Shown here: positions 1 through 64,000 of the stretch, piece after piece
Layout: each line of letters starts with the position of its first letter
How positions within the stretch are numbered: the first letter of the stretch is position 1
Assembly: GCA_044892525.1 (NCBI GenBank)
Contig: CM097886.1
Location: 164,040,312 to 164,104,311, forward strand
Direction: 5' to 3'
DNA length: 64,000 nucleotides
From: Schmidtea polychroa
Taxonomy: Eukaryota
The notes under the pieces: generated by a model
Told to the model about the DNA's origin: nothing
What the model saw: only the letters and a program-made list of their open reading frames with translations
Databases searched by the model: none
Translations under genes and position numbers: made by a program

Positions 1-139
1 ATATAGTTTTTGCATTAATGACATTAATTTTTGTATAAACCATTTTTTTAATTTAAATTGATTGTTTTTTAGTAATTTTTATAAAAATTTAATGGGAGGA
101 ATAATTTTTTATTAATAAAAGGATCGACTCAAATTCCTC

Positions 140-184
140 TTGCAATCGACCAGTCGATCGAGATCGACTGGCTGAGCACTCCTG
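140..184. mobile_element. Right end of a hAT (Charlie/Buster-type) element entering from left of the window
   Basis: Ends GCTGAGCACTCCTG (reverse complement CAGGAGTGCTCAGC, a hAT-like terminal inverted repeat, TIR). Subterminal CGACCAGTCGATCG..CGACTGG resembles the left subterminus of the 2387 element. Followed by CTATAGAT (central TA, hAT-like target). The other end is not identifiable. Confidence 0.55.
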
Positions 185-1982
185 CTATAGATGAATGTAA
201 AAAATCACTGATAGATAAATAGTTGCACACAAGCACGGTTCACAAAATTTCTTACTTATTCATTTTCTTCTCACAGTAATATTTATCACCTACTTATGTA
301 TTAATTTAATGTTAATTTTGTCAATGGCACACACGCATCTATTATTGGTTATTTTTATTTATATTATTGAAACTCTTGTCATTTAACCTCTTATCATTTG
401 CGATTTGATGTATATGACGTTATTTTATAAAACTAGGTGTACTTGGTTAAGTATTATGTAGAGTTGTAGAGATTTGGTGAAGTAGTTGGTTATTTAGTAA
501 TGTTGGTCAGTTTGTTTTTTTGTGATTTTTATGTAAAACTAAGATGCTAAAATATGCAGTATTTGGTTATTCTGGTGGTTTTTCTTCAGTAAATAAGGTT
601 GGTAATTTAGGTTACAAAATAAATTAAAATGGCCACAAAATTTCATTTAAAATGAAACACATTTCAAATGTTTTGCAGAACCCGGTAACAAGAAAAGTTT
701 AAATATTATTTATTAGCTACTTATTCTTAATGAGTAGTAAAGAGTTAGTGATTCAGAATCATTACACTATTATTCCTATTTTTCGGAAGATACATCTGAA
801 TTTTAAATTAAATTTTAAATAATTTGCAGAAGAAATTACTCGTCAATTTCGAGTAATAAAATCAACTCAGAATTTTATAATTGTTTTTAAAACTTTGCAA
901 TTAATCCAGTAGAAAATTTTTTCAAATTCCAAAAATATTATTTATTCAACGCCAAAATAATTTTAATATTCAAAATCAATATTAAAATTAGACAGTTTTG
1001 TTTTATTAAATTCAAAATTCCTGCAATTATAACGCGCTCATTGTGTACCATACTCAATATCATTATGTATCCCTGATATATTCATTTTCCCAGATATATT
1101 TTGACAATTTTATTTCCTATCTTGCTGTGTCGGTGAAGTTGTAAATATAATTAATTCAAACTTGATTTTGCAATTATTTTTGAAAGTTCAAGATTTTCAC
1201 TGGATATTTTATTATTGCTAATTAACGGAGATTGAAAATCGGAAATCTGGCTTTTAATAGTTGATTAAAATAGAATCAGTTGAGTTTTTAGTGAAAAATT
1301 GCAAATTAGCTTAATATATTTTTATTTGGTTGTATTATTATTTCTCATTCTTGTCACTGCGTTTTGATTGGATATTGTAAATTGAATTCATTTATAGTAG
1401 ACTTGTTGAAATTATTATATAGTAGTTAGAAACCTCAGGCTAAATTTAAAACTTAAATATTCTAATATTTTTATTGTGATATATATTATCAGAACCATTT
1501 GAAGAATTATTTCTGATATATAATTCGTATCTGATTCTCACCCTACCTTAGAAATCTTAGTTTCTTTAGATGACTAATGAATTTTAAATTTTTATTAGTG
1601 ATTTCAATAAAATACTTTATTTTTTGATTACTTTTGACCTGTTTATTATATTTTAATTATTTTCATTTTGACAAAAGATCAAGATGTTTAATTTTTATAA
1701 ATATGCTCAATGCAAACTTTTGGGCTTGCCTTTATTATAAACACTTGATAAGGGCAAGGTCAAAATTTTGGTTTGAATATAATTATAAAATATAAAAGTT
1801 ATTGTAAATCAATTAATAATATTAAACTCGTGTGCAACTGTTTTTGGAAAATAAAACTTTCAATTGTTGGGTATTATTATTGTAAGAGTGAAGACGAAGA
1901 GTCAAATATTGAAGTTTCCCTTCCAAAAGCATTTTATATCAATTCATTCAAATATTGTTCATTATAACAGATTGGTTAATAG

Positions 1983-2181
1983 ATTTAAAATGGGATTCAA
2001 ATCATTCTTTCGTTGGTGTCCTTTTGTTACTTGGCCTTTGGCACAAACAGAACTGAAGACGCAGACCAATCGCAGTTGTGACTATTTTAAAGGCAATAAC
2101 GATCTTACCTCTAACGGAACAGAGAGGTTACTTGTAGAAAACGAAAAAAACGTCGTAACTAGTAATATAACTGTTCTATGA
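1983..2181 (+). CDS. Terminal coding exon of a tachykinin-receptor-like class A GPCR (upstream exons not found in window)
   Basis: Peptide (R)FKMGFKSFFRWCPFV resembles helix 8 of tachykinin receptors (RFRAGFKRAFRWCPF type). AG acceptor at 1981-1982 splits the Arg codon; alternative AG at 1969-1970. Stop at 2181; AATAAA at ~2252. Confidence 0.6.
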
Positions 2182-2386
2182 AGACATTGTAAATGTTTTT
2201 TATTGATAAGTATTATTAAATAATGTCATCTTTGTTGCTATTTTGTTTGAGAATAAAACTTTTAATATTTTTAATTATTTACTTATTATTATTGGTAAGT
2301 TATATCTCATTATGATTTGCTAAACATTCAAGTATATATCTGTGTTGAATAGGTTATTATTATGTAATAATGAATATGCTATATGA

Positions 2387-5039
2387 CAGGGCTGGCAAAA
2401 GCGTCGACCGCGGTCGACTGGTCGACCGCGTAGCTATCGAAAGTAGCCCGCTAGCACTATGGAAAATTGCATATAAAAATCAGTTTTTTATTTATTGAAT
2501 TTCTAACTTTATAAACATATTTAAAATAAGTTTCGATTCATATGACAAAAAAATTCCAATAAGAAACATAATATTAGTCAGATAACACTCAGAGTGTAGT
2601 AAATTTTTAGTTTGAAATTCAAATATATACAGTTAGCTAATAATCAGAATAAATTTCATGTGTTTGAACAAGTAGGCCATAAAATAAAAGCAAAACATTG
2701 ACGCTACAATCTTCGATAAGGAATAAAAAAATAAAAAACAACCAAAATAAAATGCAACAAACGTGTGTTTGTCTATTTCAATTTTGAAATCAAATTGTTT
2801 TCGTTAGAAAAATTTGAAAGCTTGAAGTATTCAGTATTGAATAATACCTGCTTATAATATTAATTTCAAAATTTTTTTATTAAAAAAAATTCTTTATAAA
2901 AGTTAACATTTTTAATTTTTGAGTATGTAAGTGTGTTTAACATTAACTTTCATATTTAATTTATTTTAGCTTTTATTATTTTCTTGTTTTAGCCCCAATG
3001 ACACAACCGGCCAAAAAAACTAAAACGTACCATTATAATACTGAATGGGAACAGGAATTTTTTTCATAATGATGAAAGATAAGTGTGTTTGTCTCATTTG
3101 TAATTCAAACGTAGCACTACCTAAAAGAGCTAACGTTGAACGACATTTTCGAACAGTGCACAAACAGTATGAAATTGACTTTCCATTACATTCCGAGGTA
3201 CGAAAAGACAAAGTCAAGCAGTTAAAGTCTCAATTAGGTGCACAACAAACTTTTTTTACGAAATTTAACTCAAAATCAAAAACAGCTACCCTAGCATCAT
3301 TCAAGGTAGTTAATATTTTGATGAAACATAAAAATCCTTTTGGAGATGGCGAAATATGGAAACAGGCGTTTGTTGAAGCTGGTGAGGTGTTATTCAAAGA
3401 TTTTAAAAATAAATCCGAAATAATGGATTGTATCAACAATATGTCATTGACGCGCAATACTAGCACGCAAAGAATGGTGGACATTAGCAAAAACTTGGAA
3501 GATATTTTGCGGCAAGATATTCGAAAATGCCGCTTTTTCTCTTTGCAATTTGATGAATCTACAGATTTCACTGATACTGCGCAACTATGCATCTTCATTC
3601 GAATGGTTTTTGATGATATGTCAACCAGAGAAGAATTATTGACTATTCTTCCAATGAAAGGACAAACAAGGGGTCAAGATATTTACAATTTATTCAAGTC
3701 TTTTATAAGTCGCACCCATTTCCCGATTCACAAGTTGGTATCAATTACCACGGATGGAGCTCCGTCTATGATCGGAAAACATGTCGGATTTGTAACACTT
3801 TGCAAAAATGATGAAGAAATTCTCAGTTTTCATTCGTATCATTGCATTATCCACCAGCAAACCTTATGCTCCAAAGTGTTGAACTCTAACTATGTAATGA
3901 ATATTGCGTTTAAAATAGTAAATTCGATACGTGCAAGAAGTCTACAACGACGTCAATTTCGAACTTTGCTTGAACAATGTGAAATTGAAAATACTGAATT
4001 ATTGTTACACGCGGATGTAAGATGGCTTAGCCGTGCAGCATTTTTAAAACGATTTAGAGATCTTTTGCCCGGAATAAAACAGTTTTTGACTGGAAGAGAA
4101 AAATTATATCCCGAACTGGAGGATAAAAGTTGGCTGATAAATCTTGCCTTTCTTTGCGACATTACAGAGCACCTGAATAAATTAAATTTACAGCTTCAGG
4201 GGAGACACAAATCAATTCTTGACATGATAACGGCAGTAAAGACGTTTAAAGAGAAACTGTCCTTGTTTGTGCGTCAACTAGAACGGGGTGATTTGAAACA
4301 TTTTAAAAACATGGAAGAAGAATCCAAAAATGCGCCAGGAATTCTTTACGATAAATATACAAATCAAATTACTACCCTTTTAAATGAATTTAACACACGT
4401 TTCGCAGATTTATCTAAAATTGCAAATATTGCTATGTTCATGTCATTCCCGTTTAATGATGTTATTGATACAGAGGAGATCGCTACTCAGATTAATGAAT
4501 TTCTGGATTCAGATTCAGCTTGCTTAGAAGATGAGATAATAGCGTTGAAAAGCGACATTTACTTAAAATCAAGAGCTACAACCGAAGATAATTTTTGGAA
4601 TCTTATTTCAGAAGAAAAATATCCAATTTTGCGGAGAGTAGTTGGATATATGTCCGCATTTTTTGGATCCACCTATCTTTGTGAATCAGCCTTTTCTTCA
4701 ATGAATGTCATTAAAACAAAACATCGATCTTGTTTGACAGATGATCATTTGGAATCATGCTTGCGGATCGCCATAAGCTCCTATTGCCCGAAATACGAAG
4801 AACTTGCTGATAAGATGCAGTGCCACGTATCAGGTGCAAGTAGTAGCAGTAAATAATATTATATTAAGATATGTTTACGTTCTAGTAAAGTATTATAAGT
4901 TTTTTTCTAATTCGTTTTGTATTTAAATAGAATAAATAGAATAACTACAGGTAACAATTGAAAATAGTTTTTCTGGTAGACCGCCAGATTTAATTTAGTT
5001 AAAAGTCGCCCGCAAGACTTGAAAGTTTTGCCACCCCTG
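2387..5039 (+). mobile_element. Full-length hAT DNA transposon (GTF2IRD2/SPIN/Charlie-like), 2653 bp
   Basis: TIRs CAGGGCTGGCAAAA / TTTTGCCACCCCTG (13/14 match). Perfect 8-bp TSD CTATATGA at 2379-2386 and 5040-5047. Internal transposase ORF. Confidence 0.97.
2998..4856 (+). CDS. hAT transposase; open for 603 aa from 3045, with the native start probably at ATG 2998 and a 1-nt frameshift in the T-run at 3058-3064
   Basis: BED-like CVCLIC..RH; FSLQFDESTD, ITTDGAPSM, HCIIHQ, VRWLSR and CESAFS motifs, so the DDE triad appears intact. Probable 5'UTR intron GTAAGT(2927)..TTTTAG(2992) ends 5 nt before ATG 2998. Confidence 0.92.
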
Positions 5040-6289
5040 CTATATGAGATATGGTTCAGATTTACAATAACACACGCACACATCAAATCATGCATAATAA
5101 CTATCAATTAAATAATTTCATTATTAGATTGCTTATAAGTTATAACCTTCATTTTTCAGATTTCCTCTCACAACAGTGATGATAGAAGTTTATTCTTTGG
5201 ACAAATTTTTTATGAATTTTGTATTTCTAGTTTCTATAAAATTAATTTCATATAGCTTTATATCTTCGTTGTTTTACTAATGAGCTAATAATGTTTCTTT
5301 GATTTTTATTTGTATTTTATTTTTATTTTGCGTTGAAATAAATGAATTTGATTGAATTACTGACTGAATTATGTCCATTTTGGTTTTATATGGTATTTTA
5401 GGAATCCGATTTTCCTTATAAATCGAGGAATAGTGATATAATGTTTGATAAAACACTTTTTCATTACATGATGTTGTTGGTATTCCAGATTATTATTACC
5501 AAAGTTGATTATCAAATGATAAACTGAAATAGCGAATTCTGCTCTGAGCTCGATGTACTGTATGTTTTTATAGTCGATGACAACTATGAAATTCTTCTTA
5601 GTCCCAATGACTTTTAGAGGTGATTTGACTTAGGAAACGTTGGTTAATATACTAATCTTTTTTTATTCTTGACTTTAAGTGGCAGTTTTCACTTTTCTTC
5701 GATTTTAATAGCAAAGTGTTTTATTCTGCTCTCTATGGACGTGTGCCATGTCATTTAAATTATTTCAAAAATCATTTTCATTTTTAAAATATCCTCAACA
5801 ATATTATTCAAATAATGATCAAATAATATTAATAATTTTAAATAAATTATTTCATACTGTTACGACGCTCACCTGACCCCCTAATAGTCTTATTTGGGGA
5901 AAATCATCATGTCAATAGATTGCAAAGACACACGACCTCTATAATGAATATTTGTCAACATATTTAAAAACATATTTAAAATCGAGTTAAATCTGAATTT
6001 GAATTTAAAATTCAAATTCAAAATCAAAATCAAATTCAATAAATCAAATATATCTAAAATGTACAATGAATTGAACAAATTAAATAACAGTAATTTTTTT
6101 AAAAATTAATTAGAATATTATTAATAACTAGCATAAAGTGATGATTTCTTGGTGGCAGCATTTATTATTTAAAACAATAAAGTGATAATTTAAACATTTT
6201 GCTGCGAATAATGTATTTAATGTTTTAATTAATAACTAGGTTCTGAATAAATTAACTAAGTATAAAAAGGTGAATATTATCTTTTGTCA

Positions 6290-6475
6290 AAGCATTAACA
6301 CCGAGTGGAGAATCGGTCAAACTTGAACCTTGATTATTGATTATTTATTGTCGAGAAAAATATATTTTTGTGATTCAAATATACGTTGGGTAGTTTATTG
6401 TTTTGATTAAAAGGACACGAGGAGTCAGAGGTTACCGACTTAAATTACCTAAAACCCAATAATAATATTAATAAT

Positions 6476-6529
<54 letters not shown>

Positions 6530-6535
6530 TCAACA
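6290..6535 (+). mobile_element. Possible 3' end of an LTR related to the 19076/51076 family, with an expanded (AAT)n inside its terminus
   Basis: AAAGGACACGAGGAGTCAGAGGTTAC resembles AAAGACATGCTTGGAGTCAGAGTAAC near the LTR ends at ~19900 and ~58760. Ends ...CAACA after the microsatellite. The 5' end and TSD were not established. Confidence 0.35.
6458..6530. repeat. (AAT)n microsatellite
   Basis: Direct observation: ~24 near-perfect units. Confidence 0.95.
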
Positions 6536-9500
6536 ATCAAGCACTTACAACCTAGTACCAACAAACACATAAAAAAGATACAATAAAAGAAAATATAGAT
6601 ACAATTGATTACTGCTATCTGATACAACATCCAGTTACTAACAACTAAGCAACTTCATACACTTTTATGCAAATATGCAAATAGATAAAAGGCAAAAACT
6701 TATAAAATTTCAAAATTAAAATTTTAAATAAATTTATGTATTCCAAGGGATTCCATACGGATAACAAGCTTTGAAATGAACATAGATCAAATAAAAATAT
6801 AATTAAAAATATTATATCAAAACTTCTTGACTTTTAATAAAATTTTCTGAGTTGAGTCTTATTTTGATAATTGAAGCAGAGCACAAGAAGTCAATACCAA
6901 CTTTAATAATAATATTCCAACAAACTCAAGGAACTAATAATGAATCATTGCTAAATGTGGTTATTTCCCCTAAGATATTGTAATTTCCCTTAAAACACTG
7001 ATATTTTACCAATAAAAACTCCCTAACACATAATTATCTGCTTAAACATAGATATTCAACAAACTAAACCTCCCTTAAAAGATCATATATTTCCACCTTA
7101 ATATCCAATTGATCCTTCATCAAATGACTATAATTTTACTAATATTTCACCCAATTAATCATAAAATACCTAACTGGAGATCATAACTTCTCATTGATAC
7201 CTTACCATAATTCACCGATTTTCCTATTGATATTCAAACAGTTCTAGCCTGATAACCAAATCACAAATCCGTGCAAATTGGTGTAGGGTTGCTGTATATA
7301 TTGTATGTGTTTGTATTTTATTTTATTTTTCTGCCTTTATATAGAAGTCTGTAATTTATGTCGGCGCCCTTAATTTTTGTCCTTATTTCAAATGTGCTTA
7401 TTTTTTCTATATATAAATTAATTATTATATTAAATTAATTACTATACCGTAATACCACAAGCACTCAGAACTGCAGTATTGTTACCTAACAGCAGCTAAT
7501 TACCAATAAGCACATGAGGTGCGCACCTATTTTTTTTTAAGTATTTAAGTATTTCGTACCCTGACAGAAGTCCCACAAGTACAGCATGCCTCTGTGTGAT
7601 ACAAAAGTTCAATTTCTTCTGTATATCTGAAAGTGGCCTCAGAAAATTGGATATTAATTTTGTCCAATGAGAATCAAGAATTTCATGCCAGCACGCAATT
7701 AATATTTTAAAAAAAATTTCTAATAAAATTAATCTGACACTTGATAAAGAGAGCCGAAAAATCACCACCAAACACAAAAAAATTATTAGTAAAAAATTAA
7801 AATTCAAAATTTTATTTAACTAAAACATTTCAATATTATTTTTCAGTTTCAAAGTATTTTTATTTCTTTTAATTTGTACAATTATGCTTAACAATTCTGG
7901 ATTGGGAAATTCCACTTTTATTATCAGCTTATCTATTAACATTGTCATTTTCATCTGATAAATAACTTTTATATTTGAGGCAATTCAATTGATTATCTAG
8001 TTGGAAATATTAACTATCAATTGTAAACTTTTTAAGTTGCTACAATGTTTAGTTTTTTTAATATAATACTGCTAGGAAACTTTATAATTTGATTGTAAAA
8101 TGTCATTTATCTTTTGGTATTCATTAAAAAATTGGGATAAATTACAAAATAAAACGCAGTATTGTTAAAAACTTTTTCTGTTTTATTGTTCATCGTAGAA
8201 GATAACTTTTTATTCTAGCAGTTAATTAGAAACACCATAATAAAATTTTGAAATAAATTTTAGCCAAATAGAAATATTTAAACAAATATCAAAAAAAAAT
8301 ATTATTAATTTTAATAATAACTTTATAAAATGTAATCTCAAAAAGGATTAAATTAGTTTTCATATTTAATTATTAATGATGTTTAAATAATTGATTGTTG
8401 GTACTTTTATCAAACGAGAAATTGTAATGAATAAGCTTATGACGGAAATCTAAACTTAAAATAATTTGGATTTAACTAGCGACCACATTGAAAATAAAAA
8501 GATCAACGCAAAATTTATAATCAACTAAATCGTTAATGTTATGTTTACCAAAATTATGTCTTGATATGTCAGTCTAAACATCCGACAAGATGATGAACGA
8601 GAAGACATTGTGCAAGATTCCATTGTAAATAAAGCACGTGATATGAGATTGATGGAAATATTGTTGACGAAACCAGAAAAAAAATTGAAAAACGGATAAC
8701 TGGCGAAAATTTTTGAGAGTTATAAAAATGGAAACAATAGAACCAAATTTGTTAAAGTTGTCGGTCATACAATATATGCTAACATGAATTTGAAATGGTA
8801 GATGAGGGATCAGGTGAATTCCCAATATTTTGGATATATACCACAACCAAGAAGTTTATCAGAAGAGCTAATTCGTTATCATGAATAAATGAGAAACGAA
8901 AATCACATAAGTAAATGTCTTTGTTCTGGGGAAGGGTTAAGTCTTTGTTTATTGGTCTTTAAAACATTTTTGACGATGACTCATAGTTCTTTGTTCTCCA
9001 AAAGAACCATGGTTCATAATATCTTTATTCCCGCGGGCTCACAACTCACTTGAATGCCTAGGTCAATTAATATATACGGCACCCTTCTACTTTAAAGTAG
9101 ATTTTTCTATACTCTTTGACTTGAATCTCAATGTGAAGGCCTGTAATTTTTCACGACACATCTAAAAAATAATAATGTATTTTATGAAATGAGTGAGCCT
9201 GTTTTCAAGTCTTAAAATGGTCGGTTTTCACGATTTATACGGGAAAAATTAAAAAAATATTTATTGTAGAAAAGTTTACTGAATTTCTCGATAAGAAAGT
9301 CAGAAAAATAAAATATTTTTTTAATATATTTTAAATTATCTGCAAAGTTATTTAACATTTTATTCATCTTAAATTTCATTTATCTTGATTTAATTTTCGA
9401 CTATAAATCAATATTTTTTATATTTAACCTAAATTTTTGACAATATCATTTGTAGAGACAATTAACTCGAATAAAGAATTTATTCAAATTAACATTGTGG

Positions 9501-9815
9501 TGGGTTACAGGTACTGAAAATCTTTACCCCCTCATGCTGTTTCCAGCGCAACCCAGAATACAATTTATAGCTGACCACTTGATACCCGTTGAGCAATCAA
9601 CGTTGGTACTGTATCAAGGGTTTGGGCACTAGCAAAAAGTGAGCATGCCTAGCATACTATAATTGTCTAGTACCCACGAGGGTTCACGGACTGCCGATAA
9701 AAGGCCTATGTCCGTTTTTCTTTAGTCCCCATTCCGAAAATCGACATTATGGCAAATTCGAAATGCCCAGATATGAATACACCCGTAATATTTATTCACA
9801 ACACAAAATCAAAAC

Positions 9816-10276
9816 TCATAGGATTATAGTCGGTTCTTTCGGTGCAGACTCTGACGAAGTAGCCTTGAGCGTCACTTGGGCCTGACAGGCTTGGCGGATT
9901 TTCGCCCGCGCCGCTTTACCCGGCCGGATCTTCTTCTTCGAGATCTTCGACGCTGCGCATTCCTTTCGTTGGTGGAGTAGCTCATTCATAGGGCGGATCC
10001 TGGAGATGACCTCTCGATCAAGGTTTTGTTGGTGCGACTGGACCTCCAGCTCTCTCACTCTCAGGCGGAGGGCCCGCAACTCAACTTGATCTTGGGCGCT
10101 CTGGAGTTGCAATTGAGTGATTATTTTCATTCGCTTCTTCATCTCTGTGGGCGGGAACCAGGTGCTCTCGAAATTTCGGCAATGGGCCTTAAGTCGCATT
10201 AACTTGGCCCGATATTCTTCTACCTGTTGTTGCGCCCTCTCTCTGTCTGCTCTCATTTCTTCCAGGAGTTTTAACA
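9816..10276 (-). CDS. Antisense terminal exon 2 in LTR unit A: coiled-coil protein with a basic C-terminus (~163 aa if spliced to the 11304-11274 exon)
   Basis: Open 153-codon frame in a GC-rich island. Preceded by CTAAT branch point (10296-10292) and TTATTTCAG acceptor (phase 1). AATAAA on the minus strand ~20 nt after the stop. Confidence 0.6.
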
Positions 10277-10729
10277 CTGAAATAAGTAAAAATTAGTATC
10301 TTTTCGCACTTTCGTCAAGTATCCACGTTATATCGCTAACACCATTGTGGCATAAGCTGTAATCTCCCCGTCGCAGCCCGCATCAGTGCGCACCTAAACC
10401 CCAAATCCGGTCCTATGAGTTTCACTAAGATGTTATGAGGTTGGTAATAATAGTCAACATTTAGAGGAATATCAGTATATACGTATACAATAAGGGAATC
10501 CAAACAATTAGCTTAATATTAATAAACAAAACATAAAAGAATAACACTTTGCACATAGGTTAAAAGAAAATCACATACAGAATTGCATGACAACCACACT
10601 TTACACTGCGATGATAACGAAGTCGAGACATGCTAATCATTATAGTGAGTAAGATCATCATTATCAATTGTATCGGAAAGCGAGTCCACTCGAAGTCGTA
10701 TCACAAGGTGCGGATATTTGGCCCGGCGA

Positions 10730-11304
10730 TCATCTTGGTTGAGTTGGGCGGGTTTTCCGCGGACGCCCGCGTTTTCTCGCCGGTTCCGGTTCCCGTCGAG
10801 AAGTTCTTAGGCACTCCAGTCCCCGGCGAAGAGCTGCGATCCGCTTTGGGTGGCACTGGGCTCGGGCGTAGCCGTCGATGTCTTCCAACTCGCCGGCCAG
10901 GACTGATGTTTCGAGCCGGTCCAGTCGGTCCACTGCCTCCTTCACATTGTCGAAGGCGTCGCTCAGAGCCAGTGACGTATAGTTAATATACGGTTCGATC
11001 TTCGGGGTCACTGGAACCACATTCTGGTAGGTCCAATCGTGGATTTTGTACCATATCCACCGGGACCTTAGGCGAGCAACCTCTGCGTCCTCCCGTAATC
11101 GTACGACTTCGTCTGTCTCCTCGCGAGTTGGTTCGCGGCTTGAATCGGAGGATGAGGGTCCGGCCTGTGCGTTCCATTCCATGGTGTTGGACATATCTGC
11201 AATGATAAAAGAGGCATTTAGAACGTCTCCTGACTCTTCCACTACGGGGTTATTTCAATCCGTCTGAATATACCTTCAAAGTTACATTCTAATCTGATGT
11301 GCAT
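10730..11304 (-). CDS. Antisense gene in LTR unit A: exon 11304-11274 spliced to exon 11196-10730, ~165 aa with a C-terminal AT-hook
   Basis: ATG 11304, AG|GTATAT donor (phase 1), 77-nt intron, TTTTATCATTGCAG acceptor (phase 1). Open frame ends RKRGRPRKTRPTQPR (core AT-hook RGRP). Confidence 0.6.
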
Positions 11305-12737
11305 TTCGCCCAATCGACTATAGCCTTTGCATGCGGTTTAGTTTAAATTATGAGCCACTTTTCGTAATCGCTTTTATACCCCCTTCTACTAGCTTTAGTC
11401 GACTCTACCACCTTGCTTTAGGTTCGCGTACTAGAAATCCGAGTTTTATCATCCCGGTTTTCACTGGGTTGATAGTCCAAATGGATGACTTAACCTTAAC
11501 GAAATTTTTACGAAATAACTGTAAAGTCATTCTCGTCAATTTAATAGTCAATACCATAAAAGGGTAATTTATGAATTAAATCCAAAAATTAAGTATTAAT
11601 AAAATAAATCAAACGTCGCTACTACAGGTTGAATAATTAATATAAAAAAATTTAATTTATATTTTATAAATTCAATATTAAACTATCTGTTGTTTAAGTT
11701 AATTAAACAAAAATATTTTATTTGTTAATTTGATGAGTTAATTTTCACAAGGAAATCCGTTATTTATGGAGTTATTAGAATTTGGCTGCTCTAACCCACT
11801 ATGGGAAGTGGATGTCGCGAAGGGTATGAATTTGTATTCAGCTCTTTGTGAATCCCTGACCATAGTGGTTGTAAGCGGCTCTTTCCTCAGCTGGTGCTCG
11901 ATAGTAAGTTGAAGTTTTTATCTGTCGTAGTTGTATAATTTCAGGAATGGGTCTCTAATCCCTCGGTGTTTTGTATTTCAATCATCCACCGTATTGGAGC
12001 TATTACTGTTTAATGGAATCTAAAGCATGGCTATACTCCCAATTCGTGGCCATTTAGGGAAAGATTTTTGGAATTTCATGGTTGTTTCATGATTTTATTG
12101 ATCTATGCTACATGAATTTAAAGTGAAAATTGGGACTCGAGTTTTTCTGAGTTGTCCCCTTCTAGACATTCCTTAATATTACCAGTAAGATTCCTTTTGT
12201 GATTAGAATGGTTTTGTAAACAAAATTTTTGGATTTTATTAAATACATTTTCGCTTTTGTTAATTCCTATTTAAGTAATTTTGTTTGACGTAAGTTAATA
12301 CTTATCGAGTAATTTTGTTAACTCCTCATGAGAACCTATATAGTTAGAATCACGACTGGTTATTATTCCTTACCTTTGGTCCTATTGAGTGGGTATTCCG
12401 ATTCAGATCGTCATTTTCGGGGACTAGGCTCCGTGGCTTACACGCGATCTACTTCTGGGGTAACAAGGGTTAAATTCGCATGGGTGAGATAGGTTTCATC
12501 GAAAGATTAGAGTTTCGACTGACATGGTCGATGGCGATTGGCTCGTGTAGGGGAGAGTAGGTGCCACCTATTCGGTCAGTTAGGAGTAGTGCGTAGGGGG
12601 TAACCCTTGGTTTGCAGGGTTGTTACTAATAATAGAAGCGGTATTATTGGTCTAACTCTGAGGGGAAGAAAAAAAAATCAATACTGTCGGTTTCGAATTT
12701 TCCTATTAATAGTAACGTGCTATTGATAATCATGTTA

Positions 12738-12738
12738 C

Positions 12739-12773
<35 letters not shown>

Positions 12774-13060
12774 TTAAGGGTAATAATAATAATAATAAAA
12801 ATAATAATAATAGTAATAATGAATTAATAGTATTAGTAATGATAATAATAATGGTAATGATAATAATAATGATAATAACAATAATAATTTTTAATAATAA
12901 TGATTATAATAATAGAAATAGTAATAATAGTGATACATTACCAATAATAATAATGATAATACTAATAATAATAATAATAACGATAATCATAATCGTAACA
13001 TTAAAGATAATACAATAGCAATGCTAATAATGGCAATAACGATAAGGTTAATCCTGATAA
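12738..13060. repeat. Degenerate (AAT)n tract inside LTR unit A
   Basis: Pure AAT run grading into near-variant triplets (GAT, AGT, ACT, AAC, CAT). Confidence 0.9.
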
Positions 13061-13436
13061 GAAGTGTAAGTTTTATGCAGTGGGTAATAAATGTATAACT
13101 CAGAGGGGGGGGGGTGTTCATGAAATTATTAGTTTACCATTTTACAGACTAAGTATATATTGAATAGGTTACTTTCAGATTTTAGTACAATAGATAATGA
13201 AGGTAGGATTCAGGGGGGATGTTTATGAATATTTATAAATTAGTAGTTCCATATCATATAAGCTAAATATATATAAAAATAAGTGAATCTAGGACAATTA
13301 GGTAAATATATAACATAGAGGCTAGTTACGTAGATTTATCATTTTGACATTTTGTAAGTTAATTATATATCAAAATAAATTAGGATTTTTAGGTACTGGA
13401 CGGTAAGTATATAATTCAGAGGATCGTCTTATGAGA

Positions 13437-13882
13437 ATTCGTAAACTATCATTTTTACATTTTATAAGTAAATATAGATATCAACATAAGGTAGGATATT
13501 TATGCATGAAATTTTATAAGCTATCATTTTAAATATTTTATAAGATAAATATATACCTCAGAATAAGTTAGGATACTTATGCATGAAAATTTACTATCAT
13601 TTTAATATTTTATAGGATAAATATATACATTAGGATGAGTAGGGTATTTATGAATAAAAATCTACAAACTATCATTTTAATATTTTACAGGATGAAGATA
13701 CACATCATAATAAGTTAGGATATTTATGAATGAAAATTTGCAAATTATCATTTTAATATTTTATAGGATAAATATGCATCAGAATGAGTTAGGATATTTA
13801 TGAATGAAAATTTACCAACTATCATTTTAATATTTCATAAGATAAATATCTATACCAGAACCAGTTAGGATATTTATGAATC
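13437..13882. repeat. ~75-bp minisatellite, ~6 copies, inside LTR unit A
   Basis: TAGGATATTTATGAAT..CTATCATTTTAATATTT..GATAAATAT unit recurs at ~13492, 13569, 13640, 13716, 13790 and 13866. Confidence 0.85.
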
Positions 13883-14903
13883 GGATAATAATTATATAAT
13901 TCAAAGAACCATTTATGAAACCAGGTAAGTTGTACATATTCCAGTTGGGTTATAACTATGAACTGGTGATTCGACGACTTTACGACATTGGTAAGGAAGA
14001 TTGCCTTTTAAATTTAATCTGCAATTTCGTACTGATTGTAATGACACACTCTCTATGGAGATAACGAGAAAAGGGTGGTGAGGATAATGATAATAATTCT
14101 GGGGGTGATATTACTATTAAGGCAAAATAGAATTCCAATACCCATAAGGTAAGGATAAAGACTTGTAATTAATATATCATTGAACGTGATTAGATTATCT
14201 TTAAAATCGAACATAATTATGAATAATATCAATAAAATCTAATAACAATAGTTAATATTTAGCATATTGAATGATAGTTTGTGCAATTAGCCGACTACTT
14301 GATAACTTTTGTGATAAATTGAGTCTGGGATCTTTCCCGTTTAGCTGTTCCTAATGATGTATTTCCTATAGAATATTTGAGTGTGTACTTTAGATGTGTC
14401 GTTTACCGGAAGGTCGAATTAATTAAAATTTTCCTACTTTCCCGATTCAACTGAATACGGTACGATAGGCCTTATTGTAATATGTTTCCCGCGATTACTT
14501 GCCCGCATTTTATTTCGTCCGCATAGTCCCTGCGACTATGCCAACTACCTGGATGGATTTACCGCCCTACTCCTGGTTAGAAACCATTTGTTCGTGGCGA
14601 CCTTCCGGTTAAGAAATAAAAATGAAATTTAGTGCATGTGGGGTCGTAGACCCGTATCGTGCATGTAAAATAATTATTGGAAACAAGGCTGATCAGCGTC
14701 GTGGATGTAATCCGCTCACGACGACGCTGGTCACTCTTGTTCTGTAATAGTAGAATTAAAAAGTCAACAGGTTAAAAAATATAATAAACATAATAATAAT
14801 GAAACACAAATAAAAATGAAATTAATCAACAATCCTTACTTTCAGTGTTGTTCAAAGCTTCGATAAAAATTTTTGGCATACAAAAATATCTGAATTGTGA
14901 CGA

Positions 14904-14922
14904 AAATGCGTCGGTATATATA
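14904..14922 (+). promoter_or_regulatory. Conserved TATA-like core of the LTR family A/B
   Basis: AAATGCGTCGGTATATATA is identical at 14904-14922 and 32635-32653, 650-730 bp from the 3' end in both units, consistent with a U3/R boundary. Confidence 0.55.
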
Positions 14923-16591
14923 CCTATTTTGTACACGTGTATGTATTGATGCATTAAAACAAACTCGAATTCTTTTTATTCCAGAACTTTCTATTTTGTA
15001 ATTTTGATATTTTTAATGGCGATTTTTGCGTCATAATTTTTATTTTTATTTTTAAAATTTTATTTCCTAAATATTTTTTGCTAATTTTTCCTCCATGATG
15101 GATTTGGAACGGTTCCAGAACATTCCATATTACTTTTAATTCAATTTTTATTTTTAACTGATATTTTACGAATTTCTTTTTAAGAAATTTTATTTTTAAT
15201 ACTAATTTATTTATTTTTCTAAATTTTATTGTTTAAGGTAGCTTTTATGATGGTCATCGCCATTTTTATGGAATGTTCTGGGTTTTTCTGGAATTTTTTG
15301 CTATTTTTACCATCTTTTAAGTTATTCGAGTTTGTTTTTTGTAACTCTGTGTTTATTTGGCTATTTTGAGTTAGATTTTGCATAACTTCTTGCTTTTGTA
15401 TAATTTTATTTAATTTCTGTGTTTTAGGTTTTTGTTGTTTCTCTTCTAATTATTATTGTTTATTTGGTGTAGCTTTTCAATATTTAACTATACTTTTTGC
15501 TTTTTACATGTTGTGTAACTACGCATTTCCGTCACAATTAGAAGTTTGGGTCTAGAAATCAGTTCTAGCCCAACAATTGCAGTAAATAATTATCATATCT
15601 TCTCCAATAGTCAATATACCGACGAAAGCACGAACACTTGATCTGGAGATTGTATGAAGATTGTTGAAGATCTTGACCATCATCATAGAGATCTAATAAG
15701 ATAGAGAGCTAATAAGACGAAGGTTTCTGTTTCTTGAATTTCTAGCATATTTGATTTATTGATTTTGACTCGATTTGATGATTGCAAAGTTAAATAATTC
15801 ATTGTTTCTTTTTATATTGAATTTGATGATTTTTGAAAGAGACGGGATTATTTAAACAATGGTATTTAGTTTAATTTTAATTTAATTAATTTAATAATAT
15901 ATTTTTAGTTCAATTATTAAATTGATAAAAGTGGGAGTCAGAAGCACTACATAATTTTTTTTACTTTTTCCTTTAAAAAGTTTTAAATTAATTTTTTTCT
16001 TTCTGTATCCCCAAAATTTATTCTGTATCAAACAACTTAAATATCTGAAAATTGAGTCATATTCAAAATAATAACGAATTTTTTACAGAAGTTTTTTCTG
16101 AAAATTTATTATATTGATTAATGCACAACGTGAAAAAGCCAGGGGTTGTTTATTTTAAGAAAACATGAACATAAATACAAATTTTGCATTACTTTAACAC
16201 AGAAAGTTCTAATTTCCAGTTAATAATGATAATAACTTGGATTATTTTAGCCATTTTTACTCAATACTTTTTAAAGTTATTGAAAAATATAATAGCTGTT
16301 ATACAACGTAGGACACAAGAAGTTGCCACAGTTGTATATATCACTGGTTTCAGCAAATTTGGCAAGGAAGGGATATTTTAAAGATAAATAAAGTCACAGC
16401 AAAATGCGAATTGTCAGTATAACGGGTCATAATAAAATTTTGGTTCGAATTTAGATTGAAATATAATAATTATAATAATATTTGAATATATAATAATTAT
16501 TTATGTTATCATTAGTTAATTTCACCATAGATTTTATAATTTATCGATTCTATTATATCTGTAATATCTATAAGTTATTAAATAAGGCAAA

Positions 16592-16950
16592 GGTACTTCC
16601 GTGTTATCTTACCCCCAAAAATTAAATTATAAAATACAATTAAAATAACAATATAAAAAATTAGAGAATACATTATTGATGACGTTATTGAACATTATTG
16701 AACACGAATTTATTAAGGCTATCTGTGATTTATGTGAGTTTATGTGGCGCAAACGTGTTCTAAGCAACAGTGCCGATGTGTTCGACACTATTCTCAACGA
16801 CATTGTGGTTTTCTCGCCACCTGGATGACCATTTACAAACTCTTTACAAATATTTGCTGAGTTTGTAACTGTGATTTAGAAAATAAATATAATAATTATG
16901 TGTGTTCTTTTTTAATTTAATTTTTGGGGGTAAGGTAACACGGAAGTACC
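16592..16950. mobile_element. MITE, 359 bp, ~38-bp TIR (PIF/Harbinger- or Zator-like, uncertain)
   Basis: GGTACTTCCGTGTTATCTTACCCCCAAAAATTAAATTA vs the reverse-complemented right end: 1 mismatch. Flanked by AAA/AAA (possible 3-bp TSD). Confidence 0.8.
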
Positions 16951-17528
16951 AAAACAACTACTTTTAAAAGTTTTATAAAATCCGAAATATTTAAACAAAC
17001 TTAATCGCATGAATTAAAATCTAAAAGCATTTTACAATAATTAATTAATGCTTTATAAAGTTCATAAAATATAACTAATGAATATAATCACTTTATTAAG
17101 ATTGAAGTTAAGTGAATCCATTTTTATATAAAACGAGGCATTATTAAAAAGTATCTATTTTGTAAAATTTAAGTTTTTCCCTGGAGATTTAATTAGAAAA
17201 CCAATTAAAAATCAAAAAATACCGTTCATTTTAACAAATTGCGAAATAATTAATCATTTCAATCGCTAGATTAGATTAAAATATATTTTCAAAATGTTAT
17301 TTTTTGAATAATTTTTTAAAAATCGATTTAATATGTGCATTTTTTCAATCGTTTAATTTAGGAAAAAATATATTTTCTCACAAACATGTTCATTTGGTTT
17401 TTTGAGGAAATTATTATTTCTTCCTCAAATTGTGAATTACATTTTGCTTGATCAAAAACTTTAATTGTGTAGTGTTCAATATGTCTCTTGCAAACATTTT
17501 TAGCCATGAGCATTTTTCTTGTTCTTAA

Positions 17529-18290
17529 CCTCTTAATGCACAATATTTTTATTAATTTATGGTAGAAAATAATTTCTTTCAGAAAATGATAACTTACGCT
17601 ATTGTTGATTAGTTTTTGTCAAAAAAAATATTTGGTTCAAATTTTAATTTCGTATGATATATTTTAAAACACGGCTCAGTACAGAATCCAGCATTGCAAT
17701 TACCAAACAAATACCTCGTTTCTTTTCCAATTTTTATCCATTGCCGTCTTTTTTAACATATTGCGAGTTTATGTGTGAAACAGCCTTCTTCTAGGTCGAT
17801 AATTAAGAATTAAAACTGTCGAATAATATTAGATAATTAGTAAACTAGATAATATTAGATAAATATTAGCGTCGGTGTTTCTTACTCAACGTATTCCGTA
17901 AAAACAATGAGTTAAACGACACTCAACGTATATTTGTAATCAAATTCGTATAATCCATAATTTACAAAACACCGAATATCGCAATAAAATGTTTATTCTG
18001 ACTATTCAATAAGTCTCGCTGTATCCACTTTGGTTCTGCACGTTTTGCAACAATAATCACCTATTTTATTTACTCCTTTGACCAAACTTGATTCCTTTAT
18101 TCTTTTAGTTTTTTTTCTTTTTTAGCCTTACAATAGAGTTCTTCTTCCCTATCTGAGGCAAAATGCCGATTGTTTCTGAATTCTAGCTCCTTTATACAGT
18201 TGAAATAATTCCCTTGATTAATAGTATTTCAACTATATCGTCTCATTTTGATAAGCATTGATAAATTAAATAAATTAGAAATTAAAAAGC
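17529..18290 (-). pseudogene. piggyBac transposase C-terminal remnant and terminus
   Basis: Minus strand encodes KETRYLFGNCNAGFCTEPCFKIYHTK (piggyBac Cys-rich-domain pattern). TTAA|CCTCTTAATGCAC terminus at 17525-17541. Upstream boundary approximate. Confidence 0.65.
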
Positions 18291-19075
18291 AGTTTCAATA
18301 ATTCATAGCTGAGAGATAGTCAAAATAGAACTAATAGGTAACCAACATACTATCAAAGTTGACACAAGTAGATAAATCACTTATACACCAAACACCGCTG
18401 AGATACGTTTTCTGTAATATGACAAAAAAATCAATAATCTTACATTATAGAAACATACATACTTAATTTAAATTCACGCTGATATTCTCATTAATAGTGC
18501 AATGAGATACATCTTACACTATAGAAATTTAAAAAGTGGAAGAAAAATTAAATACTGCACACAAACACAACACATATTAAAAAACACATGCAAACTTTCG
18601 ATTCATAGAAATGCGCCGCTGAGATGCATTTCTATAATAACTCTATTTTAGACAAGTTTTAGAAAAAAAGTTATCACTGAAAATGTTTTTAAATGTATTT
18701 TTAAAGAAACTATTGTCATGAAAATAATGTAATATCATCGTAAGAATTATTTTTGAGTTAAAATTAAGTTAAATATTCATTAGAATTTCTTATATTTGGT
18801 TTAGAAATATTTTAGAAAAATACATTTTTGGCGATTGATTTAATTATTTAATTATAATTATAAAATAAATTTCATAAAATTCCTAAAAAACCTTACAATT
18901 ATTTAAAAATAATTTATAACACAAATGTTGACTATAAGTAATATTTAAGAACTTGAATAATGATCTCATATTTATATGGATCAAAATTCAAGTCTCAAAA
19001 TTTACTTAAAATCTTACCTGAAAGCCATTTTAAAATTGGCTAAAATAAATTTCAAGAAATGTAATTTATTAAATT

Positions 19076-19952
19076 TTTTGAGGATACCTAAATAAACAAT
19101 TTATAAATAAATAAATAAAATTACCTGTGGGAAGATCGTCATGACAAACGGGACGATCTATGGGAACTCAGAAAAGAAAACGGAAGTAAAAAGAAATTAA
19201 AAATGAGAAAGATAAAGGAAATAATAGGAATCAAACATGAAAATCAAAGCCAAGGTCAGTACTAATTAATTAGTACAAAAAGGAAAATGAATTTTGAAAT
19301 CAGGAAAAAAGGAAAACAACAATATTCTTATCTCGACAGCCTGCCAGTGATAACGTAATTGCTGGGAGAAGGCGGTCAAACAAAAAAGGAAAAAGGGAAA
19401 ATATCTCGACATCTGTCAGAGATAAGGCTGACATAGTGGGGAACGCAGAAGAAAATGGAAATAGGAAAACAAAATCTGTCGCCAGTGTCATAAAAAAACT
19501 ATATAAAGGAAAACTGGTGGACGAGAAATCAGAACAAAAAGTAGAACGAAAACAGAACAAAATTAGAGACAAAAAGAGTTAAAAAGGAGAATCAAAATAG
19601 AGTGAAAAGAGAAGTGACAAGAATCTTTTATAAAATTGAATATAAAGTAAAAGTGGAGTAAATAAATAGTGCGGTCAAAGCAAATAAAACAATTGATCAA
19701 CGTATCCCGTAATTGAGTAGTTGACGGCTAGTGATTATTGTGTGGTTACAGAAAAGGCTATTCTTCACGTAGTGTCGAAATAAGCTCTGTGTGATAAATT
19801 GGTTTATAATTAATTGATTGTAATTGAAATTTGTACAATTCCGTGTTGATATTAATAAAGGTTATTGTGTTCGAGAGTGTTGAATTGTGAATTAAAGACA
19901 TGCTTGGAGTCAGAGTAACATTCAAATTTATCACCAACTCAATAACCCAACA
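19076..19952 (+). mobile_element. Solo LTR (family D), 877 bp
   Basis: T(T)TTGAGGATACC...AATAACCCAACA; 4-bp TSD AATT. Ends are homologous to 51076-51880 and 58534-58811. Confidence 0.85.
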
Positions 19953-22773
19953 AATTGGTGAGTCAATTTAATGATGTCCACACTACCACTACTATAGAAA
20001 ATGTATCTCAGTGGTATTTGGTGTAGCAAGAAAATTTAGTGACAGCATAAATTAGTCAAAATTAGTTTTCTAGAAATTTTTTTAGTGTTGATGTAGTATT
20101 ATCAAAGGGAAATGTAAAATAATATTCTGTATTCGTTAATTGTAATTGGTTATATTTAAATTAGGCTGGAAAATAATTGTTTTATTTTTGGTGTATTAAC
20201 ATGCGAAATTCATTTACTTTATTTTACCTTGATTTGCGATAATTTATCGATATAAGTTGAGTTGTATCAATGGTTTGTGCTGTGGTTTGTTCTTATGGTG
20301 CCTGATGCAAAAAAATCTTTTGATAATTAGTGGGTAACTATTTTCATAACGCAATTTAGTCTGAAATTTTATGAATACGGTTTACGATTTATAAATATGT
20401 TTATTGTTTACCGACAACAAAGTTATTTATTTTCTTGAAAAAAGCAAACATAATTTATAAGAATTTTCAAACTTGAATATAATTTGCAGTAAACATGAAC
20501 CAAAATGGATGAGAGCTTTGATGGAATTGTTAAGCCTGCTTAAATGATTAGTTTGAAATATTTGGTTGATTTTAATGTATTTTTAGTCGGAGTACGTATG
20601 TACGAGAAATTGCAAAACCCAAACAGTCACCAATAAAAAATATGTCAGGAAGGTTTTGAGTGAATGATGTTAAAATGATGCTAAAAATATATAATCGTTA
20701 GTAACAGAATCTTATAATAAAAAGAATGATTATTAACTGTAAAATTTTATTAAAATAAGACTACTATTAAACAAAAAATAATACTAATCTCTTCTACAGC
20801 AAAAAATCATAATTCATATTAATTTCCATAATAATTTTTCCAATTGATTTTCTTTTTAATTATTTTAAAATTTCAATTTTTATATTCCATTCATTTCTCT
20901 ATAGTAAGTTGCCAAATCGATAGTTCGTGGACCCCAGAGCGAGCTCACTCTTTATTAACATTCACTCTTTCAACACATTACCAACATAGTCCATTCAACG
21001 CGTATCGAGTTGTAGGAAAGCTTTGTATTCTGGGTTCCCTGGAATCAGCACGAAAAGGTTTAATTTTGGTTATATGTAACTTAGCTCAAAAACGATTAAG
21101 TAATTTTATATTAATAAACACTATAAAAGGGGTTCTAACAAGTATGGATCTAGAAATTTGCATAATGATAGTGCATAACAAATAAAATAATTAAAAATTG
21201 GAAATTATGTCAGGACCTACACTCTGTAAAAAAGGCCGCCATTTCCTTCGATAGACTGTACTTTACCCTTTCCTCTCTCCAAAGAGTTACAGGAATTCTA
21301 CTATATATTTCCAGAAGGAAATTTATAATCTATTTTTGGTAACATATTTTTAAAAAGAGATCCGTAAATCTATTTTAGAATCAAATATAAATTAAAAGTA
21401 AACGTAAAATATTAATGTGATACAAAATCCTGTTGGTCATGGGTCACTAAATGATATTTATCTATATTTTCAATAAATGAGAAATAGACAGTTTTACATT
21501 TCATTACTTTTGATTTATGAATGATATCTAAATGGGAGTGTTTCATAACTTCATCATCATCGTTATCAGCATCGTTATCAGTATATTTAGCCTGTCTGAG
21601 ATTTGATTTTTCCTACTTTATAAGAATCCTATTTTAACGAGTATAGGTCGCACCTTTTGTCAGCCGATTGATAATCAGTAATAAAAATAGATCCCTTATT
21701 ATGACACATTCCAACAAATTTTAAAATGAATATTCGTAAAAAGAATATAATGCTGTATATTTGGTAGGAAATGAAAAGTTCTGTACATAATGTGCTCCTA
21801 CGCCATGAACAAACAATTACACGAAACAAATTGCAACAAACAGAACAGTTTGAATGAACAAATTAAAAACAAACAAACCAAACCAAACCGTAAAAAATGG
21901 TTAATGTATCTGCAACGGAGTCTTAAACAACATATCGCACTAATGATACAAAAGTGCCCAAGTTTGTTGAATTTCTGTTGTGTTATCAGTGAGATATATT
22001 GTTAAGGGTTGTCTTACAGAAACATATATGTTGCAGAACTATCTTTATAGAACACAATTCAAAAAAAGGCACTTGAAACCTGTGGGGATTTCTTCAACTG
22101 GAATCGGAAAGCTGTCTAAAGAACAAAAAAGTTGTAGGTATTAAGGTATTAAGTAACTTTTTATCTGCCTTTCTTTTTACATAATACAAACAAATGAACT
22201 TTTTTACATTAAAATTAATATTTAAATAATACATGCATTCAATATTAAAAAAATTTGATATTTTTTAAAATTTAATTTTTAAAAAATTATTCAAAAACAA
22301 TTAACAATAAAATTAATGCAACTTTCTAAAAATTACAATTTCAATTGCTGAATTAAAACAAAATAACAAGTGTTCTCAGAAAACATGAAATGGACAATTC
22401 GGAAATACATTGTAACATTTTCAGTGTAAACTGAAATGTTGGAAATTCTATGAAAAAGTCTGAAAATTAAAGCCGATTTGCCCGATTTTCCCAATGACTT
22501 TTATTTCCAGCCAATATTTTGGCACATGAACATTGATTATTTCATTGAAATCAATAATTATAACTTTTGACGGGTAAATATATAATTTTTCTTTTGAAGT
22601 TGAATTTTTGGAAATTTATTTTACTTACTTCTGACTTTTAAAAAATATGTAAAAAACAGCAGAATGGAAAAATCTCATTAATTTTATGAAAAAAAATTAA
22701 TTGAAATATTTCAGGAACTTTTTGAAGAAAAATTTAAAATGTACTTGTTGCTTTAAACTGCGGGCTTGGTTTT

Positions 22774-23153
22774 AAAAAGTAAAATTTATAAATTCATTTT
22801 CAAAAATCTAATTAAACTAAAAAAATTAATAATAATAAGAGTATTATAAGTATAAAGTGGAGATTTCTTGGTAGCAGTATTTATAATTTAAAACAATAAA
22901 GTGATAATTTAAGCCTTTTGCTGCGAATAATGTATTTAATGAAAAAATTTGTCAAGGACTATCTTATAGTCGAAAATGTTTTCATTAAATACATTATTCG
23001 CAGCAAAAGGCTTAAATTATCACTTTATTGTTTTAAATTATAAATACTGCTACCAAGAAATCACCACTTTATACTTATAATACTCTTATTATTATTATTA
23101 TTTTTTTTAGTTTAATTAGATTTTTGAAAATGAATTTATAAATTTTACTTTTT
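22774..23153. repeat. 380-bp foldback (long inverted repeat) next to an assembly gap
   Basis: Arms ~22774-22945 and ~22980-23153 are near-perfect reverse complements. The centre GACTAT-CTT-ATAGTC is flanked by an asymmetric spacer. The arm sequence also occurs at ~6130-6230. Confidence 0.9.
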
Positions 23154-23167
23154 CACTTTATTGTTTT

Positions 23168-23401
23168 NNNNNNNNNNNNNNNNNNNNNNNNNNNNNNNNN
23201 NNNNNNNNNNNNNNNNNNNNNNNNNNNNNNNNNNNNNNNNNNNNNNNNNNNNNNNNNNNNNNNNNNNNNNNNNNNNNNNNNNNNNNNNNNNNNNNNNNNN
23301 NNNNNNNNNNNNNNNNNNNNNNNNNNNNNNNNNNNNNNNNNNNNNNNNNNNNNNNNNNNNNNNNNNNNNNNNNNNNNNNNNNNNNNNNNNNNNNNNNNNN
23401 N
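23168..23401. other. Assembly gap (234 N)
   Basis: Run of N. Confidence 1.
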
Positions 23402-24523
23402 TTTATCAATTGAAAATAATTATTTCATAATCGAAAATTTTCGCATTTAATATTTGCATCAAAGACCTTATTTTATCATTTACTTGTTAAAAATTTTATT
23501 TATACTGCTACCAAAAAATTTTCATTTTAATTATACTAATAATAATAATATAAAAATGTCAATGTAAAATAATTTTTAATTATTATTTAAGATGGAAAAT
23601 TAATTTGAACTTGGCAATTTTAATTTAGGATTTATTTCAATTCTGCAATAAAATTTCATTTAAAATCAATTTTCAGAAGGCATTTGGCTACCCTGTATTC
23701 TACAATTCAGGCAACAATTCAGGTGTGAATCTTCATTATCTTATTCAAGATTATATTATTAGTGCTAGAACAGCATATTTGAGTCAGTAAATTTATTAAT
23801 ACAACTCAAGTAACGAATCACTCTTGTCGAGGAGTATCTAAAATAATTAAGTTGTAAGCAATACAAAGGCGTATACAGCACATATTGATTTATACAGTAA
23901 TTTGATACTCATGGTGCTCTTAACTACAATATAATATCATTACATGTTTATGTCATATACTTGGCATCATATGTGGTTTTCAGTCATCTTAATCTTATTG
24001 TTCATTTAATATAGTCATAAATTAATAATTAATATAAATTTATTATTCAATATAATCAAATAGATGTTGTCCTCTATTACAAATCCTAAGCGCTAGTAAT
24101 TTCCTTTAGCCATGGGGGATATTTCATCCATAAGACTTAAACGTGTTAATGATATATTATTTAAAATTACTAAATTGTTTGAATAAATGTTTGTTAAGAA
24201 CACTGGATTTAAAGGATATCGTGGTACAATAATTAGATTCTGAAACAGACCTGGTGCTTCATAAAATAAAGACTAATTTTAAATGACATTTTATAAAAGT
24301 ACTTAATGAACTATTAACAATTATGACAGAAAGAAACAAAAAAATTATTTAACTTAAACAGCTGTAAATCTCCTATTGAATTATTAAGAAAGATCTTTTA
24401 AGGTTTACTTAAACAAAAAAATATAATTATTAAAAGATTAAATTTAGTGATAAATAATTGAATATTTATTAGAGCAAACACCAATTATGAAAAAACAATC
24501 ACATAATATATAGAAAATTGTGA

Positions 24524-25456
24524 CTATAAATATTCATAGTCTTCGAAAGATTTCCTTGCGATTTCCTCTTCCTGTGCCATCTTACTTTGTTGTAATAAAA
24601 TCATTTTTAATTCATCCCTCCCAATTTTCCCATCATGATCAAGATCCCATTGGCCTAAAATTACTTCCTGGTAAAATTTCATTTTTTCTTCATCATATGA
24701 TTCGCCGGCCAATTCTAAAAGGTCTTTCAGCAATCCTTGTAATTCTTCATTCTCAATTGTTCCATTTTTATCCGTATCGTATTTCTTAAATACTCTATCT
24801 ATGTCGTAGCCAGTTATTCTGTTTACGTTTTTAAAAAGTGGTTTACAGAGATAATTTTCTTTAACGGGTAGGAGTCGAGCCATTTCACTCAATTGTAACT
24901 TACCATCACCATTTTCATCAAACAACTGTAGAATTGTATATGAATATTCTTCCAATTTTTCATCGGATATATCTTTAACATTGGACTCTGAAATCAAATA
25001 CCTTAAAAACTCTTTTAATTCATTTGCTTCAATGTATCCACTGTTATCACTATCAAATTTGCGCCATATCTTCATAAAATCGACACTAGATTCCAATGGA
25101 TTATCTCTTCTAAATAGCAAAAGAAAATTTTCGTCAGTTGGTAGCATTTGAGCAAGTTCTCCAATTTCAATTTTGTTATCTTCGTTTTCATCGTATGCTG
25201 CCATGAAGTCTTCTTTCATATCGCTCAAAGCGCTATCTGATATAATTTCTGATCCAATTGAACCAGGAACCACACTGGAAATAAATTCCCTTAGAAAACC
25301 ATCAAGTTCTTCACCTTCAATATACCCATTACCATCGGTATCGTAATGACACCATACCTCAAGAAATTGTTTTGCAGTGAAATTGGTCCAACGCCTTGTT
25401 TTGCTATCTCGGAATTTTGAAAGGAAATTTTCAACTTCATTTTTTGCGTCAGACAT
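24524..25456 (-). CDS. Cbp53E: Calbindin-32/calretinin/secretagogin-family hexa-EF-hand Ca-binding protein, 310 aa, single exon
   Basis: Six canonical EF loops (DTDGNGYIEGEE, DENEDNKIEIGE, DSDNSGYIEANE, DENGDGKLQLSE, DTDKNGTIENEE, DLDHDGKIGRDE). The N-terminus resembles Drosophila Cbp53E as recalled. Confidence 0.9.
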   Translation of the reverse strand: MSDAKNEVENFLSKFRDSKTRRWTNFTAKQFLEVWCHYDTDGNGYIEGEELDGFLREFISSVVPGSIGSEIISDSALSDMKEDFMAAYDENEDNKIEIGELAQMLPTDENFLLLFRRDNPLESSVDFMKIWRKFDSDNSGYIEANELKEFLRYLISESNVKDISDEKLEEYSYTILQLFDENGDGKLQLSEMARLLPVKENYLCKPLFKNVNRITGYDIDRVFKKYDTDKNGTIENEELQGLLKDLLELAGESYDEEKMKFYQEVILGQWDLDHDGKIGRDELKMILLQQSKMAQEEEIARKSFEDYEYL

Positions 25457-25963
25457 AATATTGAACTAAAGTTTAATAGTCTAGTAAAAAAATTAGTTGG
25501 CTTCTTTTATAATAAATTTCCCCTGGAAACACACCTTGCTGCACAATGCAATCGAAGTTTAATAATTCATTAATCAATACAAATCAATGTTTGTCGCTAT
25601 TATTTAGGCAAGTGAATTGTAAAATTTTAATATTTTTATTTAAAGTGTTACATATAATTTATATAAAAAATTATTTATCAATAAAAATTATACTATTTTA
25701 AAGTTTAATTATTTTTAATTGTTCCTATTTTTTATTTTTTCAGCTTAATTATTTTCAAGGAAATTCTCTAAATTTCTTCTTCCTTAAATTCTCTGTATAT
25801 TTTAAAAATACTAAAATAAAATTTCAATAAGATTCCGTATAATGAATTAACTTTGTAATGCTTGTTTGAATATTTCAAATCTATCTTAGTTATTTAATAT
25901 AGATTTCAAATAAGTAAGCATGACTAAAAGTGTTTTAAATTAAATTTTTATATATTATAAGAT

Positions 25964-28147
25964 ATGAGCAAATTAGTATATTATAAATTCAAGTCTGAAC
26001 TAAATCAACAACAAATTCCATTTGAAGGTTCAAGTATTTCTGTGAAAGAATTAACCGATGCTATTCGAAAGAAGCATTCCAGTTCTCACTACAATTTGGT
26101 TGTATATTTGAAGGATATTATATCTAAAGAAGAAAGAGGTTTAATAAAATATCTATCCTCATTTAGTTTTTTTATTTTTATTTTACAGTTTGTTCTGAAA
26201 GTGAATTAATACCAGCTTTTTCTAACGTAATTATCAAGCGATTACCTTTGGCCGATCAATCTAAACATAATCAAATTAAAAAAATCACGTATGGAAATTT
26301 TACTATTTCAGTTGGGAATTTACTTTTTCTTTAGAAACCCTGAAAATTTTTCTAAAGTGGATCCATACAAAAATGTTTGTTTTATAATTATAAAAATTAT
26401 GTTTTTAAAATTTTCAATTTTCAGGCACATGAAAAAGAGTCTTTAAATATATTTAAAAGAGTATGTGCTTTTTGAATTATTATGACTATAATTTATTTAA
26501 TTTAGATAAATTTAGATTCATCTTCAATGACAGAAGAACAAAAGGTTGATACTGTAATTGAATCAGCTGCTACAAAGTAATTTTTTCCTTAGAATTTCAT
26601 TGAATTAGCATTATTTAGTTATAGAATATTTGGTAAGAAAAATCCATGTGGACAGCCTCCATCTTCATATACTTGCAACAAATGTAATATTCCTGGCCAT
26701 TGGATAAATAATTGTCCAGGAATTCCAGATAAAAATGGGAAACTCATTGATTCTCGACAAGTAAAACGTCCAAGTGGAATTCCAGTTTGTGGATTGGTAG
26801 AAGTCGATGAAAACACTCCAAATAGTTATTTAACTCCCGATGGTCGATATGTGGTTAATATTAAAAACCGGTAAAAATTATGCATTATTTTTATTATTAT
26901 GGAATTATAGATTTTATTTTAATTTGATTTTGATTTGTTATAAAAATGTTACTAAAAATATCTTTTTACGTGATTGGTTGTTTTAATTAATATTTTATAG
27001 CGATGCTCTTTTGAAAGGAAAGAAAGATAAGCGGCCGTTTTCGATTGAAGAAAATCCTCCATTAGTCGAGCAACCGAAAAATGAAATTCCAAAGAGCATG
27101 GTTTGCAAATTGTGCTTGAATCTAATAACAGCACCGACGAAAACCGGTTGCTGTGGCAACACGTATTGTCGTAACTGTATCACCGATCACTTATTTGATC
27201 CTGAAAACTCCACACCGATGCATCAATGTCCGAATTGTTTTGGGAAAATCGATAAATTGGATGAATTAATCGACGATTGTGAACTGGAAAATCTCATACA
27301 TGATTGGAAAATTAACAAATTGTCCAAAATTGAATTGACAAAGCCGATAAATCTCATGAAATTGGAAGCGAAAGTCCCAACAGAAATGACAGATGATGAT
27401 TTATTGAATGAGATATTTACAACGGAAAACAAGGAAAATGATCATCCGGCAGCCGATTTGGAACTTATCAGCCAATCGGTTGGGAAATCAGATAATTTGT
27501 CACATAATCCGAATATCGGATCGGTAAATCCCACTGTTGATCAATTGTCATCTGATAGGGCAACTGCAGAAATGATCCGGAAATTGGCCAGTGCCGGCTG
27601 TGCCGAGGGAATAGTTGAGCTGATGAAGTCGAATCCCAAGGCAATCCAATTGATCCAAGGACTCGTCAACAGCCTCGTGCCGGAAAATATCAAAAATGCC
27701 AATTACAGACAAAAAAGTCGCTCGAGACCCACCGAAGCTCGCAACCAACGAAACGAATCCGATCATCGGTATCGAGACGAATCGAGAAATACCTACCGGA
27801 AATCCCGAAAACCAATTGGTGATCGACAATTCCATAAATCATCGAGACGATACAATAGAGAAGACGATAGTAAATATCAAGGCCCACGTAGAAATGACCA
27901 ACTGAGTAGAGAAGAACAAAACAACAAATCTGATTCCTGGGAACAGTACAACCAGAGAGACAGTTATTATCAGCGATCTATTATTGACAACTGCTCGAAT
28001 TCATCAGATCGGCGACGACATGACAATCGACAGATGGATAAGCAATATCGCAAACGTCGGGCAAGTCACATCGAATCACCAATCAGAATCACCAGTGAAT
28101 CCATTGACCGAAATTCTAACAGGCGAAGTAAAAAATCGAAAAAGTAA
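25964..28147 (+). CDS. RBBP6: RBBP6/Mpe1-family E3 ligase (DWNN, zinc knuckle, RING), 7 exons, 606 aa
   Basis: Exons 25964-26138, 26189-26288, 26335-26374, 26425-26460, 26506-26576, 26619-26870 and 27001-28147 join in frame via GT-AG introns of 50/46/50/45/42/130 nt (1821 nt total). DWNN VYYKFKS..VIIKRLP; PPSSYTCNKCNIPGHWINNCP; RING CKLC..CCGNTYC..C..CPNC. Confidence 0.9.
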
Positions 28148-29175
28148 AATGATGTTGGAATTCTTGCAAATTAATTTTTTTCTGGTATTTTCCAGAAATA
28201 AACACGAGAAAAAGAAACAGAAAAAATCCGAATATTTTCCGTCAGATTAATTGATACTTTATTTATTTATGACAATAAAATTGTTTTCGCATTCTTTGTA
28301 TTTTTAATGGATTATTTGGGTGAGTATATCAATGTTTATGTGGGACTTTTGTGGTTAATTAAATATTCTATATCTGTGATTTATTCTGTATCAATTGTTT
28401 GACTTTATTAACGGTATCATAATAATCAGGTTTCAAATGTACACAATGCTAATGATCCGATTATTTGTAAAAGTTTATATTTTGAGCACAAATATAAATA
28501 ATTGAATAACAAAATGCATAAGTTCGTTTAATACACTGATCAGCGAAATGTCTTGTATAACTTGGTGGTGTCAGGAATTGGAATAAAGGTGTTACAGTGA
28601 TATGAGTCTAATTATATATCACCGAAGTGAAAAATGTCTGTTAATCGCTGTCAGTGTATATTAAATAGCGCCAGTTAAATAAAAAAAATTCTATACGAAC
28701 TATACGGTTTTAGCACTAGCGCATTTGTAATTATGAGCTACTTTCATAATATTGAGTAATACATTTCTGTTTCTTTTCGCAGTGTGCAACTTTACGTTTT
28801 CAATCAAACCAAATATTATTTCGATTGTCCAAAAAAATGACAAGAAAGTGAATTATATTTTTTATTTTTAATAAAGATACATGGCCAAAATAAGTATTAT
28901 ATTTAAAAATAATACAAATTACAATAAACGAATTTTGTTTAATTAATTTAAAATTTGCTATTATTTAAATTATGAATCAAATATAAAGTGCATTAAATAA
29001 TCAAATTAGTCACTGATTTGTTTATGTAGCTTTTAATATGAGTTTAAAAAAAACTAAGAATTCAGATTATATTGACAAGTTAACCTTAAAAATTGACATT
29101 ATAAATTTCAAGACCACATAAATTATAAATTCAAAAGATAACCTTTAAAATATTTTATTTAAAAAATTATCAAAT

Positions 29176-29988
29176 CTAATCAGTTTTTTTGTTTTCTAAT
29201 TTCATTTGATCATCAGATTTATTCGTGAATCCTTTTGTTGAAATAAGTAAATCATTCAACTCAAAAGATTGAACTATATTTTCCCAACTGAATGTGTATT
29301 TTTGAAGGACTTTACCAGTAAGATTAATAGCTGGTCGGCGCGTAGCTTCTTTACCGTTTTTAAAAAGGATGATTGTTGGTAAATTAATTGACCAATTTGT
29401 GGTATCAATTTTATATTTTGTTGCTGCTTCATTGTTTTTACTGACATCAATTTTACCGAATTTCAGAAATTCATTTCCGTAATATTGAGATAATTCAGCG
29501 AAAATCGGAGCCAAATTAATACAAGCTGGTGACCAGGCATTATAAAATGCAATCAACCAAATTGTCCGTGTATCTCTAAGCAATTCATCTTTCAAGCTTC
29601 CATCATTAAAATAAATTACTCGATCTTCACCTTTATAAATTGGCTGAGATATAAACGATACTTGCATAATCCATAAGAAACCGTAAATAATTGCAAATAA
29701 AATGTTTTGTTGGAAAAACATGAATAAATTAGCAAACTTAGCAAACATACAAAAATGGGATACATAATTAACAATTGTCGAATAACGCTTACTTCTCAAT
29801 GTTACCATTGAACATAAGAAAATTAAAATTTGGTATTCATTAAAATCAATATGACAAGTAGAATACATGTAACTACAAATCGGTTCAAGTGTTTTTGTAA
29901 CAAAATAAACTGAAATTAGAAAATAACTTACAATAAAATATGGATGATACAGTTTCTTTAGTTCTCGTTTTAAGTGAGTACTAACCAT
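29176..29988 (-). CDS. TMX2: Thioredoxin-related transmembrane protein 2, 270 aa, single exon
   Basis: N-terminal hydrophobic segments followed by a thioredoxin fold with a non-catalytic SxxC (AWSPAC); FGKIDV and LPTIILFKNGKE..RRP motifs; C-terminal KKTD di-lysine-like tail. Confidence 0.9.
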   Translation of the reverse strand: MVSTHLKRELKKLYHPYFIVSYFLISVYFVTKTLEPICSYMYSTCHIDFNEYQILIFLCSMVTLRSKRYSTIVNYVSHFCMFAKFANLFMFFQQNILFAIIYGFLWIMQVSFISQPIYKGEDRVIYFNDGSLKDELLRDTRTIWLIAFYNAWSPACINLAPIFAELSQYYGNEFLKFGKIDVSKNNEAATKYKIDTTNWSINLPTIILFKNGKEATRRPAINLTGKVLQKYTFSWENIVQSFELNDLLISTKGFTNKSDDQMKLENKKTD

Positions 29989-31755
29989 GGCTGTTTATTG
30001 ATGATAAAAATAACAAATATATTTAACAAAAAATCAAATGATAGTTAATTTGACTTGATATTTTAAACAAAACTTGAATGAAAAAAAACTACTAGAACTT
30101 ATTATTTTTATAGAAATTTGACTTCATAAATTCATTTTTTAAAAATTTTATATTGCAATAACAAAACTTTAATTTTTTAAAATTTTAAAAATGATTTACG
30201 TGATTATAAATAATACTACCAGATAGTCGATATTGTACGAGAAGACAATTCATAATGTTATCTATTAAATAAAAAATTACTTAGAACAAAACTATCAAAT
30301 TTGTCTTATATAATAGTGGTATGCAAATCGTGGGTTACATAATTCAAAGAAATTTATTCGGCAATTAAATATACATGGTTTTTCTTCAACAAGTATCGGG
30401 TACCAGTAAAATAGTGAAATGAAATTATATTATTAATAAAAATAGAACTATTTTTTTACGAAACACTTTCAAAAAATTATGTGTTTTATTCATACTTCTA
30501 ATAAAGTAAAAACATAAGCGCTAATCCCAGAAAGAATTTTATTTTAATTATGTTGACGATTAAAATATGTCTATTGTCTATCCAAGAGTCGCAACAAAAT
30601 TTTACTCAAAATAAAAATAGTTTGCGCACTACTAATCTAGTGTATTTATTATATAACACTGATAGATAATATTAATATTTGTTTGACTTTGAGGTTAGAA
30701 ATTTCTGATAGTATCAGTTGTTCAATAGTTCTTGGTTAGAAACTCAAATATATATATATATATATATCTTTTCTGCAAAGGGCCAGATTTTTACTTTTAG
30801 GTCTTAATCTAAAAAAAATAATGAGGCTCCTTCTTCATGTTTTTAATTGCATTTAAAAGACAAATTATTTACTGTATGGAGACTAAACTAACAATTATTT
30901 GAGTACAACGCCTTCCATGTTTCTAAATGCAACAATCCTTTATATTCTTAAATTGACAGAGATATATATTTTTGTGTAATTGTATCATGTCTAATAAAAA
31001 TTTAAACAATTTTTTGTTTGAAAGCAATTTAAATGCTCAAGATAATTATGGTGCTATACTAATCGTGTAATATAGATTAATATCGTAGATTCTATCGTTA
31101 GTTAAAGATTAAAATTTCCTTCACGCTTTCAAACGATTAAAAAAGTAAACAAGCTATGAAAGAATGAATTTCAAATGCTTTTTACAGGGTAGCATATAAT
31201 AATTTTCTCAGTTCAGTTTGTTTCTACTTCTCGAAACCCGTTACATAAACAACGTTGGTAATTTATCGAATGGTTTAATGTTAGTAAAAAGTGGGCTCAT
31301 TCTAATGAATTGTAATTACTAACATTCTCATGGATCCACAGACTATTTATAAAAGATATGTGTCCGATTTACTTCACAGTCCCTAGTGTCGTTTAACGCT
31401 CAACGGAAAACAGGAATTCTAAAAGAATTAGATTTACACGAATCAGATAAATATTATTAAACACAAAAATAAATTATTTACCACAATTTTAATTCACTTG
31501 TAAATGAACATAAGTTGTTCCCCATTTCAGACTGAAACTATGGATATAATTGCCCACAATATGTTTTATATTATTCAGTAAACAGGCTTAAAAATTTAAC
31601 AACAAGCTTTAACAATCTTTAAAGTTCTCATCAATTTTATTTATATTTGATTACACATTATTACAATGTTAAAATATTTTATAAATTACTTTTTACAATT
31701 ATTATTCCGAAAAACCAAATTAATTTTGTTGACGCTATAAATTATTGCAAACTAC

Positions 31756-33380
31756 TGGTGGGTTAAAGGTAATTCACATCTTACCCTTTCGTGTTGTTTT
31801 CAGCATAATCCAGTATACAAGGTTGCTGTACCACTCGATACCCGTTGAGTAATCAACGTTGGAACTGTATTATGGAGTTTAGAGGCTAAATTATTCATTC
31901 AAATCATAACATATGTTTGTTCGCACATCCTATGATATTCGCGTTTTTGCGAGCCCATTGTCTGACACGTTCTAGTTTCCCAGGTAGGCTGTGCTTTGCT
32001 GTTGGGCACGATCCGCTTGTTACGTCTGGAACTCCGTTAGTCATAGGATATATCTAGCAGGTGAGACTTTGGTCCACTGTGGCCTGGTTTACTTAAGCTT
32101 TCAATTGTCACAGTTTAGTCACTAGTGCAAAGATTTGGACTTGGTCTTGTATACTTTGCGACTTGCAGGTTGTTGACCACGCGTTTTTCTTAAATCCTAA
32201 CCAGTTATTGCTTCGCATTGCTGATTTAGATTAATATTGACAATTTTGAATGGGGGACAGTCCTCATTTTAATCCTCCTATATTTTAGTTTCATGCTTGA
32301 ATCTCCAGAAATTTTGGGCATGGAATGGCCCTTATTTTAGTTCCATTTACTTGCTTCACTTTAATAAGCAGGGTTGACTTTAAAAATTTTCACAGGATCA
32401 GCCCTTTATTTCTGACTACAACGGTTTATTAAAATTAAACATTATTCAACCACAATAAAAATTCCTTAGTTTCAAAAACCCATCGATTCAAAATTTCAGC
32501 ATAGATTGATGATTAAAAATGGTTTATAAATGTGATTAACAAAATGATTCACAAGATGATTCCCAAGATGATTCACATAATGATTCACAAGATGATTCAC
32601 AAGATGATTCACAAAATTGATTAAATTGTGATTGAAATGCGTCGGTATATATAGTCGAATTTTGGTGTGCGAGTATGTGTCTGTGCAATGATTTAGTAAA
32701 ACAAATTTAAATTATTTTAATTCTATTTAATTTTTAATTTCAATTTTTATCAATTTTGATTGCGATTTTTCATAATTTAATATTTATTTTATTTTCTAAT
32801 TTTATTTATTTTTAATGAAACTAGACCCATGAAGGATATGGGCATTTTATTCTATGCTATTTTAATGATTTTTTTAAATAATTCCTATTTATCTTAATTC
32901 TTTTGTTATTTCATGTTAGTTTTTGCTAATTTAATTCTTAATTTTTATCTTTCAGTTAATTTCAACTGGTTACTTGGCGGCCATGGTGTGTTTCACCATT
33001 TTTTTCAGAATATTCTAGTTTTCTGTTCGTTTCTATTGTAATTATTTTTCTTAGTTCATTTTCTGATGATATTTTGTGGAAATCTTTCTAATTTCTTTCT
33101 ATACTTTCTCTTATCGACATTAACTCAAATTTGCTTACTTTTGCCCTTTTTATGTTTTGTTTGAGTTGGTTTCGTCCACTACATCATGATATTTTGTTTT
33201 ATTTTACTTTACTTCTGTGTTGGTCATTTTGATGTTATGTAAATTCCTTTGGTTGGGTTTACTTGGTGTTTCTACATGTTTTTAGTTTGACTTGATTTGG
33301 TTTTGTGCCTGTATGTCATGTTCCGAAGTATTTCAGTCACGCTTCAACTATAAGGGTTTGGAATCAGTTCTTGCCTAACA
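31756..33380 (+). mobile_element. Solo-LTR-like unit B (same family as A), 1625 bp
   Basis: TGGTGGG...CCTAACA; TSD CTAC/TTAC (3/4). Shares the 5' motif CCACTyGATACCCGTTGAGyAATCAACGTTGG and a 19-bp TATA core with A. Confidence 0.78.
32532..32620. repeat. 12-bp tandem repeat (ATGATTCACAAG)~7 in unit B, just upstream of the TATA core
   Basis: Direct observation. Confidence 0.9.
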
Positions 33381-34618
33381 TTACATTAAGATAAAGTAAA
33401 AAAAATCGCATATTAATCAACTCAAAATTAAAATAATTATTTGTCAATGTAACTTCAATAAAATAAACTGGAATTAAACGAATATCGATTATTTTATAAT
33501 AATTTAAAATGTAAATACTCCATTTAATAATTTTATATATCCAAAGTTTGCATGCATTTTTTATTGTGCTGTGTTCGTGTTAAATTTAGTTTTTTTTACC
33601 ACTTTCTCAATATTTATAAATGCTATAAATTTTGAAGCATAAAAATTCAACACAAATGGTAAGTTTGTGTTTCCAAAATACACCGCATTGCATCGGATTA
33701 TGTGTTGGCAGGATAAAGTTATAACTGTGAACTATTGGCAAGAATTTATAAAAAATTATGGAAATTTCACATTTAAATTATTTAAAGGAATTTAATGACA
33801 AAATTATTTCAAAAAATGTAAGTTATTTTTAATTTTTAAATTTATTAAATAATTAAATAAATATAAAAATTTATAAATTGTCCATAATTTACTATTTTAA
33901 CAAAGATTTTTTTAAATTTTGTATTTTAAAATTTTATTTAAAAAAATATTTTAAAATATTGTGTTTGTATGTATCATATAATATAAATTATTGATTTTTT
34001 ATATATATAGATGTGATTTTCCGTGAAATCAGGTGTATAGGATTTTTTCAGTGTACCTTAAATTCGGATATTTGACATAAACGCATAACTCCGTAACTTT
34101 CTTTTAATTGGTTTAATTTTTAGCTAATCAAATTTAAGAATTATGTAGATATAATTAACTGTGCTGGAGTAACAGAATATTTTAACAAGTTTTCAACAAA
34201 TGAAAATTTTTTCCGATTTTTGTTTTAAAATGTGTTTAGTTCAAAACTTTGGACTTGTTGATTTTATTTTACAATGAATGATTTTGTTTACAATATCTCC
34301 AAAATTCTCGTTTCATCAATTTTAAATTATGTTATATCACTTATAAAATGTTTGGGAGATTAAAATTTTTTTTTCAAAATTACATTATTAATAAGTTAAT
34401 ACGTTATTAACTAGACATTCATTTGAAATTTTAATTAAAAAAATTCTTTTTAAAAATCAAAATTTTCATAAAAATGTCCAAATATATTTTACACTTTATA
34501 ATATTGTCAATAAAAAATATGCGTAAAAATTTATAAACATATTTTATAAACATATTATTAAAAGAATTTAATTAAAAAATCGTTTGAAAAACAGAAAATA
34601 TTAAAATTTTCACTGAAA

Positions 34619-35854
34619 ATGTTCGGCGATGTACAAAATCACGCCGATAACTTATCCGAGATCAAAAGTTCATTCAATTACAAATCCATCAATCTCAGTG
34701 ATAATTATGACAAATTAATTTATGTCTTTACGACAACTATTATAGCTCTCTGCTTCTTTTTCTCAGTAAATTACAATTATTTCTACATTGACTTTCAATG
34801 TAAAACGCAATCGGTGCCGTTTTCCTTTCAGTTTGTTGTCGAATATTTCCCCATATATTGCTGGACAGTGGGCACAATTCCAATAAATAGTGTTAATGAC
34901 ATTCCACAAACTGATGAAGGCTGGGATAAATTAGATAAGATCAACCGTATAACTTATTATCAATGGATTCCGACAATGTTGGGTATTATGTGTTTGGTTT
35001 GCTATTTTCCGAGAATGTTGTGGAAACGAATTTCTTCAAGAAATGCTTCAGCTGACCTAATTTCTCACTTGGATAACATCAATTTGCTGTATGAAGAAAA
35101 ATCTGAATCGGAATTGCTACTTGTGGCAAAAAGATTCCATGACAGTAACACATTATCGAAAACTATGGCTTATAGTCCCTTAATGAAATTCCTAAAAAAA
35201 TATATCCCATATATTCCATTTAGTGGATATTGCTCAACATATTTCGTCAGTTGGTATTTTATCATCAAACTCCTCTTTATTGGATCTGGATTTTTCAATA
35301 TTTGGATAATAAAGGATGTCATAGCATTTCCCCATCATGGATTTTATGATTTCTATTTCGAAGTTTTCGTCAAAATATTTGATCTAGATTATTGGCAAAC
35401 TTCTCTTTATTTCCCTTTCCAAACCATTTGTTACAATAAAGATCTAAAACATATTGGTGGAAGTGCAAGAACATTTTCTCAATGTATTCACCAACAGAAT
35501 ATGAATTATCGAATCATTGTCACATTTTTGAGTGTTTGGTCAATATTTTCCATTCTCATGACTTTGATTGGTCTATTTGTTTGGATCAATCGGATTTGCT
35601 TTAGAGTGTCGAGGAGAAGATTCGTCAAAAAATTATTAAAATTAAATCATAAAATTAATTTAAATAATTTAAATGATGAAACGAAAGATATTTTAAAGAA
35701 ATTTTTGTGTGAATATTTTAAATACGATGAGATCTTCATGCTTCACATGCTGTCAGCAAATGCTGGAGACGTGATTGTCGCAAGGATTGTGGGAATTTTG
35801 TGGAAAGAATTTTATCGAAATGAAATGGATCAAAAACTGAATAAAACCGCCTAG
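34619..35854 (+). CDS. Innexin (gap-junction protein) paralogue A, 411 aa, single exon
   Basis: Four TM segments, YYQW-P signature, two Cys in each extracellular loop (FQC..YCW; FP..TIC..QC), cytoplasmic LH..AGDVIV..I..LW motif. Confidence 0.93.
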   Translation: MFGDVQNHADNLSEIKSSFNYKSINLSDNYDKLIYVFTTTIIALCFFFSVNYNYFYIDFQCKTQSVPFSFQFVVEYFPIYCWTVGTIPINSVNDIPQTDEGWDKLDKINRITYYQWIPTMLGIMCLVCYFPRMLWKRISSRNASADLISHLDNINLLYEEKSESELLLVAKRFHDSNTLSKTMAYSPLMKFLKKYIPYIPFSGYCSTYFVSWYFIIKLLFIGSGFFNIWIIKDVIAFPHHGFYDFYFEVFVKIFDLDYWQTSLYFPFQTICYNKDLKHIGGSARTFSQCIHQQNMNYRIIVTFLSVWSIFSILMTLIGLFVWINRICFRVSRRRFVKKLLKLNHKINLNNLNDETKDILKKFLCEYFKYDEIFMLHMLSANAGDVIVARIVGILWKEFYRNEMDQKLNKTA

Positions 35855-37087
35855 TCATATTTCTTTGAATATTATATTTGTATAATTGTTTTTTTATTAT
35901 TTATTCTAATAATTATTAGACAAGTTTCGTATTGTCTAGTTTTGTAATCTTTTTTTGTAGAAATTTGAAAAAATAATTGAAACATGTTAAACATCCCTTT
36001 CCTACATACACCATTCACATCATCACGTCCTCATAGGCTCCCTAAATCAATCATAGCCATTATAGTTGGTTCTATAATATTTAGGCTGTTTATTTATGGT
36101 GTATAGCGTATATAACTATTATATAACTAGTATATAACTATTAATGCGAGTGTTGTTACGAAATCTTTAGAACCCAGACGAGTCACCTATAAAAATACTG
36201 TCTCAGGACAGATGGTGTGATTGTATTTAATACTTTTGTTTAAGAATACCAAAACAGAATAAATATTATAAATATTAATGATATATAAAAACTATTATAA
36301 CTTTACAAATTTATTCTAACAATAATATGCCTCTTGAAGTCCGGAGGGAAACTGACAATTTCGGTTCAATTACCTTGACGGATCTTGAAACTTTTATTAT
36401 GTTATTCTTTGCTTAGAAACTCCGGAGTTATCTCACGATGTGCTTTATCAAACGACTGAACTTTCAAATTTGTGAACTCAAGTTTCGGACTTTTTGATGG
36501 GTATCCTCAAAAGGTGACAATTTATATTTTGTCGTTATATTATAGAATTTCAGTCTAGTTTTCTTAAATACTAATATCTCCAGATCTGTTATCTTATACT
36601 TTGAAGTCCTTGTTAAATCTTCTTGAATTATTTAGTTTCTAGTTCAGTTATCGAATTTTCGTTACTAGGTTGTTTTTCTAAACTTTTTAATTTTCAATTC
36701 TTTTATCGATTATTATTATAGAGAATTACTATATAGTTATATTATTTGTTTACGAAAAGTACGTCCAGATGAAAATCACGATTGCAAATCGTAATTACAA
36801 TTAAAAAGTTACAATCAGTAAATTAATACCACACTACAATACCAATCTTGAAATGTCGGATAAAAGGAGTAAATCAATTTTTATAGATATACGTACTCCT
36901 TACGCAAATAATAATCAAAACTAGCAATCAGTGGATTGCGGAGGAGATTTAACATACTTCTCCTAGTCTTATCACGATGGATTGATTGTCTTGCATTCAA
37001 TTATTGGTATTGTATTTTAATTATATCAGCTGAATCTATAAATGGTATATAAATGGTAATACCATATAAAATAGCATTAGTTAAGAT

Positions 37088-37541
37088 CAGTGCTCAAAGT
37101 GGAACAAAATATGTGCCGGGATAGGCATGCTGTGGCACCCGGGATTCCAGGCTTTTATGCAGAAATTTTCAGTTGGGGGTGTTGCAAAATTTTGGGGGGT
37201 GTCCAACAAATTTTTTTGGGGGGGGGTGTACACCCATTTAATCATAAGTTGCTGGTTTAACTAAAATAAATAAGAGAATATACCTACCTATCCATTACTG
37301 CTGCTTGGGAAATTCTTAATTGAATAGAGAATAGAGAATAAAGAATATATATATATATATATACATACATATATGGATGTACTATGTGTGACCTTAATTG
37401 CAGTATTTGTGTGCCTATAAAATGAAATAAGTACCGGGATAAACCTATAGATTATATGAAATGAAGTGCCGGGATGCAATTCCGCCTACATAATCAATGC
37501 CGGGATAATATCCCGGCTATCCCGCCTCACTTCGAGCACTG
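37088..37541. mobile_element. hAT MITE, 454 bp
   Basis: TIRs CAGTGCTCAAAGTG / CACTTCGAGCACTG; perfect 8-bp TSD GTTAAGAT; repeated GCCGGGAT subterminal motifs. Confidence 0.92.
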
Positions 37542-37779
37542 GTTAAGATGTATTCAGAAATGTATTTAAAAGATATTTTTATTATGTAAATTAACCCTTA
37601 AATTTTAGAGAATTATATAATCCTAATTGCTAGTATTTGATCATATATTTCTAACTCAAGATCATAGAGACTATGATGATGAAAAGAAAGAAGCTTCATT
37701 GATGATAATGAATCATGACTTTGAAAATCAAGAATTATTTCTAAATTTTGACAATAATGATTCAAGCTCTTGACCTTTC

Positions 37780-38375
37780 ATAAATAACAAAAGTCGTGAA
37801 TACTTAAATAAATCGGGGCACGAAAGGAAAGAAAATACAACCAGTACAAACATACGTGAAAAAGAAAAACCTCAAATGATTGGTCCATAAAGACATTGAC
37901 AAATGTTGAAAAAATTGGAGATATAAATTTCATATTGAATATTTTCAAATTTTAGATTCGCAAATTGGTCACTTAAACTGGAGATTCGATAAGTTACATT
38001 AAATCAAATCAGATTTTGAATTTTTAACTGTATCTGCTCTAAACTCATTAAAAATTGACCAATTGCGAAATCAGGCGTTAGAATGTGGATAAAAATATAT
38101 CTGCGATGTTGATTCTACTGAAATGATCAGCCAGATTGAATCATTTCAAGTAAAAAAAGGAAATAGTAAAAAAATTAATTATGATAATATTGCTGCACTC
38201 AAAGTTAGAAAAATATAATTTTAAGTGTACTTTGCGATTACATATTTTATTTTAATAAATCAAAAAACTTGTTAATTATGCCTTTGCTATTTCTCTAAAT
38301 TCTAAAAGAATATAAATAAATAGGGCGCCAAAAAACTTCTTGTCCAGGGCGCGACAAACAATTACACCGGCTCTG
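37780..38375 (+). pseudogene. hAT transposase C-terminal remnant with right terminus
   Basis: INYDNIAALKVRK resembles the hAT C-terminal F..KARK motif; ends CACCGGCTCTG (reverse complement CAGAGCCGGTG). Left boundary approximate. Confidence 0.4.
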
Positions 38376-38452
38376 CAGAAAACATAAATTGTCGTTATAT
38401 TTTACATTAACTGAACAATTTTTATTTTTTAATTGTTTAGGTGTTTTTGTAA

Positions 38453-38990
38453 CAGGGGCGACCAACCTTTTCTTCCATAAGAACCAAAAACCATAAAATT
38501 AAATTATGGAGAGCCACAACTTGGCAAAAATAAAAAAACAAAATTTATTTTTACATAATTGTTTTTTAACCAATCATTCACTTTCCAATGTTTCTTTTTT
38601 GGGATTGCATTTTGGCTGCAAATTTTTTAAAATCTAGCTTATAATTTGTTAATACAATGCGAAGAAGTTTCAATTTTTTTTCAAATTTTTTTCAATGCTG
38701 CGAGCGACGCTTTGACTTAATATACTCCATTGCAGAATTTTCTTATCATATTTAGCTATTAAATTTTCACGGTGAATAATACAATGAACCGATATAAAAT
38801 AAGGTATTCTCTGATCTTTTTTTTAAAAGATCAACAAGACATATATTTTTACCTAACATCGCAGATGAACCATCTGTTGCAACACTTACTATTCGGTTTA
38901 AAGTAGGGTTTCCAAATATCCGGATTTACTGAAACCGCGGTTATCGGATAGACATTTTGGATTTATCCCGCGGATACCGGATAACTTTAT
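38453..38990. mobile_element. Unpaired hAT-like termini (CAGGGGCGACCAACC at 38453; TAGGGTTTCC with CCGGATA repeats at ~38903)
   Basis: Terminal motifs typical of hAT MITEs; partner ends and TSDs not found. Confidence 0.35.
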
Positions 38991-39738
38991 AAAAATAAAA
39001 AATATTGTTTAATATGGAACTTCACCAAAATTACTTTTATTTCTTATAAATAAAATTTAAAGTACATAAAAAATTTAAAGGATATACATAACTAAAATTA
39101 TATTTACTGCATTATTTCATTTAAATAATAATATTTTAGAAACACCAATGCATTAAATGATACATAGGAGAGACGAGATCTGATCTTCGTGCAGAAGTTT
39201 CCAGAAACCGAAAAAGTTCTCTCGGAATTTGTTGAAGTCGGCTTCACTGTCTCTTCATAAAAGCTGAAGAAAAACTAAGAGTGGATTTTGTTGGACCATT
39301 TGTTGATGATGATGATATATATGAGGAAGTTGAAAGATTCTTAAAGATTAATTAGAAATTTTGTTAAATTTAAAATATATTTTTATTGAAAAATATTTTA
39401 AAAAGAAGACTGAAATTTATCATTTTTAAAAAATATTTTTATCAAAAATTATTTTAAAAGAAAAACTGAAATTTTTTTAAATAACAAAAGAGATAAGTTT
39501 TTGAGTGTATAATTTATTAAAAAAAATTTATGGAATTTGTTAGTGATTTGAAAGCCGATATTATTGTTCTAACGGATGAGAATCATAATAATATAGTTTA
39601 TGATTTTAGTACCGACAATATCTTTCTCAGTAAAAGTTTGTTTCTTTAATCCTAATGTTTTTGTTAAATTTTGATCAAAGGTTATTTTTGTAATGTTATC
39701 AGCAAGAGATATTTTAACCAATTCATTATTTTGAATTT

Positions 39739-40690
39739 TTAAATCTTTAAATGGTGAGGGATTAATTGCCATTTCAGATAAAGTATTGATGTATAATTCA
39801 TCTTCGAAATAATGTTCAAATTTTGATTTTTCAACGGCACTTGGAGTTTTTGTTCATAGAATTTACCACTGATTTGATTGTTTTCATGATCAACTATCAC
39901 ATACATGACAGGGTTCTGCTTTTTATCGATTTTCAAAATTTGATATACTTCATCAGTCCAATTATTATCAAAATCTTTTATGAATGGAGAAGAGTTGATT
40001 TTACTAATTCTTACATGATCACCCACCTTGTATTTTGGTTTATCTATTTTTTCTGTCTACCTTAATATTTTTTTCGTAAAATCAACTGGTCTCTGTCCTT
40101 GTAATCCTCTATGTGGTGAAAGATTGTAACTGAAAACATTTTTTGGCCAAACATTTATCCAAGTCTTATTACCTTTATATACAAAATATTTTTTCAATCT
40201 TTCTTTTTCAATAAAGTTCGATTAAATATTTCTACATGAGTAGTTTGGAACTGAGAAAATACCGAGTAGAGATTTACTCCTTTGATAACCTCTTTAACTT
40301 TACTTTTATCAAATTGTTTTTCAAAATATTTACTTAAAAATTAATTTAATTAAATTTAATTGCCCACATTATTTGTAAATTACGAAGCCGACCATCATCA
40401 AATATTTCTTTTATTGAATCAGTCATTTCATTTGCAGATTTAGTTTTTATAGGAACAGCACGCGCGTATCTATTAAAAATATCAATACATATCAAAATAT
40501 ATTTGTATCCTTTGTTGATTTTTGAATAAGGTATCATTTCCATCAAATCAATTTACCAAAAATTAGTGATTATAAATTTTTTGTATGCTTTTGTTGGGAA
40601 TCGCTTTGTTTTGGAGGTTTTGACCGGTTTGTACAGTCTGGTTTTCATTTGTTATGGTGATAACAATGGAACCTAAAAAATTTATGATGA
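39739..40690 (-). pseudogene. Polinton c-integrase, frameshifted
   Basis: LYKPVK..W*IDLMEMIPYSKINKGYKYILICIDIFNRYARAVPIKTK; PHRGLQGQRPVD; GDHVRISK..NWTDEVYQI..Y.I.D....ISGKFYEQKLQ. Confidence 0.85.
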
Positions 40691-41118
40691 CAGCCATATT
40701 TATTTTTTGTGTTAAAAATTTAAGGAATTTTTTTCTTGAAAGATTCCTTGTTTAAATATTCTTGCGTTTGGTGAGAACTTTAATAATGTGTTTAAAAAAA
40801 TAATTAATTTAAATTGAGAAAGATTATTTGTGTTTAAAAAATAGTGAATTTTAATTGTGAATTTAAAATAAAAATTATTTGATTTCGAAATTTTCTTAAA
40901 ATGGTTGGATTGAATAATGAGTAATGATGAAAAATTTCGTGCTAATGTCAAGTTAATTTAAATGGACTTTTACAAACGGATGATAAATGCGCTCTTAAAT
41001 CTATCACATTTCAATTTAAACATCATTTGATGGATGATAAGGATAATTATAATAAGGATAATTTATATCGGATAATTCAGCGAAAATTTCGATTATATAT
41101 TATCATTTCTAACATCTG

Positions 41119-41889
41119 GTGATTGTGACCGCGTTTGTCTCTTGTTTATCATTGAAGATCAAAAGGTTACGTAGAAGTTATGAAAAGTATTCAGAAAGTT
41201 CAAAATCTAAACTCCGTAAAGCGATAAGTCTATACGATGGAACTATATTCAAAATTTTAAAATATGTAAATGTACAGCAAACATCAACAGTTGGAAGATA
41301 TATTAACGGAAGTAACCCAAAATTGATGTCTAAAAACAATCGATCTAAACTCATTTCTGAATTGAACCATACAAAAGCATCTACTCTATCTCTCAATGCT
41401 TCATGTTCGATTGACAAGTTTTCAGAAGATTTAACTAAATTACTGACGATTAATGATCCTGCTGGATATTTCGAATATTCACTGATTGTCTACTTTGTTG
41501 CGTTATCTCCAAAGTCCTCTATAGATAAACATTCTTCAAACGTCATATCTACAAATTCACTTGAAGTTGAATGGAAATATAATCTATTAACAATCGGTGA
41601 TGATAATGACAAACAAAGATTCCTAATGATGCAAAGAGTACTAATAAACCCACGGATTAGATTTCTTCTGGAAAGAGGGTCAAAGTGTTACAGAGAAAGA
41701 GAGTCTAGTAAACGAAATAACATTTATGGTTGCATTGTTGACAACAACATGTTTGTAACCAGTTTGAAAGGAATAAATGAAAAACCCAGATTAACTGATG
41801 TTGAAATGTTAAAAGAACCCACTTTTTGTTTATATATTATCTTTCTCATCAGATGCTTATTTTTAGTATCGACTAACAATAAAAAATGA
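41119..41889 (+). CDS. Orphan 256-aa ORF inside the Polinton remnant
   Basis: Stop-free for 256 codons in AT-rich DNA; A-rich on + like a sense strand; no ATG until far inside the frame (GTG start called); no recognisable domain. Confidence 0.35.
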   Translation: MIVTAFVSCLSLKIKRLRRSYEKYSESSKSKLRKAISLYDGTIFKILKYVNVQQTSTVGRYINGSNPKLMSKNNRSKLISELNHTKASTLSLNASCSIDKFSEDLTKLLTINDPAGYFEYSLIVYFVALSPKSSIDKHSSNVISTNSLEVEWKYNLLTIGDDNDKQRFLMMQRVLINPRIRFLLERGSKCYRERESSKRNNIYGCIVDNNMFVTSLKGINEKPRLTDVEMLKEPTFCLYIIFLIRCLFLVSTNNKK

Positions 41890-42060
41890 TTTTTTATGTC
41901 TTTGCAATACTAATCTTTCAGCTTTAGTAATATTTACATTACCACGAACAACATTATCAATAAAAAAAGATGGAAAAGTTTGTAAAATCGACATTCGTTT
42001 TGTATATGAAGCCTTTGTTAAAATATAGTAAACTCCTTCAAATTTAATTATTACTATCAT
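41863..42060 (-). pseudogene. Small basic Polinton-type ORF, frameshifted at its 3' end
   Basis: Motif similarity as above; continues as RKIIYKQKVG in another frame. Confidence 0.5.
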
Positions 42061-42117
42061 TATTTAACTGGATAGATTGTTTATAATTTTTATAAAGCGG
42101 AAAATACCCTATCCTAT

Positions 42118-44106
42118 TGTTGGGCTAGAACCGAGAATCGAGAGCTTGTTTTAATGAATCAAAAATACATAATATAAAAATCGCACCAAGTTAAATTAAA
42201 ACACCAATCAATACAAATTAAAGTACATAACACATTGATGATAAATAAGACCCGGGTGATAAAATCAAGGAACGAAAATAAAGGTCACAATCACTAACAC
42301 AATTAGGAGAAACATCACATTCGGAATAGCTAACAACTAAGAAATAAAATAATAATAAATAAAATAATGGGTAATAAATTAATTAATAATATGAAAAATT
42401 TCTAAATAAATAAATTTAAAATAAATTATCTAGTAAACTGGTAAAATAATAAAAAGTAGAATAAAAGTAGTAAAATTAGATAAACCATAAAATTTATAAA
42501 ACTAAATTGTTTAATGAAAACTAAAAATAAAACCAACAAAATTATTTAAATTATAAAACTTATAAAACCAAATTGTTTAAATTAATGAAACTAAAGTAAA
42601 ATTAACTGAACTTATTTAAATTATAAAACTTGTAAAACTAAATTAAAATTATCAAAAACTATTTAAATTATAGAATTTATAAAAATAAATCTTAAAAATT
42701 AATAAAAATTAGAATTTTGATTAATTAAATTTAAAAATAAATAATTGCACACATTCATGCATGCATGCAAAAATTAATCAGAATTGCCTCGCATTCTAAT
42801 TGGATATAACAGCAGAGAATGCGTAGGCGTATAATTCAATCAGTATAAATACAGAGTGAAATTTCATTTAAAATACTCTCTCCTCAACTGGTTACACAAC
42901 AATTCATTTACTGGCAGTGAACATATGCTCTCAATTTTCGATTCCGTGCCATCGCGGTGAGGTAAATTTGATTTTTGTTTTGTGTAATGTAATTTTGTTA
43001 GGTCTAATGTTATTTTAAATTGAAGTTAATTTTCGTTAATGTTATTTAGTTAATTTATTTTGTTATTTAGATAATGTTATTTTAAATTGAAGTTAATTGT
43101 TAATATCGGTATGGTATTATTCATTTTGTTGTTGTTAAGTCTAATGTTATACAATTTTAGGAATTAATAAAATTTTTAACGGAATTTGTTTTTAATTAAT
43201 TCTTATGTTTGGCGTATGTTATTTTTGTCCTTTTTGAATAATATTATAATTTAGGTTGGGTTTTTCTTGATATTTATATGTCGATGGTCTGGGCTGGGGG
43301 AAGGTTTGTGGACGGGTGGCACTACGTGCTGTTGGTCGGCAGATGTTTCGCCAGTTGAGTACATCGGGGTAGGGAATATAGATAGGGATATGAACGGTTA
43401 GAGGGGGAAAAATCAATTTGCGATAGTTTAGGGCCTTATTTAGAGTTAGGTAGTATAGGACGGCTCAGTCACTTTTATTTTTCATAGATATTCCTGAGTT
43501 AGGAGAAATAATAGAATAGTTATGAACTGTTGTCGGTAGATGAAGTAGGTTTAGGCAATTTTATAGAAACCACGAATAGTTAAGACATTCCATCGTTCAG
43601 GATTGGAAATACAGGCAGATCCCTGCTCAAATTTTCATGAGAAGTGTGGAAACATGTTTATTCACTTGTGAATAAGGGCCAATCCCTGCTCAAAATCTTT
43701 GAAGGATAATTTGGATATTATAGGAAATATATAACAATAATTATTAGATGGAAAATAAGGGCGGATCCCTGCGAAAAATTTTATGGGGGAACAGTTGGGA
43801 ATACCCTTACTTGAGGACCACAAATGATCTAAAAATAGCATACATAGAGAATAATGACGTAAGACCTTCTATCGGCAGTCTAGAACCTGAAGAGAGAATA
43901 CAATGGGGAGTAGTTTTAGCAATAGAGCTCACCTGCTCATTGTTTTTTCGCCTTTGTGTACATTACCAACATGGTCGTCGCCATGGGTACACAAATGGTT
44001 TAAGGTGCAATAGTCGTAAAGGTGCTTAGGAGAGAGTCATGTGAATAGCTAAATTACCCCTGACGTATTTAAAAATATAAAATGACACACCCCTAAGTAA
44101 CCAACA
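42118..44106 (-). mobile_element. Solo-LTR-like unit C (A/B family, reverse orientation), 1989 bp
   Basis: TGTTGGGCTAGAAC at 42118 is the exact reverse complement of the last 14 nt of A. Ends TAACCAACA; perfect 4-bp TSD CTAT. Confidence 0.8.
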
Positions 44107-45779
44107 CTATTCTTCAAGATCTGGAAATGTAGGGTAATAGGATTTAAGAAACCATTCCACGAAAAAGAACTCAAGTATCAGATTCAAGAATTACAAATTC
44201 AATCAAATTCATATTGGTACTTTTATTGATATGAATGTCTTATCGATGAAAACCAATTACTGTAATGAACCTGAAATATTTACAGCTTTATAAATCCTCA
44301 AGTACAGCCCTCTATGTGTCAATGTGTTTACAAGTGGAATATTAGGAATTAAAAAGTTAGATTATTTCATTCAAGTCCAAGAAATTCATAACTTTATAAA
44401 ATTAATGATCCTACAACAGATGAAGAAACTCTAGAATTTTTATTAAGCTAATTAATTAAGTTAGTTAATTGTTTTTAAATCTTTTTATTATCGACAAAAG
44501 CAAATATTCAAATTATTAATGAGAAAGAAACATATGTCTTCCAAACAATATTATTGAAGATGGTAAAACTGTTCCCTAATAAAAAGACCCGACTTTCATA
44601 TTGTGCTCCATAACTGTTGACTTACATGATAAACCATTTAACGGGAATTAATCTAGAGGGCAAAAAAACTCAACATATATGTTGGATGATGAGAGTAGGC
44701 CCATCACCACATTTAACCTCAACAAATATTATAAGACAGGGCCCAAGAGATACAGGATCAATGTGTGCGCCGAAGAGCGTAGATAAATAAAAATCATCTC
44801 CAATAGCTCAACAATTCAAATTCCCAATAGCTGAACAATCCAATTCCTCAAACAATAACAACAACTGTTAATATTATCTGTGTGTTAAACTTTATCAAAT
44901 TTTATTTTATTGACATTGATCAACATTCTGTGTTTTTTAACTTTATTGAATTTCATTTTATTGATTGTGTATAAATTTTTAGTTGTATTTTATTATAAAT
45001 TTTATGTACACTTATAATTTGTAAACATAAAAAATATATATATAAAGTGTATTTAAAAAAAAGAAATTGATATTTATAAATAATGATAATAATTTAAAAT
45101 ATATTTAAAAAGTATTAATTTTTACAAGTAATTATTAATTATTAATAAATAAAATTAATTCACATATAGAAAATGAAAATCTAAAATAAATAAAATTAAT
45201 TTATTCAAAATATTTTAGTATATAAACGACTCACAAAATCAGTGTAGTCGCCCAAAAATTTAGCATTCAACACTTATTCGAAGGTTAATCCTGAGAATAT
45301 TATAAAACCAGAATCAGACAGAAACGATTCACATAAAACACAACATATGTATTTTTTGCAAGCAGTTTGAAAGAAGTGATCCAAGAAATAATTGTTCGAG
45401 TTGAAACTAAAGTAAAATTAACTGAACTTATTTAAAATTATTGTTTTAGAACTGAAAATTATATATCTTGGGTAAATTTTTGTTATAATAAATATTTATA
45501 TACAGATTTGTTTTGATATTTACCTATATAAGAACCAGACAAGTTGAGTGTTTTTGAATATCGAGACCTCAACATATACATCAAAATAAAACTAATAATA
45601 ACACAAAGACATTTATGTAAAAGAAATATTTTATTATAGCTAAGTTGCATAAGTTGTTAAAAAAGAAATACATTTTATTACATTGATGAAGTGATAAAAA
45701 TTGAACCAATATTTAAATAATTTTAATCAAAATATATTTATATATTTTTTTCACAAATATAATATTCAAAGAAATAATT

Positions 45780-47015
45780 CTAGGCTGTTTTATTCAGTTT
45801 TTGATCCATTTCATTTCGATAAAATTCTTTCCACAAAATCCCAATGACCTTGGAAACAATCACGTCTCCAACCTTCGCTGTTATCATGTGAAGCATGAAG
45901 ATCTCATCGCATTTAAAATATTCATACAAGAATTTCTTTAAAATATCTTTCGTTTCATCGTTCATATCATTCAAATCAATATTACGATTAATTTTTAAAA
46001 ATCTTTTGACGAATCTTCTCCTCGACACTCTAAAGCAAATCCGATTGATCCAAACAAATAGACCAATCAAAGTCATGAGAATGGAAAATATTGACCAAAC
46101 ACTCAAAAATGTGACAATGATTCGATAATTCATATTCTGTTGGTGAATACATTGAGAAAATGTTCTTGCACTTCCACCAATATGTTTTAGATCTTTATTG
46201 TAACAAATGGTTTGGAAAGGGAAATAAAGAGAAGTTTGCCAATAATCTAGATCAAATATTTTGACGAAAACTTCGAAATAGAAATCATAAAATCCATGAT
46301 GGGGAAATGCTATGACATGCTTTATTATCCAAATATTGAAAAATCCAGATCCAATAAAGAGGAGTTTGATGATAAAATACCAACTGACGAAATATGTTGA
46401 GCAATATCCACTAAATGGAATATATGGGATATATTTTTTTAGGAATTTCATTAAGGGACTATAAGCCATAGTTTTCGATAATGTGTTACTGTCATGGAAT
46501 CTTTTTGCCACAAGTAGCAATTCCATTTCGTAATTCTCTGGAGATAGCAAATTGGTTTTATCCAAGTGACAAATGAGGTTAATTAAATCATTTTTATAAG
46601 TAATTCGTTTCCATAAAATTCTAGGAAAATAGCAAACCAAACACATAATACCCAACATTGTCGGAATCCATTGATAATAAGTTATACGGTTGATCTTATC
46701 TAATTTATCCCAGCCTTCATCAGTTTGTGGAATGTCATTAACACTATTTATTGGAATTGTGCCCACTGTCCAGCAATAGTTCGGGTAATAATCTATATCA
46801 AACTGGAATGAAAACGGAACAACTGTGGTAAGACATTGAAAATCAGTGCTGAAATAATTATAATTTACTGAGAAAAAGAAGCAGAGAGCTATAATAGTTG
46901 TCGTAAAGACATAAATTAATTTGTCATAATTATCATTGAGTTTGATGGATTTGTAATTGAATGAGCTTTGGATTTGGAATAGATCATTGGCATGATTTCT
47001 GACGATTCCAAACAT
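45780..47015 (-). CDS. Innexin paralogue B, 411 aa, single exon
   Basis: Same motifs as paralogue A; 54 of 411 residues differ by manual alignment (~87% identical). Confidence 0.93.
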   Translation of the reverse strand: MFGIVRNHANDLFQIQSSFNYKSIKLNDNYDKLIYVFTTTIIALCFFFSVNYNYFSTDFQCLTTVVPFSFQFDIDYYPNYCWTVGTIPINSVNDIPQTDEGWDKLDKINRITYYQWIPTMLGIMCLVCYFPRILWKRITYKNDLINLICHLDKTNLLSPENYEMELLLVAKRFHDSNTLSKTMAYSPLMKFLKKYIPYIPFSGYCSTYFVSWYFIIKLLFIGSGFFNIWIIKHVIAFPHHGFYDFYFEVFVKIFDLDYWQTSLYFPFQTICYNKDLKHIGGSARTFSQCIHQQNMNYRIIVTFLSVWSIFSILMTLIGLFVWINRICFRVSRRRFVKRFLKINRNIDLNDMNDETKDILKKFLYEYFKCDEIFMLHMITAKVGDVIVSKVIGILWKEFYRNEMDQKLNKTA

Positions 47016-47071
47016 TTTTCATAAGTTTATTGAGAAATGTTTATTTTTCAAACGAATTAATTAAAATTAGT

Positions 47072-48419
47072 AAAAATTCATTAATTTCAAAAATAAAATT
47101 TTAATAATTCAATTTAAAAATAAAAAAATTTTAAAATTATAAGTAGGCCTAATTTTTGAAGGATTTATTATTTTATTAAATTTTTATGGTTTATTTTAAC
47201 AATTTATCGAATTTAAAAAAATTCATTTTTATTCTTTTAATTTGATGTTAATTTTAAAAAGTTTTTAATTATTTATAATTGTTGTGTTCAAAAATATTAT
47301 TTTCTATACTTCTTTCAATTTATTAGGGTCCTCTAATCCTCAGCTTCTCGAGCCAGCAAAATAGCAGAGAAATAGAATTTTTTTTAAATTATTTAATTAA
47401 TATTTTAACTTCATATTAGCATTATAAAATTTGTATATTTAAGACACAATAAATAAAAAGTTTAAATTATTCATAATATTTTAATATATTTTTTAAATTG
47501 TAATTAAAATAATTTTGGGAGATAAACATTCGAAAAAATTCATTAATTACCCGTAATTTCAAAAATAAAATTCTAATAATTCAATTTAAAAATAAAATAA
47601 TTTTAAAATTATAAGTAGGCCTAATTATTGAAGGATTTATTATTTTATTAATTTTTTATGGTTTATTTTAACAATTTATCGAATTTAACAAAACTCATTT
47701 TTTATTCTTTTAATTTGATGTTAATTTTTAAAAGTTTTTAATTATTTATAATTGTTGTGTTCAAAAATATTATTTTCTATACTTCTTTCAATTTATTAGG
47801 GTCCTCTAATCCTCAGCTTCTCGAGCCAGCAAAATAGCAGAGAAATAGAATTTTTTTTAAATTATTTAATTAATATTTTAACTTCATATTAGCATTATAA
47901 AATTTGTATATTTAAGACACAATAAATAAAAAGTTTAAATTATTCATAATATTTTAATATATTTTTTAAATTGTAATTAAAATAATTTTGGGAGATAAAC
48001 ATTCGAAAAAATTCATTAATTACCCGTAATTTCAAAAATAAAATTCTAATAATTCAATTTAAAAATAAAATAATTTTAAAATTATAAGTAGGCCTAATTA
48101 TTGAAGGATTTATTATTTTATTAATTTTTTATGGTTTATTTTAACAATTTATCGAATTTAACAAAACTCATTTTTTATTCTTTTAATTTGATGTTAATTT
48201 TTAAAAGTTTTTAATTATTTATAATTGTTGTGTTCAAAAATATTATTTTCTATACTTCTTTCAATTTATTAGGGTCCTCTAATCCTCAGCTTCTCGAGCC
48301 AGCAAAATAGCAGAGAAATAGAATTTTTTTTTAATTATTTAATTAAAATTTTAACTTCATATTAGCATTATAAAATTTGTATATTTAAGACACAATAAAT
48401 AAAAAGTTTAAATTATTCA
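47072..48419. repeat. Tandem array of a 472-473-bp unit, ~2.8 copies, directly upstream of innexin B
   Basis: Marker GTAGGCCT at 47143, 47615 and 48088; core TTAGGGTCCTCTAATCCTCAGCTTCTCGAGCCAGC occurs three times; copies are near identical. Confidence 0.95.
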
Positions 48420-51075
48420 AATGTTAGTGTTTTTTGAAAATATATTACATTAAATAAATTCATTTTTAAAATTATTACTTTAATTTTCTTATAAGAACTT
48501 TTTTCAATTTTCACCACTGATTTATTTCCAATTTACGGTGTATTTATTAAAAAACTTGACTATGAATCAGTAAAGATATCGATGTTTTTTTGATATTCAC
48601 GAATTTTCTGCGCTGCATTTTTCTTTTTTCCTTTTTTTCTTTTTAATTTACTTAATTTTAAATTTTAATTTATTTCAAAATTACTACTTATTTACTTTCA
48701 TTTTCCAGGCGACATTGTTTCTTCAAAATGTTACATTAATTAATTTTTTTAATTTATGTAAACTTAATTTCTCAGTCGAAGCACTTCTTAACAATTTACT
48801 ACTTATTTTATATTATTACCCTAATTTTAAATACTTTATTTACTGTCATTTAAAATTATTACTTTAATTTAAATATAATACCATACTTTCTCAGAAGTCA
48901 TGGTTTCTAAAAAATAATTTACTATAAATTACTGTAAAAAATACCCCATTACTATAGTGTATCACATTGACATAAAAAGATGTCGGACACTGCAGCAAAG
49001 TCTATTTATTCTTTATTTTATAAATTTATTTTTATTGTAAAAAAATTAGCTAGAGTTTTTTAATTAAATAAAAATGTTTTCATTAAAAAATTAGGCCTAT
49101 TGTTTAAGAAAAATTACTTTGATTTTTGATTGAAAATTTTAAGTTTTTAAAAATTACCTGAACTTTTTCATTAAAAAATAAATTTTAATGTTTTTATCGA
49201 AAAATAATACTTAAGGTATTTTTATTGAAAATTAAATTTTATACTTTTTAATCAAAAAAGATTAACTTAGGGTTCTTTGATTGAAAATATTAAGTTATTA
49301 AAAAATTACCAGAGATTTTTCAATTAAAAATAAATTTTAATATTTTTAATCGAGAAAAAGTATTTAGGCTTTTTAACGAGAAAAAATACTTGGACTCTTT
49401 TTTAATGTAAAATAATTTTTAAGATTTTTACATAGGAAAAAAATTAAAAATTAAATTGAAAAAGAAATTACAAAAATATTTTTGAACCCAACCCTTTCCC
49501 ATTAAAAAATATTTATGGATGGGGTCTTAAAAATTCCCATGGGCCATACTCCTACTTTCCCTTTACTCTAGAAAGGTGTGCCCAACCTTTGCGACCTAGT
49601 GAGCTACTTTTTATTTTCTGAACCAATAGCGATCGACTAAATGCAAATACTTTGAATTTTAGTAAAATTTAATAAAAAATAAACAAAAATAGTTAACATT
49701 AAAAAAAAACATTTATTTGATGAGATGTTTGACATTCAATATTATCAGCTATTTTTGAGTAATTAGGTTCATAATTACTGACAGCTAAACATAAGCAGTA
49801 GTCAAGATGATTTTCAGTTATACGTGTACGATATTTAGATTTGATATAATTCATATGAGAAAATGACGACTCGCATAAATATGTAGATGCAAAACAGGAA
49901 TGGACTCTAAGATAAGCATCTTTTAATAGCGGATATTTCTCTATCGTAATAAACTTCCATATGTCAAGTTGATCAACTGATTTCAAGCTAATATCCATTG
50001 TAGTTCAATTAATTCCATTTCCAAGCTCCCTACGTTCATACTAAATTCTTCTCCGATTAGTACAGCTATATTTTCGATATTTATTTTAGAAATTGGTGAT
50101 AATAAAAACGATGTGATTGGAGGAAGTTTTTCAAAGTCCACAAATCTTTGTTGAAATTGGACAAATATGTTTTGCAATATATTACCAAATTGTTTATAAT
50201 CTGTATTTGAACTCATTTCGTCTTTTAAATTTGAGAAATGTTTCAAATCTTTTTTATTAATTTGAGATATCCATAATTCCAGATTTAGTTCATTTAATTT
50301 TATTGTAAGATCCGTTAAAAAAGCCAATTTTTGCAGCCAAATCTTGTCGAGAAATAAAACAGCATAGGGATCGTTTTTTATATGTGGTACCAGCTTGTGG
50401 AATCTTTATAAAACTTTATCTTTGGACAACCATTTTACTGAATTATGGAGAAGTAGATCACCGTATTCTGCACCAATGCTATCTAAAAGTCATCTTTGTA
50501 GTGCATTTGCCCGAATTGAATTAATTATTTTAATCGTTGCATTCATAACATCATCAAGGTTCAACATTTTACCACATAATGATTGTTGATGAATTATTGT
50601 GATATCTAATAAATTTAGGAACATCAATAGCTCTTTTATAAAAAGCTAAAAATCCATTTTCGCAACTTGTCATAGAAGAAGCACCATCAGTAGTAATAGA
50701 AGCGAGCTTCTGAAGAGGAAGATTTTCATATAATACGAAAGATTTAAAAATATTGAAACGTCTTATCCTCTGGTTTTTTCTTTCAAATATAGAATTTTAA
50801 GAAATTCTTCCTTCGTTGTTGAATCAGCATAAACTAAACGTACAAATATATCATATCACAATTGTCATTTGATTCAACAAATTGTAGTGAAAACAATGAA
50901 CAATTTTCAAAATCCCGTTTAAGTTGTGATCTCAAGTCAATTGCCATGTTTTCAACACGTCTTGCTACGGTTTGTCTGGAAAGTTGCATATCTTTGATAG
51001 CATCAACAATTTCCATTTTATTATTAAAATTTTGAAATAAGCTATCTGCTGTTGCCAAAAAGGCTTCTTTGAATA

Positions 51076-51880
51076 TGTTGAGGATACCTAATTAACAAAT
51101 TTATGAATAAATAACTATAATTACCTGGTGGAAGATCGTCATGATAAACGGGGCGATCTAAGAAAACAAAAACCAAGGTCAATAATAATTAATTAGTACA
51201 AAGAAGAAAAGGAATTTCAAATTCCAGAAAAACAAAATAAGGGAAAAAGCTGTATCTTGACAGCTTGTCAAAGATAGCGGAATTGCCGCGAGAAGACGGC
51301 TTAGCAAAAAAGGAAAAATATCTTGACAGCTGTCAGAGATAAAATTGGAACAGTCGGGAAAGGCAGGAGAAAGAAAGTGAAAAAAAATTTGATTATCTCG
51401 AGTGCCATAAATAAAGCAAGCTATATAAAGAGAAACTGGTGGGCATAAAATGGAGACAAATTGAGAGACAAAAGTGAGACGACAAATTAGACAGAGTCGG
51501 ACGAAACGTTATTGGGAAAACGATTTGTGAAGAATAATTGTAAAGTAAATATAATTGTGAAAAATAATTGTAGGAGAAGATTTGAAGAAAAAGACAAAAC
51601 AACCAGCTCAAAGTCCCAGTTGATAAACCAATCAGTAATTAGTGATCTTTCAATCCGGTGTATTACACAAGTGCTATTCCTCACTGACTGTTGTAATAAG
51701 CATGGTATAGTCACGGAGCAGAGTGTTGAATTGATTGTCAGTGTAAAGTGAAAGTTCTTTGTGATTATCAATAAACACTTCTGTTGTCAAGTGTTATTTA
51801 TGGATCAGTCAAAGACATGCTTGCAGTCAGAGAAACAATTCATTAAATTTAAATTTTATCACCAACCTAATAACCCAACA
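51076..51880 (+). mobile_element. Solo LTR (family D), 805 bp, inserted in the hAT transposase
   Basis: TGTTGAGGATACC...TAACCCAACA; 4-bp TSD AATA; the transposase reads KKPFTDGNI|FKEAF across the site. Confidence 0.9.
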
Positions 51881-52036
51881 AATATATTACCATCTGTAAA
51901 AGGTTTTTTAGTGTATAAAAATTCGACAAACACGAAGAGATGCAACCGTTGCCATTGTTGACTAACTACAACTTTTTTTAAACATAGATTGTTGTACATT
52001 TAGAGATCCTTTTAATTTTTGTACTTTCGATAATTT

Positions 52037-52681
52037 TTATTGAATTCGGAGGAAGTTCTCACTCAAAGTTATCATATATAGTAGTTGTTTCAGATAAAGT
52101 CCAAACGACTGGATAAAGCTTTTATTTTCCTCAAAAGAGGACATTGGATCAATTGTTAATAATGTCTTGTCCAGTTCAGATGTTAATCGAGCTGCTTCCA
52201 TTTGTGCACGATAAACTTGCGATCGACAATCAGGGATCACGTCCATTCCAACGTCAGATTTTAAAGCAGCCATAATCATACGACTATTGATTTTCATTGT
52301 TTCTGGTATCCATGAAATAAACGCCAAAGCACCCTGATGTTTTAATTCGGACAACTGAGAAAATCGGTTGGATAATTCTTCAATGAAATAATTTCTGATT
52401 TCCGTTTTGCAAACAAATCGATTTGAAAGATCCGACATAGCATGATTCAATGTTATTTCCTCACGAATGCATAATACAATATCGTTGCTTTTATTGACGA
52501 ACTTATCTGTGAATTTAGACTCGATCCCAGGCATAATCATGAAAAATGATGGCAACGACTGTGAAAGTTCCGTGACAATCGATACGATTAATTTAATGTT
52601 GTTAAGATATTCTTCAACTGAAGGATCACATTTGACACCTGAAGCCATTTTAACAAGGAACTTTATCCAATTTTTAAACAC
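52037..52681 (-). CDS. Orphan 214-aa ORF, almost entirely inside the 917-bp element, antisense to its putative promoter
   Basis: Stop-free from 52681 through the element boundary (52086); the last ~15 codons and the stop come from flanking hAT DNA; no recognised domain. Confidence 0.55.
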   Translation of the reverse strand: MFKNWIKFLVKMASGVKCDPSVEEYLNNIKLIVSIVTELSQSLPSFFMIMPGIESKFTDKFVNKSNDIVLCIREEITLNHAMSDLSNRFVCKTEIRNYFIEELSNRFSQLSELKHQGALAFISWIPETMKINSRMIMAALKSDVGMDVIPDCRSQVYRAQMEAARLTSELDKTLLTIDPMSSFEENKSFIQSFGLYLKQLLYMITLSENFLRIQ

Positions 52682-53002
52682 AATTCCAATTTCGAAACTT
52701 TTTTAAAATTTAATTCCAATAAACCAACTTATTTCTCAACATTCCAGAATTTCGATTCAAAAAGCCCTCTGACAATCCCGTTTTAAACCAATCAAATCTT
52801 ATTTAATTCCAACAATTCGTCCAATCAATAATTTCTAAAACAAACTACAATTTATAAAAAATTACAACAATCAAAACCTACTTCTCGCGTCTGTGTGCGC
52901 ACACCAACAAGAATCGGTCTAACCAGACCGCGCACACAGACGCGATAGAAAAAGCCAAATAAATGCCAGTCAGAGGCAAGCCCCCTCTGACTGGTCGAAA
53001 CA
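52086..53002 (+). mobile_element. 917-bp TG..CA element with 5-bp TSD (solo LTR, possibly BEL/Pao-type), inserted in the hAT transposase
   Basis: TGTTTC...GAAACA ends; TSD GTAGT at 52081-52085 and 53003-53007. TATAAAA at 52853 and AATAAA at 52958 on +. 11-bp hairpin CCAGTCAGAGG/CCTCTGACTGG near the right end. Confidence 0.85.
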
Positions 53003-54582
53003 GTAGTAAATGTCTACTTAGATTACCTCTTTTTGGTAAATCAACTGTCGAGTTACATATTAAACAAGTACACTTATCTTTATACATAATGAATAAAATT
53101 TGAAAATGGTATTGAAATGGTATGTCTTTGATTTTTTATTAGAATTCATAATGGGAAAAATTCAAAATATTTAATTTGCTTGCATAAAACAACAATTAAT
53201 TCCTAAAAAAATATTATTAACAAACAACTACTTTGCACAACAGAAAAAAGACTTATAAATCAGTATTTTAAAAAATCAAAATTTAAAAATTTATTAGCCT
53301 ACTTTATTGGAAATCTGAAAATATTTCGTTTTATTTGTTCGTAAAATACAAAATTTTCAAATGTTTGCTTTTCAAAAATTTTAGTTATTGGAGGCAATTT
53401 TTTTATTTTAAAGTTTATTTTAGCTTTAAATATAAATTTCCTCGGGATCGACTTAAAATTTCTTGCCGATCGACGCGTTTGGGCACACGGGCTCTAGAAG
53501 TACTGCAATGTTATCAGTAATCTAATTCATCCCAAATTGGAATTTTTGAACGAATTTTGATCAAATTTCGAAAATTTTTTGCAGTTGACCTAGGTTTTGT
53601 TATCTCTGTTAAATTTGGTGAAATTTGGATGAAAAAAAATTTATAGAAGTGTACAACCACACAAACTTTGAGAAGGATAATTTAGAGATTTATTAAATAA
53701 ATTCAAATTTTAAATTAATTATAATTATCAACTTTAAGTTATGTAAGTTTATTTCATTCCTTCTGTTAGGGTTTGAGAAAACATGCAAAAAAAAATAAAA
53801 ACATCAAAATTCTAAACAATAATTAAAGTGCAAAACTTAATTTAAGAAATCATAATTTTAAAATAAATATTTTGCGGAATAACTGGTATGGGCGGACGCC
53901 AAATGATTAGACAAATCCAAATATAATAAAAATAAAATCAATGGGGGTTCATAGGAGGAAATATTTAAAGAAAAATAAAATTATTTAAAAACTAATTAGC
54001 TAATAGCCAACTTGAGCTAATAAAAAGCCCGAGCAGTGCGGGGAACCCTTAAATTAACAAATTAGTAAATGAAATTGATAAATTCAAGAGGAGCCCTATC
54101 AGTAAATTAGCTCAAAAAAGGAAGAGAAAACTCAATCACGAGAGAAATATAAAAAGAGAAGATAAGCTAGTGTAAGTTGAAGAAAAATAGAAATTTCGAA
54201 GTTTAGAATAAGACCAAGATAACTTAGTGCAAACACAGTATTATATTTTGATCTTACCAGAAGGCAGATCTCCCATCGGAACACTTATCTGTTGAAACGA
54301 CATTATTAAATGCTATTAGAAGCTGCTTTCTCATTTTTCAAAACAACTTATTTATGGTTAAATAATATTTTACATCAAACGAAGGAAATTTTTTAAAGAA
54401 TATTATTAACGTGTAATATTGGCAAAAGATTGCTAAACAACATCACATGCTACACTGAATATACAGGCCTCGCCGCTTTGGAAATACATTTAAATTTAGA
54501 GTGTGGGTGAAATTTTAAAACAATTTTTATTATTTTTCATAAATTAACAAAAGAACAGTTAAACATATATAATTAATACATA

Positions 54583-57500
54583 CAGGTATACCTCGGTAAT
54601 ACGGTGGGTATGGTTCCAGACCACAGCCGCAATGTGAGTCACTTTCTATTTTTCAATCGCTACAAAATATAAACACCTTAAAACTTGTTAACACTATCAT
54701 TTATTATTTGCGCAATAGCGCTAGGCTAAAAATAACAGTTCCAATTTAAAAATAAAATACGTAATGAAGGGTAAATAAAATAAAAATGATATATTTTAGC
54801 TTTAAAAACTTTATTAATATCATTGAAGGAAGGTTGAAGGAGATAGTTGAGACTCGTCACCTGACTCTTCAACGAATCTAATTCTCTTGCTTGATAGAGA
54901 GTCTAGAGTTGATATTGATGGTTGTTGAGACGATGATGGCTGTTGAATGATAGTATTTGAAGGTGCGGTATTTGCGGCACTGGCTTAAAATAAGATGTCA
55001 ATGACGTTTGCTTCATTGAGCATCTCATTCTCTTTCGAAGAATTTCAGTGTAGCGTGTGATGTTGTTTAGCAATCTTTTGCCAACTTTCGAACTTCTCTT
55101 AAAGTTCTTGTCAAGTGATTCAAATACTTTCACAACTTTCGAGGACTCACTATTTGAGATTCTCAACTTACTGGTTCTTAAATATATTAGTTATCAAATA
55201 ACAATAAGATCGGGATACTAATATTTATTTAAAAAAAATATTCACTTCAGAAACTGATTTACAAACTTCCACTAAATTATCTGTTAAATAGTGCGTGTTG
55301 TGTTTTGTGTAAATGACCGTGATTTATGTTGTACACCTAACCGCGAAAGTTAACATTGTCTATAATATACGTTGGTGTGCACACCACCTGAGGTGAGTCA
55401 CCAATTATATGACAATGTTAACTTAATTTCATTTATTCTATTTTTCAAAAATCATTTTAAGGTAAGTTTTTGAATTGAAGTAATTTTTAGGACTTGAATT
55501 TTGATTTTATATAATTATGAGATCATTATTCAAGTTCTTAAATATTACTGTTAGTCATCATTTATAATTTATCATTTATAAATATATTAATAATTAAATT
55601 TCAGGTGTTTTTTTAGGAAATTTATGATATTTTATGCATTAATATGGAATTATTTCGCTAAAATGTAAGTTAAATATTTTTATATTTATAAATAAATAAA
55701 GTAATCACCATACACATTTATTTTTTTAATACATTTAGGGAAAAATCGGCGTACATGAACGAAATAGTTTTTTAAATTTTTATAATCTTAAATTTTTATA
55801 AGCATTTCTTCTAACGTTGCATAAAAATTGGCTTCGACAAAATCCAACAAATTATTTCCCTGTTCTTCTGAAATAATTTGTTTTCTGCCACTTCTTTTTC
55901 CTTTTGTAATTTCGGCATATTTCTTATATTTGTAAATTATTGAAATAATTGAATTTTTGGGGATTCCGAGCAATCTTCCAAATTCTTTATAATTGTCCCC
56001 ATTTTCAAATGCATTAATAAGCCGAATTTTGTCTATTTCTGTAATTCTTTGAAAATATTAATTTGTTAAAATAATTTATTAAAATTTACGATTTGCGATT
56101 TTTTTTCTGCAAATTCGAAGTTGTCGAAGGACCTTCTTCAATATTTGAAATGGTACCTTCACGCAAAGAAATATCTGTTATACTGTAAAATATTTTAATA
56201 TTTTATATTTTAATGAATAAATCTTACATTGTCAGATCTTCAACTTCGCAAAAAGCCACTGTGTCCTGTGAAATATCTGTAAATCTAAAGAAATTTTATA
56301 TTCCAAATTATTTTATAATTAAATCTTACGATGTATCTTCTTTTTTTCCCTAAAGCTCAACGTAGAGCAGTCGGAATCTGATTCAAAAGTTTTTTTGTAC
56401 ATAATTTTTAAAATAATTTAAAAATATTGATATATTAATTATATGTTAATCAATCTGAATTTCGCATGAAAAACACTTTACTTAATTTTGTATGTATTTT
56501 TCATTATGTATGCTGTGCTTGTATGCTTAATTATTTTCTCTCACTTTTTAGATTCCTATAATAAATATGTTAAATTTCCCAGCATTAAATTTCTACACAC
56601 AGGTAAGTTTGTGTGTTCCTATAATATATATTTATTGATTTTTTTTAGATTATAGATAATGTTATATTTCGCGGTTAGGTGTATAATGCGTGCAAAAGTA
56701 TTGTAAGACTGAGATGATTGATCTCATACTGTCTTTTATTTTTTTTTTGAAAATTTTTGGAGATTTTCTCTCAAAATTTATATACTAAGACAAGACTCGA
56801 TTTTTGGGGTGTCTAAATTAAATTTGTGAACGCTATTTATATATTTATAACGCTATTTATTTATATTTATCTATTAAAACATTTTTTTAAAGCAAATATA
56901 TTTATTATTTATTCTATATTTTCAGAAAACATTTTATTTAAATCCAATTTATTTTTTATTTGTTATTTATTTTCTTATCGAGGAAAAGCTTTTAATATTA
57001 ATGCACTTTTATTTATTTAGAGATTCGTTCCAAAATTTATTTGCTTTCAATTTTTTTATTTTAATCAATAGTTCCAATTTTAATATTAAAAACAACTCCT
57101 TCTTTAATTAAATTTTTTTTATGTATACGAAATAAGATAATAATCTGATTATACAAAAACTCAATTGTTTACCATAAAAATAAGAATAAACAAGTAATTA
57201 CATAATAAAATATAAACCCATAAAATAAATAAAAATAATTAAGTCACATTTGATCACCAATTGTCTGAAACTGAATTGTCACACTACCACCATAAGAATG
57301 CAATAATACATTTTCGACACAGACAAATAAAATTGAATTGTCATAATAGAATTGAATTGTCATTATACAATTATAGATTATTGATGGGATTTGGCTCTAA
57401 ATTGGATTGTTTGATAATTCAACTGGCTTATATTGACTCTCACTGTACACATTTACTCTAAATTTATTCTGTTCTGTCCTATAATTGCTTGTTAGGACAA

Positions 57501-58533
57501 ATGTGCTGATGGGCCTGCCCTGTCATCTAACACAACTGTATGCAGAAGGCCTACATAATGCTCTAAATCTTTTGTAGACATTTCCTTAATTTAGTCGTCA
57601 TCATCGTCATCAACAGCAGATTCAGCCTCTAGAAATAATTTACGTTGCTAATCGAGTAAAAGTAAATCTTCATCTGTTAAAGCTTCATCGTGAGATGTCA
57701 ACAATTCCGTCACATCTTCAGGAGCAACTTCAAGTTCTAACTCTCTTGCCATATCTACCACCTCTGTTGTTACATTAGGCTTATCAACTTCAAAGCCTTT
57801 AAAGTCATTCATAAGGGTAGGAATCAACATTTTCCATATTCCTTTGAGTGTTGATGATTTGACCTCACCCCAAAAATCACGAATGTTCTTTGTTGCATCT
57901 AAAATATTGAAAATATAGAAGGCCATCAGTTTAATTTTTGTGGCTCAATAGGATCGGCATCACCATCAAGTGCAGTAATAGCCTTTGTAAATGTTCAACG
58001 TAAATAATATGTTTTAAAAGTGGAGAATGCTCCTTGGTCCATGGGCTGCAGAATTGATGTAGTGTTAGTAGAAAGAAAAATAACTTTCATCCCCTTGTAC
58101 CTTTCCATTTTAACTTTTGGGTGGCCGGAATCATTATCACCAAGTAACAGAATATTAAAGAAATTTTTTGTTCTAAACAGTAGGCCTGGACAGTAGGCTT
58201 AAAATAATCAGTGAACCAATTCGTAAAAAGATGGGCAGTCATCCAGGCTTTCTTGTTTGCTTGATAATAAACAAGTAGGCTGACTTTTGCATAATTCTTC
58301 AAGGCCCTAGAATTTTGTGAATGGTATATAAGCATTGGTTTTAATTTGCAGTTACCAGCTGTATTTGATCCAAATAAAATAGTCTAAATAAAATTGCTAG
58401 CTTTGAAAGCTGGCATTGTTTTTTTCCTCTTTAGCTATGAAAGTTCTAGCCGGTAGCTTCTTCCAGAATAGAGCCGTTTCAACATTGAAAATTTATTGTT
58501 TGCTATAGCCTCGTTCTTCAATTAATTGAGCTA
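54583..58533 (-). mobile_element. Tigger1-like pogo transposon, fragmented by nested insertions and 5'-truncated
   Basis: TA|CAGGTATACCTCGG..GGTTCCAGACCAC terminus. Peptides MLIYHSQNSRALKNYAK..KAWMTAHLF, ILDATKNIRDFWGEVK..ARELELEVAPEDVTELL and KQTSLTSYFK resemble Tigger1 transposase as recalled. Confidence 0.88.
55334..56681 (-). mobile_element. Non-autonomous Tc1/IS630-like element, 1348 bp
   Basis: TIR CACCTAACCGCGAAA..AACATT.TCTATAAT at both ends; TA TSD; residual helix-turn-helix ORF (ITEIDKIRLINAFENG..LLGIPKNSIISII..KRSGRK, ~56063-55788); no DDE domain seen. Confidence 0.85.
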
Positions 58534-58811
58534 GTCAAAAAGAGAAAACAACCAGTTAAAATTACCAACTACTACACTCCTCAGTTGTGAGAGATTCGAC
58601 AGATCAAAGTTATACGAGTGTGCTATTCCTCACCATAGTGTTGTAATAAGCACGGCATAATAGTAACTTGTTGAGTCAATCGTATCATTGTGAAAATATT
58701 TGTGATATTCAATAAAGTTTCCAGTGTTAATTGTTATATGTGGGTCAGTCAAAGACACGTTTGGAGTCAGAGTAAGAATTCTAATTTTATCACCAACTCA
58801 ATAACCCAACA
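58534..58811 (+). mobile_element. 3' fragment of a family D LTR
   Basis: GTGCTATTCCTCAC..TGTTGTAATAAGCA and ..GGAGTCAGAGTAA..ATCACCAACTCAATAACCCAACA match 51670-51880 and 19900-19952. Confidence 0.8.
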
Positions 58812-59401
58812 ATATCACAAAATAGTTTTTTGAAATCATATTGAATCTCGTGGGGGATGGGTTCGCCACTCCCGTTTTGTAAGTTTGACTTTAACCATTT
58901 ACGTATCTGAAGATATATTTGTGAATCACTCTGAATTAAGCAGAAAATAAAAATAATATATGAATTTATTAAAACAAACAATTAATAATATTATGTTTTA
59001 TTTTTAGTATTAATTTTTAATTAACACTTTAACTATTTGAAATTCTTGATTTGGCGAATCATTTATTTATTTTAAAAAGATTAAATATTTTAAAAAAAAC
59101 CGTTTTTAGTCTTCTTTGTGAACAACGAGAAAAATAAATTAATTAGGAGGTTATACGAAAAATTATCAAGAAATTATTTATTTATTATTAATAAAAGTTT
59201 ACTAAATTAAATATTAAATTAAAAAAATTTTTATTCTAGCAACGATTTTACATGGTTCATAAAACTTTAGACGAAAGAAGGAAATAGTAGCCGATTCTCG
59301 ACAGGAAATAATATTTATAGGAATTTTATGAATTAGAAAATTAGGAAACTTCTCATTTTGATTTTAGTATATAAAAGCAGTGTGAATAAGCAAATGACAA
59401 A

Positions 59402-60407
59402 ATGAATGAAAGTCTTTCAAGTCAACAGTGGTATATGAATCTGTTAGTAGGTTACGAAGTGATAATGACAATTATATTGGTAACTGGGTACATAGGGAAC
59501 TTTCTGAATTTGGTTATATTCTATCGACATAAGGCGATTCGGCCATTTACCCGCATGTTGTTGCTTCAGTTAACAGTCTATGACATTTTTGGTTTATCTT
59601 TAGCTGGGATTCATACCGAATATATGATGGCCAATGGCGGTCTTGATTTTAGGATTGGGAGAAGATTGCTTTGTCAGATTCATGGATATCTGAGTTCCAT
59701 TAGTCTCTATGGGTCACAGTATACTTTAGGAACAGTGGCAATTGATAGGTTTTTATTAATTCGCTATCCAACCAACCCGATAATTAAGTAGATGTTTAAT
59801 TTTAATAACATTTATTTTATTGTGTTGCAGGTCCCTGAATATCAAGCATGGCGTTCTTGTTTGTGTCTGTGTGTTGATAGCAAATATGCTAATAAATGTA
59901 GCTGCTTTAAATCCAGTTGATTTATTTGGATATCTCTGCGTTACGCCTTTGATTGCAGAAATTTGGTATTGTCTGATCACAATATTTTTCTATGCAATTA
60001 TTCCTACCGCAAGTACAATGATACCATCGGGAATGATGATTTATCAGCTTAATGTTCACAATCGTAAACTATACACAAACAACAAACAAAATTCATTAAG
60101 CTCGCATATTTGGGCAGTAAAGATGATTATTATTACCTCAATATATATGAGTATAACATTTACTGGAATAAACACGGCAATGTTTCTCAGCTACGCTGGC
60201 GTATTCGGATCCTTTAACTATCTTCTACAAACCATTGGATATGGATCTTGGGTGTTTCTGCAATCGAATTGTGCCGTGAAATTCTATCTCTACAATCTTT
60301 CCACTTCACAATTTCGAAAGAATTTTTTAAAAATTATTTTCAATGTGAAAGTTAAAAATGAAAATCAAATATCTCAATTTTCTATGGGAAATGGTACAAA
60401 GTTATAA
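59402..60407 (+). CDS. Class A (rhodopsin-like) orphan GPCR, 2 exons (59402-59787, 59831-60407), 320 aa
   Basis: A 43-nt GT-AG phase-2 intron joins the two ORFs in frame. TM1 GN, TM2 L..YD, TM3 Cys (LCQ), DRF, TM5 Pro, TM7 N...KFYLY, helix 8 FRKNF. Confidence 0.88.
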
Positions 60408-60675
60408 AACTCAATTAATTTTGATTAAATTCGCACTCGAATTTGTTGCACTTTCCCTGTGGAAAATACATAAAAATTTATCTATTGTCTTAAATTTATA
60501 TTAATTAATAAATAAACTAATGTTTCAAATTTTCATGCATTCTTCTACGACACCATAATTAATATTTGTAATATTATTTTCGGCATTCATACTTCTTCAA
60601 TTTTCTTTACTAACGATAGATTTACTACTGAAGGGAATTGACGATAAAGAAAATTAATATCACTATCATTTAAAT

Positions 60676-61980
60676 CAGTGTTTCTCAAACTTTTTAACCA
60701 TCACCCCTTTAAGACCCAATTTGATTTGCCACCGCCCCCTAAAGATTATCAAACATTGTCCTGCATCATTAAAATTTATTAACATATAATGCATTTTGCA
60801 ATTAAATAATTTTTATATATTTTACAAATAAATAAACTCAACTTTCATTCAGAACTTTTAATAAAATGAATGACACCGATGTTTCGCAACCAATTCACTC
60901 ACTCTAGGTTCGATGTCGTTTAGAAGTAGTCTCAAATCTCTCCTTTTAACAATTTGCAGGAGATTTCTTTATTTGGTAAGAAGTTTAGAAACCACAATAA
61001 ATCCGCATTCAGCCTTGTAAGATGATGGGAAAGCAAGGAAATAAAGTTTAATTGTCTCCCACTAATTTGAATATTTTTCAGGAATTTCTGCAAACAAAAA
61101 TCCGCGTACAATTTTTTAAAGAGAGCTTTCAATTCAAAGTCACTCTTTACAGCAATTAAGTTTTTTGAATTGCAAAATTAGTGTCACTTTCACAAACATA
61201 AGTAAATGGATTTATTAGCCAATTTTCCCGTAAAGATATCACGACTGAGTCGAACAGAGAATAAAATTCGTTTTGAACAGTTTTCTTTGGATAACCATCT
61301 CACCTCGGTATGTAGAAATAGAGGCTCAAATTATTCGTTATTCTCAACATATAATTGACCTTATTATTCGAGACTTGAGAAGTTGGTTCTTAATTTTATT
61401 CACTAATTTTACAACAATGCTGAGGGAATTATGAAGATGACAGCTCAAGTTTTTGGCAACAAAATGCTGTCGATGAATTACACAATGTATCGTAAAAACG
61501 TCATGTACTGGCAGTTTTTAAATAAGAAATAAATCTCTTATGTTTCCCTGTTATTGCGGGAGCACCATTTGTAGCTCAAGCAATGATGTTTATCATTGGT
61601 ATATCTTGTTTAAAGAATTACTCAACTGCCGTAACAATAGACGCACCTCTAGGCGTAACTTTTTGCATAACCTTTAATAAAACGAGCATAACTTAAGAGC
61701 AGTGCTTCATTCCTGGTAGCGTAGATACATCCAATTGCAGGCCACATCTTTGTTTTTCAGAATATCACAAACTTTCATCAAAATCTCCAGCCATTTCATC
61801 AATTCTTCTTTGAACAGTATCATCACTGAGAGGAATAGATTTTGTGATGACACTGGGAGAGCAATGATGTACTACTGTATGTAAAACTTCTGAAAAGAAA
61901 CTTCTTTCCAATTGAATTTGGATTGCCTGATTTAGCAATTAGTTTAACAATATTTTAAGAAAAAACGTCGATTGTCAGTA
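60676..61980 (-). pseudogene. Buster/ZBED5-like hAT transposase remnant with one terminus
   Basis: Terminus CAGTGTTTCTCAAACTTTT preceded by ATTTAAAT. Minus-strand fragments IPLSDDTVQRRIDEMAGD, HCVIHRQH and LHTEVRWLSK. Interrupted at ~61980 by the gypsy element. Confidence 0.8.
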
Positions 61981-62211
61981 TGAGGAAGTTTCATGATGAA
62001 AAAATTTTTAAATTGAAAATTTTAAAAATTAAAGTTTAGATTAATTTTTAAAAAAACAAAATAAGAAGATATTTTAATTAAAAATATCTTCGTAGAAAAT
62101 TTGTTTAAATAAGAAAGATTAAAGAAGATATAATTTGATTTTGATATTTATTGAAATAAAATTTATGGAAACAAAAACTGATTTTAATGTTTTACAGGAT
62201 GAACCTCCTAA
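61981..62211 (+). repeat. Putative 5' LTR (~231 bp)
   Basis: Starts TGAGGAAGTTTCAT and ends ATGAACCTCCTAA (imperfect inverted ends; terminal AA instead of CA); lies directly before the PBS. The second LTR is outside the window. Confidence 0.55.
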
Positions 62212-63259
62212 TATGGTGGCAGCGGTAAACACGGACGCAATCACCGAAAGATTGCTACCAAAGGTATTCTGCCAAGGGGACGATTTGGAAAAGTTCATTA
62301 AAAGATGCGAAATTTATTTCGACGCCAAGGGAATCACGCAGAAGAAAGACCAGGAAAGATTAACATCTTGCATGATTGATGAGGATATCCTGGAAGTGTA
62401 CGCCAAAACACTGAAAAAAGCCGAAGGATTCCAGGCTAGGTTGCGATTGGCATTCGATCGTGAAAGAGATGTTTTAAAGGATCTACAAAACTTGTTGAAT
62501 TACAAGCGGAAGGGTGAAAAAATAGAAACGTATTTTAAAAAGGTGGAGGACCTTGTTGATAGGTTGTTCGAAAATAAAGAATTTACCAAAGAGAAATTAA
62601 CAGCAAGGATGTTAATAGTATGTGCGGAGAATAAAGAAGTTGAAAAAGAAGTGATACTACGGAAGATAAAAAGCACAGAAGAAATAAAGGAAACACTAAC
62701 TCTGATGGACAAAGTAGACAAGCAAAGAGAGCAGATAAACAGTATGAAAAGTTACGCCAGAGTGGTCTATCAGGAACCACAGGGAAGAGTACAATACAAG
62801 AAGAAAGAACAGAGAGAAGAAAGTATCCGAAGAGAAATGTCAGAATACTGGTTATGCCACAAAATAGGACACACGAAAATTGATTGTCCAATAAAAGGTA
62901 AAATAGAATGCTGGACATGTCATAGAAGCGGACATATAAGTAGAAGCTGTCCAGATAAAAAAGCTCCAAGATGTTTTGGGTGTGGGAAAGAAGGTCATAT
63001 AAGAATATTGTGTCAGGAAATACGTTGTGAAAGATGTAGCAGAAATGGTCATAGATCCGAGGAGTGTTATACAAAGATGAGGTACGGGAGAGCGACGGAG
63101 AGACAAAGATTCACGGGAAACAGATACAGTCGGATAAATGGTATCGAGGAAGAAGAAGAAAGGGAATCGTGTGTAGAGACAAATAAAGATAATTTTAGGA
63201 AGACGTTCCCAAACAACAGGGCTCCACCAGTAGAGGAGTTGGTTGGAGCCATATTCTAA
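62165..63259 (+). CDS. gag: Gag with four tandem CCHC knuckles (first degenerate); start at ATG 62165 or 62213
   Basis: Open ORF; YWLCHKIGHTKIDC, CWTCHRSGHISRSC, CFGCGKEGHIRILC and CERCSRNGHRSEEC. Confidence 0.9.
   Translation: METKTDFNVLQDEPPNMVAAVNTDAITERLLPKVFCQGDDLEKFIKRCEIYFDAKGITQKKDQERLTSCMIDEDILEVYAKTLKKAEGFQARLRLAFDRERDVLKDLQNLLNYKRKGEKIETYFKKVEDLVDRLFENKEFTKEKLTARMLIVCAENKEVEKEVILRKIKSTEEIKETLTLMDKVDKQREQINSMKSYARVVYQEPQGRVQYKKKEQREESIRREMSEYWLCHKIGHTKIDCPIKGKIECWTCHRSGHISRSCPDKKAPRCFGCGKEGHIRILCQEIRCERCSRNGHRSEECYTKMRYGRATERQRFTGNRYSRINGIEEEEERESCVETNKDNFRKTFPNNRAPPVEELVGAIF
62214..62226 (+). promoter_or_regulatory. Primer-binding site complementary to the tRNA-Leu(AAG/UAG) 3' end
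   Basis: TGGTGGCAGCGGT matches 13 nt of the reverse complement of the animal tRNA-Leu 3' end (...ACCGCTGCCACCA). Confidence 0.8.
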
Positions 63260-64000
63260 CAGAAAATTTGATGGGATATCCTCAAGGGGCAGAAAAGTGG
63301 GAGAATGTTGGAGGGGTAAGCGAGAAAGTATACAGGTTCCTAAAGAGAAAAATGTTTGAAGAGGAAGTGGAAAGAATTGGAACCATTGAAACGGAGCAGG
63401 TTGTTGAAATTTTGTATAACAGAATGCAAGGAAGACCTAGTATAACAGTAAGGATGAATGGGGAAAATTTCGACTGTTTATTAGACACTGGGGCAAAAAT
63501 CAATGTAATGAGTGTGAACTGTTTCAACAAGCTACGAGGACAACAATTGACGAAAAGTGACGATAAGTTACGATGCGCAAACGAGAGTACGATCGAGACA
63601 ATAGGAAAAACGAAGGTGCAAGTAACCATTGGAAATGTTTCGAAGGAAGTTATATTCATTGTGGCGGAGAAAGTGACACCAGACGTGATTGGAGGAATCG
63701 AATTACAAGAAACATTTGGATTTAGACTGTATAAAATTAAAGATATCGAGGTTAGTGAAAAAGACAGGAACTATATTTGTAACATTGAAGCAAAATTTGG
63801 CAGAAAAATAAAGGATGAAGAACGATTGATACGAGCGTTGGAGCAGTTAAAGATCAATGAAGATAGCAAATTAAAGGAAATTATAACAAACAGTGGAAAC
63901 GTGTTTATGGCAGATAAATGGGATGTGGGTCGCACACATTTGGTAAAACACAAGATAGTTACAAGAGGTGAGCCGATAAACATAAAATCATATCGCCAAC
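63199..64000 (+). CDS. pol: Pol (protease, start of RT), in the -1 frame relative to gag, partial
   Basis: Frame open from 63199 to the window end; LLDTGAKINV protease motif at ~63478; HKIVTRGEPINIKSYRQ pre-RT motif. Confidence 0.9.
63208..63250 (+). promoter_or_regulatory. -1 programmed ribosomal frameshift signal
   Basis: C CCA AAC slippery heptamer in the gag frame, 5-nt spacer, stem GGCTCCA(63220-26)/TGGAGCC(63244-50) extendable by 4 bp past a bulge. Confidence 0.8.

Follow-up and report, generated by a model that had tools for sequence, protein, structure and literature searches.

What kind of gene unit is formed by two open reading frames which lie close together on the minus strand, in a GC-rich island of otherwise AT-rich planarian DNA, and how is that unit oriented in the retroelement that carries it? 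The frames (designated ORF A and ORF B) are located in a stretch of 64,000 nucleotides of the Schmidtea polychroa genome, referred to below as the window; the surrounding genome assembly comprises 781 Mb of AT-rich sequence with four very large contigs. In the original prediction the pair was described as an antisense, alternatively spliced cassette for two proteins, located inside the U3 of a 6-kb LTR and resembling HBZ of HTLV-1 in layout. The boundaries of the LTR were set by comparison with three longer genomic loci, and it was found to be a solo LTR of 6,078 bp with TG..CA ends and a 4-bp target duplication (Table 1). The 6-kb LTR therefore stands, and the placement in U3 has become one of two options.

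Paired LTRs of this kind are found elsewhere in the genome 30-35 kb apart and are 98.8-99.9% alike. The internal region between them contains, in order, gag, CCHC knuckles, MATH, a viral fusion glycoprotein, PR, RT, RH, IN and ankyrin, followed by TRAF and BIR frames, and a RING frame precedes gag in full elements. The available text of PMC6431247 describes Burro/GYPSM1 as giant planarian Gypsy elements of ~30 kb, and gag with CCHC knuckles, MATH, an env-like fusion protein between gag and PR, the Gypsy order PR-RT-RH-IN, ankyrin, BIR and accessory frames are common to that description and to the ~30-kb element studied here. On the basis of size, domain order and domain content as compared with the published description, the LTR is assigned to a Burro-type giant Gypsy element. 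The gag frame is open and similar for 103 codons ahead of its first Met in both families of element described below (L034:7253 minus, L145:1504), and the 3' LTR has no preceding polypurine tract (L032, L147), with an identical 160 nt preceding both LTR types.

The first 17 bases of the LTR have 2,708 exact matches in the genome, compared to 387 exact joins of LTR and primer site, which as a rough comparison suggests that most copies are without an internal region. There were 527 candidate copies of the 1.5 kb that carries the two frames, of which 40 (95-100% identity) were scored, and both frames are still open in many copies. There is a second abundant LTR type (family 2), of 4.3 kb, and the internal regions of the two types are close relatives (82-93% identity in those leader stretches that were compared); the LTRs themselves are ~83% identical from the LTR start to just past a candidate splice donor and then diverge. 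The LTRs are also mosaic (L154-L170), the type of leader, the interior and each of the two ORFs having assorted independently; in one example ORF A is 65% and ORF B 96% identical to those of the window. A 76-bp minisatellite and a TAA tract lie within the predicted intron of the LTR (window 13431-13881 and 12739-12993).

Elsewhere in the window there are frames which we take to encode a hAT-type transposase-like protein (603 aa, 3045-4856, with a fragment of a similar one at 49983-50405) and, presumably, two innexin-like proteins without introns (34562-35854 and 45780-47018), the latter pair being in inverted orientation and 92% alike over 1,266 nt. Three long single-frame genes appear to us to be host-like, namely those for a multi-EF-hand protein (24524-25465), a RING-like protein with an RS-rich tail (26987-28147) and a thioredoxin-like membrane protein (29176-29994). 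A 473-bp tandem repeat occupies 47082-48419, and at 62123-64000 there are frames for the gag and protease of another Gypsy-like element, of a type which is interrupted by a Burro insertion at another site (L036-L041).

The strand of the cassette was read from full elements. In these the polyprotein and all internal frames lie on the strand of ORF A and ORF B, as does an 18-nt primer site past the 9498 end, which is complementary to the 3' terminus of a host tRNA gene (called as tRNA-Pro(TGG) by ARAGORN) plus CCA. Because gag-pol and the tRNA-Pro primer site share its strand, the cassette is sense, in the last quarter of the LTR, and the antisense claim is refuted. The analogy with HBZ fails for the same reason, since it rests on antisense coding: according to the part of PMC10186651 available, a small helical regulator at an LTR promoter is common to both systems (spliced in HBZ, predicted to be spliced here), but HBZ is antisense and a bZIP protein, whereas no bZIP was among the Pfam matches at E<=1 for either alignment. 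Genes for tRNA-Pro(TGG) also form a tandem array with a 475-bp period from G000:C1:130901009 (L172), and the motif has 2,190 matches genome-wide.

Table 1. Coordinates of the solo LTR and of its observed and predicted features (window positions unless a locus is given)
Feature	Position	Strand	Remarks
Solo LTR, Burro-type giant Gypsy element	9498..15575	- (element sense)	matches both ends of each of three longer genomic loci
Target-site duplication ATTG, copy 1	9494..9497	.	
Target-site duplication ATTG, copy 2	15576..15579	.	
Candidate core promoter	14914..14939	-	CACGTG box then TATATATAC, first base 14922; aligned in 16 rows, both LTR types; function predicted
Candidate coding leader exon	14840..14879	-	ATG 14879; 13 codons + 1 nt, phase 1; donor GTAAGG 14839; splicing predicted
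Conserved hairpin block just inside predicted intron; candidate export/packaging signal	14510..14748	-	
Mini-exon of the original prediction	11274..11304	-	unsupported as exon; ATG often starts a short closed frame
ORF A exon	10730..11196	-	acceptor AG ends 11197; own ATG 11194; 154 aa; RLRxRxIW helix, second long helix, C-terminal AT-hook
ORF B exon	9816..10276	-	acceptor AG ends 10277; phase 1; 152 codons; first ATG 10256; long helices, basic tail
AATAAA after ORF B	9791..9796	-	kept in 16/17 family-1 rows; AATAAT, non-canonical, in 4 family-2 rows
Structured 3' end of LTR (U5 or R-U5), then 18-nt tRNA-Pro(TGG) primer site in full elements	9498..9725	-	
Internal accessory frames checked	L144:8521, L146:6022/6534/8138/9396, L147:1124/1971		

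The details of sequence given in the original prediction were all present (ATG 11304, the 31-nt exon MHIRLECNFE with AG/GTATAT, the acceptors at 11197 and 10277, RKRGRPRK and the AATAAA at 9796-9791), as were the two stop-free frames (165 and 163 aa if counted with that exon) and the GC island (58% GC in ORF A and 52% in ORF B). Comparison of sequences establishes both frames as real genes under purifying selection across subfamilies. They occur in hundreds of genomic copies and are open far beyond chance, with stops in 12 of the 150 best matches to ORF A and 16 of the 150 best to ORF B, best-scoring lists which favour intact copies. The median dN/dS (pairwise Nei-Gojobori, restricted to pairs with dS>0.2, which are not independent) was 0.19 for ORF A (489 pairs; 34 copies out of 40 loci, after four short copies, one with a shifted tail and one duplicate were dropped) and 0.18 for ORF B (199 pairs; 23 copies out of 35 loci, with 12 broken or short ones dropped). 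Common stops and frameshifts with a dN/dS of ~1 had been named in advance as evidence against the cassette; stops proved to be few in the best copies and the ratio, at ~0.19, was not ~1. The dN/dS of 0.4-1.8 for ORF A in the five nearest copies, where dS is very small, is as expected from decay after insertion.

The frames are recognisable in family 2, in which ORF A encodes 121 aa (27% identity, with RLRxRxIW and RGRP kept) and ORF B 155 aa (41% identity). Of the A frames of >=150 aa, 33 out of 36 contain RGRP, which is invariant in a 27-row alignment that includes family 2; in ORF A this core is flanked by K/R, as in an AT-hook, and the Pfam AT-hook score is 12.3 against a cut-off of 17.4 bits, with 13 of the 27 members matching at E<=1. 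Structure prediction gave two long helices and a short third for the ORF A product (24-58, 72-113 and 116-123), with disordered ends and the AT-hook terminal (mean pLDDT 68, pTM 0.25), and long helices for the ORF B product (2-39, 42-108 and 120-140) with a basic stretch at ~91-130 (pLDDT 80, pTM 0.34), global confidence being low in both cases. A complex prediction for the two proteins scored 0.01, which counts neither way. The earlier description of an AT-hook protein accompanied by a helical or coiled-coil protein with a basic tail thus holds.

An origin of the frames as captured fragments of gag or of a host gene was also considered. Among 1,270 frames from the window and two elements, profiles of both proteins matched LTR copies only, with no likeness to gag or any other internal frame, and no host parent emerged from database searches. 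For ORF A no homologue was returned in the database search and no usable match in the ESM Atlas; three matches to its profile among 1.8 billion proteins were rejected as artefacts of repeat proteins, in which weak repeats had been summed. ORF B has one orphan relative (P0001, 81% identical). No related loci were found in metagenome or viral contigs, and Foldseek returned no match at E<=0.001 for either model, so that beyond the sub-threshold AT-hook no known fold or family was found for A or B, and neither predicted function is backed by such a match.

In the original prediction both frames were fed by the mini-exon at 11304, which in the window's copy is indeed open and in phase with both acceptors, and its ATG is present in 30/30 near and 22/34 divergent copies. 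On the other hand, 22 of the 30 nearest copies have GC at its donor, the remaining 8 having GT, and an open phase-1 exon was found in 0 of the 34 divergent copies, 18 of which have a GT. Taken with the sense orientation of the cassette relative to gag-pol and the primer site, these counts make an antisense, HBZ-like cassette starting at this exon scarcely credible. The ATG opens a closed frame of 9 codons in 16/34 divergent copies (L077-L108) despite variable sequence, and one of 20 codons in the window's subfamily (11304-11242 minus); possibly this is an upstream frame of an RNA which either stays unspliced or has a start of its own.

A candidate first exon lies 3.6 kb further upstream. At the end of the first 780 nt of the LTR, which are common to both LTR types (~83%), a CACGTG box is followed by a TATA (14922), an ATG (14879) and a GTAAGG donor sequence (14839), the candidate promoter lying upstream of the end of an A-tract-rich stretch of 75% AT at the LTR start. 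The leader is 34, 37, 40 or 43 nt long, and thus phase 1, in 25 of the 30 copies scored (one of these 25 has an internal stop). Among the 100 matches listed out of 208 in the genome, 93 are phase 1; 79 of those listed are of 40 nt, 5 of 37 and 9 of 43, the remainder being of 41 (6) or 35 nt (1). Both acceptors are likewise phase 1, that of ORF A having two bases between AG and ATG in 35 of 40 loci and that of ORF B reading AG/TG in 35 of 36. Family-2 ORF B has Leu at the position of the first Met of family 1 and, being without a Met near the acceptor, has to be started in phase 1 from further upstream; every one of the family-2 leaders scored (L144, L147, L148, L149 and L151) was phase 1. An LTR-borne, selected module for two proteins, in which a single short first exon would serve two phase-1 acceptors, is accordingly retained from the original prediction, with a different exon. 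A donor at 12373 was considered and rejected as it is not conserved, and the family-2 LTR contains a candidate in-frame exon of 36 nt (TGCAG .. GTAAGC) between leader and ORF A (L144:5933-5968).

Spliced-leader trans-splicing occurs in flatworms, and the acceptors might be trans-splice sites, the leader at 14879 being merely an upstream frame. In each of the seven internal accessory frames checked, an AG precedes the ATG by 0-3 nt, in phases 0, 1 and 2, an arrangement which resembles the resolution of a polycistron and which suggests a large set of spliced subgenomic RNAs. There is also one subfamily which tolerates a leader that does not fuse: it is of 41 nt and phase 2, its frame ends in TGA, and both acceptors remain phase 1. 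This leader was present in 11 of 17 loci that had been picked because the length of their leader was odd, and both A and B were seen in 9 of these 11; neither a compensating acceptor shift nor an internal exon was found when sought in this subfamily. As the leader cannot fuse here, translation of A and B would have to re-initiate at the ATG of each, which speaks against a leader that is strictly fused. We nevertheless consider trans-splicing very improbable, as the strong cis donor is conserved and matched in phase to both acceptors, and as family-2 ORF B is without a Met near its acceptor, where an AUG supplied by a trans-spliced leader would be out of frame.

In contigs, spliced joints were sought on the acceptor side. 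Among the loose ends listed, contigs of runs X1, X2, X3 and X6 showed no joint at either acceptor over window 9400-11800, and those of X1, X6, X7 and X8 showed none over family-2 L144:5860-8760; none of these runs is recorded as RNA, and the leader exon lies outside both stretches. The X1 contigs also cover the spacer between A and B, while those of X6 and X7 cover only the last ~300 nt of the LTR onward, a pattern to which we give no weight. Two exact gapped patterns built from family-1 motifs gave 0 matches to intron-less copies in the genome.

A sense, spliced and self-contained layout is likely on this evidence. Transcription would start ~25 nt after the TATA at 14922, and the 40-nt leader would be joined to 11196, giving by arithmetic a product of 168 aa, or to 10276, giving one of 166 aa; the spliced RNAs would end at the AATAAA at 9796. 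Since promoter, leader, both acceptors and AATAAA fall inside one LTR, solo LTRs could be complete two-gene units, and the short A and B RNAs might be produced from either LTR of an element or from a solo LTR.

Where the full-length RNA begins bears on whether the cassette belongs to U3. Most likely it would arise from the same promoter, unspliced and reading through, which would place the cassette in a very long R/U5 and would require the strong donor to be left unused, a difficulty which in Cer1 is overcome by CERV (PMC10309623). A shared promoter also implies strong-stop DNA of ~5.4 kb and read-through of the poly(A) signal, which is unusual. The same two sense genes might instead lie in U3 under their own promoter, in which case genomic RNA would begin immediately behind the AATAAA at 9796 and R would be short, with a structured U5 of ~270 nt. 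Strong-stop DNA of 5 kb would thereby be avoided, and the last 230-280 nt of the LTR fold well and covary in the manner of an R-U5 leader: 9498-9780 folds better than shuffled sequences (z = -3.8), with double changes in 8 of 55 pairs, most of which amount to a single change that separates the two families. In RSV and MMTV, moreover, the poly(A) signal precedes the cap site, as it would here (PMC12789967, in the part available). Against this, no TATA or initiator common to both LTR types is present near 9830-9780, and the internal accessory frames need an upstream donor, yet no GT(A/G)AG donor was found at a shared place after the PBS in the two leaders scanned. We regard the U3 arrangement as rather unlikely and slightly prefer a shared promoter, with the cassette in a long R/U5.

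A second structured region was observed just inside the predicted intron, where 14250-14760 folds better than shuffled sequences (z = -3.1); its hairpin block has 86% column identity, with a double change in 4 of 47 pairs (weak covariation). Pairing of this block with the stretch before the 3' LTR was no better than for shuffles (-36.0 against a mean of -35.1 kcal/mol), and Rfam gave no match anywhere in the LTR. The basic tail and long helices of predicted B, and the hairpins with weak covariation in the predicted intron, make B a candidate for a factor of the Rev/Rex/CERV type, to which no homology was found.

On balance, the reading we find most probable is that a Burro-type LTR carries two conserved sense genes, probably spliced from a short 5' leader to either acceptor, of which the AT-hook protein is predicted to act on the AT-rich LTR and the basic coiled-coil protein on unspliced RNA. 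The particular functions, A on AT-rich promoter DNA and B on unspliced RNA, are proposed more tentatively. By analogy, A and B would be the early, fully spliced regulators of a switch like that of complex retroviruses, A as a Tas-like DNA-binding activator or chromatin tether and B as a Rev/CERV-like factor working through the hairpin block, which would be kept only in unspliced RNA; solo LTRs may supply both in trans. The two proteins might alternatively be real and sense, with the host (chromatin, silencing or cell survival) as their target in place of element transcription and export. The element does carry other host-pathway domains (RING, TRAF, MATH and BIR), and Burro RNA is up after smedwi-2 knock-down in the part of PMC8532177 available, so that counter-silencing would pay. 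We consider a host target improbable, as no host homologue or interaction domain was found for either protein, and the lone AT-hook and the basic tail point to nucleic acid, the LTR start being 75% AT.

LTR-borne accessory frames and spliced regulators are already-known kinds, and by analogy the closest precedents are MMTV sag, foamy-virus tas/bet and CERV of the Cer1 element, not HBZ. In the available part of PMC12789967, MMTV sag is, as here, a complete sense ORF inside an LTR (the whole ORF lying in U3), its splicing being established where ours is predicted, and there are extra promoters; the LTR studied here differs in having two frames with a candidate promoter, leader exon and poly(A) signal in one LTR, and its products are predicted to be nuclear whereas sag is a membrane protein, with no sequence similarity found. 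The foamy-virus genes tas and bet (same source, same part) are similar in being two early regulatory genes under one promoter and include an LTR transactivator, an activity only predicted for A, but they are driven by an internal promoter in env, so that a solo LTR would be without the unit. For ORF B the working model is CERV of C. elegans Cer1, a Gypsy-type element, which in the text available from PMC10309623 is an orphan spliced accessory protein with a leucine zipper and a candidate NLS, needed for export of unspliced RNA; CERV, in contrast, has 517 aa and five exons, lies in the internal region and shares exons with gag, and the Cer1 LTRs are of ~490 bp. The available text of PMC6431247 makes no mention of genes inside the LTRs of Burro/GYPSM1, and in the literature searched no whole two-gene unit inside a Gypsy-type LTR and no genes inside Burro LTRs were found, although Grohme et al. 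2018, supplements and Repbase entries may show the frames.

Solo LTRs are normally regarded as gene-less promoters. It is conceivable, if doubtful, that each Burro LTR, solo copies included, is a self-contained, alternatively spliced two-gene unit encoding a DNA-binding activator and an RNA-export factor, and that the numerous solo LTRs together regulate the family in trans from dispersed sites, possibly also AT-rich host chromatin. The exact junctions predicted and the two orphan proteins bear on the question of how splicing is avoided in a 30-kb RNA whose splice sites are strong. If the solo copies are expressed, a giant retroelement under piRNA control, in an animal that serves as a stem-cell model, would have regulators in the style of complex retroviruses which outlive the element itself.

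What the first reader, a model, noticed from the sequence alone, without database searches (positions are those of the whole stretch)
34619..47015. Inverted innexin pair is a mosaic of nucleotide-identical and anciently diverged blocks
Both genes are 411 aa, and the homology is essentially limited to the CDS. By manual alignment, codons ~28-55 and ~80-130 are identical or nearly so, and codons 165-337 (519 nt) differ at a single base (D233H), with no synonymous change. In contrast, the N-terminus (9 aa differences), the first half of extracellular loop 1 (10 aa plus 6 synonymous differences in ~24 codons), the cytoplasmic loop (16 aa) and the C-tail (18 aa, including a reciprocal C364Y/Y369C swap) are strongly diverged. 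This is the pattern expected from ongoing gene conversion that is excluded from four modules. In innexin structures the N-terminus lines the pore and the extracellular loops mediate docking, so the two genes may encode channels with a shared scaffold but different gating or partner specificity.
Basis: partly seen in the sequence, partly recalled or inferred. Interest (0 to 1): 0.78.

Follow-up and report, generated by a model that had tools for sequence, protein, structure and literature searches.

The report
Partly homogenised inverted innexin gene pair
Two old, inverted copies of a planarian gap-junction (innexin) gene keep two thirds of their coding sequence almost identical by copying from each other, while four segments stay deeply diverged; this is a clean example of a known process (partial concerted evolution), apparently new for innexins.

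Summary
Two intronless 411-codon innexin ORFs (34619-35854 +, 45780-47015 -) align without gaps. Their 103 differences sit almost entirely in four blocks: codons 1-27, 56-79, 131-164 and 338-392. Synonymous divergence is 0.67 in those blocks and 0.013 elsewhere (Fisher p=1.5e-17).

Best reading (about 0.85): an old duplicate pair whose core is repeatedly homogenised by gene conversion between the two copies.
- The one close homologue from another organism (P0001) groups with copy B in the variable blocks (AU test rejects an A+B clade, p=0.02).
- In the identical blocks A and B group together (B+P0001 rejected, p=0.04).
- Short-read contigs from two studies carry both versions of the variable blocks. 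The identical blocks appear as single contigs at about double depth, so this is not an assembly artefact.
- In the second strain the C-tail boundary lies elsewhere, and about six strain-specific changes appear with no second variant.

Not shown: that selection keeps the four modules apart, or that the channels differ. dN/dS is below 1 in all four blocks, other innexin pairs do not escape at the same modules, and no RNA evidence was found.

The genome matches Schmidtea polychroa schPol2. This is a new member of a known kind, of moderate interest.

The parts
34619..35854 (+). Innexin copy A, intronless 411-codon ORF
   Evidence: ORF. Pfam PF00876 E=3e-40. AF2 model pLDDT 85.7 with four TM helices; best PDB match is INX-6.
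45780..47015 (-). Innexin copy B, intronless 411-codon ORF, inverted relative to A
   Evidence: ORF. Pfam PF00876 E=1e-40. 87% aa identity to A.
34619..34699 (+). Variable block 1 (codons 1-27; B: 46935-47015): N-terminal tail, N-terminal helix and linker to TM1
   Evidence: 9 aa differences, dS 1.49, dN/dS 0.12. Net charge -1 in A, +2 in B. Predicted helix 9-18.
34700..34783 (+). Homogenised block (codons 28-55; B: 46851-46934): TM1
   Evidence: One synonymous difference. Predicted helix 29-55.
34784..34855 (+). Variable block 2 (codons 56-79; B: 46779-46850): EL1 between conserved C61 and C81
   Evidence: 10 aa plus 6 synonymous differences, dS 1.34. Both versions are present as contigs 34754-34885 in runs X5/X6.
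34856..35008 (+). Homogenised block (codons 80-130; B: 46626-46778): second half of EL1 and TM2 with YYQW
   Evidence: 0 differences. A single contig 34856-35010 at depth 83, about the sum of the two variant contigs, in X5.
35009..35110 (+). Variable block 3 (codons 131-164; B: 46524-46625): cytoplasmic end of TM2 and first helices of the cytoplasmic loop
   Evidence: 16 aa differences, dS 0.44, dN/dS 0.64. A-like and B-like contigs 34981-35139 in X5/X6; the alternative letters match B.
35111..35629 (+). Homogenised block (codons 165-337; B: 46005-46523): rest of the cytoplasmic loop, TM3, EL2, TM4 and start of the C-tail
   Evidence: One difference in 519 nt (35315, D233H). A single contig 35110-35723 at about 2x depth in X5/X6 carrying about 6 strain differences.
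35630..35794 (+). Variable block 4 (codons 338-392; B: 45840-46004): C-terminal helices
   Evidence: 18 aa differences, dS 0.44, dN/dS 0.37. The two-variant stretch (bubble) is 35601-35824 in X1 but only 35694-35824 in X6.
35795..35881 (+). Homogenised block (codons 393-411, stop and 27 nt of 3' flank; B: 45753-45839)
   Evidence: One synonymous difference in the CDS. 24 of 27 nt after the stop are identical, then homology ends abruptly.
35882..45752 (.). 9.9-kb spacer between the inverted copies, with no A/B homology; carries transposon debris
   Evidence: Fragmentary rve integrase ORFs and an S6e-like ORF. No other inverted repeat of substance.

Best explanation
A and B are old paralogues. 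In the variable blocks the duplication is older than the split from the organism that carries homologue P0001. The two genes lie head to head (divergently oriented), 9.9 kb apart.

Repair of DNA breaks that uses the other copy as template (non-allelic gene conversion; inverted repeats cannot delete the spacer by crossover) has repeatedly overwritten about two thirds of the coding sequence. That part covers TM1, the second half of EL1 with TM2, the rest of the cytoplasmic loop through TM3, EL2 and TM4, and the extreme C-terminus. Those parts stay 99.6% identical at the nucleotide level.

Four segments have escaped and now differ by 18-33% in nucleotides: the N-terminus, EL1 between the two cysteines, the start of the cytoplasmic loop and the middle of the C-tail. 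That is enough divergence to stop heteroduplex formation at their borders, so the mosaic is self-maintaining.

Shown: the mosaic, its synonymous-site signature, the discordant block trees, and the presence of both copies in independent read sets. Inferred: the repair mechanism, that conversion is still going on, and heteroduplex rejection as the barrier. Whether selection for two channel types also protects the escaped modules is open; I put it at about 0.3.
For: - Nei-Gojobori dS is 0.67 in the variable blocks and 0.013 in the homogenised blocks; dN is 0.22 against 0.002.
- Fisher test on synonymous sites gives p=1.5e-17.
- The longest identical run is 315 nt, reached in 0 of 20000 permutations.
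- P0001 differs from A=B at 54 of 271 residues in the homogenised blocks. In the variable blocks the distances are A-B 53, A-P 53 and B-P 41 of 140. The contrast of site patterns gives p=8e-14.
- In rooted ML trees the variable blocks give (A,(B,P0001)) with support 80/87, and the AU test rejects A+B (p=0.0215). The homogenised blocks give (A,B) with support 92/89, and the AU test rejects B+P0001 (p=0.039).
- No other paralogue in the 781-Mb assembly exceeds 30% aa identity, so there is no third donor.
- In runs X5/X6 (a second study and strain) both versions of the EL1 and cytoplasmic-loop blocks are present at depths 41/51 and 43/57. The homogenised blocks are single contigs at depth about 83. 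Contig ends fall exactly 30 nt from the A/B differences.
- About 6 strain-specific substitutions in the 519-nt core appear with no second variant, and the C-tail boundary differs between strains.
- dS differs among the escaped blocks (pS 0.63 against 0.33, p=0.019), which suggests escape at different times.
- The homogenised blocks include stretches that are among the least conserved in the family (residues 91-110, 171-200, 401-411), so protein constraint cannot explain their identity.
Against: - Only one orthologue-grade sequence (P0001, protein only) was available. The outgroups are fragments, branch supports are 80-92% and the AU p-values are only 0.02-0.04.
- The read evidence comes from Logan contigs, which collapse single-base differences. 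The D233H site reads G in X1 and C in X2. Exact identity of the two copies in the second strain is therefore inferred from contig structure and depth, not seen in reads.
- There is no GC-biased-conversion signature. GC3 is 0.31 in the homogenised blocks and 0.38 in the variable blocks.
- No conversion event has been observed directly.
Confidence: 0.85

Rival explanations
1. The escaped modules are kept apart by selection. The N-terminal funnel, the cytoplasmic-loop/C-tail dome and the EL1 constriction would form co-adapted sets, and converted chimeras would be removed. The pair would then encode two channel types on one shared scaffold. This refines the best explanation rather than replacing it.
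For: - Three of the four blocks map to parts that contact each other in INX-6: the cytoplasmic loop and C-tail form the dome that holds the N-terminal loop. The fourth block leads into the EL1 helix, which forms the second pore constriction.
- Both versions of the N-terminal, EL1 and cytoplasmic-loop blocks are nearly unchanged between strains.
- dN/dS is below 1 in each block, so both versions are maintained.
- The N-terminal net charge differs, -1 against +2.
- The variable blocks are only slightly less conserved family-wide than the homogenised blocks: 0.34 against 0.40, and 0.41 against 0.40 among this genome's own paralogues.
- The upstream regions of the two genes are entirely different.
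Against: - No block has dN/dS above 1.
- The start of the C-tail block appears homogenised in the second strain.
- Two other mosaic innexin pairs do not diverge at the same modules; odds ratios are 1.4-1.7 and not significant.
- 18-33% nucleotide divergence is by itself enough to block conversion without any selection.
- No expression data were found.
Confidence: 0.3
2. Assembly or polishing artefact: the identical blocks were created by collapse or by cross-talk between the copies during polishing.
For: Near-identical paralogue segments are a known hazard. Logan contigs cannot exclude a few hidden single-base differences.
Against: - Two independent studies show both variable versions, and single double-depth contigs for the shared blocks, with breakpoints exactly where the reference places them.
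- The assembly statistics match schPol2, which was built with hifiasm from 14-22 kb HiFi reads and polished only with homozygous HiFi variants. A 12.4-kb pair can be spanned by a single read.
Confidence: 0.03
3. Recent whole-CDS duplication followed by fast local divergence of four patches, through positive selection or error-prone repair.
For: Nonsynonymous changes are numerous in the patches, and several codons differ at all three positions.
Against: - Synonymous divergence in the patches is 0.44-1.5, against 0.013 in the homogenised blocks combined.
- Both copies carry derived states relative to P0001: 25 A-specific and 13 B-specific.
- The AU test rejects A+B as sisters in these blocks.
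- The flanks share no homology, as expected for an old pair.
Confidence: 0.03
4. Strong purifying selection alone, including on synonymous sites, keeps the blocks identical, with no conversion.
For: The blocks contain the TM helices and the conserved motifs.
Against: - P0001 differs from A=B at 20% of residues in these same blocks.
- The blocks include family-wide poorly conserved stretches.
- There are 2 synonymous differences in 158 synonymous sites, against 35 in 80 next door.
- The second strain carries 3 synonymous and 3 nonsynonymous changes in the core.
Confidence: 0.02

Closest known systems
Interlocus gene conversion with persistent islands of divergence (e.g. GOT1 paralogues of Tigriopus californicus, PMC3728101; mammalian pairs under concerted evolution for over 100 My, PMC2720389; the mosaic-divergence model for HMA4, bioRxiv 10.1101/2025.10.29.685298)
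   Same: Paralogues are more alike than orthologues over part of the gene. Homogenised tracts have sharp borders and alternate with old, diverged islands. The synonymous sites show the same mosaic.
   Different: This is an inverted, intronless gap-junction gene pair whose homology stops at the CDS. A full-text search found no paper describing gene conversion between innexin paralogues. Selection on the islands is not shown here.
C. elegans INX-6 gap-junction channel (PDB 5H1Q/5H1R; PMC5146279)
   Same: Same fold (Foldseek TM 0.66-0.70). Shared features are the YYQW motif, two cysteines in each extracellular loop, an N-terminal helix, and a helical cytoplasmic loop and C-tail.
   Different: Only 15-16% sequence identity. 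Oligomeric state, docking and channel activity of A and B are unknown.
Arm-to-arm conversion in palindromes and inverted segmental duplications (human Y ampliconic genes, PMC2997549). Within this genome, the perfect inverted innexin pair at G000:C3:24026942-24034853
   Same: Inverted repeats on one chromosome are homogenised by intrachromosomal conversion without loss of the spacer.
   Different: In palindromes the whole arm, including non-coding DNA, is homologous. L045/L046 are 100% identical over 2313 nt. In A/B only the CDS is homologous, and only in patches.
Innexin isoforms that differ in the N-terminus through alternative exons (Drosophila ShakB variants forming rectifying junctions; from my own knowledge, not checked here)
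   Same: A shared channel core is combined with alternative N-terminal and cytoplasmic modules.
   Different: Here the alternatives are two genes, not splice forms. No functional difference has been shown.

Membership tests
Innexin (PF00876) | Significant match to the family profile over its full length | tested here: met
   A scores E=3.1e-40 and B E=1.3e-40, both covering profile positions 2-333 of 333.
Innexin (PF00876) | Four transmembrane helices with cytoplasmic N- and C-termini and an innexin/pannexin fold | tested here: met
   AF2 model with pLDDT 85.7 has helices 29-55, 117-141, 208-236 and 292-327. The best PDB matches are INX-6 entries, followed by pannexins and LRRC8.
Innexin (PF00876) | YYQW motif in TM2 and two conserved cysteines in each extracellular loop | tested here: met
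   YYQW lies at residues 113-116. C61 and C81 are in EL1, C271 and C289 in EL2. All are present in both copies and conserved in the 60-sequence alignment.
Innexin (PF00876) | Forms gap-junction channels or hemichannels | not testable with these tools
   Needs expression and electrophysiology.
Concerted evolution by interlocus gene conversion | Paralogues closer to each other than to the orthologue over part of the gene, with the reverse elsewhere | tested here: met
   Site patterns. Block trees and AU tests give p=0.0215 and 0.039. The test is limited to one orthologue-grade protein.
Concerted evolution by interlocus gene conversion | The mosaic is present at synonymous sites and the identical runs are longer than chance | tested here: met
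   dS is 0.67 against 0.013. Fisher p=1.5e-17. A 315-nt identical run is reached in 0 of 20000 permutations.
Concerted evolution by interlocus gene conversion | Conversion still active: tracts polymorphic, or substitutions shared by both copies within a lineage | tested here: inconclusive
   In runs X5/X6 the core contig carries about 6 strain differences at double depth with no second variant. The C-tail bubble starts at 35724, not 35631. These are collapsed contigs, not reads.
Divergence islands maintained by selection | Excess of nonsynonymous change, or recurrence of the same islands in independent pairs | tested here: not met
   dN/dS is 0.12-0.64. The L007/L008 and L032/L033 pairs are not enriched for differences in the same modules.

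The most novel reading that the evidence does not exclude
The four escaped modules may be co-adapted gating and pore cassettes. They are the N-terminal funnel, the cytoplasmic-loop/C-tail dome that holds it, and the EL1 constriction. Selection would keep them distinct, while conversion keeps the TM bundle and the EL2 docking hairpin identical. The pair would then be the genomic equivalent of alternative-exon isoforms in an intronless gene. Docking compatibility between A and B hemichannels would be guaranteed, while gating, rectification or regulation could differ.
Probability: 0.2. Interest if true: 0.65.

Novelty: new member of a known kind. Interest (0 to 1): 0.42.

Why it matters
This is a very clean natural example of partial concerted evolution. 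The borders are sharp, synonymous divergence differs about 50-fold between block classes, and the block trees conflict. The protein's structure allows each block to be assigned to a channel part.

It also gives planarian gap-junction biology a ready-made chimera design. Nature has already swapped the N-terminus, EL1, cytoplasmic loop and C-tail on an otherwise identical scaffold, so oocyte pairing of A, B and single-module chimeras could map which module sets gating and which sets compatibility.

There is a practical warning as well. A whole-gene tree or a whole-gene dS for this pair would date the duplication wrongly.

Tried and rejected
- **Third-party donor.** A six-frame search of the whole assembly found 87 innexin matches, but none above 30% aa identity to A or B. 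Rejected.
- **More orthologues.** The 5.8-billion-protein search gave only P0001. Its DNA was not on record. A metagenome scan found no relative. The 50%-cluster library gave only fragments at 38-46% identity, which I used as outgroups.
- **Low constraint as the sole cause of escape.** Among 15 of this genome's own paralogues the variable and homogenised blocks are equally conserved (0.41 against 0.40, p=0.78). Among 57 diverse innexins the difference is small (0.34 against 0.40, p=0.003), and the homogenised blocks contain the least conserved stretches. Not sufficient.
- **Recurrent escape at the same modules in other pairs.** Not significant.
- **GC-biased conversion.** No signal.
- **Hidden flank homology or a shared upstream motif.** Not above shuffles.
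- **LTR or other mobile element carrying both genes** (a lead from earlier scan notes). No flanking direct repeats and no shared flanks.
- **Expression.** No RNA run held the sequence. The runs that do hold it have contigs that break at genomic repeats, so they are probably DNA. Expression remains unknown.
- **Complex prediction** was not used. A pass for two paralogues of an oligomeric channel would not separate the hypotheses.


Full report
**What is there.** The window holds two intronless 411-codon ORFs: A at 34619-35854 (+) and B at 45780-47015 (-). Both match Pfam Innexin PF00876 over the whole profile, at E about 1e-40. An AlphaFold2 model of A, built on a 60-sequence alignment, has mean pLDDT 85.7. 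It shows an N-terminal helix (9-18), TM1 (29-55), EL1 with a strand at 59-63 and a helix at 76-84, TM2 (117-141), three cytoplasmic-loop helices, TM3 (208-236), EL2 (242-291), TM4 (292-327) and four C-terminal helices. Its best solved matches are the C. elegans INX-6 structures (TM 0.66-0.72), followed by pannexins and LRRC8. The YYQW motif and the four extracellular cysteines are present in both copies.

**Which genome.** The assembly has 781.27 Mb in 1012 contigs, and the second-largest contig is 189,691,935 bp. That equals the N50 published for Schmidtea polychroa schPol2, which has 781.29 Mb, 1013 contigs and 28.1% GC (PMC11410931). The genome is therefore almost certainly S. polychroa. 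Planarians are known to have very large innexin families; at least 46 are reported in Dugesia ryukyuensis (PMC12654950). Here I found at least 87 matches.

**Check of the observation.** The two CDSs align without gaps, with 103 nt differences in 79 codons. The differences fall in codons 1-27, 56-79, 131-164 and 338-392. The other 271 codons carry three differences: codon 52 (synonymous), D233H, and codon 410 (synonymous).
- Nei-Gojobori estimates are dS 0.67 and dN 0.22 in the four variable blocks, against dS 0.013 and dN 0.002 elsewhere.
- Per block, dS is 1.49, 1.34, 0.44 and 0.44, and dN/dS is 0.12, 0.24, 0.64 and 0.37.
- The longest identical run (315 nt) was never reached in 20000 permutations.
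- A Fisher test on synonymous sites alone gives p=1.5e-17.
- The inverted repeat is confined to 34616-35881 and 45753-47018. Gapped alignments of 150 nt and 1 kb of flank score like shuffles.

**Is it an artefact?** Only Logan contigs were available, not raw reads. I laid four runs from two studies on copy A at 80% likeness, so that contigs from copy B also align.

In runs X5 and X6 (second study, a diverged strain) the contig ends fall exactly 30 nt from the A/B differences, as expected for a k=31 graph:
- Two contigs cover 34754-34885, one A-like and one with 20 differences plus 2 gaps (depths 41 and 51).
- One contig covers 34856-35010 with no difference (depth 83).
- Two contigs cover 34981-35139, with 0 and 25 differences (depths 43 and 57). 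The alternative letters match B site by site.
- One contig covers 35110-35723 (depth 82.5).

Both copies and the mosaic therefore exist in an independent data set, and the shared blocks have about the summed depth.

In run X1 (first study) the C-tail bubble 35601-35824 shows an A version and a version with 27 differences. The caveat is that Logan contigs collapse single-base bubbles. The D233H site reads G in X1 and C in X2, so a few hidden single-base differences cannot be excluded.

The published assembly method also makes cross-talk between the copies unlikely. It used hifiasm on 14-22 kb HiFi reads and polished only with homozygous HiFi variants.

**Evidence for concerted evolution.**
- No other paralogue in the assembly exceeds 30% identity, so the variable blocks were not imported from a third gene.
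- The only close homologue in the protein databases, P0001, is also 411 aa and 74% identical to A. It comes from another organism, because no such copy exists in this assembly.
- In the homogenised blocks A=B, while P0001 differs at 54 of 271 residues. In the variable blocks the distances are A-B 53, A-P 53 and B-P 41 of 140. At sites where A and B differ, P0001 agrees with B 25 times and with A 13 times. The contrast of site patterns gives p=8e-14.
- I rooted the trees with fragmentary relatives at 38-46% identity. The variable blocks give (A,(B,P0001)) with support 80/87, and the AU test rejects an A+B clade (p=0.0215). The homogenised blocks give (A,B) with support 92/89, and B+P0001 is rejected (p=0.039). 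The two halves analysed separately give the same topologies.
It comes out as predicted, but with only one orthologue-grade sequence and moderate support.
- The two 5' blocks have higher synonymous divergence than the two 3' blocks (pS 0.63 against 0.33, p=0.019). This suggests escape at different times.

**Is conversion still going on?** The X5/X6 core contig differs from the reference at 35194, 35233, 35270, 35311, 35446 and 35538. Three of these are synonymous and three are not (L218F, I231M, W307L). No second variant appears, and depth stays at about double. Both copies in that strain therefore seem to carry these changes.

The C-tail bubble in X5/X6 starts at the codon-369 difference (35724), whereas in X1 it starts at codon 338 (35631). 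Position 35704 is the B letter in all X5/X6 contigs. So at least codons 362-364, and perhaps 338-352, are homogenised in that strain.

I read this as tract ends that vary between strains, which means recent conversion. Raw long reads are needed to prove it.

**Why these four blocks?** Three are cytoplasmic. In INX-6 the cytoplasmic loops and C-tails interlock into a dome that holds the N-terminal loop, and the N-terminal funnel and the EL1 helix are the two pore constrictions. The EL2 hairpins fill the docking cavities (PMC5146279). The variable EL1 segment is the stretch between the two conserved cysteines. EL2 is identical in A and B.

This fits a model of two gating or pore variants on one scaffold, but I could not show selection:
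- dN/dS is below 1 everywhere.
- The blocks are only slightly less conserved family-wide than the homogenised ones.
- Two other mosaic pairs do not diverge at the same modules.
- Part of the C-tail block is homogenised in another strain.
- Nucleotide divergence of 18-33% would by itself stop heteroduplex formation, so a neutral lock-in is enough.

The homogenised blocks contain some of the least conserved stretches of the family (residues 91-110, 171-200, 401-411), so protein constraint does not explain their identity.

**Context in the genome.** Most close innexin pairs are 97-100% identical segmental duplications or palindromes whose flanks are also homologous. One example is a perfect 2.3-kb inverted pair on C3.

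Two older pairs resemble A/B: homology is limited to the CDS, and synonymous and nonsynonymous differences cluster together.
- L007/L008: inverted, 250 kb apart, 0 of 2000 permutations.
- L032/L033: direct, 138 kb apart, 4 of 2000 permutations.

Partial concerted evolution may therefore be common in this family.

The two genes have unrelated upstream regions. A has unique DNA with a dispersed 250-bp repeat about 0.7 kb upstream. B has three copies of a local 473-bp tandem repeat starting 48 nt from its ATG.

**Comparison with what is known.** Mosaic divergence caused by interlocus gene conversion is well described (PMC3728101, PMC2720389, bioRxiv 10.1101/2025.10.29.685298). A full-text search for innexin together with gene conversion found no paper on this. 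I therefore class the finding as a new member of a known kind. It is a clean example with a useful structural reading, and of moderate interest.

Noticed in passing
window 47063-48457: Three tandem copies of a 473-bp unit start 48 nt upstream of copy B's ATG. The unit has no other copy in the genome, only short weak matches. It may be part of B's promoter region.
   Followed up: partly
window 41119-41889 (+): A 256-aa ORF in the spacer has a weak Ribosomal_S6e match (E=2.5e-10). It is one of at least 22 dispersed, mostly broken S6e-like matches in the genome. The strongest match (167.6 bits) is at G000:C3:69330435-69330812.
   Followed up: partly
window 39569-40546 (-): Short ORFs with a fragmentary rve integrase match (E=0.002) indicate decayed retroelement debris between the two innexin genes.
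   Followed up: no
window about 33700-33960: A dispersed repeat of about 250 bp lies upstream of copy A, with over 1000 first-look candidates genome-wide at 76-89% identity. The short-read contig of run X2 breaks at its edge.
   Followed up: partly
L007 (G000:C1:199913938-199915119 +) and L008 (G000:C1:200165810-200166982 -); L032 and L033 (G000:C1:83201123 and 83062800): Two more innexin pairs have CDS-limited homology and clustered synonymous plus nonsynonymous differences (0/2000 and 4/2000 permutations). They are probably further cases of partial concerted evolution.
   Followed up: partly
L045/L046 (G000:C3:24026942-24034853); L025/L026 (G000:C2:177770224 and G000:C4:91683284): L045/L046 is an inverted innexin pair that is 100% identical over at least 2313 nt, arms included. 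L025/L026 is a 98.8% identical 3.9-kb innexin-bearing segment present on two different chromosomes. These are recent segmental or mobile duplications.
   Followed up: partly
L009/L010/L017 (G000:C3:45058699, 45185229, 45073018): Three innexin copies have 99.7-100% aa identity. For L009/L010, nucleotide homology (98.4%) stops about 110 nt outside the CDS. This could be whole-CDS conversion or retroposition.
   Followed up: no
window 23168-23401: The only run of N in the window (234 nt).
   Followed up: no
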